A stretch of DNA of 64,000 nucleotides from positions 23,936-87,935 of the forward strand of contig CAZFTF010000002.1 in NCBI GenBank assembly GCA_964521495.1. The letters run 5' to 3'. Positions within the stretch are counted from its first letter, which is position 1, and every line of letters begins with the position of its first letter. The stretch is from an uncultured Candidatus Peribacteria bacterium (lineage in GTDB: Bacteria; Patescibacteriota; Gracilibacteria; BD1-5; JAGOOR01). Of this stretch, positions 1 through 64,000 are shown in pieces. The position numbers and the translations under genes were made by a program. The notes below the pieces were generated by a model. That model had not been told where the DNA came from. It saw only the letters and a list, made by a program, of their open reading frames with translations, and did no database searches.

Positions 1-277
<277 letters not shown>

Positions 278-361
278 TTAAGAAATAAATATGCCACGAG
301 TATAAAAAAATACTCTCAAAAGCAAGATTTTTCAGACTAGAAGTGTAACAACTATTCTTTT

Positions 362-775
362 TTATTTTTTGTAGGGTATTCAAATTACCAGAGCATCATC
401 TGATAAATCATCACTTTGTAAAAGCTCCGTCATAGTATCTAAAACAAATTTTTCACGTTCTGACGAAGAAAGATGAGGCAACTCAAAATAATATATTACT
501 GTGGGTATATGACCTATTTTAATAGATGCTCGATACATAAAGTCATTTTCTTTTATTATGTACTTATCTGGTACAGAATAAAGAGATTTCAACAGTTCTT
601 CGACATTAGTGATTTGTGTTCCAATTGGAACGAGAATACAAATATCACCATGTACTTCGAGAGTATGGGTGACTTCTTCAGGTGTTATTTCAGCAAGAGG
701 AGGATTTTCTAGAGAGTCATAGAGTTCTTTGAACTCTTCATCATCTGGGGAATATCCTGGGGCAAAATTAATCAT
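362..775 (-). CDS. Hypothetical acidic protein (137 aa)
   Basis: ORF track 380..775 (131 aa, rich in D/E) ends at TGA. Read as Gly it continues 5 codons to TAA at 362-364. No family recognised. Confidence 0.45.
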
Positions 776-832
776 TGCAAAAGACTAAAAAATAGATACC
801 CTCATCATAGCAGATTTTTTTTATATTTTCAA

Positions 833-2716
833 GTGAAATCCCTCTATTCTCATCTTCCGACTTGCCCTGGTGTCTATTTGATGAAAAACGCAAAAGGGAG
901 TACTATTTATATCTGAAAATCAAATAATCTCCGTGCACGAGTTCGATCATATTTTGTACCCAATGCCTCGCTGAATTTCGCGAAGAAAAAAATGATTAAG
1001 CTCATCGCGCAGATTGATTATATTGAGACAAAGAGCGACATCGAAGCATTGATGCTCGAGACCAATCTGATTAAAACCAATCAACCAAAATATAATGTCC
1101 TGATGAAAGATGGAAAAAATCTTTCCTATATCACGATTACTTCTGATCCTATTCCATGCCTGATAAAAACCCGATTTAAACCATCTGCTTGAATATCAAA
1201 AAAATCCCCCTGACACCAACATGATGTTCCGTCCCCCTTTGCAAAGGGGGCAGAATATTTTGGTCCGTACAGTCAGTATTTTGATGTGAGAAAATATGTT
1301 CGTTTTGTGCGCAAACTTTTCAGACTCTGAAATCATGAATCCTATCAAGAACTTCAGAAATCAAAGGGGATACCCTGTATCGATACACATCTAGGTCTCT
1401 GTCCAGGACACTGTACAGGCGATCCAGAAAAAATCTGAATATACCTGGAGAGATTGGAGCAAGCACGCGAGTTCCTCTGATGAAAACACGAAGCCATACT
1501 GGCAGACCTGCGGGACAAGATGCAACAGGCAGCCCAAAAACGAGAATTTGAACAGGCACAGGAATATAAAGGAATGATTGAACAAATTGAGGCAACTGGG
1601 AACCGTCAGATTGTGAGAGATGTAATTGAGGGTGATGCCTTGGTGGTGACAGGATTAGAAAAATATGGGCAGGTGTTTATCTCTTTTGTAGAAGTGAAAA
1701 ACAGTATGACAGTCGGAGTCTATGAATACCGAATCGAGAATCCACTTAATGAGAATGTGGAAGATCTTTTTGCTCACGCGGTACTTCAGTATATCGGTGA
1801 ACATAATATCCTCTCCGAGAAGAAACAAACCATTCTTTTTACCGACATTGCTCTCGAATCTTGCACCGAATTTGCTGAATTTATTGTCTCAGAAAAGGTA
1901 CTTGTGAAACATCCCGTCCGAGGCGAGAAAGTGCGACTCCTTGAATTCGCCCATACCAATCTCCTCAATTTCGCCTATCGGGAGACCATGGAGTGATTTA
2001 AAAAATCGACGCTGGGGAAAAAAGACATGGTTTCACTTTTGGATATACTTTTCTGAGAGAAAATTGCAGAGAAAAAAGAAGTTATCTTTGAGTGTTTCGA
2101 TATTTCCCATTCTCATGGTGAACATACGGTCGCGAGCCAGTCAGTACTCGTCAATGGAAAACCAGATCCAAAACGGTATAAAAAATATCGGATTAAAACC
2201 TTGAAAACTGGAGTAATTGATGACTTTGCTTCAATGGAGGAGATTCTTACACGACGAACACTGGCAGCTCTTCGTGGTGAAAATCCTTGGCCGGATATGA
2301 TAATTATCGACGGAGGAAAAGGGCAATTATCACACGCAGTTGAAGCCATCAAAAAGCACACAATGGATATCCCGAAAATTGTTTCTCTTGCAAAGCGAGA
2401 AGAAGAAGTTTTTCTTCCGTGACAATCTGAACCAATACTTCTTGAAAAAGGATCTTCTGAACTAATGCTCCTCCAGAAAATCAGAGATGAAGCTCACCGA
2501 TTTGCGATTAATTATAATCGTGCCTCACGAGAAAAATGATATACAAAAACCATTTTTGATGAACTTCCTGGTATCGGCCCAGTTGCACGCAAAAAAATTC
2601 TCTCTTATATTTCTCGTATTGAGGAACTTCAGACATGGTCACTCGAAAAAGCCGAGAAAGCGTTTGGAAATAAAACAGCCATTATACTCCAGGATCACGG
2701 TATCCTACAGGGCTAG
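833..2716 (+). CDS. uvrC: Excinuclease ABC subunit C
   Basis: Track fragments 992..1192, 1520..1996 and 2201..2422 share one frame and are joined through about 10 TGA codons. Motifs seen: GIY-YIG PGVYLMKNAKGSTIYI[G]KSNNLRARVRSYF, FGPY, CIDTHLGLCPGHC, FECFDISHSHGEHTVAS, and C-terminal HhH ELPGIGPVARKKIL. Stop is TAG at 2714-2716. The GTG start at 833 is a guess. Confidence 0.9.
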
Positions 2717-2746
2717 TATTTCCCAAGAAAAAACTATACTTCCTCT

Positions 2747-3220
2747 ATGACTAAACTTCCTCTTGAATTCTCCGCTCGCTGAATTATTTTTGATTCCCAG
2801 TGACGAGTATTGCTCGTAAAGCATAGAGCTACAAATCCATGGACCCTGCCAGGAGGACATGTAGAAAAAGAAGAAACATTTCAGGATGCCTGTATTCGCG
2901 AAGCGTATGAAGAACTCTGACTCAAAATCAGCCTTATTGCAGAAGAAGAACCATCAAAAGAAAAGGGGATTATACTACTTCCAAAACCAGAAAGAGTTCA
3001 GCTGATAGAGTATACCAATCATCGTGGTCCTGTAAGAAAGTATGAAGAATTCTTCCTTGCAGAAGTCGTCTCTGGAACTCTGAAAAAACAAGATGATGAA
3101 ATCTATGCGGTTGCCTGGAAGAGTCTCGAGGAAATAGAAAAAATCCCCAAAGGGGAAATCTTTGAGGGGATTCGTGAGATTATTCTCGAAGCGTTTGAAG
3201 ATGATGGTGACGAGGATTAG
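2747..3220 (+). CDS. NUDIX hydrolase
   Basis: Nudix box GGHVEKEETFQDACIREAYEEL[G]L, with the box glycine encoded by TGA at 2918-2920. There are three in-frame TGA codons. ATG at 2747, TAG at 3218-3220. Confidence 0.85.
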
Positions 3221-3224
3221 ATTC

Positions 3225-3839
3225 TTATTCCTCCGATCTTGCCATCATGGCACGATATCCTTTATCACAACCATCGGGATAGGGTCTATTCCACAAATTT
3301 TTGAGCACATTACCTTCCCTGCACAAGGCGGGGGCATTATCTGCACCAAATAAGGTTATAACACGCTCATGAGCTTTTTCTCTGACTGGTATGATACCCA
3401 CAGCCTCAGTCAGCGTGGCTTCGTCATCTTCAGGGTTTTGATCATATGCGGCCGCAAACTGCTCCAACAGCCCGCTTACTGCTTCGAGTCGCTTGCCGGG
3501 CACGGTGGGCGGACAGGGAGGCGTCGGCCCCATGCCGTCCCATAGCCCTATATCCCGGAGCGGACGGATGTAGTATGGCAGAATCAACTCTTCATGCCGC
3601 TGGTCTGTATCGGGTGAAAAGGCTTCTTTCATCGCAAGGCGGAGCAGAAGGAGGTTCACGAGATGCTCCGCGCTATTTCTGGGATCGGGCCCGGTCTTGA
3701 GTACCGCAACGGTGCGTCCGATTTCTCTTGAAAGCTGTTTGGTGTTGATCTGCATGTCAAATCGAAGCGTGTCCACAACGTCCTCCCATGTGCAGGCGGG
3801 TTGCTGTTCAGTATCTTCATTCAGTCTATTGTCCACCAT
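3225..3839 (-). CDS. Orphan hypothetical protein, GC-rich, no UGA codons (204 aa)
   Basis: Uninterrupted 204-aa ORF in the track. The central part is about 60-75% G+C by hand counts over 3441-3540, against about 35-40% for neighbouring sequence. All 12 Gly codons are GGN. No family recognised. Confidence 0.6.
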   Translation of the reverse strand: MVDNRLNEDTEQQPACTWEDVVDTLRFDMQINTKQLSREIGRTVAVLKTGPDPRNSAEHLVNLLLLRLAMKEAFSPDTDQRHEELILPYYIRPLRDIGLWDGMGPTPPCPPTVPGKRLEAVSGLLEQFAAAYDQNPEDDEATLTEAVGIIPVREKAHERVITLFGADNAPALCREGNVLKNLWNRPYPDGCDKGYRAMMARSEE

Positions 3840-3859
3840 ATAGTTTTTATTCGTCTATT

Positions 3860-3887
3860 AATATAATAATCTCTCTATCTTTGTCAA
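3860..3887 (-). promoter_or_regulatory. Putative sigma70-type promoter for the GC-rich orphan gene
   Basis: The minus strand reads TTGACA-16 nt-TATATT and ends about 20 nt upstream of the ATG at 3839. It lies in an AT-rich spacer between this gene and the nrdG stop. Confidence 0.4.
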
Positions 3888-3891
3888 AAAT

Positions 3892-4593
3892 CTACACCCT
3901 CACTCCACATTTCTCTACATACGGTTCCATGATTTTTTGGAGTTCTGTGAGTTCTTTTTCTGTCCAGCTCATTCATTGAAAATTTGGATCGAGCGTATTG
4001 CCTGGGCGATAATTTTGAAGGTAGTAATTCTTTGCTCACTGAATCGTTTCACCAATTTTTTTTATATCTTCTTCGGAGTGAACCCCTTTGATAACCGTGG
4101 TACGAAACTCGTAATCAGGGAGCCGAGTTTTTATAAGCTCAATACTTCTTTTAAAGAGATTGATATCAATTTCTACGCCACTTACCATCCGATATTGCTC
4201 AAGAGGATATTTGATATCCATAGCCACATAGTCGAGGAGATTTTCATCCATCAGATGTTCCAGCATAGCAGGATTACTCCCATTGGTATCGAGCTTTACG
4301 AGAAAGCCTGCTGCTTTTATCTTTCGACAAAAATCTGGTAAATCACTATGAATAGTTGGTTCACCGCCGCATATGACGACGCCATCGAGAAATCCAACTC
4401 TTGTTTTCAAGAACCGGAAAAACACTTCTTCACTGATACAGTCATGGCAAATCTTCTTTATTTTTTCTGGAACAACAAACTCGCTATTATGACAATATCA
4501 GCAACGCATATTGCATCCCATCGTAAAAACAATCGTAGCTACTTTGCCAGGATAATCGAGAAGCGTAGATTTCTTTATTCCGGAAAGAAGCAT
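3892..4593 (-). CDS. nrdG: Anaerobic ribonucleotide reductase activating protein (radical SAM)
   Basis: N-terminus MLLSGIKKSTLLDYPGKVATIVFTMGCNMRC[G]YCHN carries the CxxxCxxC radical-SAM motif, with TGA at 4498-4500. Track ORF 4036..4425 contains GGEPT. The C-terminus is extended through two TGA codons to TAG at 3892-3894. The gene lies immediately downstream of nrdD. Confidence 0.85.
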
Positions 4594-4616
4594 AGAGGAT
4601 TTTAATTATATTATGG

Positions 4617-4811
4617 CTACACTTTGTACTTTTGTTGCCAAAAGTACCAAAAGCATTTAGGACAGCAAAACTCGCTATAATCTGAATTCATCACTTGACT
4701 CAATTCATCCCGCTCAAACAGTTGCTGTCCTAAAAACCCTTTTCTGTTCGTGGTAAATTTTATTAAACGAATAAAACAAACTAAACTCATTAGACCAAAT
4801 AAACTTAGCAT
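4617..4811 (-). CDS. Small hypothetical protein (64 aa) inside the nrd operon
   Basis: The ATG directly abuts the stop of the 4812..5009 ORF and the gene ends 23 nt before nrdG. It has a hydrophobic N-terminus and a CCPKC motif. It could be spurious. Confidence 0.3.
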   Translation of the reverse strand: MLSLFGLMSLVCFIRLIKFTTNRKGFLGQQLFERDELSQVMNSDYSEFCCPKCFWYFWQQKYKV

Positions 4812-5009
4812 CTATACTGCTCCGTACTGAGCCATAAAGCAAGAGTTGTCACTCTTTGTCTCATCAAAGTAGGTGCGAGTATAAAACTCTGATTTTTTCC
4901 CATTGTTAAATTGGCTTACCGGTCGGTAATATCCCATAACACGAGTATAGATTTCACATTTTGTGCGCTCAACAGTGTTGCCATTGTTATCAATAAAGAA
5001 TGCAGACAT
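4812..5009 (-). CDS. Free-standing NrdD C-terminal glycyl-radical module (65 aa)
   Basis: Contains EIYTRVMGYYRPVSQFNNGKKSEFYTRTYF, the hallmark RVxGY glycyl-radical loop and following NxGKxxE motif of class III RNR C-termini. It has its own ATG, 49 nt after the TAA of the main nrdD ORF and in a different frame. Confidence 0.8.
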   Translation of the reverse strand: MSAFFIDNNGNTVERTKCEIYTRVMGYYRPVSQFNNGKKSEFYTRTYFDETKSDNSCFMAQYGAV

Positions 5010-5058
5010 ATGAATAAAATTAAGAGAGAAAAAAGAAGAGAGAAAAAAGAGGATTGGT

Positions 5059-7287
5059 TTATTCTACTGGAGCACAGCATTCACAGGCGTGAGTTTTTTC
5101 GAGTTCATGTATTTTATTTTCATCAGCAGTATAAATTTGTCGATATTCGAGATCAAATTTTTGTCCTGTGTATCCGATTTCTGCATCACATTTTGGACAG
5201 TAATCATGTTCTCCGTTGACGTACCCGTGTTTTGGACAGATAGAAAATGTCGGAGTGACAGTGATATAAGGAAGTTGGTAATTTGAGAGAGCTTTCTTGA
5301 TGAGATTTTTACAAGCCTCTGCATCACTCATTCTTTCCCCCATATAGAGATGAAGTACTGTTCCGCCTGTATATTTGCATTGAAGCTCATTTTGGTATTC
5401 GAGTGCCTCAAAGGCATCATCAGTGAAATTGACAGGAAGTTGAGTAGAGTTTGTGTAGTACGGATTATCTGGAGTTCCTGATTGGATGATATTTGGAAGT
5501 TGTTTCTGGTCTTCTTTTGCAAAGCGGTAGGTTGTCCCTTCCGCAGGTGTTGCTTCGAGATTGTACATATTACCAGTTTCTTCCTGGTACGCCTTGAGAG
5601 TATCTCGCATAAATTCGAGAATCTCAGTAGCAAATGCCTTGCCCCAATCAGTGGAGATATCTTCTTTGCCGTCTGTGAAATTCATAATAGCTTCATTCAT
5701 ACCATTGAGACCAATAGTGGAGAAATGATTTCTAAATGATCTCAGATAACGATACGTGTAAGGATAGAGACCTTTTTCGAGCCATTCACCGAGGACTTTT
5801 CGTTTGATTTCAAGAGAAGATTTCGCGAGGTTCATCAGATGAAGAATTTGTTCCTTAAATGCTTCCTTGTCGCTTTTTTTGATATATCCGATACGTGCGA
5901 GATTGAGTGTGACGACCCCGATAGAACCCGTCATTTCCGCTGAACCAAAGAGACCATTTCCTCGCTTCAGGAGCTCTCGGAGGTCGAGCTGGAGACGGCA
6001 ACACATAGAGCGGACAGCGCCAGGCTTGTAAGCCTCTTTATTCTCTACTGTGACCATATTTCAATTCTCATCTTTGACTCGTTTGTACTGAGACCCGATA
6101 AAATTTTGGAAATAAGGAAGACCATATTTTGCTGTAACATCGAAAATACGGAGTGTCTCAGGAGAATCCCATGGGAAATCTTCTGTGATATTGTACGTTG
6201 GGATAGGAAATGTGAAGACACGGCCTTTGCTATCACCTGCTGCATAGACTTCGAGAAGTGCCTTATTGATAATAGCGCGTTCTTTATTGAGTTCACCAAA
6301 TTTTTTCACATATTCACCTTTTTCATATCCACCGAGATGGAGACCCTTTTCAGCGAGATCTTCCGGACAGGTCCAGTCGAGGGTGATATTTGTAAACGGT
6401 GTTTGTGTTCCCCAACGAGATGGGACATTGAGACCGAAAACAAAATTTTGCATCTGTTGATAGACGTATGAATACGTCTTCTCTTCGATATATTTCTCTT
6501 TTGCTTCTTCGTTTTCAAACGCCATTCCATATTCTGCGATATCGCGTCGGAGTTCTAGTTCGTGTTTGTGAACGTATGGAGAGAGGTAGGTGTCAAATGA
6601 TGAGAATGCTTGTGCGCCAGCCCATTCATTTTGGAGAGTTCCGAGAAAGTTGATCATCTGATTGACTGCTGCCTGGAGATTTCGTGGCGGTGCTGACTCG
6701 ATACGATTTGGCATACCATTGAAACCTTCTTCGAGAAGTTGTCGGAGACTCCAACCAGCACAATATCCAGAGAACATATCGAGATCATGAATATGGTAGT
6801 CACCATTTCGGTGTGCATTTCCAACCTCTGAAGGGTAGATATGAGAGAGCCAGTAGTTGGCTGTGATTTTTCCAGAAGTATTGAGGAGCATGCCTCCGAG
6901 TGAATAACCAGAATTTGCATTCGCATTGACTCTCCAGTCAGAACGATTGAGGTATTCCTCCATTGTTTTCCCAACTTCGACAACAACCAATCGGTCAGTA
7001 CGAGTCTCTGCACGTTTCTCACGGTAGAGGATAAAGGCCTTTGCTACCGCATCATGTCCATGCTTGATAAGAATTTCCTCCACAGCATCTTGTATCATCT
7101 CGACATTGGGTAAATCCTTACCAGCATGTTCCATCGCTCGTGCGATGACTTCATCAGCGAGAGCATGAACCCGGGAGAAGTCTTCTCCCCCAACGGCCTC
7201 GATAGCTTTTTGTATGGCATGTTCGATTTTATGTCTGTTGAAGGTAACAATGGCGCCATTGCGCTTGCGGATCTTGTAAAGTGCCAT
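5059..7287 (-). CDS. nrdD: Anaerobic ribonucleoside-triphosphate reductase (class III), main body without the glycyl-radical loop
   Basis: Track ORFs 6061..7326 and 5059..6057 are joined by one TGA at 6058-6060. Features: N-terminal ATP-cone (MALYKIRKRNGAIVTFNRHKIEHAIQKA), SMCCRLQLDL, TGSIGVVTLNLARIGY, and Zn-site ICPKHGYVNGEHDYCPKC. The start is set at ATG 7285-7287 (MALYKIRKRNG) rather than 7326, because NrdR-box-like sites overlap the longer form. Confidence 0.9.
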
Positions 7288-7307
7288 AAAAGTGAAATTA
7301 GAAAAAT

Positions 7308-7355
7308 TAACTATATATTGTGCCAAAAATTTAGCGCAGACACAATATGTAGTTT
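7308..7355 (-). promoter_or_regulatory. Two tandem NrdR-box-like operators upstream of nrdD
   Basis: taactatatattgtgc (7308-7323) matches the NrdR consensus acaCwAtATaTwGtgt at 13/16 positions and acacaatatgtagttt (7340-7355) at 14/16. Centre-to-centre spacing is 32 bp, the usual tandem arrangement. Confidence 0.5.
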
Positions 7356-7567
7356 TTTCGGAAATGCAAAAAGTTATAAAAGTATCAATATTACTTCTTC
7401 AAAAATGTGTGTCGTGATATAAAAATGTGTTCACTTTTTTGCCATATTGAAATGGATTTCTCGGGAAACCTCCCCCAAAAATTGATCCAGCTTGCCAAAA
7501 TTAATTTTTATTTCGGAGCTATCTTTTCAAAGAATTTTGCTAGGATTTTGGAATTTCTCGATATACT

Positions 7568-8293
7568 ATGAGCCCTATGAAATCTCTCAAAAATTTTCTC
7601 AAAATCACGATGCTCGTTCTTCATGTCATCTTTTTGATTGCGATGCTGGGAATTGGAATCCTCTCTTTCACTTCACCAGAAATTATTCGTGCGGTATTGG
7701 ATTGGATGGGTGAGCAGATTCGCTCATGGGGAAACTGGAATTATCTCATTCTTTTCCTCGTAGCGATGATAGAATCATTTCCATTTATTGGGGTGGTTGT
7801 TCCGGGTATGAATGTGATGATACTCGTCGGTGGCTTCTTCGTACAACGAGACATGAATATCTTTCTTCTCTCAGCCATACTTGCTATGCTTGGGGCATGT
7901 CTTGGCAATGCTCTCGGGTATATGATGGGAAGGGTATCAGGAAAGGAGCTCCTACAAAAATATGGTCTCTGGATTGGTCTTGGCCCCAAAGAACTCGCTT
8001 TCCTCGAGCGACAGGTACATAAAAATGGTTTTTGGTTTATAGTTGGATGAAAATTCCACAACCTCTTTCGTTCCTTTGTTCCGTACCTGGCAGCTTCCCA
8101 AGGTCTCTCTGGTCGCAAATTCTGGGTTGCAAATATTGTCGGATCTTCTATCTGGGCAGTATGTATTCTCCTTATTGGTGTCTTCTTCGTCGAATCGTAT
8201 GAAGTCGTTCTCCAGTATCTGAGCTATATCCTGATAGCAATTATTGTAGTAGCATTTGGGGTGTATTCTTACCGAGAAAAACAGAAAAAGTAA
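7568..8293 (+). CDS. DedA family membrane protein
   Basis: Track ORF 7568..8050 is extended through one TGA (FIVG[G]KFHNLFRSFVPYLAA) to TAA at 8291-8293. Multi-TM, with a typical DedA/SNARE-associated core (ESFPFIGVVVPG). Confidence 0.8.
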
Positions 8294-8303
8294 TATACAG
8301 ACT

Positions 8304-9101
8304 ATGATTCCTCTTTTTTGACATCACAAGATACAACGAGGAATTATAGTGACTCTTCTTGTCATTTTAGGTGTCTCATTTTTTCAAAAAGATCAGTATA
8401 AAAATATCGACTCAATTCAGCCAGAGATTCTTCAAGAGCCCGTACAATCTCCTACAACATCAGGGGAAATTTCTTTTGAGAGAGATGGGTATTCATACAT
8501 TCTGACACCCTTATATGATTATACAATACAGGGATTGGCAGTCAGTACGCAGCCGTATGACACATGGTACAATCTCAGCAGAGTAGCGAAAACGTTTACA
8601 AAGGATGTGTGTCTGATATGGGGAGAGACAGTTAAAAAACGAGGTTACCAAGATAAAACTCTGAAAATATCACAAGATTTCCGATTTTGCCTCTACCAAT
8701 ATTGGTCAAAGGAATTGGTTTTCAATGCCAATGAACTCTCTAACAATCACCTTATACCACGAGATGAAGAGGTGGAGAAAAAGATTCGCTCGATACAGGC
8801 AGGGGATCAAGTCAGGATGCGAGGGAAATTGGTGAATGTCGATGGCACACTGATTGATACCGCATGAAAATATGAACGAGAAAAAACGATTTGGCAGACA
8901 AGTATTTCACGCGATGATACTGGTGCTGGAGCCTGTGAGGTGTTGTATGTGGAAGAAATAGAGGTACTACAAAGAGGAAATCCGATCTATCGTTGACTCT
9001 ACACTATGAGTCTCTTCGGTATTCTGGTATTTATTTCCCTCAAAATATATTTCTTCTTTCTTAGTTGATGGAATAGAAAAATAAGGAAAGGGCTAAAATA
9101 A
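8304..9101 (+). CDS. Hypothetical membrane-anchored protein (265 aa)
   Basis: Track ORF 8349..8867 is extended in frame at both ends through TGA codons. It has N-terminal and C-terminal hydrophobic segments. TAA at 9099-9101. No family recognised. Confidence 0.5.
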
Positions 9102-9130
9102 TAATCCCAATTTTCCAGAGGATATTATTA

Positions 9131-9553
9131 CTAGCGTTGTATTTGTAAATTTTCTTGGATCTTTTCTTTTACTTTCATAAGAAGGGGCTCTGGTGTAATA
9201 AAATTATCATCTGCTAACCAGTTACTTCACCACCGTGTATCCTTGAAGACTATGCCCTCAAAGACTCTTTCTTTTTTATAGCGTGGCACCAGGTGGCAAT
9301 GGAGGTGTGGGTCAGAATTCCCTAGAAATGAATAATTCACCCAATCAGGGGCAAATGATACATCCAATGATATTTGTAATTCTTTTATTATTTCAAAAAA
9401 TTCTTCCATTTCTTCTTTGTTTGCTTCTATCAAATTCTGTGCATTTTCCCTATCACACCAGATTACACATCGTCCAAGATATTCCTGATGAGTACAAGCA
9501 TAGACTGTCCAATAAGTATACTGTTTAATAATATTTTTTGAATAGTCTGTCAT
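9131..9553 (-). CDS. HIT (histidine triad) family protein
   Basis: Histidine triad motif DPHLHCHLVPRY. Track ORF 9227..9553 is extended through one TGA to TAG at 9131-9133. Confidence 0.75.
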
Positions 9554-9556
9554 AAA

Positions 9557-10477
9557 TTATTTTATAAACCCCCTCACAAAATCCTCTCCAGAAATTCGTT
9601 TCTTGCCTGCTGGTGTGAGTTCATGGATGATGAGGTAGCCATCAGAGAGAGCGAGAGCGGGAAGTCAGTCTTTTATTTGCCAACTCAGGGGCTTGTTAGT
9701 ATGTTTTTCAGGAGATTTTTTCACAGTATGTAGTATAACTTTTGTTTCTCAGAAAAAAGTATAAAGCCCAGGCCAAGGCGTGTAGGCTTGCCAAGCATGG
9801 TGAGTATGATCGAGCGACCAATCGGGCTGGATCTCGCCATCAGTTTTTTCGATATATTTTGTGTAGGTGGCTTCTGAGTCATCTTGTTTCTGAGGTGTAA
9901 GAGTTCCATTATGGAGTCCTTGAATTGCTTCCACGAGGAGTGACCCAGCTCGTTCTCCTGTTTTCTCAAAGAGGGATCCTGTTGTATCGGTTTCGATTAT
10001 TTCCCAAGATTCCTGCACCAAAATATCACCCTCATCCATTCAGAGCGACATTTGCTGGACAGTGAGACCTGTGATTTTTTCACCATCGAGGAGCGCATGC
10101 TGTATTGGTGCTGCCCCACGATATTTTGGGAGGAGGGATGTATGGACATTGAGAAAACCCATCGGTGGGATATCGAGGAGTTCTTGGGGGAGGATTTTCC
10201 CATAGGCGACCACGAGACAGATATCAGGTTTGAGAGCCTTGATGGCTTCGAGAAAATCGGGATTATTTTTGACTTTATTAGGTTGCAGGAGAGGAATGTT
10301 TTTTTCTTTTGCGAGCAATGTTATGGGGGACTGTATGAGCGTATGTCCTCGCCCTCCAGTAGCGTCAGAATTGGAAACTATTGTAACCAATTCGAGTTCT
10401 TTTGAGTCGAGGAGATATATGAGAATATCAGCTGATAGTTGGGGGGTACCAAAGAATATTGCACGGAGTTTTTTCAT
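9557..10477 (-). CDS. fmt: Methionyl-tRNA formyltransferase
   Basis: Track ORFs 10040..10477 and 9749..10039 plus a tail are joined through three TGA codons. Motifs: FFGTP, VVAYGKILP, FLNVHTSLLPKYRGAAPIQHALL. TAA at 9557-9559. Confidence 0.9.
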
Positions 10478-10536
10478 ATATTTGACAAGTTACATTTACT
10501 GATATAATACAATGAATTTTTTAAATAACTTTTATT

Positions 10537-11214
10537 ATGAGCGAAATACTTAGTGAACAGGATATTAGAATACCACATAATCCTATGATGCAGTTTTATA
10601 ATGCGGTGAAGGATATAGAATCATTGTATCCAAAACTCCGTCTGATACAAGATAGAATTGATGGAGAGAAGAAAATCTTTTCATGTACTATTACAATCAC
10701 TGAACCATTATTGCCAGCTCAGGAAGAAGAAATACAACGGGCTGTATCGGACTTAATTCAGGCAATTATTCTGCCTGTATTACCGGAAGGATTTCAAAGT
10801 ACCACACAGGATGTGACTTTTATTGTTCAGGAGAATTCACCGAGTGAAGTAAAACATGATCCAGAAACTAATCTGGAGACTGTTCTTAGAGCAGTAGAAG
10901 CAGAATTTGCTCGTGACGAGATTCATATAGTATACGAGAATTGAACATTTATTGTGTATGGGGCAGCACCCGCGGATCAATCAATATTGAGGGGATCCAT
11001 TATAAATAAAATTCCGCATAATCTTCCATGTCGGTTAGAGTTCAGATCAGGTGCAGAATGGGAAAAAGAACAGGATACAACAAGGACTATAAGAAACACT
11101 AATAGCTCACTTACTAGATTAGAAATACGGTGAACTCGCCCATTTTCTGGTATTGCACTTACGTTAGCTCAGATGGCTGAAGTAATACGAGATAGGGTAC
11201 TTCCACCACGATAA
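10537..11214 (+). CDS. Hypothetical protein (225 aa)
   Basis: Track ORF 10537..10944 continues through two TGA codons to TAA at 11212-11214. No family recognised, and the C-terminal extension is less certain. Confidence 0.45.
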
Positions 11215-11217
11215 TCA

Positions 11218-11748
11218 CTATACTCGAATCTTTTTTACTACTTCCTTATATCGGAGGCATTTTTCTGTGGTTCCTTTACCGGTAAGTCCTACGAAAAACC
11301 ATAAGGCTCAGAGTAAAACAAGAATAATCCCAGGATGACTAGATTTTTTGATCGTTGGTCCCACATCGATTTTGAGTCATTTTGCATCCTTTTTCTCAGG
11401 GGCAGGAACCTGGGTGATAATAGCATCCATAATTGGGCCACCAATGATAATCAAGAGGAGGCCGATGATCGCTTGGCTGATACGGAGTGTCCTGTGTTTG
11501 ATGAGACACCAAGGAAGTAACCCCTTTAGGAGCAGAAAAAGCCCAAGCACCATCAATCCGATGTGTGTATATCTTTCTTGTAGGGGACTTAGTACACCCA
11601 AGAACGGTATATCGAGGATAGATCGACTATCAGCGTACCAGAGCAGCTCTATAATGACCAATCCAGAGACAATATGAAATATCCGTATAGTGCTATCTTT
11701 TGGACGTTGTGCCACAAATTTGGCTACTTCAAGAAGGAGAGGATTCAT
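11218..11748 (-). CDS. Hypothetical multi-TM membrane protein (176 aa)
   Basis: Track ORF 11377..11748 (hydrophobic) is extended through two TGA codons to TAG at 11218-11220. It converges on the previous gene with a 3-nt gap. Confidence 0.5.
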
Positions 11749-12062
11749 AGAAAACGAAGAAAAATAAGATACTTTGAGTTTATTCAGAAACCATAAAATG
11801 CAAGAAGTGTTTTTTTATTGATAACTACTATAAAACAAACAATTCCAGGGGATACTGCAAGATGTATTTATAAAATATCTCTGATAAAATTTGAATGTAG
11901 CAACGTTATTGAAATAAAAAAGGAAAAGGTTATTAATTTTTTGAATCAAGGAGTATAATTTGGTGCTGGTAACATAAAAAATAATAAGTCAATACTCTTT
12001 CTGACGGAAAAAGAAGAAATACACGGAGGAATTATTTGAATTTACAGAGGTTATCTGGTAAT

Positions 12063-15000
12063 ATGAAGTGGAATATGAAAAAACTTGTCCTCATTTTAGC
12101 TCTTATTGTCTGATACTCTTCAGTATTTATGACGCCGTTGTATGCGGCAAGAGAAAAGATAGAATTTAATAATGGTGGATGTAGCTGAATGAACTGTTTT
12201 TTAAAAGGAGTTCAAGATGCTGGAGATAAGTTAAAAATAACTGGAGCTGTAACAGGTGTAGGTATTTCGGATGCTATTCAAGATTTCATCATTTATCTTC
12301 TAGGTTTTATATCCCTCATAGCACTTATTTATATCATGTATGCTGGTGCACAAATGCTTCTAAAACCTGCTGATGAGGAATCAGCAGCGAAAACGAAAAA
12401 AATTATCATTGGTGTTATTTCTGGTATTGTGGTTATATGGTTTGCATGGTGGATGGTGAGTACTATTTTCTTTATTTTAGGGACGGGAAACAATAAGATT
12501 TCATTTATTCCTCAAGCTATTGCAGAAACGCAAATAAGAAAAGTGGATTTTACGACATACAGTAACAGAATCGAAGCACTTAAAACAAAAATCGATGCAG
12601 AGTATAGCCCTGAAGTTATGAGTGAGCTCACTATTTTGATAGATGGAGCGTATGACCATATGCCGGATAGGGGTGATCTCTACCTCAATAAACAGCTCTA
12701 TGATACTGTTAAAAAAGCTATCGCTGACTATAACCTTCACAGAGAAATTATTGATAGATGAATTCTGCAAACAGCACTGCGTAATTTTATAGAATCAGCA
12801 GAGGTTTACATGATTAAATCTGAACCAGAGGCGACTCCACGTACTGGAGATGCCCCACTGTCTGTCACACTGGAAGCAAAAAAAACTATCGATGAGAGTG
12901 GCACTCTGGTACCAAATGATAACTATGTATGGTGGCTGAGAACAGAATGAGGTGGAACACAAATCATCGGAAAAGGTAATATTGTAAATTATACTTTTGA
13001 AACTTCTGGAACATATATGGTATTTCTTACGGTGAACTCCGCGAGTAAAAATAGTCGATGATTTGCTGATGTTATCAATTTTGAAGAAAGCGTCGTATTG
13101 GAAATCGGACAACCCAAGGTTAAATTTATGGTCAAGATAAATGATCAGTTGGTCAATCGGACGTTTAAGATATCTACAAAGGAAGCACTTAAGCCAATAC
13201 GGATTGATGCATCTGAGACACGATTTGCTTCGGGGTATACTACAAAGAATACAGAGTGGGATTTTGATAATGGAAATACTGACTCAAACGAAGGAGATCC
13301 TCAATTTGAAACACAGATGTATGAGCCTGGGGACTATGTTATACAGCTCAAATTGACTCGAAATGATGATGAAGAATTTACCTACCCAATCTTCTTAAAA
13401 ATTGGTGATCCTCTTGCGTCTATATCTACTACAACATGATCACCAAATAAATGAGAGAAAACTACTTTTCAAGCAAAAAAAACATCGAACGAAAATGATG
13501 TCCAATATCTTTGGGAGGTAAAAAAACAGGGGAGTGATGCTATCCTATATACTTCATCAGGTACTCGTTTAGAATATGTTTTCTGAGATACGGGGAAGTT
13601 TTTTGTCACACTGACCTCTATTAAATGAGATGTTCGAGATAAAGATACGATGGAAGTGAATGTGGAGTCACGACCACCAAATGTTCAATTTACAAGTGAG
13701 GTGGTATCTTCTGAGTTACCAAATGTTTTCTTGTTTGATGGCAGTAACTCTTTTGACCCTGATTATCCTGATAATCAAAAATTACGATTTGAGTGGTTTG
13801 TAAATGATACTGCTGTACAGTTAGCAGAAACAAATGAAAGAAATAGTCGTTGAAAATATACTTTTCCCGAAACAGGAATATATCGTGTATTGCTGAGAGT
13901 CACAGATGAGGAGTGAAAAACAAAAGAAGCACGCCATGAGGTAAGGGTTACCAGTATTTTGTCAGTTCAGCTTAACATGCGACCTGCAGTAGTCAAACGA
14001 TGACAGAAAGCGATATTAACTGTGACGGCTCCACGCGCAAAGACGTATGAATGGAAGATGGGAAACAATGAAGTAATTCGTACCGAAACAAATCGGTTTG
14101 TGACGAGCTTCTCTGTCTCATGAGTTATTCCGGTATCAGTCACAGTAACAGACGTAGATGGGGAGAGTAATACTGCCACAGAAAAAATTTATGTCATGGA
14201 AGATGAGCAACCATTTTCAATACTTGACCTCAAGAGCGAGTCTATACTTACCTTTTCTCAAAAGAGTGTCTGTAGTGGAGAAGAGGCTATCACATTTGAT
14301 CGGGCAAATTCAATTTCCTTTTCTGCTGATAGAAGTGTGAATATGGATGGTCGGAATAATGACCTTACCTATTTTTGGAAAATAGGTCTCAATAAGACAT
14401 CTACACAGAAAAATCTTTCCTATACATTTGATGAATTAGGTTGCGAAGAGATTAGTTTGACAGTTTCTGATAAAGTTACTGGCGCTTCCCATACAACAAA
14501 AACTTGGGTAAAGATCGTCAATCTAGCACCTATTTTTAATGATATTCAAGTCGTAGTTGAAAATCTGGATATGGATCCTATGCATGTCGATCTCAAGATT
14601 CTTGGCGCCAAAGATCCTGATGGACTTATTCGTTCCTATACTTGGTATTACTACACTGATCGAGATGAACAGCCTCAATGATTTCGTATTACACGATTAC
14701 CAGAGGCAAATTTTATCTTGCCAAAAATTACCGGGCGGTATTATTTCGCTGTCATGATGGAGGATTCAAATGGTCTTAAAATCAACACAAAAGAAGCTTC
14801 AGAGGTGCCTTTCTCGACGCCAGATTTATATGTAAATACGAATCTCTCGACACCAATTATTGAAAATTTCAAAGCTGATAATGCGGAAGTGAAATTTTGA
14901 GATATAACTGAGCTTTCTCTCGACGTGAAAACACCAGTTGCGAGCGATGTATGAGATAAGTCAGAATATCGATGGGATGTTGACGGGGATGGTTTTTATG

Positions 15001-17342
15001 ACGTCAAAACAACAACACCATTTTATAAATTCAAATATGTGTATCCTGGGGAATACAATCCAAAAGTCAAAGTTACACATAAATGAATATCTGCTACAAA
15101 AACAATAACCATCGTTGTTAAGAATAGTCTCATACCCAGGGCGACAATACAGATGTTAGGAAATAAAATCATTGCCTACAATACTTCATCAGGCATTTAC
15201 CAGAGTGCGAACTGGTATCTGGATGATAAGAAAATTTCTGAAAACAAAGAATATCTTGTATCAGAGATTCAATGATCGACTCTTCAAAATCTCAAACTCG
15301 AAATCTCGGACGGAAAAACCACAGAATCAGCGGTATATCCTATACAGGCTACTCTCAAAAATAAAGTTCTACTCAAAAAAATTACTCGTCCATTAGTTGT
15401 GGCGTCTTCTCTGAGTGGAGGAGATGTCACCGAGACTCCAGATGAGATAGTATGGGAAGATCCTATGACTCCTCTTTATCTCTATCTCGGCGAATCTCGA
15501 GGAAACATACGATATTATGTCATAGATACAGATATTGATATAGATACTGACTTATCTGGTTGAAAAGATGATGATGCTGACAATAGAGGTACTGCTTCAT
15601 ACCGAGGCGGAAGACCATTTCAGATACCAAAGGGCACCAAGAGGGTGACTATTATGAAGATCAGACTGATATGAAATGATAACAAAGATATCGATGTACG
15701 ACAAATTCGTGTTACACGAAAATTCTTAGCTGCTGTAGAACCAGAGATTGTAGAAGATAAGCAAACTCCAAAGATATTTAATCTTTCTCAAGAAGACAAG
15801 GATCGAATTGAAAAACTCAGAAACCTCGTTCAGTGAGCCCCAGAAGAGGAAAAACAGGAATTCAATAAAATTCTGGATCAGTTGGGAGATAACTGGTATG
15901 ATGTTGCTGAGCGTATTCAGACACTCAATTTCTTGTCCAACACAGTCAACGCAAGTCCGACATTATCTGCTGAGCTTAAGAAAAAAATTCTCGAACAAAT
16001 CAGCATTGTTTATACACAAGGAGATGATGTGATAGAGGAAAAACAACTTGCACTCAAAATGATAAAAGAATATCTCGCAAAGAGTCCTAAGAAGGTACAC
16101 ATATTTGGAGATTCAGAAACGACAGGGTTAATCAATGAACTTATTGATAATCCTGAGTATTATGAAGCTAATCTGAAAGTGATTCAAAAGATTATGGATG
16201 ACTATGTAGATCCAGATACGACATTGACTGCAGAAGTGAAAAAAGATATTAAAGAAAAATTGATGATACTTGCTGGGTCTCCCCCAGCCGCAATTGATCC
16301 AGATGTGCCTACTAAAGATGACACATCATCGGGTCGACTTACATGGCTCCTGTGGATTCTTTGAGGCGTGATGTGTATTATATTTGGTAGTGTTGGATTT
16401 ATATATGCTCGTCAACGACTCTCTCAGCATACAGATGCTCCAGAAGAAAAGCTAAATACCACATCAGAAACAATAACATCTCAAGAATCAGAAAAAAACT
16501 CTTCAGATCAGTTTATTTCTCAAGACGTTGCATCTACTACTCCTGATTGGCTCAAAGAAGAAGATTCTTCTCCATTTTGAAATGAAGATGTATTTTCAGA
16601 AAATGTTTCAGAATCTTCTGACGTTCATCAGCCAGAATGGCTCCAGGATACATCGACAGAAACTCTCACTACATCTGAAAAATCTGTTGAACCAATACAG
16701 AGCGAGCCTCCTACAATTCCAGTCAAAAATGATACAGAGGTCACTCCAGTTGAAGAAGTAGCTGCTTCAACAGAAACGGCAGGAGAGATCCCAGATTGGC
16801 TCCAGGGCACATCAGAAGATCAGGATGGTGTGCTAACGGAAGAATCAATCACTCCAGAAGCGAGCGTTCCTCCTGAGAAACAAATTATTCCTGAGACGCA
16901 AATTGAGGGTAGTATTGAAAATAAAGAAACACAAGATGATGATATTCCTGACTGGTTACGATGAGCAGAGAATACTCTTGCTGAGGAGGGAAAAACTTCA
17001 GAAATCTCTAATGATATTTCAGTTCCATCTGATGAACAATTGTTCGTAAACGAAGAAACATCTTCTGATGATATTCAAACATCTGTCAAAGAAGAAACAC
17101 CTCAAAATGATTGAAAAAATATAAAAACTGAAACAATAGAAGATGCAGAAAAAGAATTACTCGAGAGCCCAACGCATTTAATTGAGCCAACTCAAGACGC
17201 ACTCATTGACTCACCAGAAAAGAAAAAGACCGCAAAGAAGAAGTCGCCTACTCGTAAGCCAAAGACAGTTCCAAGTGACCATCTTCTTTCATCAGAGCAC
17301 GATATGCTCCTTCCTTCATCGACAACAGATCACCCTCTCTAA
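12063..17342 (+). CDS. Giant envelope protein (1,759 aa): signal peptide, TrbC/VirB2-like two-TM pilin hairpin, PKD-domain array, Ca-binding-like D-rich loop, helical stalk, TM helix, acidic tail with PDWL motifs
   Basis: Track ORFs at 12189, 13098, 13650, 14196, 14718, 15882 and 16368 are all in frame 0. I translated every gap and found only TGA, never TAA or TAG. PKD-like signatures include GDAPLSVTLEA, WDFDNGNT and RWDVDGDGFYD. Hairpin: IQDFIIYLLGFISLIALIYIMYAGAQMLLKPADEESAAKTKKIIIGVISGIVVIWFAWWMV. TM helix: LTWLLWILGGVMCIIFGSVGFIYA. TAA at 17340-17342. Confidence 0.8.
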
Positions 17343-17350
17343 TTCGTTTT

Positions 17351-19699
17351 ATGGACATTAAAAAAGACACATCATCTGTAAATAAAAGTTCTTTATTCCA
17401 AAAAATAGTGAGGTTTACGATGAGCGATGAGAATTATCAGCCAGAAAAGATAATACAAGCAGCCAGAGAGAAAAAACCAGTGTCATTCTGGAAACATACT
17501 AAGGCCGCTCTTTTGGTATTAGGAGTATTTTACCTTTTGTTGTGTGCTTTTATATTGCTCAATCCTGGATTTTCACTCTTCTTTAATAATGTTTTTGGTA
17601 TCGAGTATGTTACAGTTCAATTTATACTCGAGTATACGATATATGTTTTTTATAGTATTTTTGGTATTTTGTTAGGTATTGTATTTTTATTTTTTTGGTA
17701 TAGATCGATAGTTATCAAGACCCGAAAAAATTACAAACGAATTGTTCTTTGGGTATTAACACTTGTATTTGGATGACTCTTTTTCACCAATGTGGCATTA
17801 TTTGCATGGACCTATACGTGGTTTCTGTCTATTGATTTTACCAATATCAATGAGCGAGTTATTATGTATGACAATGTTCTACTTGGCTATAAACAGAAAC
17901 TACCAAATCCAGAACATTTTGGGTATAGTAAAAAGGTATCAGTGAAAGATTTGTCATTTTACAAAGTCCCTAAAAAGGTCATATGACCTCTCAGTATTCG
18001 CTATGATATAAGTCCACAAATCAGAAAAGTAGTCCGTGAAAATGGTATCTTGCTGAATCGCTGATATTCTTTTGAAATTGATTATAATGGTGATGGTGAT
18101 CCTGATACTGGCTCCGGGGACAATGCTAATGTCGACTTGGCTATTGATAATCCTGAATCTGAAGTTCTCGCTCCTGAATTATTTAATAAAATAGGGCATT
18201 ACAAAACAACCGCCAAGATTCGAGCAATAGATGCTGCAGGAAATAAAAAAGAAATAGACATAGAAATGCCTGATGTTTTGATACAAAATGTTGTAGAAAT
18301 TTCACGAAAAGAGGGTGTAGACGGGGCAAAAATATATTTATTTAATGCCTCAAGTCTTGCGAATCTTGGACAAGCTCGATGGAGTATTCTCGGTGATCCA
18401 GAATCAACGTACGTAGGGTATCAATTTTCTCCGAAAAATATCAAACAATATCCTGCTATTGTTTGTCTCAAGATGCAGCCAATGGATGTACAAGCAAACG
18501 ATCCCTGTGATTGGAGATATGTGATTGATGAAAATATCCAAAAAAATATCACTAACACGGCCATTGCAATAAAGATTGATCCCATTAATCCATTGAAATA
18601 TCAATTCTCTATTGATCCAAAACTCTTACAGGGGGAGATAAAAAAAATCCGTTGGAAAATTGACGGAAAGACATTTGATGGAAAATTTCCTTCAGGAACA
18701 GAGAAAATACTTGAATACACGTTTAAAGAATCAGGAACTTATTTACTGGATGCCGAAATAGAGGATACACTGGGAAATATTGTGAATACTTCAACAGAAT
18801 CGATTTTTACAACATTATTTACAGAACTTAAAAGTGGGTATGCTCTCAAAATATCTGATGAAAATGGAGGGGACTTAGGGAAAAATAATTACAATATACA
18901 TACCAATACTTATTTCCTTCCCGATAGCCCAGTTCCAACAGTGCTGACAATGGATGCCATAGGTATACAATCTGTGAATCCACGCCTTAAGCTCTCAAAA
19001 GTTGAATGGGATCTGGATAACGATGGAATTTTTGAAAAAAAAGGATTGAAAATAAATCCAGAACTTTTATTACCAGAACAATATACTATCTATGTTCGAT
19101 ACACGTTTGAAGACAAAACAGTTGATGGAGATATCAAACCACAAATCTATATCGACAAAGTAATAGTAAAGTGAATTCAAAAAGATATAGATGTTCGTGT
19201 CAGGATTCGTCCTGATCATGACTATGCTCCTGCTCTTGTTCATTTTGATGCAACTGAATCACGAGTACAACGAGGGGAAATACTCAAATTTATCTATGAT
19301 TTTTGAGATGGCAGTAAAGTCTATGAAGGAGAAGGTATTGTCGATTACCGATACAAAGTACCAGGAGAGTATAAGGTGCGTGTCACAGCAGTAACAAAAG
19401 ATGGTAGAAAGGCAGTCAAAGAAAGTATGTTGATCATTAAAAAGCCACAAGAAACCATTGCAATTATCCCAAGTGTGTCTTCTGAAAATGCACAAGCGGG
19501 ATTTCCTATTACATTTGAGGTCATTTCTCAGGGTGATACGGAATCAATAATATGGAATTTTGGAGATAATTCACAAATTGAACAAGGTGAAAGTGTTGTT
19601 CATACATTTTGAACTTCGGGTACCTATTCAATCAGCGTGAGAGCAATATATGAGACAGGTATAGAAAAATCAGAGACCATTACCTACCAAGTGAAATAA
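17351..19699 (+). CDS. Multi-TM PKD-domain surface protein (782 aa)
   Basis: Track ORFs 17351, 17792, 18137 and 19376 share one frame and are joined through TGA. The N-terminus has several hydrophobic helices. PKD-like motifs: IRWKIDGKTF, VEWDLDNDGIFE, FIYDF[G]DGSKVYEGEG (the motif Gly is a TGA) and IWNFGDNSQ. It starts 8 nt after the previous gene. TAA at 19697-19699. Confidence 0.75.
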
Positions 19700-19703
19700 A
19701 TTT

Positions 19704-20747
19704 ATGTTTTACGATATTTGACTCTTTTTTGAAACATTCTGGCAACCGCTGAGCATTATTTCTCTTTCAGCAGTTGGGTATTGTAGCCTGCTTCATTGGT
19801 ATGGTAAGATTTCCAAAACCCAAACTCTCGCCCTATTCTTAACAGGTATTATCGTGATAACCTGTATTTTTCTTCCATTTAATTGGTCTATAGGAAATTC
19901 TGGGCAAACACAAGAAATAAACCTCTTTTTCTTCACGCTTAACATCGAATGAAATAATTTTATTCAAGCTCTTCAGACAACCCTAGAATCCGGAAGTATT
20001 ACGAATAATGGGGCAAATAACGCTGTTACGTTTTTTCTCGCTTTCCTCGAAGAAATATCCAAGCTATGACTTTTGATTCTTCTGGTCAAAAAAGTTCTGA
20101 AATGGCCAATGGTATTGATAGGATTTGCTCTTCTTGGAAAAATAGTGTACGAATACTACGGCACAGAGGGTATTCCTCTTCTTCATACGACTTTGATTGG
20201 TATAGGGGGTTTTATTCTAGTGGTCGTTCTTGGTATTTGTCTGTCATTTTCTCGTCAGCTCGAGAGTGTATCAGATTATGTTTTTAGTATTGCACTGGTT
20301 GCAGCCGGTTTTGCTTTTGCAGAAAATATCAAATATATGATGGATCTCTTTCATAATGGACAAACAGAAGAAATGATTCTTCATAACGCAATTGGGCGTT
20401 CTATTTTTTGATATCTCTCACATATTTTCTTCAGTATGATTTGTGTCCTCATTTATGCTCGTGGAAGGTTTGCATTTTTGAGAGCAATTGACGATATTGG
20501 CAATGTCTCGCCTCTTCAGAAAACACTTGGTTGGTCAACCTATACTCTGCTGATGACTTGGTTGGGGTTTATTGGGGGAGTCATCGTAGCCACCCTGATT
20601 CATGGGTACTATAATATTTTAATTAACCAGGATCCAATAATACCATTCATTATTCTGGTAATCGGTTTTTTGTTTCTAGAACTCTTTGTCCTCCATAGTT
20701 TCCGAAATACGACACGCTACGGGCATCTCGAAGCCGCAATGGGATAA
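19704..20747 (+). CDS. PrsW-family intramembrane metalloprotease-like protein
   Basis: Track ORFs 20073..20411 and 20436..20747 plus an N-terminal part are in one frame with 4 TGA codons. Polytopic membrane protein carrying FLEEISKL (EExxK), AAGFAFAENIKY and HNAIGRSIF[G]YLSH, which match the PrsW protease motifs. Confidence 0.7.
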
Positions 20748-20770
20748 ATAATAATAGTCATACATTCCAC

Positions 20771-20806
20771 AAATATCTCCTATTTTTATAGGAGATATTT
20801 TTTTAT
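20771..20806 (+). terminator. Rho-independent terminator after the prsW-like gene
   Basis: Perfect 13-bp stem aaatatctcctat/ataggagatattt with a tttt loop, followed by a T-run. Confidence 0.6.
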
Positions 20807-20875
20807 ACTCAAAATATTTGCATTCTATAAAATGATATGATAGGATGATTGTGTTCATATTTCTAATTCATTTTT

Positions 20876-23800
20876 ATGAAAACAAAGAAAAAGCTCATCG
20901 CAATCGGTGTAGCAGCCTCAATTCTTACCGCACTTTTTGTGTTGGATCCAGGAGGAAGAATAGGTTCCCTCGCCTCGAGGATGCTCGATCAAATCCCAAA
21001 TCCAACTGTGGATCACCAGATAATACCGCGTCTTCCCAATAATGTATTTTGAAGAACAAATGGTGACGAATATTATCATCCTCGAGGCGTTGCTGTTTAC
21101 GGAGATAAGCTCTTTGTCACTGACTGGTATAGGCATCAAGTTAAAGTAGTCAATAAAAGCACGGGGGAGGTAATAAGAATTATTGGTAAACATGGATGAG
21201 AAAATGGTGAATTTAGTTATCCATTTAATATCGTCATTGATGAGAAGAATAAATTTTTCTATGTGACTGATCTCAACAATCATCGTGTACAGAAATTCAA
21301 CCTTGAAACATATGCATATGTAGCTAAAATTGGTACTCAATGAAGCGGTCCTGGTGATTTTGTCAACCCAACAGGTATTGCTCTGGATGTAGAAAATAAT
21401 CGTCTCTATGTCTCTGACTACCACTGTCGTGTTCAGAGATTCGAGCTTAGTACTCTTCAGTATCGTGATACTTTCGGAGGAACATGTGGAAATAATAATA
21501 ATCAATTTAATCGTCATAATGGTTATGGTCCTGAATCATTGGAAGTTGATTCGGAAGGAAACGTCTATGTTGCCGATACATGGAACAATCGAGTTCAAAA
21601 ATTTACCCATAATGGACAATATTTAGCTACTGTTGTGTCGAGTGCGACCACTAATACAACTGTTACATGGCCTATGGGGTTATTTATTGATAAAGGAGGA
21701 TATCTCTACGTTACATCTGCTTATACACATCGAATCAAGAAATTGGATATCAAAGCAGCAAACAATCCACTCATCAGAGAATATGGATCTTATGGAAATG
21801 ATAGTGATGAGTTCCATTATCCAAGAGGCATCTTTGTAGATCAAGAGACAGATATTTATGTTGCAGATACTAACAGTCATCGTATCAAAATCTTTCAACA
21901 ACATATCATCGTGCCTACGGCTCCAACAAGTCTTACAGCGACACCAAATGTCACTGAGATTGGGCTGACATGGACAGCAGCTTCACCAAGAACAGGGACA
22001 CCTCTTCTTGATTACATTGTAGAATATAAAAAGACAACTGCTGATGATTGGAGAAGGTTGAGTGATGGTATAGGCACCAATACTTCTGCGACTATTGCAG
22101 GGCTTGATGCGAATACAGATTATCAATTCCGCGTCTTTGCTCGTAATACTGCACGAGAAGATGGAGAAAAGAGTGCTTCCATTCAAAGAAAAACTCTCAA
22201 TACCCTCGCACCAAAAGCACCTACTAATCTCGTGGCCGGTATTGGTAATAGACAGATTAATCTCAGTTGGACAGCATCGAATACGAACGGATGATCGGCT
22301 ATCAAGGATTATATTGTAGAATTTAGGCTAAGTGGTGGTCAATGGCAAGTTTTCCCTGATTGAGTTCGGTCTACTACAACAGCTGACGTAACTGGTCTAG
22401 CAAATGACACTCGATATGATTTCCGCGTAAAAGCTGAAAATAGTACGTGAACAGGAGCATTTAGTCCATATTCTGCTATTGTATCTCGTGCACCCACTGC
22501 AGATGATAAATGTAATGATATCGCTGGGGTTCAAACAGTAGTCCCAAAGAATCTTAAAAGAAATTCACAAGGAGATTGTGTATGTATCAATGAGGGTGTC
22601 AGAATGTCGGTTGCAGATCCAGCAACATGTACTTTGACATGTAGTGATACGCGTCGTGAACCTGCAAAACCACAGTTCAAAGTTGTATATGATGACGGTT
22701 ATCCACGACTCTATGAAAATAATCAAGATACTGTCGGTACACCTATGACGGCAAGACGAATAATTATTAGTGACGATGCGGACGGTACTGTGTTAGATAC
22801 AAATTCATGGATTCCTCTTTTCCGACCAAATGTGCAACCATTTTATGATGGTCCGATTATTCAAGACGCACTTCGACTCTCTCTCGCGAGAAATGGGAAT
22901 ACTCTCAAAATGCTCTGGTATGGAAACCGTGTAGATGATAGAATAGAACGTGTTAAAGGACGTATTATTATCGACGGAAGTCCTGATATTAGATGGACCG
23001 GATTTGTAGAACAAAATACGCTCGAAGATAATACTGACAAGATACGTATTGCTGATAATAATCCTAAAGTGATTTATTTTGATATGGTTGTAAATCCAGC
23101 GATTGATTCATTTATTGCCAAGTTTGATCTCGGATCTCGAGAAGATGCCTGTGTCGAGAAGCCTCTTATTATCTTTGATAAAAATGCCTCTGATGCTACA
23201 GGTAGTATGAATGATCAATTATTGCCAATTAATACAGCCACAGCTCTTACTGCAAATGCTTTCAGTCGACCATGATATCAATTTGCTGGCTGGAATACAG
23301 CTGCTGATGGCGAAGGAACGAACTACGCTAACAGAGCGAATTACACGATGGAATCTGCCAGAAATATTACTCTCTACGCAAAATGGGCTGCTTCTACCTA
23401 TCCTATCACCTATAATGCCAATGGCGCAACGAGTGGTTCAGTTCCCGCTGCTCAAACAAAAATACATGATGTCGCTCTTATACTTGGAGCGAACTCAAGT
23501 GCTCTCGTAAAAACTGGATACACCTTTTCTGGTTGGAATACCGCTGCTGATGGTACTGGTACCAATCATGCTGCTGGAGCAAACTATACAGCAAATGCTG
23601 CACTAAATCTCTACGCAAAATGGACTCTGAATACACACACTGTGAGTGCTGCTGCCAATATTCAAAATGGCTCAATAACTCCTGCTACTCGATCAGTTGG
23701 GCATAATGCAACGACTACATTTACAGTTACTCCAAATCCTGGATATGCTATTGCTTCTGTAACAGGATGTGGCGGTACGCTCTCAGGCAGTACATATACT

Positions 23801-26800
23801 ACCTGACAAATTACAGGCGCATGTACTGTTAGTGCAGTATTTTCTCTCAATGCTGCTGCTTCATGTACTGGTACTCGTCCGGCAAATTCTATTATAAAAA
23901 TGGATAACGGTGCCAGCACGGTATCTCATCCGTGGACACATAGCGTATCAACTGGCCCATATATTCTTTGTACATTCCAATGTAATGCAGGTACTACTTA
24001 TAATAGTTTCACTAATACTTGCGATGCTGTAGCTGTTACATATCCTGTCACATATAATGCTAATGGCGCAACTGGTGGTTCAGTTCTTATATCCCAAATA
24101 AAGACACACAATGTTAATCTTACACTTGCGGGCAACTTGGGTAATCTCGTAAAAACTGGATACACCTTTGCTGGCTGGAATACAGCTGCTGATGGCAATG
24201 GTATCAATTACAATGTTGGATGAATTTATACAGCAAATGCTGCAGTAATTCTCTATGCTAAATGGATAGCAAATTCGTATAACATTTTTTTTAGCGGTCA
24301 AAGTGCTGAAATAAATGCTAATCCTATTTCAAAAACAGTTGTTTTTCCTGCAACAACTGTTGGTACTCTTCCATCAAATCCTATCAGAACAGGATACACT
24401 TTTGGAGGATGGTATACAGGCGTCCTTGGAACCGGAACACAATTTACAGCAACCACAACCATATCAGCAAATCTCACAGTGTATGCTAAATGGACACCTG
24501 TAGCTGCCACATATGCTGTCACTTACAATTCCAATGGCGCAACGAGTGGCTCAGTTCCTGCTGCTCAGACAAAGACACACAATATTGCTCTCACACTTGC
24601 TAACAACACAGGTAATCTCGCAAAAACTGGATACATCTTTACTGGTTGGAATACAACTACTGATGGTACTGGTGCTAACTATACTGCCGGAGAAAATTAT
24701 ACAGCAAATGCTCAGGTAATTCTCTATGCAAAATGGACTGCAGCCCCTATCAACGGATCTTGCGGAACAGCTTCTACAGCATATCCATCAGATGCAACAT
24801 GATATGGTAGCTCCACTCTCTGTGCAACTGGTACATCAAATCCTGCAAACCCAGTATTTCCAGTAGTAGGCACACCTACAACATGGACATGTACTGGTGC
24901 AAATGGCGGAACAAATAGTGGCACATGTACTGCGACAAAAACAGCAGCAACAACCTATGAAGTTACTTACAACGCCAATGGTGCAACAGGAGGTACAATT
25001 CCTACTGCTCAAACAAAGACTCATGATATTACTCTCGTACTTGCAAGTAACTCAGGTAATCTCGTAAAAACTGGATACACCTTTGCTGGTTGGAATACAG
25101 CTACAGATGGTACTGGTACCAATTATGCTGCTGGAGCAAATTATATAGCAAATGCTCAGGTAATTCTCTATGCTAAATGGACTGTAGCAGCAGATATTAC
25201 CGCTCCAACAGTAACTCTCGATCTCCCAGCAACATATACCGCACTGACAGTACCTGTAACTATTACACCAAGTGAAGAAAATGTGAGTTACTTCTTCACA
25301 GAAGGACCTACCCCAGCAAATGGAATCTCCGTACAGCCACCTACTACACCACGTGCAGATGCATCAGGATGGGTTACGACAAAACCAACAACATACACAT
25401 TCCCAGAAGCTGGATCTCGTACACTCTTTGTGTGGGTAAAAGATACTGCAGGAAATGTATCAACAAGCCCTGCACAAGATGTAGTAGTTATTACTCTTCC
25501 AGAGCCTACTGCTCCAACAGTTGTTCAGGTAACTTCCACGAAACCAAATGGTGCTTACAAATCAGGCACTACTATCCCAATCACGATAAAATTTTCTCGA
25601 CCTGTCATAGTCACTGGTATACCAACATTGATACTTGAAACTGGTACAAATAATGTGACGATTCCTTTTAAACAAAAGGAAGCTGATGGTGAAACTCTTA
25701 CTTTTGAGTATATCGTATCTGACGGCAATATATCACCTGATCTTAACTACGTTGCTACTGATTCTCTCAAGTTGGATACAGCCGCTATCACTATCAAAGA
25801 TTCTGTATCAGGCGTAGCGGTGAATCGTACATTACCTGCTCTTACTTCTGCAGAGAGTCTTGCAGGAAGCAAAGATATCGTCATTGACACAACAAAGCCA
25901 GCTGCACCAGTTGCTATAATTGTGCCACAACAGGTAAATATTACTCTTTCATCTGCATGAACAGGATCATATATTGCAACCGGTAGTACGATGACTATAA
26001 ATGTTGCTTGTGCTGCAGGTGAAAAGGTGAAAATCTACAACCATCTTTCTCTTTTACCAATCCAGGGAGCTAATTGTAGTAATAATCTCGTGACTCTCTC
26101 AATCGATCTTTTTGCACAGGCATGACCATATAATTATTATGCTACTATCACTGATATGGCCGATAATGAATCAGATCGTTCTCCTCGTATTATGGTTCTC
26201 AAAGGACAAACAGAAAGCAGTGCTCCTAGTACACCAGATCTTGAGTCAATCTTTGATCTCGGTATATCAAGTACTGATAATCTCACGAGCGAAACACAAC
26301 CAAGATTTACTCTCACCTGTGTTTCTGGTTCCACGGTCAATCTGTATGACAGCACGACTCTCATAGGTACTGCCCCATGTATGGCAGATACCGCTCAGAT
26401 TCTCCCACTACAACCATTCTCATCTGGTGTTCATAGTCTCACAGCAAAACAGAGTATCAATGGTACCACTTCAGCAACTTCAGGTGCTCTCAGTCTCACA
26501 ATAGATACAGCGCCACTCACAGTGGTAATTGCTCGAGCTGCAGAACAATCTGAACCCGCTACTTCATCAACTATCAAGTTTACTGCTACATTTAATAGGG
26601 CGATTGATGCGAATTCATTTATCTGCAGTGATGTCACCGTTGTGAATGGTTCTTGTACAAATATCGCACTGCTTGGCAACAATGCATACATGGTGACTGT
26701 CACAGCTACTGCCCAAGGTATTGTCAAGGCTATCCTCTATCCAGGACGAGTACAGACCAATGCTGGTAATACCAATACAGAAGCAACAGGTGTAAATACA

Positions 26801-27631
26801 GTGACATATGGAACACCGGCAGCTACAGCAGAATGTAGCGCTCTCAGGAGTCATACTGTTCCAAGACCAAAGTCTTCATCTCTCGGTGGACTGACTCTCT
26901 GTAAAGCAGGAACACCATCAGCAGTATCATATAGTAGCTCTCGACTTCAATGGACATATCAATGTCGTAGTGCAGTCGATGGGACCACTGCTTCTTGTAC
27001 TGTTGCCGCGGTTCTCGATTCAGCACCAAGTTGTGATCTCAAACCAGTCAATGCTTTACCGTTTGATGAATGTAGTATTGAGAATACGAGCAATATGTTT
27101 AACTTCCATACATACCTCTCTTGTCTTGGTGTTGTCCCAGAAAAGAAATCATGTACCGATGCAGGTTGTACACAGAATGCGAAACGACAAGAACTTATCT
27201 CTATAGGTGTTCGTCTGAGAGGAATCCCTCTTGAATCTGGCTATGAATGTCAAAAGAGCCATACCGATACCGTCAAGGGTGTAGCATCGTGGGTGTGTGA
27301 AGCGGCTGAAAAAGCTCAAACAGCTGGTCTGATTTCAGCAACGAACAAACAATTCCGACCTCTTGATACCATGACTCGTTCTGAGGCATACTCAGTTCTT
27401 ATGAAGAGTATCTGTGTTCATCCAGAAACAACTTACAAGAACTGGCAGACAGAGGTAGCTAAAGCTGCAAAAGAATATGGATTTACTACTCGTAGTGTTG
27501 CTACATTTGAACCAAATAGACAAATCCTGCGTCAAGAACTCTTCGTTCTTGCTGCTCGTCTCGCTGAATATGCAGCTGATAATCCAGGTCTTTGTGAACC
27601 GCTCCCTGAAGAACTTATCTGTGAATCGTAG
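20876..27631 (+). CDS. Giant surface protein (2,251 aa): N-terminal anchor, NHL repeats, two Fn3 domains, six Listeria-Bacteroides (Flg_new) repeats, Ig-like modules, Cys-rich region, SLH-like C-terminus
   Basis: Track ORFs at 21539, 22604, 23348, 23900, 24479, 25283 and 26156 are all in one frame, and the gaps contain only TGA. NHL: YVADTWNNRVQKF, LYVSDYHCRVQRF, IYVADTNSHRIKIF. Fn3: APTSLTATPNVTEIGLTWTAA...YQFRVFARN and NLSWTAS...YDFRVKAEN. Repeats of the type YNANGATSGSVPAAQTK...KTGYTFxGWNTAxDGTGTNY...LYAKW. C-terminus: FRPLDTMTRSEAYSVLMKSI and FEPNRQILRQELFVLAARL (SLH-like). TAG at 27629-27631. Confidence 0.85.
23168..25180 (+). repeat. Intragenic array of six ~75-80-aa Listeria-Bacteroides-type repeat modules with long near-identical DNA stretches
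   Basis: Each module ends in LYAKW. DNA strings such as aaaactggatacacctttgctgg(c/t)tggaatacagct recur near 24157 and 25067, and ccaatggcgcaacgagtgg(t/c)tcagttcc recurs near 23415 and 24532. Confidence 0.7.
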
Positions 27632-27653
27632 TTATTGCAAGATGCTTTTAAAA

Positions 27654-27684
27654 ATACCACTCTCTCGGGAGTGGTATTTCTTTG
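27654..27684 (+). terminator. Rho-independent terminator after the giant gene
   Basis: Stem ataccactc/gagtggtat with a 6-nt loop, followed by ttctttg. Confidence 0.6.
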
Positions 27685-27721
27685 AAATACAAAAATATAT
27701 AAGTCAATTATTTTTATGCGC

Positions 27722-27769
27722 AATAGTGTTTAAACACTATTTACAACATACTATATGTGTATAGTATGT
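27722..27769. promoter_or_regulatory. Two adjacent palindromes (candidate operators) upstream of the 27795 gene
   Basis: A perfect 20-bp palindrome aatagtgtttaaacactatt (27722-27741) and a 10-bp inverted repeat acatactata-tgtg-tatagtatgt (27746-27769). They are followed by the direct repeat ttttacttatt x2 just before the ATG. Confidence 0.35.
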
Positions 27770-27794
27770 TTTTACTTATTTTTTACTTATTTTT

Positions 27795-28703
27795 ATGACT
27801 ACAAAAGGAAAACTCATCATCGTATGAGTAGCAGTGGTCGCTCTTGGAATGGTTTTTGTCAGTGGTTGATTGTGATCAAATTTGGCATCAAGCGCTCTTA
27901 AAACTGCGAGAGTGCGAATCATACCACCAACTACTAATATGCCAATGACTACAGAAATACTTACCACATCAATACCATATTCTTCAGAGGAAGTGACAAC
28001 TTCTGCGCCTGCGCTTCCTACACTATATCCGCAAATTATTTATTCCGGTAACACATCCAATCAGCCAGGAGAACAGCCCAAGAGTCAATGTGACAACACT
28101 ATAAATAATTATGTAGTTCAATTAAAACCAACGTTTCAAGATATTGAGAGTCAGCCATTTGAATCCTGTCAACTTTGGTCTGATGATGAAAGAAGCCAAA
28201 TGAGTTATGAAGTTGAACAGGAAGCAGTAAAGTCTGGGAATAAGGCAATTATTGACGAGATTCGGAATTGTTTGGACAAGCAAGAGATGCAATACAAGGT
28301 TAGAGACACTGCTATAGGACGCTGTAGTAATAATCTTAGAAAAAACGCTGTCAATCCATCTCATTTTGACGTTAAGTGTCCATCTTGTCCTTCTGGCTCA
28401 GAAGGATGTCAGCCATTTTCTATTATTATAGAGAAACCTTATCCAATTAATCCAAATGCGGAATCGTGAGCATTCTTGCAACAAAGGTCTATTAAAAAAG
28501 AGACAAGAAGTTTTATATCAGAAGATGGACATAGAATTTCTTTCAAAATAGTTACTATTACTTATGTTTTGGTTTGTTGAGCGAACGAACAAAAACAAGT
28601 TATATTTCAAGGGGGATGTAAAGCATGTACTGAGAATTGTACCTCTCTCATTTGTCCTTGAGATATACCTACAGAGAATAGTGCACAAGAATCTTCATGT
28701 TAA
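27795..28703 (+). CDS. Cys-rich secreted or membrane-anchored hypothetical protein (302 aa)
   Basis: Track ORF 27882..28469 is extended in frame. The N-terminal TM/signal is MTTKGKLIIV[G]VAVVALGMVFVSG, and the C-terminal extension runs through three TGA codons to TAA at 28701-28703. There are multiple Cys pairs (KCPSCPSGSEGC, GGCKACTENCTSLIC). No family recognised. Confidence 0.5.
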
Positions 28704-28726
28704 TAAGTTAGAAAATGTGAATACAA

Positions 28727-28760
28727 GGAGCCACCATCTGGTGGCTCTTTTCTTTTTCTT
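28727..28760 (+). terminator. Rho-independent terminator
   Basis: Stem ggagccacca/tggtggctct followed by ttctttttcttttc. Confidence 0.6.
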
Positions 28761-28800
28761 TTCAAAAAACACATTTTTTCTATAATAGAGAAAACCTTTT

Positions 28801-30537
28801 ATGCATATAACTCGTATTACTTCTGCCTTGCAGTCTTTTTTGATTTCCAATTATCCAGATTGTTCCGTTGATGTCTTTCAGATGACCGTGCCTCCAGATA
28901 AAAAAATGGGGGATATTTGTCTCAATATTTTTGGTGCTGTGAAGCAGTTGAAGACTTCACCACAAGTACTTGGAACTTCATTGGCAGACTATTTCAAACA
29001 ACAGGATTTTGTGCTCGATGTGCAGGTGCTTTGAGGTTTTGTAAATCTCTTTCTCGCAGATAGCGTCTATATTGAAGAAACCAACAAATGGAAATTGCCA
29101 ATATGGGAAAAATGAGATGAAACCGTGATTGTGGATTATATGGGGGCAAATATTGGGAAACCACTCCATATCGGGCATCTCTGTACGCCACTTTTTGGTC
29201 AAGCGACTATCAATATGCTTCGCCTGATGGGCTATACCGTGATTGCCGATATGCATCAAGGGGATTGGGGTGGAATATTTGGGAAGCTGATTACTGGTTG
29301 GAAATATTTCTGAGATGAAACTGCTTTTTCATCAGCACCACTGAAACATCTCTTGGATATCTATGTCAAAATTACAGAAAAAATTGAATGAGATGAGACG
29401 ATAGATCAGGAATGTCGTGATGCTTTCCGACTCCTCTCTGACGGTGACGAAACATCCGTGAAACTCTGGCAACGATTTACTGACGCGAGTCTCGCTTCGG
29501 TTCGAGAAGTGATGAGCGATTTTGGAGCAAAACCAGTCGTTTGGATAGGGGAGAGTTTTTATGAGTGACTTTCACTTCCAAAGCTTGGTCCGTGGCCAGA
29601 TCTACAGCCAGATAACACTATGTCTGCGGTGGTTCGTGAACTGATTCAGTCAGGCATTGCAACCAAAAATGAGGATGAAAGTGTTGGAGTAGTCTTTTCG
29701 AAAGAATCAAAACTTCCTTCCTGTATTCTCCAAAAACGAGACGGAACCCATGGTTATCTCGCGAGCGACCTTGCTGCTATCAAATACCGTCTCAGAAATT
29801 GGAATCCATCAAAGATTATGTATTTTGTTGATAATCGCCAGGCGCTTCATTTTAAACAACTCTTTGCAACCGCTGAGAAGGCCTGGATAGGTGATAATGC
29901 TGTAGAACTTACTCATGCCGCCAATGGCTTTGTAAGTTTGCCAGAATGAGCGATGTCGACGCGCCATGGTCGAGTGATATTTTTGAGCGATGTGGTAGAG
30001 GAGAGTTTTGATCGTGTAAAGGCGATACTTCTTGAACGAGGGAAAGAGCTCGCTGACTCAGATATCCGAGCCGTGGCACTTGGCGCAATAATTTACTCCT
30101 TTATGGCTCAAGATAGAGAGCGTGATTGGATTTTTGAATGGGATAAAGTTCTTGCCTTCGAGGGGAGTAGTGGTCCATATCTGCAGTACACCTTCGTACG
30201 ATTTGCGAAAATGTTGCAAGAATTTGGTTACGATAAAAATACTGAAATTCCTTCAAATTCTGTACCACTTACTTCCTATGATAAAGAGCTGGTGCTTGAT
30301 ATTCTCGGATTTGCAGATGTGCTTACACAGTGTGCTGAGACCTACAAATTTCACCTCCTGATAGCCCATATTACGACCACGGCTCGTCATCTCAATGCAC
30401 TCTATGTGAATACGCCAAAACTCAGGGATTCATCATCAGAGGAACGCGCTATGAGGATGCGAATTATCGCTCAAACACTGGAGATGATACGATATTCGTG
30501 TGAGATTGTTTCCATTCCATTACCGAAGGAGATGTAA
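28801..30537 (+). CDS. argS: Arginyl-tRNA synthetase
   Basis: Track ORFs 28801, 29125, 29620 and 29953 share one frame and are joined through TGA. Features: HIGH-type motif ANIGKPLHIGHL, KRDGTHGYLASDLAAIKYR, and a DALR anticodon-binding C-terminus. Confidence 0.92.
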
Positions 30538-30566
30538 AACATTTATATCTCCTTTGAGATTAGGAA

Positions 30567-31136
30567 CTACCATAGATTTACCTCAGGAAGACTATCATCA
30601 ATAATCATAATACTATAGTAATTAGTCGCTGAACAGCCAGGAGTAGAGTCTGTACATGCTGTTTGACAATTTCCTACTTCGTATATCTGATTGTCGTTAA
30701 TATATCAAGATTGGTCTCCGGGACCATCGGTATCATTGAGGGGCGTATTGGATGCGCTTTCAAAAAGCGTTCCTACTGCATAGCCATTCCCCCCATCACA
30801 GACTCGATAAAGATATCAACAGAGCCATGTTCATTGGCATAGAAATTTATGATCTGTTCCATCTGTTTGGTTTGAAAGAGGATCAAAAATTCATTTTCCA
30901 TTATTCATACTTACTATCAGATCATGAACAGCACCATACGACTGAGGTGGCGCACCAGTCGTACTGAGTGATCCTAGTATAATAGTATTAATAGCATTAA
31001 TATCTGCTATTCGTGTTGTATCCCTCGCCTTCTTGATATACCCAGTATACGCAGAGAGACCAGCAGTTGCGAGGATAGCAATAATAGCCATCACGACCAT
31101 AAGTTCGATAAGGGTAAATCCTGGTTGTTTTTTCAT
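30567..31136 (-). CDS. Type IV pilin (prepilin with class III signal peptide)
   Basis: N-terminus MKKQPG/FTLIELMVVMAIIAILATAGLSAY is the canonical prepilin cleavage/methylation motif. Track ORF 30891..31136 is extended through four TGA codons into a Cys-containing C-terminal domain. TAG at 30567-30569. Confidence 0.8.
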
Positions 31137-31281
31137 AGAGGTATTGTACTACCCACCCCCTAAAATCAAGTTTTGTGATTTGTTATTTTACATATTTTAT
31201 GTATGGAGCGTGATGTTTTGTAATGATTCACTACTTCGTGTGAGCTTGTCTCTATCCCATTATCACGGGAGATGTAAATAA

Positions 31282-31770
31282 TTAAACTATAGGATTTAGA
31301 TAGTCATTTTTATTCTCCCAAAGATGTTGCCATTCTGGGTGTTTTTCGAGAAGTCTTCGTCTCATTACAGGGTTTACCCTCTCTAGGCTGACCACAATTT
31401 GATGTGGAGAAGGGGGTGTATCTGCTGGCTCTAGAAGGTCCTCGAAGCTAGGTCTTTTTCCTGGTTCACTTGCCAATGCTTTTGTATGCTGTGTATGCCA
31501 TCGAGCTGCTGTGACAGTTTCTAACCCCACTTTTGTAAAACTCAGAGTGTCACAATTATACTGCACAAATTCTTCACCCTCTTGAATAAAGAAATTTTTT
31601 GGCTCAATTTGAGCTTTACTTAATGCTCACGCTATGGAATGATAATCTGTTCATGATTGTACTGTGATAAGTTGAAAGCCAGTTGCCTCATCGATTGTAC
31701 ACTCAAGTACGCCTGGTATCTCTTTGATTGCTTCTATTTCCTTTTCAACTGATAAAAATGGTGAGTTCAT
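31282..31770 (-). CDS. Hypothetical protein (162 aa) upstream of the pilin gene
   Basis: Track ORF 31282..31566 is extended upstream through two TGA codons to ATG at 31768-31770 (MNSPFLSVEKEIEAIKEIPGVLECTIDEATGF...). No family recognised. Confidence 0.45.
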
Positions 31771-32064
31771 AATAGAATTAATAAATAAACACCCACATTA
31801 TACCCCTCTTTCTTTTAAAGGTCAATTTCTTTTTGGTTTTTTAGAAAAAGTATATTTGAAGGTTGTGTTTTTTCATTTTTTATGTGTGATATTATCTATT
31901 GTTTTGTTATGATTTTTCTTGGTTGCATTCCGCCTCTTTTCTCCTACAATTACAGGGTGTTTGTTGTGGTACTGAAGCGGTTTTTGAAAAATAAATCGCA
32001 CCAGCAAAAGAACTACAATGAATAAAAATTGTACTCACCTATTCTACTTCCTAATATTTCTCTC

Positions 32065-33321
32065 ATGGCAGTCAGTGACCTCGTAGCATTTGTCGATGTC
32101 GGAAGTGCTCGTATTAAAACACTCGTAGGGTCGTTTATCGTCGACCAAGAAAATCCAACTCGTCCAAAGCTCAATGTACTCGGTGTCGGTGTTGTCCGGT
32201 CAGGAGGTATTCGAAAGGGTATTATCCTCGATATGGAAGAATTCAAGAAAAATCTCGATGAATCTCTCACTGAAGCTGAGAATATGGCTGGACAGCAATT
32301 TCCTCATGTGGGGATTTGTCTCTCTGGTACCGGTATTCAGATTCACAAAAGCTCTGCGATGATTACGATTCCTTCTGCTGAAATCACGCAAGAGGATGTG
32401 AATCGGGTTCTTGATATGGCTCAAAATGGTATTACTCTTACGAACCAAACAGTTCTCAAGATTATCCCAGAATCTTTCACAGTCGATCTCGAAAATCATG
32501 TAAAGACTCCAGTCGGGATGAGTGCAAAAAAACTCGAAGTCAGTGCTTATATTTTCACAATTCCTACAACAGCACTCAATAATGTTCGTAAAGGATTCAA
32601 GGATGTAGGTATTGATGTGGTTGATGTGTCTCCATCACTTCTTACCTCTCCAGAGTCTGTATTGACTCGTCGTCAAAAAGAACTCGGTGTTGTCTGTATT
32701 GATATTGGAGCTTCTTCAACAGGTGTTACTATCTTCGAAGAAGGTGCCCTCCGACATGCAGCTGTTATCCCAGTAGGAGGGGAGTATGTCAGTTCAGATA
32801 TTGCTCTCGGTGTTCGCGTCTCAGTTGACCTCGCAGAAAAACTCAAAACTGATTATGTTGATCTCACATTCTGTGATCAAAATAAACCAAAAGATGAGGA
32901 GATTCCACTCTCTCGTCTGGATAAGAAAGAAACAGAGACTGTTTCAAAACTGTATCTCTCACAAATCGCTCAAGCTCGCTACAAAGAAATCCTCGGACTT
33001 ATCAATCGAGAACTGAAACTCATTGGAAAGGATGGTATGCTTCCAGAAGGAGCTATCTTCGTTGGAGGATGATCAAAGGCTCGTAACTTGATAGATCTTG
33101 CAAAAGCCGAACTCCGCCTTCCTTGTGCGATAGGATTCCCAGAAGACCAAGACTATGTCACTGGTATGTCAGTTGCTGATCCTGGATTTAGTGCTTCTAT
33201 TGGGGCATTGATATTTTCTCAACGATCTGGCGGTATTGGAAAGCCTCGCATTTCCATTGGTGCTGGTATTGGAGGGGTTAAAGAGTCTGCCACTCGTTTC
33301 CTTAAGCGTCTTTTTCCATAA
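32065..33321 (+). CDS. ftsA: Cell division protein FtsA
   Basis: Track ORFs 32029..33072 and 33088..33321 are joined by TGA at 33070-33072, within the conserved FVGG[G]S motif. Actin-like ATPase motifs are present (FVDVGSARIK, VCIDIGASSTGVTIF). The ATG at 32065 is preferred over the TTG at 32029. Confidence 0.9.
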
Positions 33322-33366
33322 GGCTCATCTTTCTTACAACATTACTATTATCTTTTATTTCTTACT

Positions 33367-34575
33367 ATGGCTACCGCAAAAACTACTAAAAAAAGCTCAT
33401 GAGCTCTCAAAGGTCTTTTTCTCAAAGACGAACTCTCTCAACCACAGGAAGTGAATATGTCACAAATGATTTCTCCCGTCGCGAGCATAAAGGTCGTCGG
33501 GTGTGGAGGAGCAGGACAAAATACTATCAATCGTATGATTGAGAGTGGTCTTTCTGGTGTAGAATTTATCTCTATCAATACTGACAATCAGGCTATTTAT
33601 AACTCTCTTGCACCGACAAAACTCAGTATCGGTCCGGTCACAACTCGTGGTCTCGGAGCTGGTGGTGATCCAGAGCGAGGGAAAAAGGCAGCAGAAGAAT
33701 CTATCGAAGATATTCGAAAAGCTCTCGCTGGTGCAGACATGGTATTTGTGACCTGTGGTCTCGGTGGAGGTACGGGTTCTGGAGCAGCTCCAGTTGTAGC
33801 AGAAGTCGCTCGCGACATGGGCGTTCTCGTTGTGGGTGTTGTGACAAAGCCATTTGCTTTTGAAGGACAACGACGCAATAATCAAGCTCTTGAAGCGTAT
33901 GATATTCTCAAAGGAAAGGTAGATACACTCATCACAATCCCAAATGATAGAATTCTCACCATCATTGATAAAAAAACTCCACTCCTCGATGCATTCCGTA
34001 TTGTCGATGAAGTCCTCTCAAATGGTGTACAGGGCATCTCAGATTTGATTACACAACCAGGACTTATCAATGTCGACTTTGCCGATGTAAAATCCGTTAT
34101 GCAAAATGCAGGTTCTGCCCTCATGGGTATCGGGTATGGTCGTGGTGAATCTCGTGCGACTGATGCAGCTCGTGCAGCTATCGAGAGTCCACTCCTCGAA
34201 CTCTCTATTATGGGTGCTCGTGGTCTTGTCTTCAATATTACTGGTGGTCATGACCTCTCAATGTTTGAAGTAGATGAAGCAGCTCGTGTGATTACCTCAG
34301 CATGTGATCAGGACGCAAATATTATCTTCGGAGCAACTATTGACCCAGATTTTGAGGAAGGGGAAATCAAAATTACTGTTATTGCAACTGGTTTTGATGA
34401 ATCTCAAGTGACTATTCGACATGATAGCGGTTCACTTCCTCGCCCATCAGCAGGAGGATCATCATTTGGTCGTCGAGTACTCGGAGTACAACAACCATCT
34501 AACCCAGCACCTGTTGATACTACTGGCGCACAAGAAGATCTTGATATCCCAGCATTTCTCAGAAATCGTAAATAA
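33367..34575 (+). CDS. ftsZ: Cell division protein FtsZ
   Basis: Features: [17 protein letters not shown] tubulin signature, NTDNQA, and the C-terminal peptide [12 protein letters not shown]. The start may be ATG 33367 (with one in-frame TGA) or ATG 33457. Confidence 0.92.
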
Positions 34576-34578
34576 ACT

Positions 34579-35184
34579 ATGTTTATAGCATTTGAATGAG
34601 TCGACTGAGCGGGAAAAGATACTCAGCTCAAGCTCTTCCTGAATCATCTTATCGACGAAGATAAACATCGAGTTATCCTCAAATCTCGTGAGCCATCTCG
34701 TATGACTTCAGCCGGTAAGAGACTCAACGAAATAGCACAACAACATATTAAAGTCTCACCATTTGAGACTGCTGAACTGTTTGCTTCTGATCGACGAGAT
34801 CTTGAATCATTTCGGAAGTGACTTTTGGACTATGGTGTATGAATCATCTCTTCACGGTGTGATCTCACGACATATGCCTATCAAGGATATGCAAGCGATA
34901 TCAGTTTTGATGAGATTTATAAATTACATAAAGGTATCCTCCGCCCAGAGATTACTATTTTTATAGATATTTCTGTAGATACCATGCTCACTCGTCTTGG
35001 TTCTCGTTCTGGAGAAAAAGAGCTCTATGAACAAGAAGATTTTCTCAGAAAATGCCACGCGGGATATCATAAAGCTATTGAATATCTCCGATGAAAAGGG
35101 GAGAATATTATTGTAGTCGATGGAGAAGGGAGTATTGAAGAAGTATCAAAGAGAGTGAGAGGAATATCTGAATTACATCGCTAA
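34579..35184 (+). CDS. tmk: Thymidylate kinase
   Basis: P-loop MFIAFE[G]VD[G]AGKDTQ, with both glycines encoded by TGA (34597-34599 and 34606-34608). There are five TGA codons in total. TAA at 35182-35184. Confidence 0.88.
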
Positions 35185-35831
35185 TTTTTTTTGAGACATT
35201 CTTTACATTGACACCATTGTTTGAGAGTTGTCTCACTACACTGGCATTTTCTTGCAGTGCAGACGTATCTTCCAAAGAGAACCATAGCGTGATGCATGGT
35301 TCTTTTTTGTTCATCAGTGAGAATCTTTTCAAGCTTTTTGTCAGTTTCTTGTGGTGTTTTTGTTTTAGCTATTCCCATGCGATTCATCACACGATGAATG
35401 TGTGTATCGACGCCGATATGGGGAGCATCATAAAGATGTGAAAGAACCACTTTGGCTGTTTTAATGCCAACCCCAGGGAGTTTTTGTATCTCCACTAAAT
35501 CATTTGGTATTATGCTGTTATAGTCTGAAAGCAGTTTTTTGGCCGTCTCAAAAATATGTTTCGTTTTTACCCGATAATAATTGAGAGAACGGAGCATCAA
35601 TGCTACCTCTTCTTGATCAATTTCTAGAAGGTCTGAAGGGGTTCTTACCTTTGCAAAAAGCAGTTCAGTTGCCTTATTTACTCATTTATCGGTCATTTGA
35701 GCTGATAACATCACAGCCATCAGGAGCTGAAATGGTGTTTCAAAATCCAGCTCAATCTTTTTATCTGGATAGAGTTTGTAAATACTCTGTAGAATACTAT
35801 CTCGTTCTGATTTTGTACGGAGACGAGACAT
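35181..35831 (-). CDS. nth: Endonuclease III (HhH-GPD DNA glycosylase)
   Basis: Track ORFs 35682..35870 and 35181..35600 are joined through one TGA. Features: HhH LPGVGIKTAKVVL, VDTHIHRVMNRMG, and a Cys-rich C-terminus. The start is set at ATG 35829-35831 (MSRLRTK). Its stop overlaps the tmk stop. Confidence 0.85.
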
Positions 35832-35832
35832 A

Positions 35833-36429
35833 TTATTTTTTTCGAAATATCTTCCACCAGATATATACACCGCACAAAGGGATTATGATATAAGTAAGTT
35901 CATGTCAGTAATTACGTACAATATTAATCATATCTTCTCCAAAGAAGTACCCGAGCCCTACAAGTACACCACACCAGAGAGTTGCTCATATAAACGTGAG
36001 TATAATAAATGGAGTCATTTGCATTTCAAAGATACCGGCTGGTATTGAAATAAGGTGGCGGATTACAGGAATAAACCTACCAACAAAAGTGTAAATATGA
36101 CTGTTTGTGAGGAAAAGATCTTCTGTTCTTTTGTATTTTTTCGGAGTAATCAGGATATATTTCCCATATTTTTCCAGAAATGGTTTTCCGAGCCATCGAC
36201 CTAGAACCCAGTAATTCACGAGTGCTCCCAAAACGGACCCGAGACCACCAATAAATGTTGCTAAAAAGGGATTCATCCCTCAGTTTGCTGCTGCCGAAAT
36301 ACCTGCTGGAATCATCACAAGTTCAGAGGGGACCGGGATAACCGATGACTCCATTGCCATCAAAATAAATATGCCAAAATATCCGAGAGACTCGAGAGAC
36401 TCGAGCAATACCATGGAGAGTTGTTCCAT
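35833..36429 (-). CDS. DedA family membrane protein (second copy)
   Basis: MEQLSMVLLESLESLGYFGIFILMAMESSVIPVPSELVMIPAG...[G]GMNPFLATFIGGLGS...FVGRFIPVIRHLISIPAG. Track ORF 35986..36276 is extended at both ends through TGA. TAA at 35833-35835. Confidence 0.75.
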
Positions 36430-36437
36430 TGGAAGAT

Positions 36438-38009
36438 TTATTTACTGAGTTCCGCTATTTCATTCTCTATCTTTTGCACCTCCTCGTAATCAGCAGTGTA
36501 TGTTTTTTGCCATCTATTCACCATATCATCCACAATAGCTTGTTTTGTCTTTGTACCCAATACGCCTGCATAAGGAGAGGAGAGACTGTCAATGACTTTG
36601 AGATCGAATTGATATTGGGCAAGAGCGTTTTTTGTAAGGGGTCAGAAAATAGCTGTGTCTTTATGATTAAGGTAACCATACTCCTTGAGAAGTTTTTGAA
36701 GTGTGCGAATTTCAGGGTGTACTTGATTGAGTTTAAGTGCAGGAACTTTGGCTATAGTAGACTCAAAAACTTTTCTTTTCTCAGCAGCTATGGTGACACG
36801 TTCTCATTTGATTCTTTCTAACTCTACATTTAGGGCATCAATTTTAGCCTTTTTTTCAAGATAAGACGCATAAGCTTCCTCAAGAGTTGATTGAGTTACA
36901 GGACCATAAAAACCAGCCCCGATATCATCTTCACTGGTTACGATTTGTTTCGCAAGTTGGAACTTGAGTATAGCATCAACAAGTCTCTTATTATAGAGCC
37001 CGTCAATCTCAAATTTGAAATATCCCATTTCTTTGAGCATTTTTTGGAGTTCCCGTATATCAGCACTTTTGGCCCCATCGTAAACATCACCGCTAATTGC
37101 ACTTTCTGTGCTGTCATCAAGGTTTGACGCTGAATCATTGGTATTATTGAGAGAATCATCGGTAGTATTGGATGTTGTTGTAATGCCATTTGATTCTGGC
37201 ACGGTAGTAGTAGTGGTTGTGTCTCATTGGAGGACAGCCCGAAGTCGTGATCGAGTCTTGGGTCAGTACACTCCAGCACCTTCATCACTCCAACTCGATA
37301 CAATTCATTGAGCTTTTTGGAATTTGAAAACAGAATCTCTAAATTCTTGATCATAGGAACCATCCACTTCACCAATCAATGCATTAACTCGTTCCAGAAG
37401 TCGTTGAACTGTTTTGATGTTTTCACTGGTTGTCGCACTTGAAAGAGAAGAGGTAAACGGATCAAAACTGGTCGTCTTTTTAGGGGGCGCTACTGTCGTA
37501 GTTCCCGGATTACTACAGTCACCTGGGATTGTATCGAGATTGGTAGTATCCAATTTGTCCGTATCTCACAGAGTAGCGTAGACTGTTTGAACACCGAAAT
37601 TAATAGCACGGCAAAGACCTTTCTGGCCTGATCCCATATAGATATCGAGTCGAGGAAGTTTGGAAGCTGTATTAATAGCTCCTCCTCGGTCGAGAACAGT
37701 ACCTTGGAAGTTGAAATCATAGGTCTTCCCCTTGATAGTAACACTTTGGTTGATGGCAATGCGAGTATTAAATGGTATATTTTTTGGAGCTGCAATCGCA
37801 CCAATACGTACTTTAGCACCTGACGCGGTCGTTTTACCTTCACCGTTCATACGGATTTCATCTTCATAGTTTCCATGGAGATAGAAATCTTGTCATTCTT
37901 CTGGTGAGTAGTAGGCTGAAACGAGATAGAAACCACCTTCTGCACGAACGATGGGGGTAAATTGTAAACAGATGGCTGCTAATGTAAGAACGGAAAATAA
38001 ACGACGCAT
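36438..38009 (-). CDS. Secreted cell-wall protein: 3D (MltA/RlpA-like) domain plus three PG_binding_1 repeats
   Basis: Track ORFs 37566..37850, 37305..37553 and 36804..37202 plus tails share one frame and are joined through TGA. Signal peptide: MRRLFSVLTLAAICL. 3D-like: ASGAKVRIGAIAAPKNIPFNTRI...LDRGGAI...RLDIYMG. PG-binding repeats: VQRLLERVNALIGEVDGSYDQEFRDSVFKFQ, LQKMLKEMGYFKFEIDGLYNKRLVDAILKFQ and LQKLLKEYGYLNHKDTAIF[G]PLTKNAL. Confidence 0.75.
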
Positions 38010-38123
38010 AGTAAAAAATTAAGTGGATACATTATAGTGTTTTTGATACTTTCACAAGCACTTTTTCTTGACAAAAAATTCCTCAAGAAGTTGCTTTATT
38101 GAAAGGAAAAGTATACTTTGAGT

Positions 38124-38483
38124 ATGGTCACTAACAAACGTACACTAGGAAACATCGGTGAGGAAATGGCAATACCCTACCTGGAAGAAAAGGGCTACGA
38201 AATCATTGAGCGCAACGCGACATTTCTCGGAGGAGAGCTCGATATTATTGCACAGTATGACTGATTGTGGAGATTTGTAGAAGTGAAATATCGAGAAACA
38301 ACTATGTTTGGCATGCCAGAAGATGCTATGACACCCAAAAAAATAAAAACTCTCCTTCGGGCAATAGAATTTTATTGTCTCAAGAAAGATATTGATATTC
38401 TGGAAGTACGTCTCGATTTTCTCGGTATACTCAAGATGCCAGATGGGGTCTATGAGTACAGGTTGATTCAGGATATTAATTAG
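38124..38483 (+). CDS. yraN: YraN/UPF0102 family endonuclease-like protein
   Basis: GNIGEEMAIPYLEEKGYEIIERNATFLGGELDIIAQYD[G]LWRFVEVKYRE, the typical UPF0102 core. One TGA. Confidence 0.75.
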
Positions 38484-38629
38484 GGCATCTGAATGCTCTG
38501 AAATGCAGGTATGCGTAATGAGAAATAAGGAGAAAATCCCTTAATCAATATATTCTCAAAAGTCAAGAATTCTAAAAGAATTTTAAAAAAAGCAACTATA
38601 ATTTCTTTCATTCTTTCTTAATTCGTTTT

Positions 38630-39274
38630 ATGCAACTTTTCCTTGATTCTGCCGATCTCAATCTTATAAAAAAATACCAAGAATATGGTATCGTCGATGG
38701 TATCACGACCAATCCGTCCATTATTGCCAAAGAAGGAGTAAATCTCGAGACTCGTATTCGAGAGATTTGTGAGCTGATTCCTGGTCCTGTCAGCTGTGAA
38801 GTTACCACTCTCACTGCTGATGAAATGATTACTCAGGGACGTGAATATGCGAGCTGGGCTGAAAATATTTATGTGAAACTCCCCATTGTTCCAGAGGGGC
38901 TCAAAGCTCTCAAAGTCCTCGCAACAGAATGAATTCCGACCAATATGACACTCTGTTTTTCTGTTACACAGGCATGGATGGTAGCCAAGCTCGGAGCCAC
39001 TCTTGTGAGTCCTTTTGTTGGACGTTTTGACGATCAAGGATTTGATGGTATTAAGCTCGTAGAAGATATAGTAAGTTGTTATCGACTTCATGGTTACCAG
39101 ACTGCCGTTTTAGCAGCAAGTATACGTTCTGTAGATCACATTCGTCACTCACTTCTTGCGGGGGCTGATATAGTCACTGTGCCTCCCCAAATCATCGAGA
39201 CAATGTTTAGTCATGAGTTAATGACAGAGAAAGGACTGGAGGAATTTATAGAAGATGCTAAAAAATCTTTGTAA
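38630..39274 (+). CDS. tal: Transaldolase (short Fsa/TalC type)
   Basis: MQLFLDSADLNLIKKY...GITTNPSI...VKLP...VSPFVGRFDD. Track ORFs 38630..38932 and 38945..39274 are joined by one TGA. Confidence 0.88.
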
Positions 39275-39275
39275 T

Positions 39276-40112
39276 ATGTCTGTGAATTTTTCTCAAACTT
39301 CTGACGCGCATGAGCTTCAGAAAATGGCTCACCAACTTCGCATTGATGTTCTAGAAATGCTCTCAAAAGCCTGATCCGGACATATCGGAGGCGCCTTTGG
39401 GATGGCAGATATTTTCACGGCACTGTATTTTTCTTTTCTCACTGTTTTCCCGGAGGATCCAAAAAATCCAGATCGTGATTACTGTCTTCTCTCCAATGGT
39501 CATATTTGCCCCGTATGGTATGCGACTCTTGCAAGAAAATGATTTTTCCCTCTGGAAGAACTTGATTCTCTCAGAAGAATAGACTCTCTCTTGCAAGGAC
39601 ATCCAAAAAATTCTATTCCAGGTGTCGAAAACTCATCAGGTCCGCTTGGGAATTGACTTTCTCAGGCAGTCGGTATTGCACTGGCCCTTCAAATGGATTG
39701 AAAGAGAAATAGAGTTGTCTGTTGTATGTCTGATGGTGAACATCAGGAAGGACAGACCTGGGAAGCGATCATGTCAGCGAGCAAGTTTCAGCTTCAGAAT
39801 CTCATAGCAATTATAGATTACAACGGTCTTCAGATTGAGGGGGCTACTGACGAGGTAATGCCCTTGGGTGATCTCGCTCAAAAATATCGAGATTTTGGTT
39901 GGGAAGTTCGTGAGATTGATGGTCATGATTACACCCAAATATTTCCAGCACTTCAATGGGCAGAGAGCTGCGAAAAGTCAGCCATGATTTTGGCTCACAC
40001 AATACTAGGCAAAGGAGTGTCTTTTATGCAAAATAACTGGAAATATCACGATTGGCCAGGAAAAATAGAAGATGTAGAAAAGGCACGCAAGGAATTATCC
40101 ACATTGCTCTAA
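39276..40112 (+). CDS. Transketolase, N-terminal (TPP-binding) subunit only
   Basis: [G]SGHIGGAFGMADIF, LSNGHICPVWYA, GPLGN[G]LSQAVG, CCMSDGEHQEGQTWEA. There are four TGA codons upstream of track ORF 39726..40112. TAA at 40110-40112. No C-terminal subunit gene follows. Confidence 0.85.
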
Positions 40113-40801
40113 TATTGTTCAAAAAATATGTGGTCACTTTCAATACTTTTAGAGGAGAGTATTTCTCGTGCTTCACTTACCATCGCTGGGCTTCCGCAGA
40201 TACTATAGAGATTATTGGTATCTATAAGGTCTGGGTTATTTCTGAGATACTCTGTCACTCTTCATGAGAAATAATCACCTTCCACTCACTGTGATAGACA
40301 GAACTGGTGAGAAAAATGTGGATATTTCTCAGACCATTCTTGGAGGATGTCTTGATAAAAAAGATCTTTTTCCTCACGAACTCCAAAGATGAATCTTATT
40401 GTCGCATTCGGATTGCTTTCCAAAATAGTTTTTGCTTGAAAATAGAGCGGGGCGAATCCGGTGCCTGTTCCGATAAATATTATTTGCTCTTGTGTGATGG
40501 TGGGCAAGATGAATCTTCCCGTTGGTCACCAAACTTGCATCTTATGGCCTATAGATTGTTGACAAATAGCTTTACTTCCGCCTTTCCCATCGGGAATCTC
40601 CTTGATAATAAAATGGAAATTTTCTCATTCATAATCACTAATAGAATAAGAACGACGAAGTTTTGGATTGGTATCATCGGTATCACAGAGCAAAAACTGG
40701 CCTGGTTGGGGTATTATTTCCTCCTCGCTCTTATACACGAGTTCATATACATCGTGAGTGAGTTGCTTTTTTTTAATCAATGTAATAAAAAAAGAGTCCA
40801 T
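40109..40801 (-). CDS. Ferredoxin-NADP reductase-like FAD/NAD(P)-binding oxidoreductase
   Basis: RRSYSIS (the RxYS FAD motif) and IGTGTGFAPL (the NAD(P) motif). Track ORF 40286..40507 is extended at both ends through TGA. ATG at 40799-40801, TAG at 40109-40111, overlapping the tkt stop. Confidence 0.7.
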
Positions 40802-40863
40802 AGGATTCGCAATTGCGATGACTATAGTACTCTTTTTTGTTTTTTTTCAAAATTATCCCCGAT

Positions 40864-42006
40864 TTATTGTACGATGACATCGGAGAGATGCATGATTGGG
40901 GTGAGAATGGCGTATGCAATGAGTCCTACCCCGATAGCCATTACGACAATAATAACTGGTTCAATGATTTTATTAATAGCTGAAACAGCTACATCCACTT
41001 CTTCGTCATAAAAGTCAGCAACTTTGATAATGATGCTGTCAATTTTTGCTGTCTCTTCACCTACCTTGATCATCTGTGTAACCATATCAGGAAATAGAGG
41101 ATCTCATTCGAGAGACTTCCCCATAGTGATACCTCGCATCACATCATCACGGAGGAGCATAATTCGTTGACGGTATACTTCATTACCCATTGCTCATGCT
41201 ATAATTCTGAGTGATTCTACGATAGAGATTCCGCTTCCCATCAAACTGGCTATGAGTCGTGAGAATCGTGCAAGAAGCATTTTTTTTATCAAATTACCCA
41301 CACCAGGGATATGGAGTACAAATCTGTCAGTCATAAAGAGTCCTCATTCGGTCTTTCGCCAGTTTCTCCAGATGAAACCAATCACGAAAGGTGATGCAAT
41401 AAATAGATACCAGTAATTTCCTGTGAAGGTACTGATATTAACTAGTATTTGTGTTGATAGGGGTAATCCTCAAAAATCTGAGAATAATCCAACCAGCGGG
41501 GGTACTACTTTCCACATAACCACAAATAAAACAATAACCATCACTGAGATAATTAAAGCGGGGTATACCAGTGCTCCAATCATTTTTCGTTTCAGAGAGG
41601 AGAGTTTTTCGATTTGAGAAGCGATTTCAAGGAGTGTAATATTGAGTTTACCTGTTTTTTCCCCTGATTCCACCATAGCTATTTCGGAATCTCAGAAACT
41701 TTTTGGAAATTCTTTTAACGTTGCAGAGAGATTTTTACCAGAATGAATATTTTCAATCATCTTGGCTTCCACTTTTTTTACTGCTGGATTTTTTTGTTCA
41801 TCATGAAGTATTTTAATAGATTGCAAGACAGTAAGACCGGCGTTGACCATAGTTGCAAGCAATCGATAAAAAGTCATCTTATCTTTTAGCTTCATTTTTT
41901 TACCAGAAATCAAAATATTATCAAAACTTTCCAACCAGCTTGTACGACGTACGGCTTTTGGTGCATCAAATTTTTCAGAAAGAACAATGATAGTATTATT
42001 GGACAT
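40864..42006 (-). CDS. pilC: Type IV pilus assembly platform protein PilC (GspF family)
   Basis: Track ORFs 41692..42006, 41470..41676 and 40864..41085 plus the translated gaps share one frame (5 TGA, no TAA/TAG). Two GspF repeats are visible (FYRLLATMVNAGLTVLQSI..., FSRLIASLMGSGISIVESL...), with a C-terminal TM segment. Confidence 0.85.
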
Positions 42007-42009
42007 ATT

Positions 42010-43269
42010 TTAGTTATTACGAACGACGCTATAGACTTCATCGAGTGTGGTCATACCTTGTAGGACACGGATGATGCCGTCTTGTTCCATAGATACCATG
42101 CCATCTTTGAGTGCCGCAAGGAATATTTCATTAGAAGTTGCTCCCTGCATAATCATATTCTTGATTCATTGACTGATCTCCATTACTTCGTAGACAGCGA
42201 CTCGTCCAAGGTAAGCATCGTCAGCAAATTCTACCTTTGTCATATCTGGCTCATAGAAAATAGGATTAGCCATAATCTCACGAGAAATACGATTTTGGAT
42301 CTCATCTTTAGGAATAGTTGCGATGACCCCCTGTACTTTTTTTTGCATATATTCATCGAGTTCCGAGAAGGTCTTTTTGATAGCTTTTTCTGGATTGATT
42401 TTTCGCACAAGACGTTGAGAAATAATAGCATTAATCGTCGCGGGAATAAGAAAAGTTTTAATACCGAGGTTAATCAAACGTGTCACAGTTTCAGCAGCGG
42501 AATTGGTATGGATAGTAGAGAGCACGAGGTGACCTGTTAGTGCAGCTTCGAGAGCAATATCTGCCGTCTCACTATCACGGATTTCCCCCACCATCAGGAT
42601 ATCAGGATCTTGACGGAGGGCAGTTCTGAGACCTGAGGCAAATGTGTATCATATATCTGGGAATACCTGGCTCTGATTGATGCCATCTACGACGATTTCC
42701 ACGGGATCTTCGAAAGTCATAATGTTAACATCTGTAGTATTGAGTTTTTTGAGGATTGAATACAGTGTTGTCGATTTACCCGAACCAGTCGGACCCGAGT
42801 TAAGGATAATCCCATTTGGTTGTGCAATGGCCTTAAAAAGAATCTTTTCATTTCTTCCTTCGAGTCCGAGATCGACAAGGTCAGGAACCTTTTTGGTTTT
42901 ATCCACGATACGCATCACTACTTTTTCTCCGTGGACAGTAGGAAGTGTTGAAAGACGCAGATCAAATGTCTTATCGTCAACACTATGTGAGATACGCCCA
43001 TCTTGAGGTTTACGTGTTTCATCCATTTTGAGATTACCGAGGATTTTGTAGCGTGCCACTATCTGTGGGTGGTTGGTGAGTGGATATTCCAAAATAATAC
43101 GCAGTACTCCGTCAACTCGGTACCGTAATCGTACACGCGTTTCTTCTGGTTCCAAGTGAATATCTGATGCGTTCATCTCGATGGCTCACACAATCATAAG
43201 ATCGCAGATACTAGCCGGATCTTCTTCGTTAAAAATTGCTTGTTTGAGTATTTCGAGAGTTTTCTGCAT
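42010..43269 (-). CDS. pilB: Type IV pilus/T2SS-family assembly ATPase (short PilB/GspE-like, 419 aa)
   Basis: ASDIHLEP, Walker [38 protein letters not shown]. Track ORFs 42649..43176 and 42166..42594 are joined through TGA. The start is ATG at 43267-43269 ([13 protein letters not shown]...). The long N-terminal domains and tetracysteine motif of classical PilB are absent. Confidence 0.85.
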
Positions 43270-43276
43270 GGAGATA

Positions 43277-44533
43277 TTAAAGATTATTTTTCTGAGTCTC
43301 CTCTAATTGTGTGAGTTTGTTTTGAATAGAGGATACAGTTGTCATCAAATCAGATCGGCGTTTGACGCGAGAGATAGGCGTGCTACTCTTATCAGTCGCG
43401 ACGATACTTTTATATGTATCTCGTGCTGAATTAAGAAGGGTGATAATATCAGAAATTCTATTTTCATCTGTGCAGCTTATTTTCTTTCGGCAGAGGTCGA
43501 GGAGCTTATTGGCTGAAATAATAAGTTCTCCTGTTTGTGTATCTCAGAGATTTCGTGCAAGGGCCTGGTCCATTCTCATGAGGTGGTCACCGCTGACGCC
43601 ACGAATATAGAAGGTGAGGGTGATAGCTATGCTCCATTCTTGTTCTTCCTGTACTAGAACAGATACATCTTTACCAGTAGGTGATATTGAGAGACTTTGG
43701 ACAATAATAAGTGGATTTTTTAGTTGAGAAAGAGTTTCTTCCATCTGAGAAAGTTTTTTATCAAGTCGCGGGTAGGTGTGCTGAATAGAAAACTGATTAT
43801 TTTGCATTTTTTGCACTTTAATTCCTCAGGTTCTTTCCAGGAAATCTAGCAAATGGATGACATCCTGATTGCTGACTTTATCGAATTTGAGAGGAATATT
43901 ATATGCTCCTATTTCTGATCCGTTTTGATTAAATTGAACACCTTCTATACCGATGGAACCCATAGCATGACCGAGATGATATTCTTGAGCAATATCATGT
44001 TGTATAAAATCAATCAAGCTCTTGAGTGTAATTTTTCCGGTAATATGTTTAGTGTTTTCGGTGCCAAATACCCCAGATACTCCTGAGAAAACAGGAATAA
44101 TTTCTGCAATATCGTCCTGAACTTGGTCGAGATTTTCTTTTGATTGTGCGTCCCATGAGTTCTTGAGCCATGTGATATAATCCTTTTCACTGGTATCTTT
44201 TTTTGTGATTCGTTTTAGAATTTCTAAGTTCTTTTTTTCTTCAGCAGTTCCAATTCCTATCGTGGTTTTAATTCCAGGAACAATATTCATAATGGTTGTA
44301 AATCTGAGTCCATCCACTGCTTCCTCGGCAATTTTTTGGTCTGAGATAATCCCGAGAGTTTTGACATTATCAATGGTTTGGGTTTTTTTCTGATTGTGTT
44401 CTTCGAGTTTGATTCAGAGCTGAGAAAAAGTATCGTATGAAAACCATAAGCCTCCCAGGAGAATAAAGCTCATAATAAACCATCCAATAGTAGCGTTTCT
44501 GAGTTCAACAAGATAATTTTTAGTATTTGTCAT
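43277..44533 (-). CDS. Hypothetical single-TM protein in the pilus operon (418 aa)
   Basis: Track ORFs 43826..44317 and 43544..43816 plus tails share one frame through 3 TGA codons. N-terminal TM IGWFIMSFILLGGLWF is followed by coiled-coil-like segments. The gene ends 7 nt before the pilB ATG. No family recognised (bitopic like PilN/PilO). Confidence 0.5.
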
Positions 44534-44536
44534 ATA

Positions 44537-45454
44537 TTATATTTTTTTAAGAAAGTCTGGCTCATATCGAGCAGGAATATAAGCGATATTGACACTAAAA
44601 GACGTTGAGAGAATATTATTTTTTGTGTCCACTTTGAGATCGAGTGAGTTTGGATAGGTGACGAGGAGTTGATCGGTCTTTTCAAGACTCTCAAGAAACC
44701 TAATAGCCTCGTTTCGTGGTTGGACGGGCGGTATTGATTTTATGCTGCATGAAAAACTGGTTGATAAACCCTGAAATTTGGCATCAGTACATACAACGGT
44801 ATTTTTTCCTTTAACAGTATGCTCTTTGACTGTTGCGGCTACCAATCGGAGTATTTCATTATGTTTTATACGATTTTCTGGGTCGAGAGAGAGAATGGTA
44901 TTGATTTCATCACTTGACTCCAATGTACTTCCGAGAAATTTTTTGATGAGTGTCGTTTCGTAGGCTTCCTTGAGCTTACTTGTTACATATTTTTCTTCCA
45001 TTCCCAGGAGGTGGCTCATGGTATCGGGAGTCAAACAAGTGTTTTCTGTCAAAAGCTTTCTGAGGTCTATATTAAGGTCTTTTCGTGGATTTTTTTCCAA
45101 GAAATCAAGAAATTCTGTACTAGGTTCAATTTTTCGGTTATTACCAGAATTCACCCAATTACAGATGGCGCTCCCCTGGTAAACATACTTGGATTGTTTC
45201 ATAATCCATGAGTTCTGCGTTTGGTTACGAGACCAGCTGTATCCTACAAAACAAAATATCACTCAAAACGCAACAAGTGCAATCATTTTGGCAACAAGTA
45301 TCAATTTTAGAAGCAGAAATTCTATCTTTTTCTCTGTATCAGGGCTGATTTCCTCTTTGTTTTGATATCACTCAGTGCTGAGCTTTTCGTACTCTGATAC
45401 ATCAATTTGTGCATCAGGTTGAGAAGTGGAGGGGGTAAGGTTATTTGTTTCCAT
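44537..45454 (-). CDS. Hypothetical single-TM protein in the pilus operon (305 aa)
   Basis: Track ORF 44537..45262 is extended upstream through two TGA codons to ATG at 45452-45454. It has an acidic N-terminus, then TM LILVAKMIALVAF[G]VIFCFVGY. The stop lies 3 nt before the next gene. Confidence 0.5.
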
Positions 45455-45556
45455 AAAGGTAGTCTATCACATATTTATGGCCTATGCAAAGTTTTTCCCC
45501 ACCTTTTTTCCACTGATACATATTGACACATATTATTATATTGCATAATGCACACT

Positions 45557-45961
45557 ATGCAGTCAGAAACAATTCATTTTTATGCCACCCACCCTCAGCA
45601 CCGTGAGGAAATGTGAGATGCGACCATTTCTTATACAGAGTCAAATCGTATATGTGGCGATGTCGTGACAGTCTATCTCCAAATACAGGAAAAATGGATT
45701 CAAAAATGGTCTTTTTCTGGAGATATTTCCATGATTACTCTGGCTTGCTCTGGACTTTTTGGGGACATGGTGCAATGAATGGATATCGATACTGTGATGA
45801 GATGGAATCAGAAAACCGTGATAGATCAGACAGGAATTGAGGTTTCTCCACGTCGGAAAAGGGCACAAGTACTTCCACTTTTGGCCACAAGAAATGCACT
45901 TCATCTCTATCTAAAAGATAGTCTCAAAGATGATTTTTCTGATATTTTGACAGAAGAATAA
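45557..45961 (+). CDS. IscU/SufU-like (NifU N-terminal fold) protein with degenerate cluster ligands
   Basis: SNRICGDVVTVYLQI...WSFSGDISMITLACSG...VSPRRKRAQVLPLLATRNAL follows the IscU/SufU layout. Only the first (CGD) of the three canonical Cys ligands is present. Two TGA codons. Confidence 0.55.
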
Positions 45962-46019
45962 GAAAAAATTCGAACAATAAAAAACCTCCTCAAGATCGAG
46001 TAGGTTTGATAGATTATTT

Positions 46020-46103
46020 TGGTGGGCCGAGAGGGATTCGAACCCCCGAAGGTAGAACCAGTGGATTTACAGTCCACCCCATTTGACCGCTCTGGTATCG
46101 ACC
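46020..46103 (-). tRNA. tRNA-Tyr (GUA), type II with long variable arm, CCA encoded
   Basis: Reverse complement gggtcgataccagagcggtcaaatggggtggaCTGTAAAtccac...ggttcgaatccctctcggcccacca. There is a 7-bp acceptor stem, and the anticodon loop CUGUAAA gives GUA. Confidence 0.85.
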
Positions 46104-46113
46104 CAAAAATAAA

Positions 46114-46177
46114 TGGAGCCACCAATCGGGATCGAACCGATGACCGAAGAAATGCCTTGAATGGCATTTCGCGTGGC
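46114..46177 (-). pseudogene. tRNA-Thr-derived fragment: exact copy of the T-arm/acceptor/CCA half fused to an 8-bp hairpin, no D-arm
   Basis: Reverse complement gccacgc-gaaatgcc-attcaa-ggcatttc-ttcggtc-atcgg-ttcgatc-ccgat-tggtggc-t-cca. The 3' half is identical to the tRNA-Thr at 46226-46301. The 5' strand pairs at only 5 of 7 positions, and the hairpin loop has 6 nt. Confidence 0.5.
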
Positions 46178-46225
46178 AATGGTCATCGATAGAAATCTCT
46201 CAAGATGACACTTCGCTAAAAACAA

Positions 46226-46301
46226 TGGAGCCACCAATCGGGATCGAACCGATGACCTGCGGTTTACAAGACCGCCGCTCTACCAGCTGAGCTATGGTGG
46301 C
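46226..46301 (-). tRNA. tRNA-Thr (UGU), CCA encoded
   Basis: Reverse complement gccaccatagctcagctggtagagcggcggtCTTGTAAaccgcaggtcatcggttcgatcccgattggtggctcca, a clean cloverleaf. Confidence 0.9.
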
Positions 46302-46408
46302 ATATATTGAAATGAGAGTTTCCTCCCAACGTCGTGGATTATAGAAAAAATAATTGAAAAGCAAAATTTTTTACCGCTCTTCGCTTATTGTCTTTCTAAA
46401 AGCACAAA

Positions 46409-46483
46409 TGGTGCCAATGGGTGGAGTCGAACCGCCGACCACAGGGTTATGAGTCCTGTGCTCTACCGCTGAGCTACATTGGC
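46409..46483 (-). tRNA. tRNA with CAU anticodon (elongator Met or Ile2), CCA encoded
   Basis: Reverse complement gccaatgtagctcagcggtagagcacaggaCTCATAAccctgtggtcggcggttcgactccacccattggcacca. Position 1:72 is paired (G1-C72), so it is not initiator-like. There is one A-C mismatch in each of the anticodon and T stems. Confidence 0.85.
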
Positions 46484-46489
46484 ACGGAG

Positions 46490-46519
46490 TGTATAGTATC
46501 TAAAAAAACATTTTTGCAA
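46490..46519 (-). promoter_or_regulatory. Possible promoter for the tRNA cluster
   Basis: The minus strand reads TTGCAA-18 nt-TATACA, ending about 6 nt before the first tRNA. This is a weak call. Confidence 0.3.
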
Positions 46520-46692
46520 GCACATTTTTCATTTTTATTTTTGGTAGTAGAGAGGGTATATATCTTCGTGTAATATCACGTCATCTTCTTTTCTGGATAC
46601 ACTAGATATAATTATTTCTGATTGTCTCAAAATACTCTTCAAAAAAAGAAAAGAGAATCTTGTTTTTTTTGTTCTTTTATTATCATCAGAAT

Positions 46693-47178
46693 ATGCTTCG
46701 AACTATCGCCTACGTCATCTTTTTGTGCACAGGGATTTTTGCCTTTGCTCTCATCGTACTTTTTTTCCGTTCACAGGATGTTACTTTGCCTCCAGTTAAT
46801 ACCGGAGATGCCCAAGTCGTATCTTCTGGTAAAACGCTCGATGCTATAAAAAAAGCTTATGCTTTTAAAGCTTCATGACAAAAGGATATTTTCGGGGTCT
46901 CAGTATTTCGTTTGGATGTTGATATTCGGACATCTGACAGGATTCGTATGTATGTTTTCCGTGATGACTATGCAACTATTAAGAAAAATCTTCTCCTTCT
47001 CGACAGTATTTACACCTTTACAGAAGTAGAAGAACCATTTGGGAAAGTTTTTTTCCTCAACGATAAGGTGGCAAGCGATCAAATTGTACGTTTTGTGACT
47101 AAGGTGGATGGGGTTGTTCTGGGCTTTGAAGTGCTCAAAGACGAGTATACTCGTCTAAAGGGTTTACTTTTACAATAA
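46693..47178 (+). CDS. Hypothetical membrane-anchored protein (161 aa)
   Basis: Track ORFs 46660..46878 and 46912..47178 share one frame with one TGA. The ATG at 46693 gives MLRTIAYVIFLCTGIFAFALIVLFF (N-terminal TM). No family recognised. Confidence 0.5.
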
Positions 47179-47218
47179 TCTTTTATACTAGCGAGGTATT
47201 ATTTAATTCTTTTTTCCT

Positions 47219-47689
47219 ATGTCAAAGAAACACCAATTGACCCGTGAAGGTCTTGAAAAGCTCCAAAAAGAACTTGAGAATCTCCAAAGTGTGACTCGTG
47301 TAGAAATCGCAGAGAAACTCAAAATCGCTATCGCATATTGAGATCTCTCAGAAAACTCTGAGTATCAGTCAGCTCGTGATGAGCAGGCAGCTGTCGAAAT
47401 GCGTATTTCTGAAATCGAAGAAATCCTCGATAGTTATGAGATTCTTGATGTCGACAAAAAGGCAAAGAAAAATAACACCGTGACTATCGGAAGCACATTT
47501 ACGCTCAATGTGGATGGTGTGAAAAAGGTCTACACGCTGGTGGGAAGCACAGAGGCAGATATCCTACAAAACCGTATTTCTAATGAATCACCTATTGGTA
47601 TGGCAGTCATCGGGAAAAGTGCTTGAGAAACTATTGTAGGGGTTGCTCACGCAGGACCCTTCGAGTACAAACTTCTTGATATCGCATAG
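47219..47689 (+). CDS. greA: Transcription elongation factor GreA
   Basis: LTREGLEKLQKELENL...AIAY[G]DLSENSEYQSARDEQ, with TGA at 47339-47341 on the conserved Gly. C-terminal domain ISNESPIGMAVIGKSA[G]E. TAG at 47687-47689. Confidence 0.88.
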
Positions 47690-47692
47690 TTT

Positions 47693-48103
47693 ATGGATTC
47701 TTTTTTTCTCAATTACATTATCTTCATTCCATTTGTTGCCTATGTTGTGGCGACAGTGTTAAAGGGGGTATTTTTGTGGAAGAAAGATGTATTTAATGTG
47801 AGTATGATGCTCTCAACAGGAGGTATGCCAAGCGGACATTCGGCACTGGTTTCAAGTATTGCTACGGCTGTGGGAATAAAATATGGCCCATTTGATGATC
47901 TGTTTGCGATTGTTCTCGTGTTTGCGGCCATTGTTATCTATGATGCGATGAATATTCGATATCAATCAGGTCTCCATGCTCACGCACTCAATAAGATCCA
48001 CGGGCAAAAACAACTCAATGAATCTCTCGGACACCTTCCTTCAGAGACATTAGCGGGAAGCATTGTTGGTGTTTTGGTGGCAGCAATCCTGATGTATATT
48101 TAA
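47693..48103 (+). CDS. Divergent PAP2 family (DUF212-like) membrane protein
   Basis: GGMPSGHSALVSSIATAVG...VIYDAMNIRYQSGLHAHALN matches the acid phosphatase/vanadium-haloperoxidase-related DUF212 pattern. Confidence 0.7.
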   Translation: MDSFFLNYIIFIPFVAYVVATVLKGVFLWKKDVFNVSMMLSTGGMPSGHSALVSSIATAVGIKYGPFDDLFAIVLVFAAIVIYDAMNIRYQSGLHAHALNKIHGQKQLNESLGHLPSETLAGSIVGVLVAAILMYI

Positions 48104-48121
48104 AATAATGTTTTTTTATTT

Positions 48122-48150
48122 TCCCCTCGTAAGGAGGGGATTTATTATTA
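48122..48150 (+). terminator. Rho-independent terminator
   Basis: Stem tcccctc/gagggga with loop gtaag, followed by tttattatta. Confidence 0.5.
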
Positions 48151-48261
48151 TTTTGTAATAAAATAAATATTTTGCAAGTAAGAAGAGGGCTATCTTTATT
48201 GATTCATTGATTCTCAGGGTATACTGAGAGGGCACTGTTTTACTTCTTTTATTTTCGTTTT

Positions 48262-48717
48262 ATGTACTCTCTCAACAGAGCTCAGCTCATCGGTAATATT
48301 ACCGTAGACCCCGAGGTTCGAGCGCTCCCAAATGGGCAGCGTGTCGCCAATTTTTCTCTTGCGACCAATCGTCGCTATACAGATAGCTCTGGGGTACAAC
48401 AGGATGTGCCAGAGTATCACAATGTTGTGATGTTTGGCAAGCTCGCAGAGATCGCAGAGCAGTACATCCATAAAGGAAATAAGCTCTATGTAGAAGGTCG
48501 TATCCAGACACGAAGCTGGGAAGACCAAGCAGGCCAGAAAAAATACAAAACTGAGATAGTCGCAGAAGAGATGATCATGCTCACGCCAAAAGGAACTCCT
48601 GCGGAATGAGGTCATTTTGGTACTGCACCTGCTTCTCAGAATGGAGGGGATACTCCAGTACATACGACCATTCCTCCAAAAGAAGAACGAGTATCAATCG
48701 AGGATGTTCCTTTTTAG
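48262..48717 (+). CDS. ssb: Single-stranded DNA-binding protein
   Basis: OB-fold N-terminus LNRAQLIGNITVDPEVRALPNGQRVANFSLATN...YHNVVMFGKLAE...LYVEGRIQTRSWED. One TGA, then a Gly/Pro-rich linker and the acidic tip IEDVPF. TAG at 48715-48717. Confidence 0.9.
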
Positions 48718-48734
48718 TTTTTTAATAATTCTCT

Positions 48735-49112
48735 ATGTCTACTCGTAAAACTTCACCAAAAAAACCATCAACTAAACCATCAATCACAGAAATACAAAAA
48801 AATACATTCAATATTCGCTCCAGCATTGCCTATATTACCATGATGGGTTGGATAATTTCTTATTTTTTCCTTTCGAACTCAAAGACGAACAATGAGTTAT
48901 TTCATATCAAACAATCTTTCGGGCTTCATATGACTCTGCTTGCGTGTGAAATATTTGCTTACTTTTCACTCATCCCATATTTTCTCCTTCCATTTATCTG
49001 GTTTCTCTACATAATAGCTATCATAGTTTATGTCATCCAATCCGGAAGCGGAAAGCAGTCAAAAATTCCATTTTTGTGAGATAAATTTCAGGAGTGGTTT
49101 TCATTTTTATAG
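48735..49112 (+). CDS. Hypothetical small membrane protein (possibly DUF4870-like)
   Basis: Track ORF 48735..49079 is extended by one TGA plus 10 codons to TAG. There are three or four hydrophobic helices. The family assignment is tentative. Confidence 0.5.
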
Positions 49113-49158
49113 GAAACGAAAAGTGTTGACATAATAAAAATAAATTTATAATAAAAAT

Positions 49159-49749
49159 ATGGAAACACTCGGAAAGATATCTTCCTCAGAAGGACAGGTT
49201 TTTGAGGTTTGTACTGGTATTTCACCTGCGTTGATTGATCGGCTCATTCATGCCTCATGACAGGAGGATGAGGCTTTGATAAAATTTACAGGAGATCCCA
49301 AAAGATTTGCGGATAGACGTGCAACGGAACAATGGCTCCATGAAGAGGGGAGGAAGACTTACACATTAACGCCTGAAGCGGATATTAATACGTTAGCATG
49401 ATTTGCATGGTTGAGGGCAGACCCAAAGATTCATATACCCGATAGTAGTACAGATGGGGAACTTCTTGAGAAATACAGAGCAACTGAAGGGGATGGAACC
49501 CATACAGTAGCGGCTCGTTTGTATGGGGATTTTCGTGGAAAAAAACTCGCGACACCATTTATGTGTATGGTTCATCAGGATTATATGTCGCGCACGAAAG
49601 GAGCAGTTTCGGGTATAATCGCAGACATTCATCAGGATAATATTGCCTCTCAAAAGCTTTTTCAGAGGCTCGGATATCAATTGCTCTGACCAAAGTGAGA
49701 TCGTACTCTCTGGATTCTCGATGCGGCTCATATGGGAAATATACAATAA
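49159..49749 (+). CDS. Hypothetical protein, possibly GNAT-like acetyltransferase
   Basis: Track ORF 49411..49689 is extended through four TGA codons. The C-terminal part, IHQDNIASQKLFQRLGYQLL, resembles the GNAT motif B region. The assignment is weak. Confidence 0.45.
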
Positions 49750-49750
49750 A

Positions 49751-49774
49751 AAACCCCTCTTTTTAGAGGGGTTT
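49751..49774. terminator. Bidirectional Rho-independent terminator between convergent genes
   Basis: Perfect 10-bp stem aaacccctct/agaggggttt with a tttt loop, flanked by A-runs and T-runs on both sides. Confidence 0.6.
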
Positions 49775-49792
49775 AAAATATATATAAAAGAA

Positions 49793-50005
49793 TTATTCTC
49801 CAGCTTTTTTAGAGTTCAAGAGAGCCTTGGTACCACCTTTCTTGATAGGTACAATCTTACATTCGACATGATGACGAACATTCTTGTCGAACTTTTTGTA
49901 TTTTTTTGTCTTATCCATGTCTACTGGATTGACACGGAGGTATCCGCACTCGCGACCTGATTCGAGAGAAACGAGTTTAAACTTTTGTCCTTTACCTTTT
50001 GCCAT
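49793..50005 (-). CDS. rpmG: Probable ribosomal protein L33 (non-zinc type, extended C-terminus)
   Basis: MAKGKGQKFKLVSLESGRECGYLRVNPVDMDKTKKYKKFDKNVRHHVECKI follows the L33 pattern (...Y...N.....K...KKY.....H..H.E.K). Confidence 0.55.
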   Translation of the reverse strand: MAKGKGQKFKLVSLESGRECGYLRVNPVDMDKTKKYKKFDKNVRHHVECKIVPIKKGGTKALLNSKKAGE

Positions 50006-50068
50006 ATGAAATAATTAGAAAAACAGGGGTATTATAGAGATATAGATTTTTTTGCAAATGTATTTGTA

Positions 50069-51499
50069 CTATGTTTTGTTTTTCTCTAATCGGACCACTG
50101 TTTCGATATGATGCGTATGCGGAAACATATCAACCGGAGTGACATTTGTGAGGGTGTACTCATTCTCTCCACAGAGGATGATGAGGTCTCGAGCAAGAGT
50201 GGCAGGATTGCAGCTGACATAGATGATTTCTTCTGGAGAGAATTGTCTGATAATATCGGGAGCATCTGGATGCATACCAGCACGAGGGGGGTCGATAATG
50301 ATAACGTCTGGATTCTTTTGTGTTCATTGTTTCCAATCCTTCAGGAAATTCTCTACCGGAGCATTGATGACTTCAACATTTGAGATGTCGTTTTTTTCAA
50401 GATTTCTCCTATTATCCTCACTTGCCGAAGCGACAATCTCGACAGAATACACTTTTTGTGCTTGTCGTGCCACTATCATTCCGATAGTTCCAGTCCCTGC
50501 ATAGAGATCAAAGATGACCGGATTCTTTGTTTGAATGAGATTTTTCGTTGTCGTATAGAGGACTTCAGCACCCAATGTGTTGGTCTGAAAAAAACTCCGA
50601 GGACTGATATCGAAGATGAGATCAAAGAGTTTCTCAGAAATAGTGGGATTTCAGCTGATAAGCTCATAGTCTCCTTGGACGATGTCGGCTCGTCACGTAT
50701 TATGGAGGAGGTAGAATGCATCAACCGCTATCTTTTTTTCCTCAAAAACATGAGTGAGGGATTTCAATGCTGTACGAAAATCCTCTACGACGGAGTCAGT
50801 TTTTTCTCAGAGAAAGTCTGTATTGACTGAGAGAATCACCATAGTTTCATCAGTCTTTTTGCCTCGTCGGATGACAAGGTGACGCCAGAATCCTTGATAC
50901 ATTTTGGTGTCATAGGTGGGGAGTCGGCTTTCTCGCGCAAATTGATCGAAAATTTGGAAAAGAGTATTTGTAATATCGTCCCCGAGAACACAATAACTAC
51001 AGTCTATGATTCTATCAAATTGTGCTGGAGCATGAAAGCCAAAACGATATTCCTCATGGACTCACTCTCGTCCAGAGATATATTTTCCCCAGCTAAACTC
51101 GACTTTGTTGCGGTATCCGTGGATTTCTGGTGAAACTTCAATCGGATGCCAAGTGGTATCTTTGGTCAGCTCTGGTGTATGATGAAAGACTTCTCGGATC
51201 TGTTGTTCTTTTATTTTTGTTTGCTCTTCATACGGAATAGGGAGCCATCGGCATCCTCCGTATACTTGGAAATGTTCAGGAAGTGCCTGTTCGAGAGGGG
51301 ATTTTTTCACGACATTGAGGATTTGTCCTTCAATCCGATTTGACCGATTTTTTACTACACGGATATCGACAATACTTCCGGGGATTGCTCCTCCAGAAAT
51401 AATAATTCTTTTCCCAGATGTTGGGTCGGTAGCTAGACCAGTGCCTCAGAGGATCAGTTTTTCTACGGTAATATTTGAGAGTGTCTCGTTCTTTTTCAT
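50069..51499 (-). CDS. rlmD: 23S rRNA (uracil-5-)-methyltransferase RlmD/RumA family (TRAM + SAM MTase)
   Basis: Track ORFs 51062..51310, 50324..50575 and 50069..50275 plus gaps share one frame through TGA. Features: TRAM-like N-terminus, DLYAGTGTIG, IIIDPPRAGMH, VSCNPATLARD. TAG at 50069-50071. Confidence 0.85.
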
Positions 51500-51507
51500 G
51501 GGCTAAT

Positions 51508-51903
51508 TTATAAAATAATATCTCGTTTCTTTCTTTTCGCATGTGGGTCAGAAAAATCCTCATCACAATCATAGATTTTTACCCCATCGCGCTCAATATG
51601 ATTTCTGAGGACTATCTCAGTACTTTCATAGTGGATACAGGGTGTTTTTCGAGAGATGCTGAGTTTTTGATGAAGAATGGAATTGATTTGAAGCAGTTTT
51701 TTTTCATTAATCTCTCCAGAGAGTGCAATATCGATATCTGAAGTCGGTTTTGCATTTCCGAGCGCATGGATTCCAAAAATCCACGCTTCCTGTATCTCGG
51801 AATATTCCTTTAATACTGCTCGTATTTTATCGAGAAGCTGGAGGGTAATGTAGGGGAAATGGACATCGTAGGAGGTACGACGAGAATTCATCAGGCGAGA
51901 CAT
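51508..51903 (-). CDS. Minimal nucleotidyltransferase (Pol-beta superfamily, MNT-like)
   Basis: WIFGIHALGNAKPTSDIDIAL fits the GS-x9-12-DhD NTase signature. 131 aa, uninterrupted ORF. No HEPN partner is adjacent. Confidence 0.65.
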   Translation of the reverse strand: MSRLMNSRRTSYDVHFPYITLQLLDKIRAVLKEYSEIQEAWIFGIHALGNAKPTSDIDIALSGEINEKKLLQINSILHQKLSISRKTPCIHYESTEIVLRNHIERDGVKIYDCDEDFSDPHAKRKKRDIIL

Positions 51904-51922
51904 GGAAGAGATTGATTACTTT

Positions 51923-52873
51923 TTAATTTTTCATAGGAGTTCCATCTCGGAGCATTGCCTCATGGACAGAGTGAGCCGCGAGGCATCCTTCTGCGGCAGA
52001 CATAATCGTTTGTCGAAATTTTGCTGAATTGGTGGTGACATCTCCGGCGGCGTAGAGTCGATCGTTTGAGCTTTTTTGATGGGTATCAACGACGATACAT
52101 CATTCTTCATCAGTTGTGACTCAGAGATCTTTGATAAGTTCGATACTTGGGACTGATCCGACTGCGACGAAGACGCCCTGTGTTGGAATAATTCTTCCAT
52201 CTGTTGTTGTCACAGATTCAACTCCGAATTCACCATTGATTTCCGCAAGTTCTGTATTGAAAACAATCTCCATATTGGATTCTTGCATCACTTTATCCAC
52301 CCAGATTTGTTCAGCTTTTGGTTTGTCTTTTCGGACCAGGATTTTGACGCTCTTGCAGAGATGAGCGAGATAGAGCGCTTCCGTAAAGGCAGAATCACCA
52401 CCACCAACAATGATGACATCACGACCACGGAAAAAGTTGCCATCACAGGTCGCACAATAAGAAACACCCGCCCCGAGAAGTCTGTCTTCACCTGGAATAT
52501 TCAAATGTCTGTAGGCATTACCAGTCGCATAAATCAGATAATCACAGGTGTATTCTTCTTTTCGAGCCGTCGTAATCAAAAAATTTCCTTTGTCTTTTGC
52601 GCTTTGAATTGATACAACGGTATCATAGGTTATTTCAGAGCCTGATACTTTCGCGTGCTCTTCAAATCGACGCATAATATCGCCCCCAGATTCTGAGAGA
52701 GTTCCTGGATAGTTTTCGACACAATGCGAAGTAGCAAGTGCTCCACCTGGCTGAGCACCGATGATGAGATTTTGGATACCATAGCGACTGGCATACATAC
52801 CTGCAGGAAGACCAGCAGACCCAGTTCCGATGATGATAAGAGGGTAGTGTTTCATAATTTTTATTGTAAACAA
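51923..52873 (-). CDS. trxB: Thioredoxin-disulfide reductase
   Basis: IIIGTGSAGLPAG, redox centre YCATCDGNFF, IVGGGDSAFTEA. Track ORF 52121..52873 is extended through two TGA codons (...YAAGDVT...). TAA at 51923-51925. Confidence 0.9.
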
Positions 52874-52874
52874 A

Positions 52875-53591
52875 TTAATTTCCTAAAAATGTTGCAATAC
52901 CTGAGAAACCGAGGAAAGCAATGATGCCTATGTAAAAACATATTACTACTCCAATAAGACTAAAACCGAGTATTCCAATAATATTTGTATTCTTTGTTAC
53001 ACGATCGAGAGCGATATACCAGAGAACAAGTGCTGTATACGTAGAGAGTCCGAGAGCAGTGGTAATATCTCATCTTACATATTTTGAAATGATAAATGCT
53101 CTCCAAAAATTCATTGCCAAAATCCCGAGAATTCCCAAAAGAATGATAATTCCAAATGTGATAAATGCAGGACCTGTCCATCCACGTGCTGATGCATCAA
53201 TATTTTTTTCTATGATCCCAATAAACACACTAATAATAATTCACCCAACAGTCATAATCCACGGAAGAAGTGTCACGATAAAAGCTTTTTTGGGTGATTT
53301 TGTCGCTTGTTTGATAAAATCATAATATCTCACAAAAGGAATCCATGAAATTTTGGAAGTAGCTTTTTTATGATAGTGCTTATTGAGAAGACTGAGACCG
53401 TAGGAGCTTATGCAATAGAGAATAACAGGAAGAGCAATATATAAAAAAACAGCCATCAATATACCAATAATATCAAAACCGAGATTATTACTCACAGATG
53501 CCATTTCTTGTGAAAGAGCATTTGGTGCGACATCCAGAGCAAAGAGCTGGGTAGTTAAAATGAAAATTGGTGCAAGAAGAATTTTTTTCAT
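52875..53591 (-). CDS. Hypothetical polytopic membrane protein (238 aa)
   Basis: Track ORF 53241..53591 has a signal-like N-terminus (MKKILLAPIFILTTQLFA). It is extended through two TGA codons across further hydrophobic helices to TAA at 52875-52877. Confidence 0.5.
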
Positions 53592-53751
53592 ACGAAAAAG
53601 AAAGAAATAAGTACTGGAAGTATACAGACAGTATCACGTATGTAAATAAAATATTGTCAGATTCTGACTTCACTTTCCAAAGAATTAACTATACTTGCTG
53701 TATATGTGACGACGCAAACAAGTTCTCTGACTAACACACACTACACAAACT

Positions 53752-55914
53752 ATGATTGTTGGTGTTGTACTCGTATTTCTCGCTGTACTGGTATTCTTTG
53801 CTGATAAAGACTATTTAAATCGGTATTTGACACCACTTTTTGGTACTCATTTTCGATGGTTTTTTTCTCCCGTCGCTCTTCTTACAGGACTCCATATGTT
53901 TATTGGTAAGAGCTCTTTTGATATGCGACGAGGTGGGGGACTGGTTCTCTTCTGGCTTTCGAGTGTCTCTCTTTGGAGTTTTATTTCTGATGATTATAAT
54001 ACCAAAAAACTCTTCTTTGATGTGCACGAGCCCCTCGTGCGTACATTTGATACGATTCCTGCCATAACACTGATTGTGGGATGTCTCGCGTTTGCGTTCT
54101 ACCTCCTTTTCCATATTTCTTATCGTCGTATCTTTGGGAAAATGAGTGATGCAACAGGATATGTCTACCAAAAACAAGTTGAAGCTCTCAATACTTTCGG
54201 TGAATCGCTCCGAGAAAAACAGCAAGAAAAAAAGAAGGAGCCCATTTCTGATCGTCGTATCAAAGATAGAAACACAACGCTCAATTCTACGATTGAGAAA
54301 CTTTCCTCAAATAAGCAGGAGATACCAGAAAAACTTTCATTCTTTGAAAAAATCCGCACGAATGGAGGCCTTCTCTCGAAACCAGAAGGGGTTGTTCCTG
54401 TACAGCAGAAAATCCCCCTTTCTTCCGGTACACGTTCAGTGCCTATTGTAACAAAAAATGTTGCGAGTGAAAAGATTAAAGAGTCACGATTGTTTAAAGG
54501 GAATTGGGACTATCCACGGTCAGATCTTCTCTCATTTCACCCCAAAGGAAAGCCTCTGACAAAGGAGGAAATAGAGCTCCAATCGGCTATTATCGAACGT
54601 ACACTTCTCCAGTTCAAAATAGAAGTACATATGGCAGGTTATCAAGTATGACCGACTGTAACGCAGTATCGTCTCCGTCCAGCGGATGGTTCCAGGCTTA
54701 ATAAAATAGAAGCCCTAAAAAAAGACCTTACTCTTGCTCTGAAAGCAAAAAATATCCGTATCCAAGCACCAATTCCGGGTCTTGGACTCGTCGGTATCGA
54801 GGTTCCCAATGATCGTCGTGATGTTGTCTCTCTTCGAGAAATCATCGAATCACCGCAATTTGCCAAACATCCTTCGCGTCTTGCGATGTGCGTGGGATCT
54901 GGCATTGCGGGTGATCCAATCGTATGTGATCTCAAAGAAATGCCACACCTTTTGATAGCAGGTCAAACTGGATCTGGTAAATCGGTGGGAATGAATGGAT
55001 TTTTGATTTCTCTCCTTCTTCGTAATTCTCCTGCAGAACTTCGAATGATTATGGTGGATCCAAAACGGGTAGAGCTCAGTGTCTACAACGGTATTCCTCA
55101 TCTTCTTGCCCCAGTAATCAATCATCCCGATAAAGCCCTCAATGCTCTCAAATGGTCTGTTGCAGAAATGGTCCGCCGTTATGATCTTCTCACTGAAGCA
55201 CGTTGCCGTAATATCTGAGAATATAATACCAAGGCTTCTATTGAAGAAAGGCTGCCCGCGATTGTAATAGTCATCGACGAGCTTGCAGATCTGATGATGA
55301 GCGGAAATAAGAAGGAAGTTGAAACAACAATTGCTCGTATTGCACAGATGGCGCGAGCCGTCGGTATGCACTTGATTGTGGCAACACAGCGTCCATCAGT
55401 GGACGTGATAACAGGACTTATCAAGGCAAATATTCCAAGTCGTATCGCCTTTACGGTGGCTTCACAAGTCGACTCTCGGACTATCCTCGACCGTGTCTGA
55501 GCCGATGATCTCCTCGGGAAATGAGATATGCTCTATTCCCCAAGTGGCATGATGGAGCCAGAGCGTGTGCAGTGAGTCTTTGTCAAAACAGACGAAGTAG
55601 AGCATGTGATAAATTATATCAAACTCCATACAGATGCAGAAACTGCGGCAAATATGTATGATATGAGCATTATCGAGGGAGAAAAAAACAATGGTCCTGG
55701 CGATATCAACGGTGATGGAAGTGCTGATGAAGAGGATGATATCATTATTCAACAAGCGATTGAAGTGATTCGTGCCAGTGGCAAAGCCTCTACCTCTCTC
55801 CTTCAGAGACGTCTCAAGCTCGGTTATGCACGAGCTGCTCGCGTGATGGATGCTCTCGAAGAAATGGGAGTTGTGGGCCCTTCAGAAGGGAGTAAACCAC
55901 GTGAAATTTATTAA
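53752..55914 (+). CDS. ftsK: DNA translocase FtsK
   Basis: Track ORFs 53752, 54886, 55294 and 55606 share one frame. Features: N-terminal TM helices, [G][10 protein letters not shown], Walker [35 protein letters not shown], [G]ADDLLGK[G]DMLY, and gamma domain [27 protein letters not shown]. Confidence 0.9.
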
Positions 55915-55959
55915 GACAATAGACTTGTTTTTTCTAGCAGGATATAGTAGAATGAATCT

Positions 55960-57495
55960 ATGACCCAAATAGTCACTGCAGATATCCCTGAAAAAGAACG
56001 CCTTCTGAAGAATTTTTTTAATGTCATTGGTGTTTACTGAGCTCTCTGGATTATATTTCACCTGACGAGTGTCTTTTTCTTTGGTTTTATCGTGGGTTCG
56101 CCACTTCTGGTTGGTATTTTTTTGGGTATCGGAAATATATGGGCGATGATAATTGATGTCCCACTTGGTACTATTCAGCGACAAGTATCTTCGAAAATAA
56201 TGCTTTCTATAGCAAATGCCATGATGCTTCTTGCGGCAATTATTTTTCTCTATCTCGTTTATTCCTCAGCAGATGATGGCTTCAAATTGAGCGGTGGTAT
56301 TTTGGAGATTACAAAAAGCTTTTTTTGAACAGGAATTAATATACTTCTCTTGCTGTGCATAGGTATTCTCTATGGTACAATCAAAGAAATTTATGATATT
56401 GTAACACTTTCGTATCTCTTGAATCACACAGATCCTTCAGAGTTTGATAAGGTGCTTTCAAAAAATAATATTGCTTTTGGTATTTGATCAGTTATTGGTG
56501 TTTTGATTTCTATTCCAGTACTGTGATTTCAGTCACATGCTGTACAGTTTATCCTCTTTCTCCTCATTTTGCTCGTAGTGGCTTCTTGGGTATTTATCCA
56601 GTATTATTTTGATAACTCTCATGAAATCTTCAATGTAAATGCAGTCAAAAAACTCCATCTCGTTGAAGAAGTAAAAACGCTCGAGAAGACATCACAAACC
56701 TACATTCGTACGACGATGTCAACTTTGGATTTTGAACAGGCAAAAAAATGAATTCAATATCTGGTTTTAAAGCCGAAACAGATTTCCGAAAAATTTGATT
56801 GGGAAGATATCTGGCAAAAAACCAAGCAGGAATATCGTATGATTTATACACTTGTTTTTAGTAAGGCATCATTTGTCCCTATTCTTCTTTGGACAACAGG
56901 AAGTATACTTTTATTTGGTTGTTGGGATAATGTTGCTACGACTTTCTTTGTGAAATTCCTCGATGAATCTATGCAAAATGTGAGTTGGGTAAAAAATATT
57001 ATTCGGAGTGGCTTTATATTGATAGGAATTCTTGCCATCCCAGCCTATGTGATGCAGTGATTTTGGATCAAGCAGGCTGATAAATTTGGCCGTTTTCGTA
57101 TTATTACGGCATGACTCTTTTTGTCTGGCTGAGCCCTGTTTCTTTTGGCTCTCTTTGGCCGTATGGAAAACCTCCTTTGACTCGTTCTGGTGGTCTGCAT
57201 GGGGCTCTTGAATAGTACTGGATATGCCGCCGGATACCCTATGAGTCAATCTATATTTGCTGACGAATACAATCGATCATTTGCTCGTGAAAACAATACC
57301 ACCATTATCAATGCCGATGTGGCCGCGGCACCTCTCAAAATACTTAATAACTTTGCAAATGCTGTAGGATTGATATTTTGAGGAGCTCTGATTACATTTT
57401 TTGGCTTCACAGGCATGTTTATTATCTATGGATCCATTCTGATGCTATGGGCTGGCTTGAGTCTCAAAAAACGTATACCGTGGAAATTAGGATAA
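55960..57495 (+). CDS. MFS-type transporter (511 aa)
   Basis: Track ORFs 56092, 56569, 56839 and 57190 share one frame with about 11 TGA codons. The profile shows about 12 hydrophobic helices with a central loop. TAA at 57493-57495. Substrate unknown. Confidence 0.65.
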
Positions 57496-57569
57496 CTGTC
57501 AAGGTGTTGTAAGGGGGAAAAACTCTTTTCACTTGATTCCATTTTTCAGGTGTGGTACGATGACCAGGT

Positions 57570-58523
57570 ATGAATATCTGGAAGGACATCACCCATCACA
57601 AAAAACACCATACTTTGCACGTTTCTCGTGAGTTTTTTGATACCACAGAGGATATATTTGAATGGGTAGAACACAGAGAAAAGAAATTTCAAAAAAAACA
57701 CCATTGGTTCAAAAAAATTCGTCCGTTCTTTCATTTCATTCTCTTGACGAGCATTCTCTTCTCGGCTCTTCTATTGGTCGCAAACTGGTCTGCCTATACA
57801 GCATTTGCCCGAGCTATGCTTGCTCCAGAAAAGCTCATCGAGACGCAAAAATCTATCGAAGGTAGTCTCGAACAGACACAAGTTTTCAATGCTGCACCTT
57901 CTGATACTTCTGCACAGACCGCACGTCAGCTTCGAAAGCAAAAAATCATAAAAAGACAACTGATGCAAAAACAGATTGCCACACAAGAAATAGGTCTATC
58001 TTATTTTGATCAAGATATTTCAGACGTTTCCCTCTCTCTCGAGATTACGCCCTATGAGGATAGAATTTTGATTCCCAAGATCGGAAAAAATATCCCCTTG
58101 GTTAATGTTGAGCATCTTGATGCTTCTAATTCTGAAGAATGGCATAATATATTTATGAAAGAACTCGAGAAGGGAATCATCAAATATCCAGGATCAGCAG
58201 ATCCAGGGACAGAGGGGAATAGCTTTATATTTGGGCATAGTTCCAATTATCCGTGGGCAAAAGGGGGATACAACGATGTTTTTGCTCTTCTTAATGAGCT
58301 CAAGACTGGAGACGAAGTTATTGTCTTCTTTAAACAAAGAAAATACGTCTATGTTGTTCGAGAAAAGAGTATTGTAAAACCAGGGCATGTTTCTTCTCTC
58401 GGAGAAATCCCCAATAAGAAACAGCTCACCTTGATGACATGTTGGCCCCTTGGTACGACACTCAATCGGCTCTTGATTATCACAGAATTAAAATCCAATA
58501 CGCCTGTTGGCAAACAATCATAA
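57570..58523 (+). CDS. Sortase family transpeptidase
   Basis: N-terminal TM (ILLTSILFSALLLVANW), catalytic His region NSFIFGHSS, and the TLxTC motif QLTLMTCWPLGTTLNRLLI. Uninterrupted 317-aa ORF. Confidence 0.8.
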   Translation: MNIWKDITHHKKHHTLHVSREFFDTTEDIFEWVEHREKKFQKKHHWFKKIRPFFHFILLTSILFSALLLVANWSAYTAFARAMLAPEKLIETQKSIEGSLEQTQVFNAAPSDTSAQTARQLRKQKIIKRQLMQKQIATQEIGLSYFDQDISDVSLSLEITPYEDRILIPKIGKNIPLVNVEHLDASNSEEWHNIFMKELEKGIIKYPGSADPGTEGNSFIFGHSSNYPWAKGGYNDVFALLNELKTGDEVIVFFKQRKYVYVVREKSIVKPGHVSSLGEIPNKKQLTLMTCWPLGTTLNRLLIITELKSNTPVGKQS

Positions 58524-58533
58524 CCATATTTTT

Positions 58534-58761
58534 ATGACTGAATTTCTCTCCCTTCTCCACAATCCTATTCCCCTGTTTTTGAGCGAATTTTTCTGGGCAG
58601 ACTTCTGTTCTGTGTGCTTAGTAACAGTGCTTTTTTACCTTATTATTCATCGTCAGGCAACCGTTATGCTCGAAAAGAATATTATCTACAATAGAGGATT
58701 GTATAAATTTCGAACTGAAATATATACCGATTATGAGAAAAATTTCTTCGCCCAAGATTAG
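58534..58761 (+). CDS. Small hypothetical membrane protein (75 aa)
   Basis: ATG within track ORF 58507..58761, with one hydrophobic helix (FCSVCLVTVLFYLII). No family recognised. Confidence 0.35.
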   Translation: MTEFLSLLHNPIPLFLSEFFWADFCSVCLVTVLFYLIIHRQATVMLEKNIIYNRGLYKFRTEIYTDYEKNFFAQD

Positions 58762-58764
58762 TCG

Positions 58765-59403
58765 TTAATATACATACTTTTCCCAACGAAATTGAATCAT
58801 CTGGCTTACAGAAAAAGGAGGAATTATTTCATTATCCACGAGCAAAGTAATATATTTCTCATCTCCAGGCATTACTTCAATACCCATCAGAATATTCATT
58901 CTGAGGGCTTGTTGTAGGATTCTGAGATCATGAGAGCTACGAATCGGAGGAGTGACCATGCCATACGGATTTTTCTGAGAATCTTTTGTACCGAGAAACC
59001 TCTTATCTTTTTCACACCAGAGGGCATGTCGAAGCGAGATGCTTGCAGTGATTTGTACAGTTTTTGGTAGAGTGTAATTCTTGGCCAGGCTGTCCTCATA
59101 CCCCTGATCCCTATAGTATTCTCGCAGAAGTTCAGCGCTTGTAGCAAGAGAGATACCGCGTATATGTCCTCGGTATGATATGTTTTCTCGGGCTTTTTGG
59201 ATGGTTGCTCTGACGAGTTCAATTTCCTGTTCTGGTGAAAATTGCTGCACCCAGTCATCGTAGCCTTTCCAAGAGTTTTCAGGGGTAGTAAGTGTGATGA
59301 TCTCACCATCGAAATCCCACGTATCAACCGGAAAAGATTGCCATGCAAATCTGGCTGAATTATCGGGAATAAAGAGTATTCTATCGTCAAAAAATTGCCA
59401 CAT
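58765..59403 (-). CDS. Hypothetical protein (212 aa)
   Basis: Track ORF 58765..59490. The start is set at the internal ATG (MWQFFDDRILF) to avoid overlap with the upstream AI-2E gene. Real TAA stop. No family recognised. Confidence 0.45.
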   Translation of the reverse strand: MWQFFDDRILFIPDNSARFAWQSFPVDTWDFDGEIITLTTPENSWKGYDDWVQQFSPEQEIELVRATIQKARENISYRGHIRGISLATSAELLREYYRDQGYEDSLAKNYTLPKTVQITASISLRHALWCEKDKRFLGTKDSQKNPYGMVTPPIRSSHDLRILQQALRMNILMGIEVMPGDEKYITLLVDNEIIPPFSVSQMIQFRWEKYVY

Positions 59404-59404
59404 A

Positions 59405-60601
59405 CTACTCAGGGAGATTTTTCCTATAGTGCATCCAATCAACATAGAAGATATGGAGGATGGAAGCAAGTGGTACTGAAATAAGTACACCGATCATGCC
59501 CCCGAGTGTAGCACCGACAAGCGTCATGAGGAGGATATAGAGCGGAGAGAGATTGAGAGTACGGCTCATCACCATAGGTACCATAATATTTCCTTCTACC
59601 CACTGGAAAAATGCATACAGCCCTGAAATTGCCACGAGTGAACCAAGGCCTGATTCAGGTGCGACGAGCACCATCAAAAAAGCGGTCAACCAAGCAAAAA
59701 GCGGTCAAACATAAGGAACAAACTCCATCATACCAGCGATAAGGGCGAGAGCAAAAATATTTTCTACAGGCACTCCAAAGAGCGAGATAATCCACAAACC
59801 AATGAAGTTCAGTGAAAACATCAACCCTACAAGCTTTGTTTGTCATTTGAGCCAAGAGTGAAGGGCATTACCTATAGCGTCTTGTCGGTGTTTGAAATAC
59901 TTACCGAGGTCCCGAGGGAGTATTCGGAAAAACCATTTTAGGAGACGCTTTCTCTCGAGAAGTGTCAAAAAAGTGATGAGAAAAAAGAGAACAATAAAAA
60001 CAAGAGTCGAAGTGATACTAGAAGCAAAAGAGAGACCAATATTGGATACCTGTCAGAATCCTTTTTTTGTGAGAGATTGCAGAAGTCCCAAATTCTCTGT
60101 AATATTGGTGGTAATAAGTGATGTCTTCTCCTCGCTGAGGATCATACGAGCAATTATATTTGTATCAAACTCATTACGGATGATTTTTCCAGCATGGAGC
60201 GGGAGTGAATCAAGAAAAGGGAAGTCATTTTGTGCCTGAGTTTGTACTACTGAAATACCTCTTTCGAGAGTCTGTTTGGTATTGTTTCCGAGGTCGACAA
60301 AGATAGGCACAATAGCGAGTACAAAGAGGGAAACAAATACTCCGAGTGATCAAAAAGCTATAAGAATTGCCAGAGAGTCAGGGATTCTCCATTTTCAAAT
60401 ATGTCATCTCCCAAAAAAGCTCACAAATGGTGAGAGAAGAAGTGCTATAAAAACAGCTCCACCAAAGAGGAAGAGAATTGATTGCAGCGTGTAGAGGAGC
60501 CATACAATCAGTGCTATCCCGAGTATGATGCATACTTTGAGGATAAATTCGCGTGTTTCTGTTGAGAAAAGAGTTTCTTTCATACAGAGAGTATACTCCA
60601 A
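59405..60601 (-). CDS. AI-2E family transporter (UPF0118/PerM-like)
   Basis: Track ORFs 60404..60601 and 59405..59689 are in frame (1,197 nt in total) and joined through TGA. The C-terminal core FFQWVEGNIMVPMVMSRTLNLSPLYILLMTLVGATLGGMIGVLISVPLA is typical of the family. Confidence 0.8.
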
Positions 60602-60703
60602 AATACTCTTTTTTACAAATAAATTCTTGATTTTTTATTCTTTTTCGGGTTTGGGTGATTTTTTTGGTAGTTTATTATTGAAAAAAAACGTAAGACAGGT
60701 ACT

Positions 60704-61978
60704 ATGAATTCAGGAAGAGTAAAAAAGTTATTATTTATACCCCCTGGCATGAAGAGACAAAAGTATATACAGCGCACTAATCATACTAGGCTCTACCTCC
60801 TTCTCCTTGTGGCTTTATTAGCTGCAATCTTATCGCAGAACATTGATAGAGTATCTAATATTGACATATCATATATTTTTAGACACCACTCATATCAGAC
60901 AGTCCCATACACAGCGCCAAAGAAGAAGCAATATACTGCCGAAGAAACATACCCACCTTCCTCTGCACAATTACCAGAAAAACTTATCAGTCCTATTATC
61001 ATTTGGCCAACGACTACCAAATTAACAATACAAGAAAAGCTATTTTTGCAAGAATCAAATCCATTTTGAATTATTTTCAAGAATAATAATCTCCAAAATG
61101 ATAAAAAAAATCTCATCAATCTGATAAATGAGGTAAAAACTCTTCTTAAAAGAGATGATATTTTCTTTATAGCTGATTTAGAAATAGGCACAAATTTTAA
61201 TGGTATACTAAAAGTACGCAATGTATCAAGAGCCTACAAGTTTGGCTTGAAAACAAAACAAGATTTGGAGTGAACAAAAAAAGAGATTTATGAGAGTTGA
61301 GTAGAGCTGGGTCGTGAATTACACAAGATATGATTTAATATGGTATTGGCACCAGTTGTTGATGTACAGGAAATGTGACTCGAAACCAAAAATTTTGATA
61401 AGGAAAATTGGAACTGATTGGCTCGATGGAGGACTCTCTCTGATGATCCTCAAATTGTGACTATTTTAGCTGAAGAATTCACACGAGGAATACAAGAACA
61501 AAAAATATTTGTCACGTATAAACATTTTCCAGGGCTATGATCATCAAATGTGGATAGTCACTGAAAAATGCCAACTATACACAAAACACTTGAAGAATTA
61601 TACAAAAGAGAATTACTGCCTTATTTGGAGCTTGATAAGAAAAATGTAAATTTTGTTATGATAGGACATGCGATGTTGCCTGCATTGGATAAAAATTCTG
61701 TTTCCACATTTTCGAAAGATACTATAAACTTTTTAAAATATAAACTCTGATTTGATGGATTTGTCATATCAGATGCTCTCAATATGGGCGCCCTATCTGG
61801 CAACATGACCGAGAGGTGTGAAAAAGCATATAATGCATGAATTGATATACTACTACCATTCTTTGGGAATATTAGCAATGAAGAAAAAATGAAGTGCATT
61901 AATGCTCCTGGTTCTGAAAAAATGAGAGAATTTAATACAAAATTCATTCAGTACAAAAAAATATTTTTTACAGAATAG
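60704..61978 (+). CDS. Glycoside hydrolase family 3 (NagZ-like beta-N-acetylhexosaminidase) with N-terminal anchor
   Basis: KHFPGL[G]SSNVDSH[G]KMP, VMIGHAMLPALD, L[G]FDGFVISDALNMGAL and NA[G]IDILL match the GH3 N-terminal domain. Track ORFs 60704 and 61568 are in frame. TAG at 61976-61978. Confidence 0.8.
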
Positions 61979-62004
61979 ATAGCAAAGCCTGGAAATGTAG
62001 TGAA

Positions 62005-62970
62005 TTATCGAAAAATCTTTCGAATTTTGCTGATACACTGTAGGAAAACGAGGATAATGGGTCTCAAAACGATTATTTTTTCTGATGGAAGTATGACTTT
62101 TTTTGGAGCAAATCGCATTTTAAAAGCTGTAACTCCAGCCAGCTTATCTCATTCTTGCGAGGAAATACCGAGAAAATCGTATTCTGCGCAACCTCGACGA
62201 ATCGTTTCACGCATTGCTTCCCATTGCAGGAGATAGGTTCCATGATCACGACGTATTTCTTGGGAATCGGGACTTGCTCCATAATAATAAATTCCATGAT
62301 GGCCAGCATAGACAAATATGCCAGCAGCATGGAGTGTGTTATCTTTTGTGACGAAGAGAAGTCATCCAGCATTATTTTTTTCCAGTACTGCTACAAACTT
62401 TTGATAGTAGGAGAGACTATTGTGTGAAAAATTATCTCGTTCTGTTGTTTCTTCGAGAAGTGAGAAAAAGAGCTCTATATTCGTCTGTCCTCATTTTTTG
62501 TTGCCTGGAAGTGTATATGGGGAGATGGATTCACCTTGTGCCCAATATGTTGTCAGTCCTCGTCGCTCAGCAACACGGATATTATACCGCCCTTTTTCAT
62601 GAAAACATTGTATGAGCATATCTTCCGTCATATCAGACAGAGGGGTGACGGCGGTTGTTAGCTCTAGAAATCGTCGGAAAGGAGCCTTTTCTCACCCTCA
62701 TCCAGCTCATGTTATTGGTTCAACCTGGAGAAAAAGATCAGAAGGGGAGGATATTTTTGCACGTATATCACTGAGAATATCTGACGAGAGGAGATCCCCA
62801 TCTACCCCGAGAATATAGAGCCCCGTAAAATGCCCCCATATTTTCCTACGCTCTATCACAATAGAAACATCTCACACAGTATAGGGTATGACTTCTGCTT
62901 GTTTTGTTTGAGTGAGAATATCAGCCCAAAGAGGGGATTGCCAAAAACTCGTAAAATTATTTCTTGACAT
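62005..62970 (-). CDS. FemAB-family peptidoglycan interpeptide-bridge transferase-like protein
   Basis: Minus-strand translation in code 25 gives MSRNNFTSFWQSPLWADIL...KGRYNIRVAERRGL...LHAAGIFVYAGHHGIYYYGASPDSQEIRRDHGTYLLQWEAMRETIRRGCAEYDFLGIS. At 966 nt it is not represented in the standard ORF track because of 7-8 TGA codons. Confidence 0.75.
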
Positions 62971-62992
62971 AATATAATTTATATTGTATAGT
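62964..62992 (+). promoter_or_regulatory. Sigma70-like promoter for the STAS gene
   Basis: TTGACA (62964-62969), a 17-nt spacer, then TATAGT (62987-62992), about 30 nt upstream of the ATG at 63023. Confidence 0.45.
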
Positions 62993-63022
62993 ATGAGTGT
63001 ATTTCGTTCATAATCTTTTTTT

Positions 63023-63367
63023 ATGGCTTCCGATACGCTCCACACACCATACTCAATTCAACTCAAAAAGCAATACAGAGACACGCTACAGATTATTATC
63101 TCTGGAGAACTGGACGAAACAAATGCAGATATTGCCTTTGCAATTCTTGAATCAGAGATCGTCGAGCAGCCAGAATACAAACATATTGCGTGTGACTTTG
63201 GTCAACTCGCCTATGCAAATTCCAAAACACTTGGCTATCTCACAGATTTTATCGCTCGTACGCATCGTCTCGGCAAGACTATTTCCTTTGATCGAGTTCA
63301 CCCAAAGACACAGTATATCTTTGATATGATAGGACTTTCAAAGGTGGTGGATAAAACACTCTCATAA
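63023..63367 (+). CDS. STAS-domain protein (anti-sigma-factor antagonist-like)
   Basis: 114 aa. LQIIISGELDETNADIAF...IACDFGQLAYANSKTLGYLTDF...ISFDRVHPKTQYIFDMIGL follows the SpoIIAA/STAS layout. Confidence 0.75.
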   Translation: MASDTLHTPYSIQLKKQYRDTLQIIISGELDETNADIAFAILESEIVEQPEYKHIACDFGQLAYANSKTLGYLTDFIARTHRLGKTISFDRVHPKTQYIFDMIGLSKVVDKTLS

Positions 63368-63369
63368 AT

Positions 63370-64000
63370 ATGTCTCAACCAGTACAACCACAAGATGCCT
63401 TTGTGGCACATATCTTGCGCGATATCGCCGAGTTGCATGATGAACCGCTGGTGTCTACTTCAAGAAAAACAGCTGGAAGAGTTATTGCTCTCTCTCAGAG
63501 TGATTTGAGTGAGCTCTCTCTCGAACAATTGATGCATATTGTCAGTGTCGGAAGAAGCGGGTCTCGCAGTGCTCTTTTCGAAGATGTACGGAGACATCTT
63601 TTTGTAGAAAGGGGAGATAAAGCAACTCCAAAAACAAATCTTATCCCGACTGATATCGATGATCGTCTGATGGCGGCACTGATTATTTTGCAAAAATATC
63701 CCCAAAATATCCCAGAAATGCTCAGTGCACTCTGGGAAATTCGGAGTCTCTTGCAAAAATATATCACCGAGCATCATCTCGAAACCTCTCGATTATCCTC
63801 ATCTCACTATGATGCAGAGGTAGTCAGACTTCGAGATATTGTCCAAGAAATAGGAGAGTATGCTCTCGCTCATAGGGTGCCAAAATCAGATCCAACTATG
63901 GAGACATACCTTTTTTCTGGAGAGGAGAAAGATCTCCGCTTGTTTCTCCAGGATCCCTACACACTTTTTCTCGATGTAGGATATGATGTGCGTGATAAAC
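63370..64000 (+). CDS. Hypothetical protein, 5' part (runs off the window end)
   Basis: The ATG lies 3 nt after the STAS stop. The frame stays open to the window end (MSQPVQPQDAFVAHILRDIAELHDEP...). It is absent from the track because no stop is reached. No family recognised. Confidence 0.5.
   Translation, partial: MSQPVQPQDAFVAHILRDIAELHDEPLVSTSRKTAGRVIALSQSDLSELSLEQLMHIVSVGRSGSRSALFEDVRRHLFVERGDKATPKTNLIPTDIDDRLMAALIILQKYPQNIPEMLSALWEIRSLLQKYITEHHLETSRLSSSHYDAEVVRLRDIVQEIGEYALAHRVPKSDPTMETYLFSGEEKDLRLFLQDPYTLFLDVGYDVRDK

Follow-up and report, generated by a model that had tools for sequence, protein, structure and literature searches.

A segment of about 669 nt carrying a single gene appears to have been inserted where a Nudix hydrolase gene and nrdG converge, in the 2 nt that separated their stop codons, within the 64,000-nt window of bacterial DNA analysed here. 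The insertion would have occurred in a code-25 (UGA=Gly) lineage, after its split from the nearest sampled relative. Its cargo is a predicted 204-aa protein (P0001), soluble, acidic and apparently all-helical, of a very rare family without a known domain. The entry of this family is most readily explained by horizontal transfer from a source genome of higher G+C, and we consider this account as a whole to be probably correct. A standard-code gene without in-frame TGA and with a TAA stop would read identically under code 25, so that no recoding would have been needed. Transcription would proceed both from the gene's own near-consensus promoter and by read-through from nrdDG. The transcript would end at a hairpin in the 3′ end of the Nudix gene that was probably the terminator of nrdG before the insertion.

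The insertion site and its counterparts in related genomes

The genome bearing the insert (G000) comprises 1.04 Mb in 37 contigs with 39.7% G+C, an estimated completeness of 95.6% and an estimated contamination of 1.65%; the analysed window sits on its 110-kb contig C2. Genes in the window stay open only when TGA is read as a sense codon, as in code 25 (UGA=Gly). The neighbours at the locus are uvrC, Nudix, nrdG and nrdD (Table 1). We confirmed the coordinates and frame of the minus-strand ORF that the original prediction had described as standing alone between the Nudix and nrdG stop codons (3218–3220 and 3892–3894, respectively). The ORF starts 52 nt past the nrdG stop and ends 4 nt short of the Nudix stop.

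Table 1. Features of the insertion locus and of the second family member (window positions unless a contig is named).
Feature	Position	Strand	Basis or remark
nrdD	5059–7434	minus	ORF list and Pfam
nrdD tail ORF, 65 aa	4812–5009	minus	
nrdG, radical-SAM activase	3892–4593	minus	Pfam; co-directional with and directly upstream of the insert
Sigma-70-like promoter, TTGACA-16-TATATT	3887–3860	minus	consensus match
Inserted segment, about 669–671 nt	3221–3891	minus	ORF plus 4 nt past its stop and 52 nt upstream
P0001 ORF, 204 aa, TAA stop	3225–3839	minus	
GC-rich core, about codons 12–147	3397–3806	minus	maximum-likelihood segment; covers the confidently modelled helical domain
Nudix hydrolase gene	2747–3220	plus	Pfam NUDIX; converges on the insert
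Terminator-like hairpin and T-run, inside the Nudix 3′ end	3167–3145	minus	sequence pattern
P0002 gene, 229 aa	C1:83876–84562		second family member in G000

We searched the 18 other genomes of the genus with a 2.4-kb query at the DNA level. All of them match some part of it, and the Nudix–nrdG arrangement was found only in G005 and G003. In G005, the nearest relative (flanks 84–85% identical), the Nudix stop TAA is followed by AA and then by CTA, the nrdG stop, leaving a gap of 2 nt; the G005 sequence thus joins window position ~3219 to ~3888. In G003 (81% identical), the two stops lie 199 nt apart and the space is filled by an unrelated GC-rich palindromic repeat element; G003 contains 17 other matches to this element, and G000, G005, G014 and G009 contain none. 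No part of the insert (query positions 922–1588) was matched in any of the 18 genomes, and the host's own genome contains no second copy or similar stretch of it at the DNA level. The original prediction had called for a comparison with sister genomes, and in both syntenic relatives the P0001 gene is absent from the orthologous site.

Other states of the same site were also observed. Five other members of the genus have different genes after nrdG, and in sequencing run X5 the contig of a relative (~90% identical) departs from the alignment exactly at 3220 and continues with different sequence. Given the G003 element and the other genes after nrdG, the site is a repeated landing place. The segment 3221–3891 appears to be specific to the G000 lineage, with the polarity of gain versus loss read from three syntenic genomes only.

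Searches for the family were likewise negative in relatives. Its profile detected no member in the 18 genus genomes, in 42 genomes of the order or in a phylum-wide set of 400. A motif scan based on a four-sequence alignment, run on 185,579 species with a single genome each, matched 80 pattern stretches, none of which was confirmed. Homologues of the same GC-rich composition that were universal in related CPR genomes would, according to the original prediction, speak against a recent import; such homologues are not universal, being found in 0 of the 60 relatives and 0 of the 400 phylum genomes.

Composition, codon use and expression signals of the inserted gene

The P0001 ORF has the highest G+C content of the genome's 859 ORFs of at least 100 aa (52.9% compared to 40.0 ± 3.7%; z 3.5), the runner-up having 50.0%. 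Among 20,609 stretches of 300 nt across the genome (mean 39.7%, sd 4.5), the maximum of 59% is reached by the one starting at C2:27351 (approximately window position 3416). A two-state maximum-likelihood fit delimited a segment of 410 nt with 57.8% G+C, compared to 39.6% outside. These sliding-window results, together with the atypical codon use described below, bear out the GC-rich core that had been predicted, an anomaly well outside what chance would give. The base counts given with that prediction were reproduced at 3441–3500 (36/60) and 12301–12360 (21/60), the sole miscount being at 3501–3560, which contains 42/60 rather than 45/60.

Both the amino acids and the synonymous codons contribute to this deviation. 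Native codon preferences applied to the P0001 amino acids would yield 46.5% G+C (z 2.6; 9 of 843 native ORFs are as high), and the synonymous GC excess of the gene is 6.4 points (z 2.3; again 9 of 843 native ORFs); amino-acid composition drives half of the GC excess. The synonymous-codon likelihood is the 19th lowest of 606 (z −2.9). GARP residues make up 30% of P0001 versus 21.5% of native proteins, and FIKNY residues 17% versus 28%, with enrichment in Pro, Arg, Asp, Glu and Ala and depletion in Ser, Phe, Ile and Lys. A residue bias of this kind typically marks proteins encoded by GC-richer genomes.

The deviation from the recipient in composition and codon use holds for codons 1–130 only. 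GC3 is 0.63 over these codons (expected 0.36) and a native-like 0.38 over codons 131–204 (expected 0.33). For the whole gene GC3 is 0.54, a value exceeded by 22 of the 858 other ORFs of at least 100 aa; these are presumably genes with strong codon bias, and GC3 alone is unexceptional. The family core includes neither the first 13 codons (38.5% G+C) nor the 52-nt promoter region (19% G+C). The GC-rich block begins where the homology to P0003, a metagenomic relative, begins and ends ~40 codons before that homology ends. Possible sources of this mosaic are a recombination event involving a family member of low G+C, or decay that was uneven. The native-like codons 131–204 are not predicted by a simple recent import of the whole gene.

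Recounting agreed with two statements on glycine codons in the original prediction, namely that all 12 glycines of P0001 use GGN and that the gene contains no TGA. The native frequency of TGA, estimated there at one per 50–100 codons, was measured as 1.4% of codons (~1 per 70), or 19% of the glycine codons of native genes. The probability of observing no TGA among 12 glycine codons is 0.076, and 36 of the genome's 617 ORFs of at least 200 aa are also TGA-free; the absence of TGA is therefore by itself weak, non-significant evidence of foreign origin (p about 0.06–0.08).

The expression signals of the gene are native in style. The predicted promoter matches the sigma-70 consensus at 11 of 12 positions and is the sole match above 9/12 within 2600–4800. 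Its −10 element is separated from the ATG by 20 nt, with no Shine-Dalgarno sequence, and the predicted leader of the transcript would be very short. In native genes, Shine-Dalgarno-like words occur in 6% at −18 to −4, compared to 11% in a control window, and T occupies position −1 in 70%. The P0001 start shares this style, with AT-rich DNA upstream, no Shine-Dalgarno sequence and T at −1. The description of the promoter as native-looking and AT-rich thus holds for its match and its style, but the promoter forms part of the inserted segment and G005 lacks it, so that it is not a resident promoter that the gene captured.

No terminator was found between nrdG and the P0001 ORF. On the minus strand, a terminator-like hairpin is first encountered 58 nt past the stop codon of the P0001 ORF, and it is likely to terminate transcripts of both nrdG and the inserted gene. 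Its sequence is also present in G005 and G003; it is coding there too, so its conservation is not independent evidence. Among the 13 sequencing runs listed for the locus, none is recorded as RNA, which speaks neither for nor against expression.

A rare protein family with two members in one genome

Searched exhaustively with HMMER, a library of 1.84 billion representatives yielded three metagenomic proteins related to P0001, i.e., P0003, P0004 and P0005 (E 3.6e-18, 2.4e-12 and 3.0e-11, respectively). They align over nearly their full length, and the alignment contains 17 invariant columns and the conserved motifs TW-E-V--LR, LLLLRLA-KEAY-PD, PL(R/K/E)-(L/I/M)G-W and FGPDNA-AL-(R/K)E. Residues 15–185 of P0001 align with residues 4–187 of P0003 at 34% identity. 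The contigs encoding P0003 and P0004 are 7,014 and 7,912 nt long, and those of P0005/P0006 1,119 and 2,699 nt. These outside homologues are 30–36% identical to P0001, and an in-genome paralogue, P0002, is 24–30% identical. Besides the two members in G000, the library of 1.84 billion representatives holds three family clusters. The whole family comprises five clusters at 50% identity (one not found in an exact look-up), in collections derived from ~15 billion predicted proteins.

Further searches added no members. A word-index search with the profile matched P0005, P0002 and the query only, and no family member was confirmed in a pattern search of metagenome contigs. Longer, possibly fused forms were not found, which is weak evidence by the grading of the search itself. 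Beyond the organism's own contigs, no DNA at least 90% alike to the insert was detected in sequencing runs X1, X2, X3 and X5. We found no paper on the family, which has no name to search by. The homology search that had been proposed to trace the donor lineage yielded three remote relatives, but no donor among the 1.84 billion representatives, the closest outside relative being 36% identical.

In line with the original prediction, which recognised no protein family, neither P0001 nor any of the five members has a match in Pfam, PHROGs or PADLOC. For the same proteins, NCBIfam returned two chance-level rows only (E 0.12–0.13), and a sequence profile search of the PDB returned only rows at E 0.46. 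All five members are soluble proteins without a hydrophobic span, and their isoelectric points include 4.8 for the acidic P0001 and 9.7 for the basic P0002. The AF2 model of P0001, built from a five-row alignment, is a helical bundle with a mean pLDDT of 71–93 per 10-residue block over residues 11–140; the C-terminal third was not modelled, and the model of P0005 agrees with the helical bundle. Foldseek found nothing better than E 1.0 in the PDB, and its best match in BFVD was at E 0.11, with no viral fold at E ≤ 0.001. Comparison with 48,161 chains by VIA-align gave a best Z of 5.6, for a cyanophage pre-ejectosome chain, which is under the tool's bar for helical bundles.

One candidate class, the XRE/Cro-C1 helix-turn-helix proteins, was considered and rejected, the leads coming from the feature search only. 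Among the ten matches listed, the language-model features of P0001 mostly resemble HTH_3 clusters (0.81–0.86). However, these scores are under the tool's 0.9 bar and P0005 has no usable match. No Pfam family, HTH_3 (PF01381) included, was matched by any of the five members at E ≤ 5, and residues 33–49 of P0001 form one continuous helix in the AF2 model instead of a helix-turn-helix. Similarly, none of the five members matches a defence protein family in PADLOC-DB at E ≤ 1. Judging by context alone, we would hazard a rather doubtful guess that P0001 is an accessory binding protein, e.g., an immunity or anti-defence type factor, and not an enzyme of core metabolism.

The second member in the host genome differs markedly from the first in codon use. 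The pairwise similarity of P0002 to P0001 has an E value of 4e-7 over the N-terminal 100 residues. The P0002 gene has 38% G+C and a GC3 of 26%, and 8 of its 15 glycines are encoded by TGA, compared to the native share of 19% (binomial p 0.0035); one of the TGA positions aligns with a glycine of P0005. GARP residues account for 26% of P0002, versus 21.5% in native proteins and 29–31% in P0001, P0004 and P0005. This low-GC, TGA-rich gene, found alongside P0001 in G000, demonstrates that members of the family exist under code 25 as well.

P0002 is likewise encoded by a lone gene, which lies between dusB and a putative zwf that we take to be the gene for G6PD. At this site in G005 the two start codons are ~67 nt apart, and in G003, G014, G009 and G002 it is occupied by the gene for an unrelated multi-pass membrane protein of 189–210 aa. 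In a tree of the five sequences, P0001 groups with P0003 (97/97) and P0002 with P0005 (94/95), on long branches. The presence of two non-sister members of a rare family in one genome is therefore better accounted for by repeated arrivals or a lasting association than by one chance import. A single transfer from a high-GC donor, as had been predicted, leaves the tie of the family to this organism unexplained, and it is mainly because of P0002 that this simple scenario is only partly supported.

Origin of the insert

The event is of an ordinary and well-known kind, i.e., a horizontally acquired ORFan islet. As in such islets, the gene differs in presence between close relatives, in which the orthologous site is empty or otherwise filled (with no hit of the family profile in the 18 genus genomes), and belongs to no known family. 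It is also atypical in G+C, codon use and amino acids, and occupies a gap between convergent genes. In contrast to them, the recipient here uses code 25 and the anomaly is limited to approximately codons 12–147; furthermore, neither a donor nor a mobility gene is identifiable, and the genome contains a TGA-rich second member.

A special case of this transfer would have a code-11-compatible phage or mobile element of Gracilibacteria as the vector, with the gene as moron-like cargo under its own promoter that stayed behind or was recombined in; we regard this as unlikely. The P0001 and P0002 genes would then both derive from mobile elements that target the lineage. It would accommodate a lone, TGA-free gene with a predicted promoter of its own, and also the finding that one genome contains two divergent copies from so rare a family, both of them inserted as single genes. 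It would also fit the pairing of each copy in the tree with a foreign sequence and not with the other copy, on the five sequences and long branches available. According to one study, 34 of 38 putative Gracilibacteria phages of more than 20 kb show little change in coding density between codes 25 and 11, and the code-11-compatible phages examined are without in-frame TGA (PMC10746230). Such compatibility with the standard code makes a phage vector conceivable, without direct support at the present locus.

The searches made here argue against such a vector. None of the five members has a PHROG match, and tblastn (E ≤ 1) found none in 50,697 phage records and 72,556 plasmids. Pattern scans of IMG/VR were equally negative, as was the fold comparison with BFVD at the threshold given above. 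Moreover, no integrase, transposase or phage gene lies beside either copy, and the terminal repeats of the insert amount to a 9-nt imperfect inverted pair only.

Phage morons are extra genes with their own promoter that lie between phage or prophage genes. The insert resembles them in being a single ORF with its own predicted promoter and a composition unlike that of its neighbours, placed between two genes. However, it lies outside any prophage, among uvrC, Nudix, nrdG and nrdD, it lacks a terminator of its own, and it has no phage homologue by sequence or fold in PHROG, INPHARED, IMG/VR or BFVD. With integron cassettes it shares the form of a compact single-ORF unit of ~0.7 kb, but it carries a predicted promoter, lacks an attC-like imperfect inverted repeat, or any long imperfect inverted repeat, at its 3′ end, and has no integrase or cassette array nearby.

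It is improbable, in our judgement, that the gene was ancestral to G000, G005 and G003 and was lost from the latter two, its G+C content then reflecting protein composition and selection. This reading would be in keeping with the paralogue in the same genome, with the native-like synonymous sites in the 3′ third of the gene, and with its native style of promoter and start context. In addition, a block of 22/25 nt at the start of the ORF resembles the G003 filler at an equal distance from the nrdG stop, with a local score of 27 that was reached by 3 of 300 shuffles and a global alignment score that was reached by 35 of 1,000. We considered this block as a remnant of the insert and dropped it, as it lies within the repeat, which is scattered through G003 and missing from G000; the resemblance is probably due to chance. 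The clean 2-nt junction in G005 and the lack of family members across the 18 genus, 42 order and 400 phylum genomes also stand against an ancestral gene. Furthermore, had the gene been ancestral, its GC3 of 0.63 over 130 codons would be expected to have decayed while the flanks diverged by 15–19%.

A horizontally acquired insert should also be physically continuous with the host chromosome. We aligned Logan per-run contigs of X1, X2, X3 and X5, rather than raw read pairs, to window positions 2500–4700. Contigs from X1 (1,978 nt, 2674–4651; depth 8.78, adjoining piece 7.9) and X2 (1,143 nt, 3163–4305; depth 8.8, flanks 10.5 and 6.8) bridge both junctions with 0 differences, and a 440-nt contig from X3 (2939–3378) bridges the left junction. 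In X5, a run from another study, 3231–3535 and 3667–3818 of the insert are unchanged. As X1 and X2 may themselves be source samples of the assembly, the evidence of X3 and X5 is more independent. None of the four runs has a reported joint at the junctions or a loose end of this strain at 3220 or 3890. No joint skipping the insert, as expected of an empty-site allele, was seen in the four runs, in which contigs drop rare variants.

These contigs supply, at the level of contigs, the junction check that had been proposed with the original prediction, and they contradict its alternative of contamination or chimerism. For a compositional outlier within a metagenome-assembled genome with the estimated contamination given above, chimeric assembly or the joining of contaminant DNA to the contig was a reasonable concern. 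We now consider it highly improbable: contigs of separate samples bridge the junctions without differences and at flank depth, the run of the second study has the same insert, and the one loose end at 3220 (in X5) belongs to the contig of the ~90%-identical relative.

Finally, the reading of the segment as a GC-rich structured RNA or a chance ORF, for which several long ORFs in other frames overlap the core and chance ORFs arise easily where only TAA and TAG stop translation, has next to no probability, since it is refuted by homologues that match the P0001 frame only (which mark the ORF as a real, if predicted, protein gene), and, in addition, Rfam has no match inside the insert (E ≤ 10, and at gathering score) and the core folds no better than shuffled versions of it (minus strand, z +1.39; plus strand, z +0.73).

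A horizontal origin, as favoured here, bears on how genes may enter bacteria with an altered code. Bacteria with UGA=Gly are often viewed as living behind a one-way genetic firewall, in that their own genes are unreadable elsewhere. Standard-code genes ending in TAA or TAG, in turn, are readable unchanged by such bacteria. We raise as a speculative reading, and one more probably wrong than right by a wide measure, that P0001 and P0002 represent two time-points in the uptake and domestication of standard-code genes by a UGA=Gly bacterium. P0001 would then be the newcomer, TGA-free and with a GC-rich core, yet already behind a native-style promoter without a Shine-Dalgarno sequence. The older immigrant would be P0002: its third positions would have decayed to 26% G+C, 8 of its 15 glycine codons would have turned into TGA, and its amino-acid composition would still be part-way between those of the family and the host.

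If this were true, the family would repeatedly reach the lineage, possibly on a code-11-compatible mobile element that the bacterium and its host or prey have in common; the P0001/P0002 pair would then be a natural measure of the rate at which code-specific codons invade an acquired gene. The locus itself offers a clean, junction-verified incoming gene in a reduced, ~1-Mb UGA=Gly genome, for which the low-GC, TGA-rich paralogue serves as a built-in comparison for the naturalisation of foreign genes.

Alternative states of the Nudix-nrdG junction

Logan contigs of X5, a sequencing run from a second study, revealed a further arrangement downstream of the Nudix gene. The X5 contig stops matching the window at 3220 and derives from a relative that is approximately 90% identical, with 18 differences in 186 nt at the Nudix 3' end. 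Beyond the Nudix stop, its sequence resembles neither the insert, the genus relative G005, nor nrdG; this relative represents a fourth state of the junction. In G003, another relative in the genus, the gap is filled by a palindromic, MITE-like element with arms GCCCCCTTGATAAAGGGGG and CCCCCTTTATCAAGGGGGC. Specific to G003, the element has 17 further matches within that genome and no match in any of four other genus members.

Features at the junction, around nrdD and elsewhere in the genome under study (G000) and in G003; L024 and L002 are the loci around the G003 gap and P0002
Feature	Location	Strand	Description
Main nrdD ORF	window 5059-7434	-	791 aa; Pfam matches to an ATP-cone and to NRDD (positions 2-528 of 562)
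nrdD tail ORF	window 4812-5009	-	65 aa; Pfam NRDD positions 531-562; glycyl-radical motif RVMGYY
Dispersed repeat	window ~4611-4696		50-90 nt unit between nrdD tail ORF and nrdG
Palindromic, MITE-like element	G003:C1:354455-354653 (L024 2206-2404)		fills nrdG-Nudix gap in G003
P0002 gene	G000:C1:83876-84562 (L002 1327-2013)		paralogue of the insert protein P0001 in the same genome
Giant ORF	G000:C10:1972-18150	-	5,392 aa; 128 TGA codons; 47% GC

Split nrdD and a dispersed repeat beside nrdG

Upstream of nrdG, nrdD is divided into two ORFs in different frames, separated by a CT-rich spacer of ~50 nt. The split is no assembly error, since nrdD of G005 is split identically. The repeat that follows the tail ORF contains a hairpin, GTACTTTTG-TTGC-CAAAAGTAC, with only one close copy within the window. 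A DNA search of the genus recovered dozens of copies of the repeat in all genomes (77-98% identity), including at least six more in G000, and an Rfam search gave no match. Logan contig depth at this site was 128-303, compared to 8.8 in the flanks.

Composition of P0002 and of native genes

The paralogue P0002 encodes 8 of its 15 glycines by TGA, codons 2 and 3 among them, a share well above the genome-wide 19% (p = 0.0035), and is bounded on both sides by spacers of 15-22% GC. Most other GC-rich windows of the genome come from the giant ORF. Across 606 ORFs of at least 200 aa in the whole genome, Shine-Dalgarno-like words occurred at -18 to -4 in 6%, compared to 11% in a control window, T occupied -1 in 70% and G was depleted upstream of starts, all rough figures given that the first ATG was taken as the start. 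Native genes in this genome seem to do without Shine-Dalgarno sequences.

Follow-up and report, generated by a model that had tools for sequence, protein, structure and literature searches.

A clade-specific operon of two giant PKD proteins and a divergent PrsW-family protease in code-25 Gracilibacteria

Three genes on the plus strand of the window (the whole 64-kb stretch of DNA that was analysed), here called g1, g2 and g3, form an operon with its own promoter and terminator, and this operon is confined to a single clade of the Gracilibacteria that use code 25. g1 and g2 are membrane-anchored proteins whose chains of PKD/Ig-like domains are displayed outside the cell, and g3 is a highly divergent PrsW-family intramembrane protease in which the catalytic motifs are all intact. 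The operon may encode a clade-specific envelope module in which PrsW brings about the maturation or shedding of the PKD proteins, a reading to which we give an even chance. An earlier note on this DNA had described a five-gene envelope island, an interpretation that proved only partly right because the true unit comprises three genes rather than five. The note did not recognise the combination as a described system, and no description of it was found in the literature searched.

Genetic code, operon boundaries and gene order

Translation with table 11 fragments the region into broken ORFs, and reading TGA as sense gives stop-to-stop ORFs of 1784, 813, 360, 2254 and 312 codons for g1 to g5. In alignments of orthologs, glycine accounts for 513 of 1048 cases among the other sequences at TGA columns, Trp lies outside the top ten residues wherever any ortholog has TGA, and the GIY-YIG box of UvrC reads IYI-TGA-K. 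On these grounds the code is 25 (TGA = glycine), as had been assumed earlier. ORF calling recovered all five same-strand genes of the earlier note together with the gaps between them (8, 4, 128 and 163 nt for g1-g2, g2-g3, g3-g4 and g4-g5), and Pfam bore out nearly every domain it had named:

12063-17342, plus strand: g1, 1759 aa, 25 in-frame TGA codons
17351-19699, plus strand: g2, 782 aa, 6 in-frame TGA codons
19704-20747, plus strand: g3, 347 aa, 4 in-frame TGA codons
20876-27631, plus strand: g4, 2251 aa, 12 in-frame TGA codons
27795-28703, plus strand: g5, 302 aa, 6 in-frame TGA codons

The ORFs of g1 and g4 (1759 and 2251 codons) cannot have arisen by chance in DNA of 40% GC. The operon itself is delimited by the following elements:

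11985-11999, plus strand: conserved upstream box TAAGTCAATACTCTT, ~40 nt 5' of the -35 hexamer of g1
12036-12064, plus strand: g1-g2-g3 promoter, with TTGAAT at 12036-12041, a 17-nt spacer and a TG-extended -10 box TAATAT at 12059-12064
20771-20810, plus strand: terminator-like hairpin at the operon end, with a 13-bp perfect stem, a 4-nt loop and a T-run

TTGAAT and TCTG(G/A)TA..AT are kept in 8/8 aligned loci despite differing upstream genes, and the core GTCAATAC of the upstream box, which may be a regulator site, is kept in 8 aligned loci. The ATG at 12063, the first in g1, lies partly inside the conserved -10 box, and the start common to the orthologs is the MKK at 12075, which is probably the true one; the position of the promoter implies a very short or absent leader. 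Hairpins of differing sequence occupy the same position after PrsW in the relatives' loci L001, L002, L004, L006 and L009, making six loci including the window.

The order of the three genes is strictly conserved. g2 lies directly 5' of the PrsW gene in 27/27 informative loci and g1 directly 5' of g2 in 20/20, with junctions of 1-6 nt (g2-PrsW) and 3-12 nt (g1-g2), over loci in which PrsW identity falls from 82% to ~50%. The earlier note had suggested checking whether PrsW is always wedged between PKD and NHL genes; PKD genes always precede it, but an NHL gene does not always follow, because g4 is absent or replaced in some loci. A LemA-TPM pair (also Band_7) adjoins the trio in most relatives, with LemA-TPM upstream, and is missing upstream of the trio in the window locus. 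The PrsW and g2 families, with 68 and 50 matches, are equally narrow in distribution, and all their named members are Candidatus Gracilibacteria.

The two PKD proteins and the protease

g1 is held at both ends, by a VirB2-like hairpin near its N-terminus and by a single TM helix near its C-terminus, and its parts are as follows:

12075-12149, plus strand: signal-peptide-like N-terminus MKKLVLILALIVGYSSVFMTPLYAA, hydrophobic segment at residues 8-26
12267-12467, plus strand: VirB2-like two-helix hairpin with basic KTKK loop, residues 69-135, T4SS_pilin PF18895
12519-12533, plus strand: P-x-A-x-A/E-T-Q segment (putative cut at the slash) directly following the second helix of the hairpin, a candidate site of processing
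12813-15452, plus strand: extracellular PKD/Ig-like array with PKD_4, PKD, PKD_3 and K319L-like matches, residues ~397-884
15519-15662, plus strand: Asp-rich block VIDTDIDIDTDLSGGKDDDADNRGTASYRGGRPF, calcium-site-like, the most conserved part (0.83)
16347-16403, plus strand: C-terminal TM helix, hydropathy 2.34, with a variable Pro-rich linker before it and basic ARQR after it
16404-17339, plus strand: acidic tail of ~310 aa, predicted to be cytoplasmic, with conserved short motifs
16536-16556, 16626-16646, 16785-16805 and 16941-16961, plus strand: four [T/I]P[D/E]WL motifs of the tail
17217-17267, plus strand: Lys-rich patch of the tail
17274-17318, plus strand: SDHLL..HDMLLP end motif of the tail

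Full-length orthologs of 1729-1869 aa with 47-68% identity are present in 20/20 informative loci, and share the MKK start and an A-x-A-like end of the signal-like segment. Residues 69-135 match PF18895 with E=2.1e-8 and 34.5 bits (Pfam cut-off 26.6); hydropathy places the two TM segments at 75-93 and 114-132, joined by the loop KPADEESAAKTKK, and a weak NCBIfam match connects the hairpin to a Mycoplasma ICE pilin-like conjugal transfer protein. The pattern P.A.AE[TS]Q[IV][RK].[IV]DFTTYS is kept in 8/8 aligned orthologs, and cleavage may occur at the P-x-A-x-A/E-T-Q segment within it. The array scores 98.8 bits for PKD_4 and 76.8 bits for PKD in Pfam, weak TIGR00864 matches reflect PKD repeats only, and the Asp-rich block has no Pfam family. 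The architecture proposed earlier (VirB2-like hairpin, PKD array, TM helix and acidic tail) is thus upheld by PF18895, the PKD profiles and hydropathy. Conservation of the ectodomain is even, at 0.53-0.83 identity per 50-aa bin and 0.53-0.82 within the PKD/Ig-like array, which suits a fixed part of a structure or machine better than an adhesin that diversifies. By the positive-inside rule the tail should be cytoplasmic; the last 330 residues contain 73 acidic and 24 basic residues, and every ortholog tail carries 3-6 motifs of the D-I-P-D-W-L-R type, though the tail is only ~35% identical. With VirB2-like pilins of PF18895 (PMC12102498) g1 shares the signal peptide, the two hydrophobic helices and the basic loop; unlike them, it is fused to ~1600 more residues with a second membrane anchor, and does not lie beside virB4/T4SS genes in the window or the relatives' loci. 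Its length of 1759 aa, that of its orthologs (1729-1869 aa) and the second TM helix led us to reject g1 as a small polymerising pilin (~70-150 aa).

The second protein, g2, begins with ~47 cytoplasmic residues, followed by:

17492-17830, plus strand: three TM helices
17831-19696, plus strand: Ig/PKD chain

It scores 91.7 bits for PKD_4 and 76.1 bits for PKD in Pfam. An AF2 model of the ortholog P0069 (71-73% identical; pLDDT 76) has helices at 48-85, 89-124 and 130-163 and then all-beta domains, and Foldseek with this model returned only Ig-array proteins, including an archaeal surface-layer fragment and fibre proteins. The earlier description of a multi-TM protein with PKD domains therefore stands for the PKD part, whereas the membrane part consists of three long TM helices with no large polytopic domain. 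A VirB6/PrgH-type T4SS channel (at least 5 TM) was rejected for g2, given its three TM helices, no Pfam match to such a channel up to E 10 and the Ig-array matches in Foldseek.

Members of the PrsW family (PF13367 / MEROPS M82) have about eight TM helices and the motifs EExxK/R, FxxxE(N), His and HxxxN/D. The corresponding motifs of g3 are:

20049-20063, plus strand: EEISK
20307-20327, plus strand: GFAFAEN
20421-20423, plus strand: H240
20601-20615, plus strand: HGYYN

Residues 173-323 match PF13367 with E=1.1e-10 and 41.8 bits (Pfam cut-off 23.5), and NCBI names the ortholog P0010 a 'PrsW family glutamic-type intramembrane protease'. Across 22 orthologs there is no variation at E116, E117, K120, F203, A204, E207, N208, H240, H300 and N304, and this still holds after three distant PrsW proteins are added. 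An AF2 model of P0001 (82% identical to g3; pLDDT 78.8, pTM 0.81) has nine long helices, and Foldseek with this model found no solved homologue. The profile match, the invariant motifs and the multi-helix model agree with the earlier assignment of the middle gene to PrsW-type proteases, but its description as site-2-like has to be dropped, PrsW being the site-1-type enzyme in the model system. The subfamily is isolated: an exhaustive search of 1.84 billion representative proteins gave 21 matches, which include only two full-length 50% clusters. Generic PrsW proteins align only with residues ~184-347 of g3, and its N-terminal half, EExxK aside, has no similarity to other PrsW proteins detectable by Pfam or the exhaustive search.

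Possible roles of the operon

PrsW cuts membrane-anchored proteins such as RsiW outside the cytoplasm, and has been predicted to serve as the peptidase that releases filamentous surface toxins (PMC3482391). In the reading we prefer, an envelope module processed by PrsW, the protease would most likely target the proteins encoded with it, in the way that PrsW targets the single-pass RsiW, cutting g1 and possibly g2 near the membrane; candidate sites in g1 are the Pro-rich linker before the C-terminal helix and the AxA/E segment after the hairpin. Such a cut would lead to maturation, release or remodelling of a conserved envelope fibre or coat, and the g1 tail would couple this structure to cytoplasmic partners. 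In Bacillus subtilis PrsW makes the site-1 cut in RsiW, the anti-sigma-W factor. As in that pair, g3 belongs to the same protease family and has all four motifs, and the candidate substrate g1 has a large part outside the cytoplasm, one TM helix and an effector-like cytoplasmic tail. Unlike in B. subtilis, sigma/anti-sigma domains and a site-2 protease are missing from the neighbourhood, the putative targets are giant PKD proteins encoded alongside the protease in its operon, and g3 is so divergent that its N-terminal half cannot be aligned except for EExxK. The scan of the 64-kb window covered 35 of 59 called ORFs (all of those >320 aa except two antisense artefacts), and neither these nor the called genes of the relatives' loci contain sigma, anti-sigma or M50/site-2 protease families, so that a PrsW-RsiW-sigmaW type system was rejected for these regions, though such genes may be located elsewhere in the genome. 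In PrsW polymorphic toxins (Zhang et al. 2012, PMC3482391), PrsW is likewise proposed to process or release surface-displayed, sometimes filamentous proteins, and is fused N-terminally to proteins with a C-terminal toxin, accompanied by an immunity gene. g3, by contrast, stands alone and would act in trans if at all; as a stand-alone protein of 347 aa, and with no toxin or immunity families in g1-g5, it was not accepted as part of a system of that type. The processing model does not account for the VirB2-like hairpin of g1.

Co-transcription can also join functionally unrelated proteins. It is conceivable, if unlikely, that g1 and g2 form an S-layer-like or envelope scaffold and that PrsW is a general envelope-stress or quality-control protease merely sharing their operon. 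The even conservation of the g1 ectodomain is compatible with such a coat, PKD/Ig arrays are a typical feature of proteins that make up surface layers and fibres, with such proteins among the Foldseek matches, and the LemA-TPM (and Band_7) membrane module adjoins in most loci. What speaks against it is the strict adjacency, with 1-6 nt g2-PrsW junctions in all loci, and a PrsW subfamily as narrow as its PKD partners and far from general PrsW; a protease this narrowly distributed and this divergent suggests that it has evolved together with one particular substrate.

VirB2/TrbC pilins are known to be processed at their C-terminus, and the hairpin invites an improbable alternative in which g1 is the pilin-anchored adhesin of a patescibacterial (monoderm-type) T4SS. 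The hairpin would let the machinery extract or display the PKD array, and PrsW would free the C-terminal anchor or mature the pilin part, in keeping with the processing known for such pilins. PF18895 scores above its gathering threshold, and the weak match to the Mycoplasma ICE protein points the same way. VirB2-like pilins are widespread in Patescibacteria, with T4SS genes scattered in Gracilibacteria and no T4SS adhesin identified (PMC12102498). However, VirB4, VirB6, a coupling protein and all other T4SS families are absent from the scanned window ORFs (35/59), and no T4SS family lies within +/-10 kb in the relatives' loci. Pilins have ~100 aa where g1 has 1759, no VirB6-like fold is seen in the model of g2, and the hairpin may be a simple two-helix membrane anchor.

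The tail of g1 suggests a quite unlikely third possibility, in which the ectodomain acts as a sensor of contact with a surface or host, PrsW performs site-1 cleavage, and the released or exposed tail binds FtsA or another partner through FtsZ-peptide-like motifs, coupling attachment to division. The tail sequence DDDIPDWLRG resembles the C-terminal peptide of the same organism's FtsZ, DLDIPAFLR, and 3-6 such motifs persist per ortholog despite ~35% tail identity. The regular expression [DE][IVLT]P.[FWY][LMI][RKQ] matches only g1 tails and FtsZ among 161 ORFs (69,852 residues). [quoted passage not shown] On the other hand, the likeness is a 7-residue motif in which the FtsZ pattern D-[IV]-P-x-[FY]-[LM]-[RK], the type that FtsA, ZipA or SepF binds, is followed with Trp for Phe, the proximity to ftsAZ is lost in ClpB-type loci, no site-2 protease is nearby and the tail has other conserved motifs too. 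If true, this would make division of an epibiotic CPR bacterium respond to its attachment to the host or to the state of its envelope. As an analogy only, Notch and polycystin-1 receptors also combine a repeat ectodomain (PKD in polycystin-1), juxtamembrane proteolysis and a motif-bearing tail; they are eukaryotic, are cut by unrelated proteases and have no homology to g1 beyond the PKD fold.

The adjoining g4 and g5 genes

Downstream of the operon, g4 and g5 are a separate, separately transcribed and recombining adhesin cassette, with these features:

20818-20846, plus strand: g4 promoter, TTGCAT, 17 nt, TAGGAT
21053-21895, plus strand: NHL domain of g4 (Pfam, as are the next four)
21914-22474, plus strand: two fn3 domains of g4
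23243-25177, plus strand: six Flg_new repeats of g4
26231-26509, plus strand: Big_13 domain of g4
27272-27388, plus strand: SLH motif of g4
27652-27679, plus strand: hairpin after g4, 11-bp stem, weak T-run
27722-27741 and 27746-27769: palindromes upstream of g5
28725-28760, plus strand: strong GC-rich terminator after g5 and before argS, 11 pairs, 6 GC, then TCTTTTTCTT

The g4 promoter pattern ATATTTGCAT ... TAnnAT is kept in the window, L001, L004 and L006. Pfam matched the NHL domain, 2 Fn3 domains, 6 Listeria-Bacteroides repeats, Ig-like modules and SLH-like tail named earlier. SLH-anchored proteins typically have three tandem SLH motifs, and in g4 a single one was detected, at residues 2133-2171 (22.5 bits in the whole protein and 28.9 with the tail alone, cut-off 20.8). 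Compared with the giant of L004, g4 is 39-46% identical at the N-terminus and 63% over the C-terminal 715 aa, with the middle replaced, and is the variable, adhesin-like element of the region. g5 is exported and has 13 Cys in 302 aa, in line with the Cys-rich secreted protein reported earlier, and the two palindromes before it were confirmed; it has no Pfam or NCBIfam family. Only its N-terminal leader of ~35 residues is conserved, matching g4 and the small gene after the L004/L005 giant.

Only near relatives of the window carry the cassette in the space between PrsW and argS. In the nearest of them (L001, L004-L007, L013, L014, L016 and L019) the gene after PrsW encodes an NHL giant resembling g4, the ArgRS gene comes directly after PrsW in L002, L017 and L018, more distant loci have ClpB, YidC or other genes in place of g4, and neither g4 nor g5 occurs in any locus with ~50-55% PrsW identity. 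In L002 a hairpin nearly identical to that at 28725-28760 stands after PrsW. It is therefore very unlikely that all five genes form one host-contact apparatus and a single transcription unit in which PrsW processes the giants including the NHL adhesin: the genes are adjacent on the same strand, the nearest relatives keep an NHL giant after PrsW and g4 and g5 have a common leader, but the hairpin at 20771-20810 and the separate conserved g4 promoter divide g3 from g4, the absence of both g4 and g5 in L002, L017 and L018 and at ~50-55% identity largely refutes it by synteny, g4 has its middle swapped between relatives, and g5 is conserved in its leader only.

Vampirococcus lugosii, a cultured code-25 relative, has large membrane proteins with PKD, fibronectin and similar domains, for which a fibrous surface and host attachment are proposed (PMC8080830). 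g4 is closer to that description than g1 and g2, which share with those giants the size, membrane location and PKD domains; the published account is generic and mentions neither a conserved operon nor a protease partner, a VirB2-like anchor or motifs in a tail. A role of the locus in host contact may likewise be considered. With its PKD proteins possibly matured or shed by PrsW, the three-gene operon makes a good candidate for a surface structure of these host-dependent bacteria that undergoes proteolytic processing.

Genetic code and gene content of the region

Under table 11 the window, with a GC content of 39.6%, is fragmented, and long ORFs appear when TGA is read as a sense codon. In alignment columns of g1, g2, g3 and ArgRS where an ortholog has TGA, the sense codon opposite encodes Gly in 513 of 1048 cases, and the ten most frequent residues do not include Trp. 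Given this column test, the GIY-YIG box of UvrC (I-Y-I-TGA-K in the window) and TGA codons inside the GGFGGG runs of the Gly-rich TPM tails encoded next to the region in relatives, the code is 25, with TGA read as glycine, as the earlier note had assumed; code 4 (TGA as Trp) is ruled out by the alignment columns. Read this way, the five genes lie exactly where that note placed them, with successive gaps of 8, 4, 128 and 163 nt, and nearly every item of its domain assignments is matched by Pfam:

12063-17342, + strand: g1, first PKD giant, 1759 aa, 25 in-frame TGA
17351-19699, + strand: g2, second PKD protein, 782 aa, 6 in-frame TGA
19704-20747, + strand: g3, PrsW, 347 aa, 4 in-frame TGA
20876-27631, + strand: g4, mosaic adhesin-like protein, 2251 aa, 12 in-frame TGA
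27795-28703, + strand: g5, Cys-rich protein, 302 aa, 6 in-frame TGA

The window has three tRNA genes, tRNA-Tyr(GTA), tRNA-Thr(TGT) and tRNA-Met(CAT), clustered at 46020-46483 on the - strand, and no UGA-reading tRNA. Because TAA and TAG are the only stops, there are long spurious antisense ORFs, among them 23603-25831 (-), 33355-34746 (-) and 51902-52957 (+); the one opposite g4 runs to 742 codons and that opposite ftsZ to 463. A naive longest-ORF caller preferred some of these over true genes such as ftsZ. A practical caution is that code-11 gene calling breaks up the genes described here in most public records.

The five genes are flanked by housekeeping genes, which, together with the lack of relatives in viral contigs, led us to reject a phage or mobile origin:

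Upstream: uvrC, nrdD, a VTT-domain protein, a HIT protein, fmt and two small unknown ORFs
9557-10477, - strand: fmt
28801-30537: argS, downstream of g5
30567-31136, - strand: type IV pilin gene, downstream of argS
32065-33321: ftsA, followed by ftsZ, downstream of the type IV pilin gene
Further downstream: transaldolase, PilC/PilB-type pilus genes, a tRNA methyltransferase, ftsK, an MFS transporter, a sortase and a GH3 enzyme

The single type IV pilin gene after argS corresponds to three tandem paralogs (50-61% identity) in the related locus L004 (18750-20667), so copy number varies. The PilC/PilB cluster occupies 40864-45454 (-) together with two genes lacking a Pfam family. The sortase gene is at 57570-58523; an LPXTG-type sorting signal is absent from the ends of g1-g5, g4 ending in ...EPLPEELICES. 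In a scan of 35 of the 59 called ORFs of the window, a set that takes in every one above 320 aa apart from two antisense artefacts, there were no matches to T4SS ATPases or channels, to sigma or anti-sigma factors, or to site-2 proteases.

A conserved operon of two surface proteins and a PrsW protease

Searches with PrsW (68 homologous proteins) and g2 (50 proteins) yielded 28 related loci from NCBI, ENA, JGI and Logan assemblies (numbered from L001), the genes of which were re-called under code 25; a genome-collection scan with a single PrsW sequence gave one short contig. PrsW directly follows g2 in 27 out of 27 informative loci and a full-length g1 (1729-1869 aa) precedes g2 in 20 out of 20, with junctions of 1-6 nt between g2 and PrsW and 3-12 nt between g1 and g2, over a range of PrsW identities from 82% down to ~50%. 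The g1-g2-g3 trio is a conserved operon that encodes two membrane-anchored Ig/PKD-array proteins and a PrsW with intact catalytic motifs. What follows PrsW is variable: an NHL-headed giant in the window, L001, L004-L007, L013, L014, L016 and L019; ArgRS in L002, L017 and L018; ClpB in L003, L009-L011, L020, L021 and L026-L028; and other genes in L008, L024 and L025. The arrangement asked about in the earlier note, with PrsW wedged between PKD and NHL genes, therefore holds on its PKD side, and on its NHL side in some loci only. Between the window and L002, identity is 94% for FtsA, 83% for ArgRS, 74% for PrsW, 63% for g2 and 58% for g1.

On the other side of the operon, 14 of 16 loci have a LemA-TPM pair ahead of g1 (for example at 758-2215 of L002 and 727-2203 of L006), and L008 has TPM together with Band_7. 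No such pair lies upstream of g1 in the window or L012, and tblastn under code 25 found no trace of it in the window. The corresponding window stretch is 11749-12062, and in both loci an ortholog of a 176-aa - strand ORF (11218-11748 in the window) abuts the g1 promoter in its place; the last few TPM codons may be left in the window ('GGTGCTGGTAA'). In more distant loci, a protein with an SLH-like end similar to the g4 C-terminus is encoded upstream of LemA (L003 3-590, L009 2-532, L010 3-737, L021 2-508), so that there an SLH-tailed neighbour lies on the other side of the module.

Predicted transcription signals divide the five genes as follows:

12036-12064: g1 promoter-like element immediately upstream of g1, with TTGAAT (12036-12041), a 17-nt spacer and a TG-extended TAATAT (12059-12064)
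20771-20810: hairpin after g3, a 13-bp perfect stem then a T-run, 24 nt past the g3 stop
20818-20846: g4 promoter-like element after the hairpin, TTGCAT-17-TAGGAT
27652-27679: weaker hairpin after g4
28725-28750: strong, GC-rich terminator after g5, AAGGAGCCACCA..TGGTGGCTCTTT

The eight aligned loci all retain the g1 element, irrespective of the gene upstream (TPM or another), and likewise a GTCAATAC box 5' of it. The first ATG of g1 (12063) overlaps the -10 hexamer, and MKK at 12075 is the start kept across g1 orthologs. Translation therefore likely starts at 12075, which would leave a very short leader and an almost leaderless mRNA. Hairpins of unrelated sequence occupy the same post-PrsW position in L001, L002, L004, L006 and L009, and the TTGCAT-17-TAGGAT element is common to loci with a g4-type gene. 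Because of the promoter-like elements and hairpins between the genes, we predict, at the level of consensus matches, three units ([g1-g2-g3], [g4] and [g5]). The 9-mer TAAGTCAAT has two copies in the window, upstream of g1 (11985-11993) and of g5 (27700-27708), no more than expected by chance (1.3 copies). The g5 terminator has a near-identical counterpart in the hairpin that directly follows PrsW in L002 (11057-11095), a locus without g4 and g5; this fits either insertion of g4-g5 upstream of an ancestral PrsW terminator or their deletion in L002.

The g3 protein is a bona fide PrsW-family member, as the earlier note had proposed from motifs. It scores 41.8 bits in Pfam (cut-off 23.5), and E116, E117, K120, F203, A204, E207, N208, H240, H300 and N304 are invariant in its family, also when three distant PrsW sequences are added. 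AF2 models were made on orthologs of the window proteins; that of PrsW (pTM 0.81) is a bundle with nine long helices. Foldseek returned no match to it at E<=0.001, and family membership accordingly rests on sequence motifs and the profile match. Searched exhaustively with HMMER, 1.84 billion representatives gave only 21 proteins at E<=0.001: two full-length 50% clusters and fragments, then a gap, then generic PrsW at E>=7e-6 aligned over residues ~184-347 only. All named members of the subfamily are labelled 'Candidatus Gracilibacteria bacterium'. The PrsW and PKD families are both narrow in distribution and match each other strictly in this. The genomic context of two outgroup PrsW homologues, P0134 and P0128, was uninformative; P0128, the closest generic PrsW from beyond the clade (35% identical in the C-terminal half), is head-to-head (L030 3552-9971) with a 1672-aa protein without a Pfam family.

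Pfam finds PKD modules in g2. The model of a g2 ortholog (71-73% identical, pLDDT 76) has three long helices (48-85, 89-124 and 130-163) and then an all-beta run of Ig-like domains; Foldseek against the PDB returned generic Ig-array proteins only (such as GhpA, mastigoneme and adhesins). With three TM helices plus Ig domains in the ortholog model, these matches and no Pfam hit to such a channel at E up to 10, the idea of g2 as a divergent VirB6/PrgH channel was rejected; VirB6 has been reported as undetectable in Gracilibacteria (PMC12102498).

Architecture of g1 and its variable neighbours

The g1 protein is organised as follows:

N-terminus: signal-like segment, then a conserved Cys pair
Residues 75-93 and 114-132: helices of a VirB2-like hairpin with a basic loop, KPADEESAAKTKK
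After the hairpin: strongly conserved P-x-A-x-A-E-T-Q-I-R-x-V-D-F-T-T-Y-S, then a conserved helical domain
Middle: long PKD/Ig array
Asp-rich block (VIDTDIDIDTDLSGGKDDDADN...): best-conserved part of the protein
Before the membrane: helical region and variable Pro-rich linker (residues ~1405-1425), then a TM helix (1429-1447)
C-terminal tail: ~310 residues

Pfam assigns T4SS_pilin (PF18895) to residues 69-135 at 34.5 bits (cut-off 26.6), along with PKD modules. Conservation of the ectodomain is even (0.53-0.83 per 50-residue bin) and that of the tail ~0.35. The last 330 residues contain 73 acidic and 24 basic residues. Charge distribution suggests that the array is outside the cell and the tail inside.

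Every g1 ortholog carries in its tail, unremarked in the earlier note, 3-6 copies of an FtsZ-peptide-like motif, [D/E]-[I/V/T]-P-D-W-[L/M]-[K/R/Q]; the window protein has four (16536-16961: TTPDWLK, HQPEWLQ, EIPDWLQ and DDDIPDWLRG), an example of a peptide bearing the motif being QDDDIPDWLRGAEN. The motif resembles the C-terminal peptide of FtsZ from the same organism (near 34540-34572). In 161 code-25 ORFs (69,852 residues), a set holding one FtsZ, that of L002, the pattern [DE][IVLT]P.[FWY][LMI][RKQ] matches 16 times in g1 tails and otherwise only in this FtsZ, with about 0.2 matches expected by chance on a rough estimate. At its end the tail has two further conserved features, a patch rich in Lys and the motif [D/E]-H-L-[I/L]...D-[L/M]-L. 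Homologues of the tail were limited to two ortholog fragments, and we found no relevant literature on a 'PDWL' motif. [quoted passage not shown]

The g4 giant combines NHL, two fn3, six Flg_new, Big_13 and one SLH motif in Pfam, the latter at 28.9 bits with the tail scanned alone. Compared with the giant of L004, its N-terminal NHL/fn3 part is 39-46% identical and its C-terminal 715 residues 63%, and the Flg_new middle is replaced there by other Ig-type modules. The g5 protein, with 13 Cys, matched no Pfam or NCBIfam family; its likeness to g4 and to the small post-giant gene of L004 is confined to a ~35-residue leader. This leader, M-x-T-K-x-K-L-I-x-x-G-V-A ... G-G ... L-A-S, is common to g4 (20876-20980) and g5 (27795-27900) and recurs in g4-type giants and the small gene after them in relatives; a lineage-specific signal for export or anchoring is one possibility.

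Proposed processing by PrsW and its implications

Two precedents, site-1 cleavage of RsiW by PrsW and the prediction that PrsW acts as a peptidase releasing surface or filamentous toxins (PMC3482391), lead us to infer that PrsW would cut g1 and/or g2 near the membrane, thereby maturing or shedding an envelope fibre or coat that is conserved. In g1 the candidate positions for such a cut are the Pro-rich linker ahead of TM3 and, following the hairpin, the AxA↓E segment (E156), the latter of which could equally be a signal-peptidase site. The trio is not a sigma-W-type cascade, as neither a sigma nor an anti-sigma factor turned up among the ORFs scanned, and not a PrsW-type polymorphic toxin, as it has neither fusion nor toxin.

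Of the competing explanations, a T4SS-associated, pilin-anchored adhesin is supported by the VirB2-like hairpin and weakened by the lack of any T4SS gene in the neighbourhood scanned; by sequence the hairpin belongs to PF18895, and in size and T4SS neighbourhood g1 departs from such pilins. Alternatively, the FtsZ-peptide-like motifs of the g1 tail might relay a proteolytic signal from contact to division. The operon could also specify a structural coat, its protease being incidental. The five-gene apparatus of the earlier note, as a single transcription unit, is unlikely given the variable gene content after PrsW, the hairpin and separate promoter-like element before g4 and the hairpin before g5.

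Papers on Vampirococcus (PMC8080830) and patescibacterial T4SS (PMC12102498) do not describe the trio, nor does work on Gracilibacteria metaproteogenomics; an aquifer data set is among the metaproteomes of the group (PMC11452946). Within an incomplete coverage of the literature, which makes this absence of evidence only, no paper joined Gracilibacteria and PrsW.

What had been a vague island of giant genes is now a defined, strictly conserved three-gene operon with a candidate protease-substrate pair, set apart from a neighbouring hypervariable adhesin slot. Gracilibacteria are uncultivated, host-dependent and alternatively coded, and to our knowledge essentially nothing is known of their surface biology; giant orphan surface proteins are frequent in CPR genomes. 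Here, a putatively dedicated membrane protease is co-encoded with membrane-anchored surface proteins; the conservation of the trio, the isolation of its PrsW subfamily and the motifs of the g1 tail are real and can be put to the test. If PrsW processes g1, it would be a PrsW that stands alone and is devoted to giant surface proteins, extending the reach of the family past anti-sigma control and toxin release, and if the tail motifs bind divisome proteins, they would provide a rare link between cell surface and division in CPR bacteria.

Follow-up and report, generated by a model that had tools for sequence, protein, structure and literature searches.

Results

The window analyzed here, a 64,000-nucleotide stretch of a contig from an uncultured Candidatus Peribacteria bacterium, carries on its forward strand (+), as do all features below, a gene at 12063..17342 encoding a 1,759-residue protein that combines an N-terminal pilin-like membrane hairpin with a giant Ig-like ectodomain, and for which full-length orthologues are available. 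The open reading frame (1,759 codons) is, as the preliminary description had reported, interrupted by neither TAA nor TAG; it reads through 25 in-frame TGA codons and terminates at TAA. TGA is a sense codon for glycine (code 25): in the orthologue alignment, TGA columns are found opposite Gly 1,515 times, versus 208 times for the runner-up residue and against a background Gly frequency of 5.3% in the same comparison, and Trp is not among the eight residues most commonly aligned with TGA. The long housekeeping ORFs of the window all read through TGA too, and 12 of 15 orthologues have Gly at residue 233, which the window protein encodes by the TGA at 12759-12761. A possible assembly join at about 12760 had been singled out for verification, but about 20 independent assemblies show the fusion and there is therefore no such join.

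The protein begins with a signal-peptide-like segment (residues 1-28; 12063..12146; MKWNMKKLVLILALIVGYSSVFMTPLYA|A), identified by hydropathy and by alignment with the signal peptides of free-standing pilins, and presumably removed by cleavage. This is followed by an N-region predicted to be extracellular (residues 29-68; 12147..12266), with a Cys-x4-Cys motif (C40, C45) and a predicted helix (3-20 of the AF2 model). C45 is invariant in alignments A2 and A3, the first Cys shifts position, and the motif is also present in free-standing relatives. The hairpin itself (PF18895, T4SS_pilin; residues 69-135; 12267..12467) is made up of TM1 (~73-99), the loop KPADEESAAKTKK (100-112) and TM2 (~113-140); residues 61-140 correspond to the peptide quoted in the preliminary description (GAVTGVGISDAIQDF...STIFFIL). 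Kyte-Doolittle hydropathy delineates a signal-peptide-like segment at 5-30 and TM segments at 70-102, 111-143 and 1423-1451, in agreement with the signal peptide and the two TM helices around a short charged loop originally proposed.

Family membership, for which a Pfam check had been suggested, was confirmed for PF18895, which matches residues 69-135 with 34.5 bits (cut-off 26.6) in a scan of the whole protein and with 28.9 bits when the N-terminal 154 or 233 residues are used alone. The TrbC model (PF04956), suggested alongside it, does not match the window protein even at E<=10, but it does match one homologue from a related clade, the free-standing pilin of locus L029, which is 35% identical to the hairpin over 144 columns (E 1e-22) and passes both PF18895 (37.0 bits) and PF04956 (34.3 bits, cut-off 27.9). 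On sequence grounds, the hairpin is a member of the T4SS_pilin (VirB2/TrbC-like) family, which comprises 18,212 representative clusters at E<=1e-3. Free-standing pilin-like proteins of 130-170 aa align end to end with residues 1-135, signal peptide and Cys motif included. The notion that such pilins are normally free-standing holds insofar as free homologues of ~140 aa exist, but it is too simple, since 71 of the 150 best hairpin matches are multi-hairpin proteins. Single-hairpin proteins of more than 450 aa make up only 6 of the 150 best representatives, so that the architecture is, as anticipated, an unusual one. A few further members of 201-450 aa among these 150 resemble fragments of the giant family.

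The AF2 model of the N-terminal part features two long hairpin helices (overall pLDDT 65.7), and a Foldseek search with this model returned no VirB2 or TraA matches; solved pilins were matched neither by sequence profile nor by fold. The hairpin profile also matches GPCR helices in the PDB (E 9e-5), and TM-hairpin profiles can therefore mislead. Conservation along the protein peaks at the hairpin (0.86, and 0.93 in its loop), as opposed to 0.54 in the third TM helix and 0.41 in the tail. Because no other part of the protein is as well conserved as the hairpin, the role of anchor initially assigned to it is probably too weak.

Downstream of TM2 lies a disordered linker (residues 141-154; 12483..12524; AF2 pLDDT <50) that ends in A152-I-A154|E155, a candidate signal-peptidase-type site. 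An [A/S/T/V]-x-A motif follows TM2 in 24 of the 24 fused forms examined, at the alignment position of the predicted signal-peptide ends (VSA|A, TAA|S, TYA|A) of giants encoded without a hairpin in the related clade. Free pilins terminate 7-12 residues past TM2, and a hairpin cleaved at this site would hence be slightly longer, yet near free-pilin size. The distance from TM2 to A-x-A (16-33 residues), however, lies beyond the classical signal-peptide c-region, which counts against cleavage.

The ectodomain opens with a conserved three-helix domain (residues 155-245; 12525..12797; ETQIRKVDFTTYSNRI...; helices with pLDDT 70-84) that holds the TGA-encoded Gly at 12759-12761, and continues into an Ig-like array (residues 258-1125; 12834..15437) supported by Pfam, iterated HMM searches, and AF2 plus Foldseek analysis of an orthologue segment. 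Iterated HMM searches place seven PKD-like modules at 267-338, 379-441, 460-532, 555-627, 643-709, 750-816 and 952-1019, and Pfam reports PKD_4 (98.8 bits) and PKD (76.8 bits) in seven stretches each. The beta-rich stretch at 820-950 yielded no domain-model match and no structure, and the one at 1020-1125 forms a single Ig-like domain in the orthologue model, the segment as a whole adopting a tandem Ig-like fold with matches that include SiiE and GhpA. A last beta-sandwich (residues 1126-1225; 15438..15737) displays an acidic loop, DTDIDIDTDLSGGKDDDADN (1155-1174; nt 15525-15584), with one TGA-encoded Gly and with D/T/N residues that are invariant among orthologues; it is disordered in the orthologue segment model, and a calcium-binding function is putative.

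Next come a helical stalk (residues ~1240-1410; 15780..16292), delimited by the AF2 orthologue segment (helices 228-392) and by conservation, and TM3 (residues 1426-1449; 16338..16409), a plain anchor followed by YARQR. The PKD-like array, the stalk and the final TM helix claimed in the preliminary description are thus all found, but its ectodomain of 1.6 kaa must be corrected to about 1,280 aa (141-1425) and TM3 does not end the protein. The last ~310 residues form an acidic, low-complexity and probably cytoplasmic tail (1450-1759; 16410..17339) with a Lys-rich end and four P-[DE]-W-L motifs (nt 16542, 16632, 16791, 16947), which the related clade retains as four copies of IPDWLK, the final one at the extreme C-terminus.

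The giant heads a three-gene unit. Its stop codon is followed after 8 nt by the gene of a 782-aa partner, which has TM segments at its N-terminus and an ectodomain of PKD type (17351..19699; PKD_4 91.7 bits). Whether fused or split, all loci that reach beyond the giant have a TM+PKD partner behind it. The third gene, beginning 4 nt past the partner's stop, encodes a 347-aa PrsW-family intramembrane protease (19704..20747; PF13367 41.8 bits, cut-off 23.5), in which visual inspection picks out the EE and H...N motifs (FLEEISK, HGYYN). It is present in 18 of the 18 window-clade loci that extend far enough, and absent beside the divergent fused loci (L021, L022) and beside the split loci. The unit is closed by a terminator-like hairpin with a 13-bp stem and a T run (20771..20810). 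The next gene codes for a further giant surface protein, which bears an SLH domain. The statement that the window lacks VirB4, VirD4 and relaxase genes stands, with no VirB4, VirD4 or relaxase-sized ATPase encoded there. At all of the ~25 loci examined, the surrounding ~10 kb are devoid of genes for a T4SS ATPase or any other T4SS component, and flanking P-loop ORFs of at least 450 aa are ClpB-like only; a T4SS link therefore derives only from the family name and the literature.

The giant is represented by 14 full-length clusters at the protein level (28-69% identity) and by 21 loci at the genome level. About 20 Gracilibacteria/"Peribacteria" genomes, counted at species level, retain the fusion, with ~17 complete loci from independent assemblies of different projects. 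Wherever the gene has its 5' end in intact form, the hairpin shares the ORF of the giant; the exceptions are L023 (split), L012 (frameshifted) and L024 (not resolved). In four assemblies of a related clade (L023, L029, L030, L031), the hairpin is instead a separate gene of 147-167 aa. Two of these split-clade pilins were scanned with Pfam, and one (L029) passes the TrbC/VirB2 model. The gap between pilin and giant spans 7-26 nt in L029, L030 and L031, and in L023 the frame of the giant opens just upstream of the pilin stop. The split giant has no hairpin and carries its own N-terminal signal sequence, but retains the helical domain, the PKD matches, the C-terminal TM helix and the IPDWLK tail, and precedes the TM+PKD gene. 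An intermediate arrangement is seen in L013/L025, where the fused gene is directly preceded by the gene of a free-standing pilin that shares 61% identity with the giant's hairpin. The window itself has no free pilin gene. A further free pilin relative (L032) is located among ribosomal and tRNA-synthetase genes.

Discussion

The pilin-hairpin/Ig-like giant is a real architecture and is undescribed in the literature searched. Orthologues with a TAA or TAG stop after the hairpin, which had been put forward as grounds for refuting it, do exist in the related clade, where the giant has its own signal peptide, and they explain the fusion rather than refute it. We consider it somewhat probable (roughly 0.55) that this conserved Gracilibacteria envelope protein is a two-component pair in fused form, which joins a pilin-like hairpin of the VirB2/TrbC family to a giant surface protein of the Ig-like (PKD) type, with the hairpin as an interaction module and the fusion as a probable precursor.

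Several known systems provide a frame for this reading. The VirB2-like pilins of Patescibacteria (PF18895; Quinonero-Coronel et al., 2025; PMC12102498) are widespread in the phylum and share with the window protein a signal peptide, a Cys motif, a pair of TM helices and a loop of the form (D/E)EE..K.KK. The members described in that study are small and free-standing, frequently encoded in arrays of 2-11 genes and frequently close to virB4, and one such array is essential in a cultured species, whereas the window hairpin is the N-terminal part of a protein of 1,759 aa, whose gene belongs to a three-gene unit that has no T4SS gene in its vicinity; the same study makes no mention of pilin-giant fusions and reports that no T4SS adhesin has been found in the phylum. 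The sole matching NCBIfam model, the Mycoplasma ICE 'Mbov_0395 family pilin-like conjugal transfer protein' (NF045849), represents a pilin-like hairpin of monoderm conjugation, with sub-threshold scores (18.8 bits for the window, 38.8 for a split-clade pilin, cut-off 40) that indicate resemblance only. The conjugative pilins of diderm T4SS (PF04956; RP4 TrbC, Agrobacterium VirB2) have the layout of the window hairpin, and L029 passes their model, but the window hairpin does not match PF04956, its host is thought to be monoderm and no VirB machinery is encoded nearby. Both ends of TrbC and VirB2 are cleaved during maturation; in RP4, the signal-peptidase-like TraF makes the C-terminal cut, which would be a precedent for processing behind TM2.

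The foremost alternative, which we regard as possible although distinctly less probable, is that the hairpin is a two-helix membrane anchor drawn from a common Patescibacteria module, with 'T4SS_pilin' as a mere family label, and that the giant, fixed at both ends, serves as a scaffold of the envelope or as an S-layer-like surface protein and is functionally unrelated to pilins, pili or secretion. The absence of T4SS genes near any of the ~25 loci, the housekeeping neighborhood of L032, the presence of TM3 as a second anchor, the SLH-domain giant encoded next and the failure of the structure search to yield a pilin fold are all in line with it. Under such a role, however, the hairpin would not be expected to exceed the true plain anchor, TM3, so widely in conservation, nor to be kept as a gene immediately upstream in the four assemblies where the giant has lost it and gained an ordinary signal peptide; the extra free copy upstream of the fused gene in L013/L025 and the TrbC/VirB2 match of L029 likewise argue against it.

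An unlikely second alternative has the intact fusion entering a VirB2-type filament or platform through its hairpin as a minor subunit, with the Ig-like array acting as an adhesin at its tip or base. The same logic underlies FimH (type 1 pili) and the modular type IV pilins PilB and PilC of Streptococcus sanguinis, in that a pilin module covalently carries an adhesive or Ig-like module, but they belong to a different pilin superfamily, lack a C-terminal TM helix or cytoplasmic tail, and are much smaller than the giant; to our knowledge, no modular adhesin form has been described for VirB2-type pilins. In favor of this alternative, both hairpin termini are predicted outside, a topology that permits an extension at the C-terminus, L013/L025 have free pilin genes in addition to the fused one, and the Patescibacteria T4SS has no other known adhesin (PMC12102498). 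Nevertheless, TM3 and the 310-aa cytoplasmic tail tether the C-terminal end in the membrane of the cell itself, which is hard to square with a subunit destined to leave it, the covalent link is dispensable as judged from the split clade, and the window has no free pilin gene. Finally, an artefact, with TGA as a stop and the region as short ORFs, or with hairpin and PKD part misjoined near 12760, would accommodate the 25 breaks under the standard code and the frameshift in L012, but is rejected as extremely improbable given the TGA-Gly columns (residue 233 among them), the read-through of TGA in housekeeping ORFs and the continuous ORF in ~17 independent assemblies.

In the two-component reading, removal of the signal peptide would leave the short Cys-containing N-region outside, TM1 would run inward, the charged loop (EES..KTKK) would be cytoplasmic and TM2 would run outward, exposing ~1,280 aa that comprise the three-helix domain, about ten Ig-like domains, the acidic loop and the helical stalk, before TM3 returns inward to the ~310-aa acidic tail, whose four PDWL motifs may recruit a cytoplasmic partner. 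Rather than a passive anchor, the hairpin would be a specific interaction module that ties the giant to the pilin-like membrane assembly of the cell at a constant 1:1 ratio. Since A-x-A sits where the signal peptides of split giants should be cut, the fusion may be processed into pilin and giant, and since a related clade makes both halves as separate polypeptides, it is probably a precursor. Cleavage would take place at the conserved A152-I-A154|E155, with TM2 acting as an internal signal sequence, and could be carried out by signal peptidase I or, in the window clade, by the PrsW-type protease of the operon. PrsW is not a universal processing enzyme, since it is absent from L021 and L022. 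The third gene resembles the site-1 protease PrsW of Bacillus subtilis (PF13367) as a multi-pass membrane protein, but the known substrate of the latter is the anti-sigma factor RsiW and the window operon has no sigma/anti-sigma pair.

The tethering of the ectodomain's C-terminal end by TM3 speaks against part of the preferred two-component reading, as it is easier to reconcile with a structure at the cell surface than with an extended pilus in which the protein would be a subunit. As judged from domain type, the Ig-like array and the co-transcribed TM+PKD protein could form a structure for contact or adhesion at the cell surface, with attachment to a host or prey as its most plausible purpose. 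The giant adhesin SiiE and the grappling-hook protein GhpA share the tandem Ig-like fold of the ectodomain model, although such fold matches are generic and both are secreted by other systems. Closer to the window lineage, Vampirococcus lugosii, a predatory or epibiotic relative within the Patescibacteria, encodes very large PKD-bearing membrane proteins proposed as host-attachment factors, and the passages of that report on pilin, PKD and giant proteins mention no pilin hairpin on them (PMC8080830). Because relatives of the window protein encode its two parts as adjacent, separate genes, pilin and giant probably work together, possibly in host attachment.

Results

The giant protein under study is encoded at 12063-17342 (+) in a single frame of 1,759 codons, interrupted by 25 TGA codons and closed by TAA, in keeping with the preliminary description, which had reported read-through of TGA and of no other stop. 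TGA is also read through in the long housekeeping ORFs of the window (UvrC, NrdD, fmt, ArgRS, FtsA, FtsZ, and FtsK), and standard-code gene callers would shatter this stretch, since every long ORF in it reads through TGA. In a codon-aware alignment of 16 orthologous genes, TGA columns stand opposite Gly 1,515 times (next residue, 208; background Gly, 5.3%), with Trp outside the eight commonest residues. That TGA columns face Gly indicates that the organism uses genetic code 25 (TGA = Gly), which agrees with how the closest genomes are named (Candidatus Gracilibacteria and 'Peribacteria' MAGs). The TGA at 12759-12761, previously singled out as doubtful, behaves as a sense codon, corresponding to Gly in 12 of 15 orthologues; the peptide stretch across it is IIDRGILQTALR.

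Hydropathy analysis of the giant reveals a signal-peptide-like segment (residues 5-30), two TM segments (70-102 and 111-143) with KPADEESAAKTKK connecting them, and, at 1423-1451, one more TM segment (TM3). Residues 43-232 are modeled by AF2 (pLDDT 65.7) as a helix, a hairpin of two long antiparallel helices, a disordered linker, and a three-helix bundle. A Pfam scan of the giant returns PKD_4 (98.8 bits) and PKD (76.8 bits) on seven stretches each, and an iterated HMM detects seven modules of PKD type, spread over residues 267-1019. In the AF2 model of an orthologue, the last 457 ectodomain residues comprise two further beta-sandwiches, followed by a helical stalk and the TM helix; an acidic loop on one of these sandwiches, equivalent to DTDIDIDTDLSGGKDDDADN in the window, is disordered. 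In Foldseek the C-terminal beta domains match tandem Ig-like structures alone (E 8e-5), among them SiiE, an adhesin, and GhpA, a grappling-hook protein; the matches are generic, and for the stalk AF2 and Foldseek yield no assignment. The repeated PKD matches and the beta-sandwich fold identify the giant as a PKD/Ig-like repeat surface protein, for which an adhesive function may be proposed from the domain type and the literature on related organisms. Its ectodomain spans ~1,280 aa, rather than the 1.6 kaa originally estimated, and no LPXTG-type signal was noticed. After TM3 the protein ends in an acidic, predicted cytoplasmic tail of 310 aa with four P-[DE]-W-L motifs of the type [DE]-[IL]-P-D-W-L-[KQR], at 16542, 16632, 16791, and 16947 (+), and its gene is the only coding frame of the window with such motifs. 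The tail motif is kept in relatives of down to ~30% identity (the giants of orthologous loci L029 and L030), where its last copy forms the C-terminus (DIPDWLK, then stop).

The N-terminal hairpin matches the T4SS_pilin family PF18895 above the gathering threshold (26.6 bits), as the preliminary description had anticipated. Residues 69-135 cover positions 6-71 of the 71-position profile at 34.5 bits in the whole protein, and residues 1-154 or 1-233 alone score 28.9 bits. The layout of the hairpin also fits the family, with a signal peptide, two TM helices, a short charged loop, and both ends outside, cleavage and orientation being predicted. The parallel expectation for TrbC (PF04956) was not borne out for the window protein, which gives no match even at E<=10 (gathering threshold, 27.9 bits). 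Among its homologues, the free-standing pilin of L029 reaches 34.3 bits and thus passes both PF18895 and PF04956 TrbC/VirB2, with the free pilin of L025 at 21.4 and the L030 pilin at 17.4 bits, and the first 154 residues of the giant align with the L029 pilin at 35% identity over 144 columns (BLASTP, E 1e-22). Similarity to the pilin-like conjugal transfer protein of Mycoplasma ICEs (NCBIfam NF045849, Mbov_0395) is sub-threshold only, at 18.8 bits for the window hairpin and 38.8 for the L029 pilin against a cut-off of 40.

An exhaustive search with a hairpin profile built on residues 43-146 of ten orthologues matches 18,212 representative clusters at E<=1e-3, of which 839 remain at E<=1e-10. 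Free-standing proteins of 130-170 aa match at 85-135 bits over profile positions 2-99, which include a Cys motif ahead of TM1. Of three further free-standing pilins whose context was inspected, P0193 lies among housekeeping genes, and P0037 and P0041 are on contigs too short to be informative. The best 150 representatives comprise 66 single-hairpin proteins of up to 200 aa, 71 tandem multi-hairpin proteins, and 13 longer single-hairpin proteins, six of them above 450 aa. Among the longer single-hairpin proteins, P0028, P0087, P0126, P0151, and P0162 are fragments of the giant's own family, and membership in that family was confirmed by family motif or alignment for four of those exceeding 450 aa. 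The multi-hairpin ORFs, found among matches P0016-P0165, carry two to eight tandem hairpins (e.g., five in the 433 aa of P0016) and could be polytopic proteins or pilin polyproteins; the published survey of the phylum describes arrays of separate pilin genes instead.

Structural comparisons were uninformative. A Foldseek search of the PDB with the model of residues 43-232 returns no match to a solved VirB2/TraA fold at E<=0.001, and CagL, at E 6.8, was discarded as meaningless; given this empty result and the low pLDDT, we do not claim a VirB2 fold on structural grounds. Comparison of the hairpin profile with PDB sequences yields only GPCR TM5-6 segments (human C5a receptor, E 9e-5), which we take as spurious products of compositional or topological mimicry. 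Such a false positive shows that profiles of a TM hairpin plus charged loop can mislead, and since the profile also picks up GPCR helices, the case for the hairpin rests on full-length sequence homology and not on TM helices alone. We file the hairpin as a member of PF18895 that departs from the usual features of the family, whose members are small, free-standing (~100-170 aa), and T4SS-adjacent, with virB4 or other T4SS genes alongside in ~58% of assemblies (PMC12102498); the window protein has 1,759 aa.

The fusion is not a one-off. Full-length matches to the giant fall in 14 clusters of 28-69% identity, and the hairpin is present in 10 of the 12 clusters aligned with the window, the remaining two beginning inside it. 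A one-genome-per-species collection holds 21 loci; the hairpin lies within the giant ORF at 17 loci, and at four the 5' end is cut or the hairpin undetected. The overall tally counts 22 loci, including a metagenome contig (L001). At L023 hairpin and giant are split, and at L012 (CAZJBQ010000007.1, 9857-10483 / 10281-15338) a frameshift inside the conserved helical domain parts the hairpin from the rest; the latter was rejected as a clean fission and is probably an assembly error or a pseudogene.

A split layout, in which the hairpin is a gene of its own upstream of a hairpin-less giant, is found in four independent assemblies (L023, L029, L030, and L031). The hairpin gene encodes 147-167 aa and ends in TAA or TAG a few residues past TM2, and the giant follows after 7-26 nt, except in L023, where the next frame opens just ahead of the pilin stop. 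The split giant (1,645-1,722 aa) has its own N-terminal signal sequence and keeps the three-helix domain, the PKD matches, the C-terminal TM helix, and the four IPDWLK tail motifs, the last of them at the C-terminus; a TM+PKD gene then follows. TAA/TAG stops after the hairpin, which the preliminary description had named as evidence against a fusion, thus do occur in this clade, where the giant has its own signal sequence; they account for the fusion and do not refute it. Sequencing error does not account for the split pilin, since close free-standing homologues are numerous (60-97% identity, each of 147-167 aa). A third state is seen in L013 and L025, where a free pilin, 61% identical to the neighboring hairpin, lies directly upstream of a fused giant. 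In a crude NJ tree the split clade is nested among fused lineages, and this topology suggests that the split form arose by fission of an older fusion.

All 24 fused sequences carry an [A/S/T/V]-x-A site (A152-I-A154|E155 in the window) within the disordered linker, 16-33 residues beyond TM2 and immediately ahead of the conserved helical domain. In split giants, signal peptidase would be expected to cut their own signal peptides at the equivalent position (VSA|A, TAA|S, and TYA|A), and free pilins stop 7-12 residues past TM2, slightly before it. These correspondences suggest that the fused protein may be cut at A-x-A into a pilin and a type-I giant, with TM2 presumably oriented in-to-out, as in a signal sequence. 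RP4 TrbC and VirB2 mature by C-terminal processing, which in RP4 is carried out by a signal-peptidase-like enzyme, and by analogy they offer a precedent for cleavage behind TM2, no more. For the window clade, PrsW may be an alternative protease.

At all window-clade loci the giant gene is followed by genes for a 750-780-aa TM+PKD protein, its partner, and a 347-aa PrsW-family protease, and the outer flanks vary. The gaps within this three-gene unit are 8 and 4 nt in the window, and a strong terminator-like hairpin lies at 20771; a promoter scan gives 27 sites against a shuffle mean of 32.8, and no promoter is claimed. The PrsW gene (19704-20747, +) matches PF13367 at 41.8 bits (threshold, 23.5), and its product shows the hydrophobic segments of a multi-pass membrane protein. 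Synteny with PrsW, kept in 18 of the 18 window-clade loci that extend far enough, raises the possibility that it cleaves the giant or the partner. PrsW is absent beside the split clade and beside the divergent fused loci L021 and L022, so its correlation with the fused state was rejected as a general rule. A short motif recurs in the N-terminal cytoplasmic stretch of the partner (17351-19699, +): SSLFQKIV in the window, with SLLSEII, SLLSQIL, and SFLDEIL as its counterparts at divergent loci among the L021-L023 orthologues. Like the tail motif of the giant, it might be a linear motif that a common cytoplasmic partner binds.

No VirB4/VirD4-like protein occurs among the scanned window ORFs, confirming an absence already noted, or in the precomputed Pfam annotation of L001-L003, L025, and L029-L032, and across 19 genome loci the flanking P-loop ORFs of at least 450 aa are, without exception, ClpB-like by sequence. 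One such ORF, of ~872 aa with two P-loops, follows the three-gene unit in many of the window-clade loci L005-L020, and its equivalent in L001 and L002 has precomputed Clp/AAA Pfam matches. Its site in the window is taken by a second giant surface protein, directly past the terminator (20876-27631, +; 2,251 aa), with NHL repeats, two fn3, six Listeria-Bacteroides repeats, Big_13, and a C-terminal SLH; together with the fusion gene it makes up a ~15-kb stretch of genes for surface proteins. In three lineages the module has type IV pilus genes in its loose vicinity, maybe by chance in genomes of ~1 Mb: N_methyl pilin, PilC, and PilB genes in the window (30567-31136 and 40864-43269, -), a prepilin peptidase (A24_N_bact) ~6 kb upstream of the pilin in L029, L030, and L031, and, in the L021 flanks, an ORF that looks by eye like a prepilin peptidase along with pilin-like ORFs that bear an N-terminal methylation-type motif. 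The window also encodes a sortase (57552-58523, +), a FemAB-family peptidyltransferase (62005-63180, -), and a protein with three PG_binding_1 repeats (36438-38009, -), Gram-positive-type wall functions that fit a monoderm envelope.

Discussion

The fusion of a pilin-family hairpin to a giant PKD protein is real and conserved, and it is undescribed in the literature searched. The interpretation we favor, with a probability of roughly 55%, is that of a pilin-coupled surface apparatus, in which the hairpin links the giant to a pilin-like assembly and the Ig-like array forms, with the TM+PKD partner, an outward contact structure. The hairpin would serve as a specific interaction module between the giant and this membrane assembly, the tail motifs would bind something inside the cell, and the fusion would probably be a precursor. 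The existence of fused and split forms of the same pair argues, on Rosetta-stone grounds, that pilin and giant act together.

A somewhat unlikely alternative is that the hairpin simply anchors the protein, or that the protein is an envelope scaffold with no relation to pilins. The genomic context lends it some weight, since the giant has no T4SS gene nearby at the examined loci. The conservation pattern argues against it. The hairpin is the best-conserved part of the giant, with a commonest-residue share of 0.86 (0.93 in the loop) as compared with 0.79 in the PKD array, 0.54 in TM3, and 0.41 in the tail, and a passive anchor would be expected to show TM3-like conservation. The retention of the hairpin as a separate gene in the split clade also tells against this alternative.

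A more specific proposal builds on the candidate A-x-A site, and we consider it doubtful in its full form. The fusion would be a polyprotein, with TM2 as an internal signal sequence, so that each round of translation yields a single VirB2-type pilin and a single giant; these products would then remain associated as the adhesin-pilin unit of the Patescibacteria T4SS-like apparatus, coupled to a cytoplasmic motor or scaffold through the IPDWLK tail repeats. If so, the unit would be the host-contact adhesin that the 2025 T4SS survey of the phylum failed to find, and the fusion would be the first VirB2-family pilin in a modular or precursor form; it would also open a direct way to study how Gracilibacteria with code 25 hold on to their hosts. 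An uncleaved modular pilin displayed on a filament is improbable in view of TM3 and the cytoplasmic tail. An artefactual fusion is scarcely credible, given that TGA columns align with Gly and that the fused ORF recurs across orthologous loci.

The 2025 survey, which used PF18895 and PF04956, found VirB2-like pilins in 1,948 Patescibacteria assemblies, with arrays of 2-11 pilin genes and "no adhesins such as PrgB," and it makes no mention of pilins fused to large proteins (PMC12102498). PF18895 is otherwise cited by a single work in the literature searched, as a freshwater-enriched domain. Giant PKD-bearing membrane proteins have been noted in Vampirococcus as likely attachment factors, and the passages of that report on 'pilin', 'PKD', and 'giant proteins' do not describe these proteins as bearing a pilin module (PMC8080830). 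Automatic labels on the orthologues read either 'Type IV secretion system pilin' or 'PKD repeat protein'. The giant would work much like a two-module pilus adhesin or a precursor, yet the whole protein is a new architectural variant that lies outside every described adhesin family.

Patescibacteria make up a large share of bacterial diversity and live mostly attached to other cells. Their T4SS-like machine and VirB2-like pilin arrays are widespread and, in the sole tested species, essential, with function and adhesin unknown (PMC12102498). Beyond its small free-standing form, the pilin hairpin also serves in giant fusions and in tandem multi-hairpin proteins. The split clade goes further than the preliminary description in tying a TrbC/VirB2-type pilin to a specific giant partner and, through lineages in which the two are fused and others in which they are adjacent genes, establishes a Rosetta-stone link among such a pilin, a giant Ig-like protein, and a TM+PKD partner. 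The vague notion that pilins may help attach to hosts hence becomes a testable protein pair, for which a candidate cleavage site is defined and a loop and a cytoplasmic motif are conserved.
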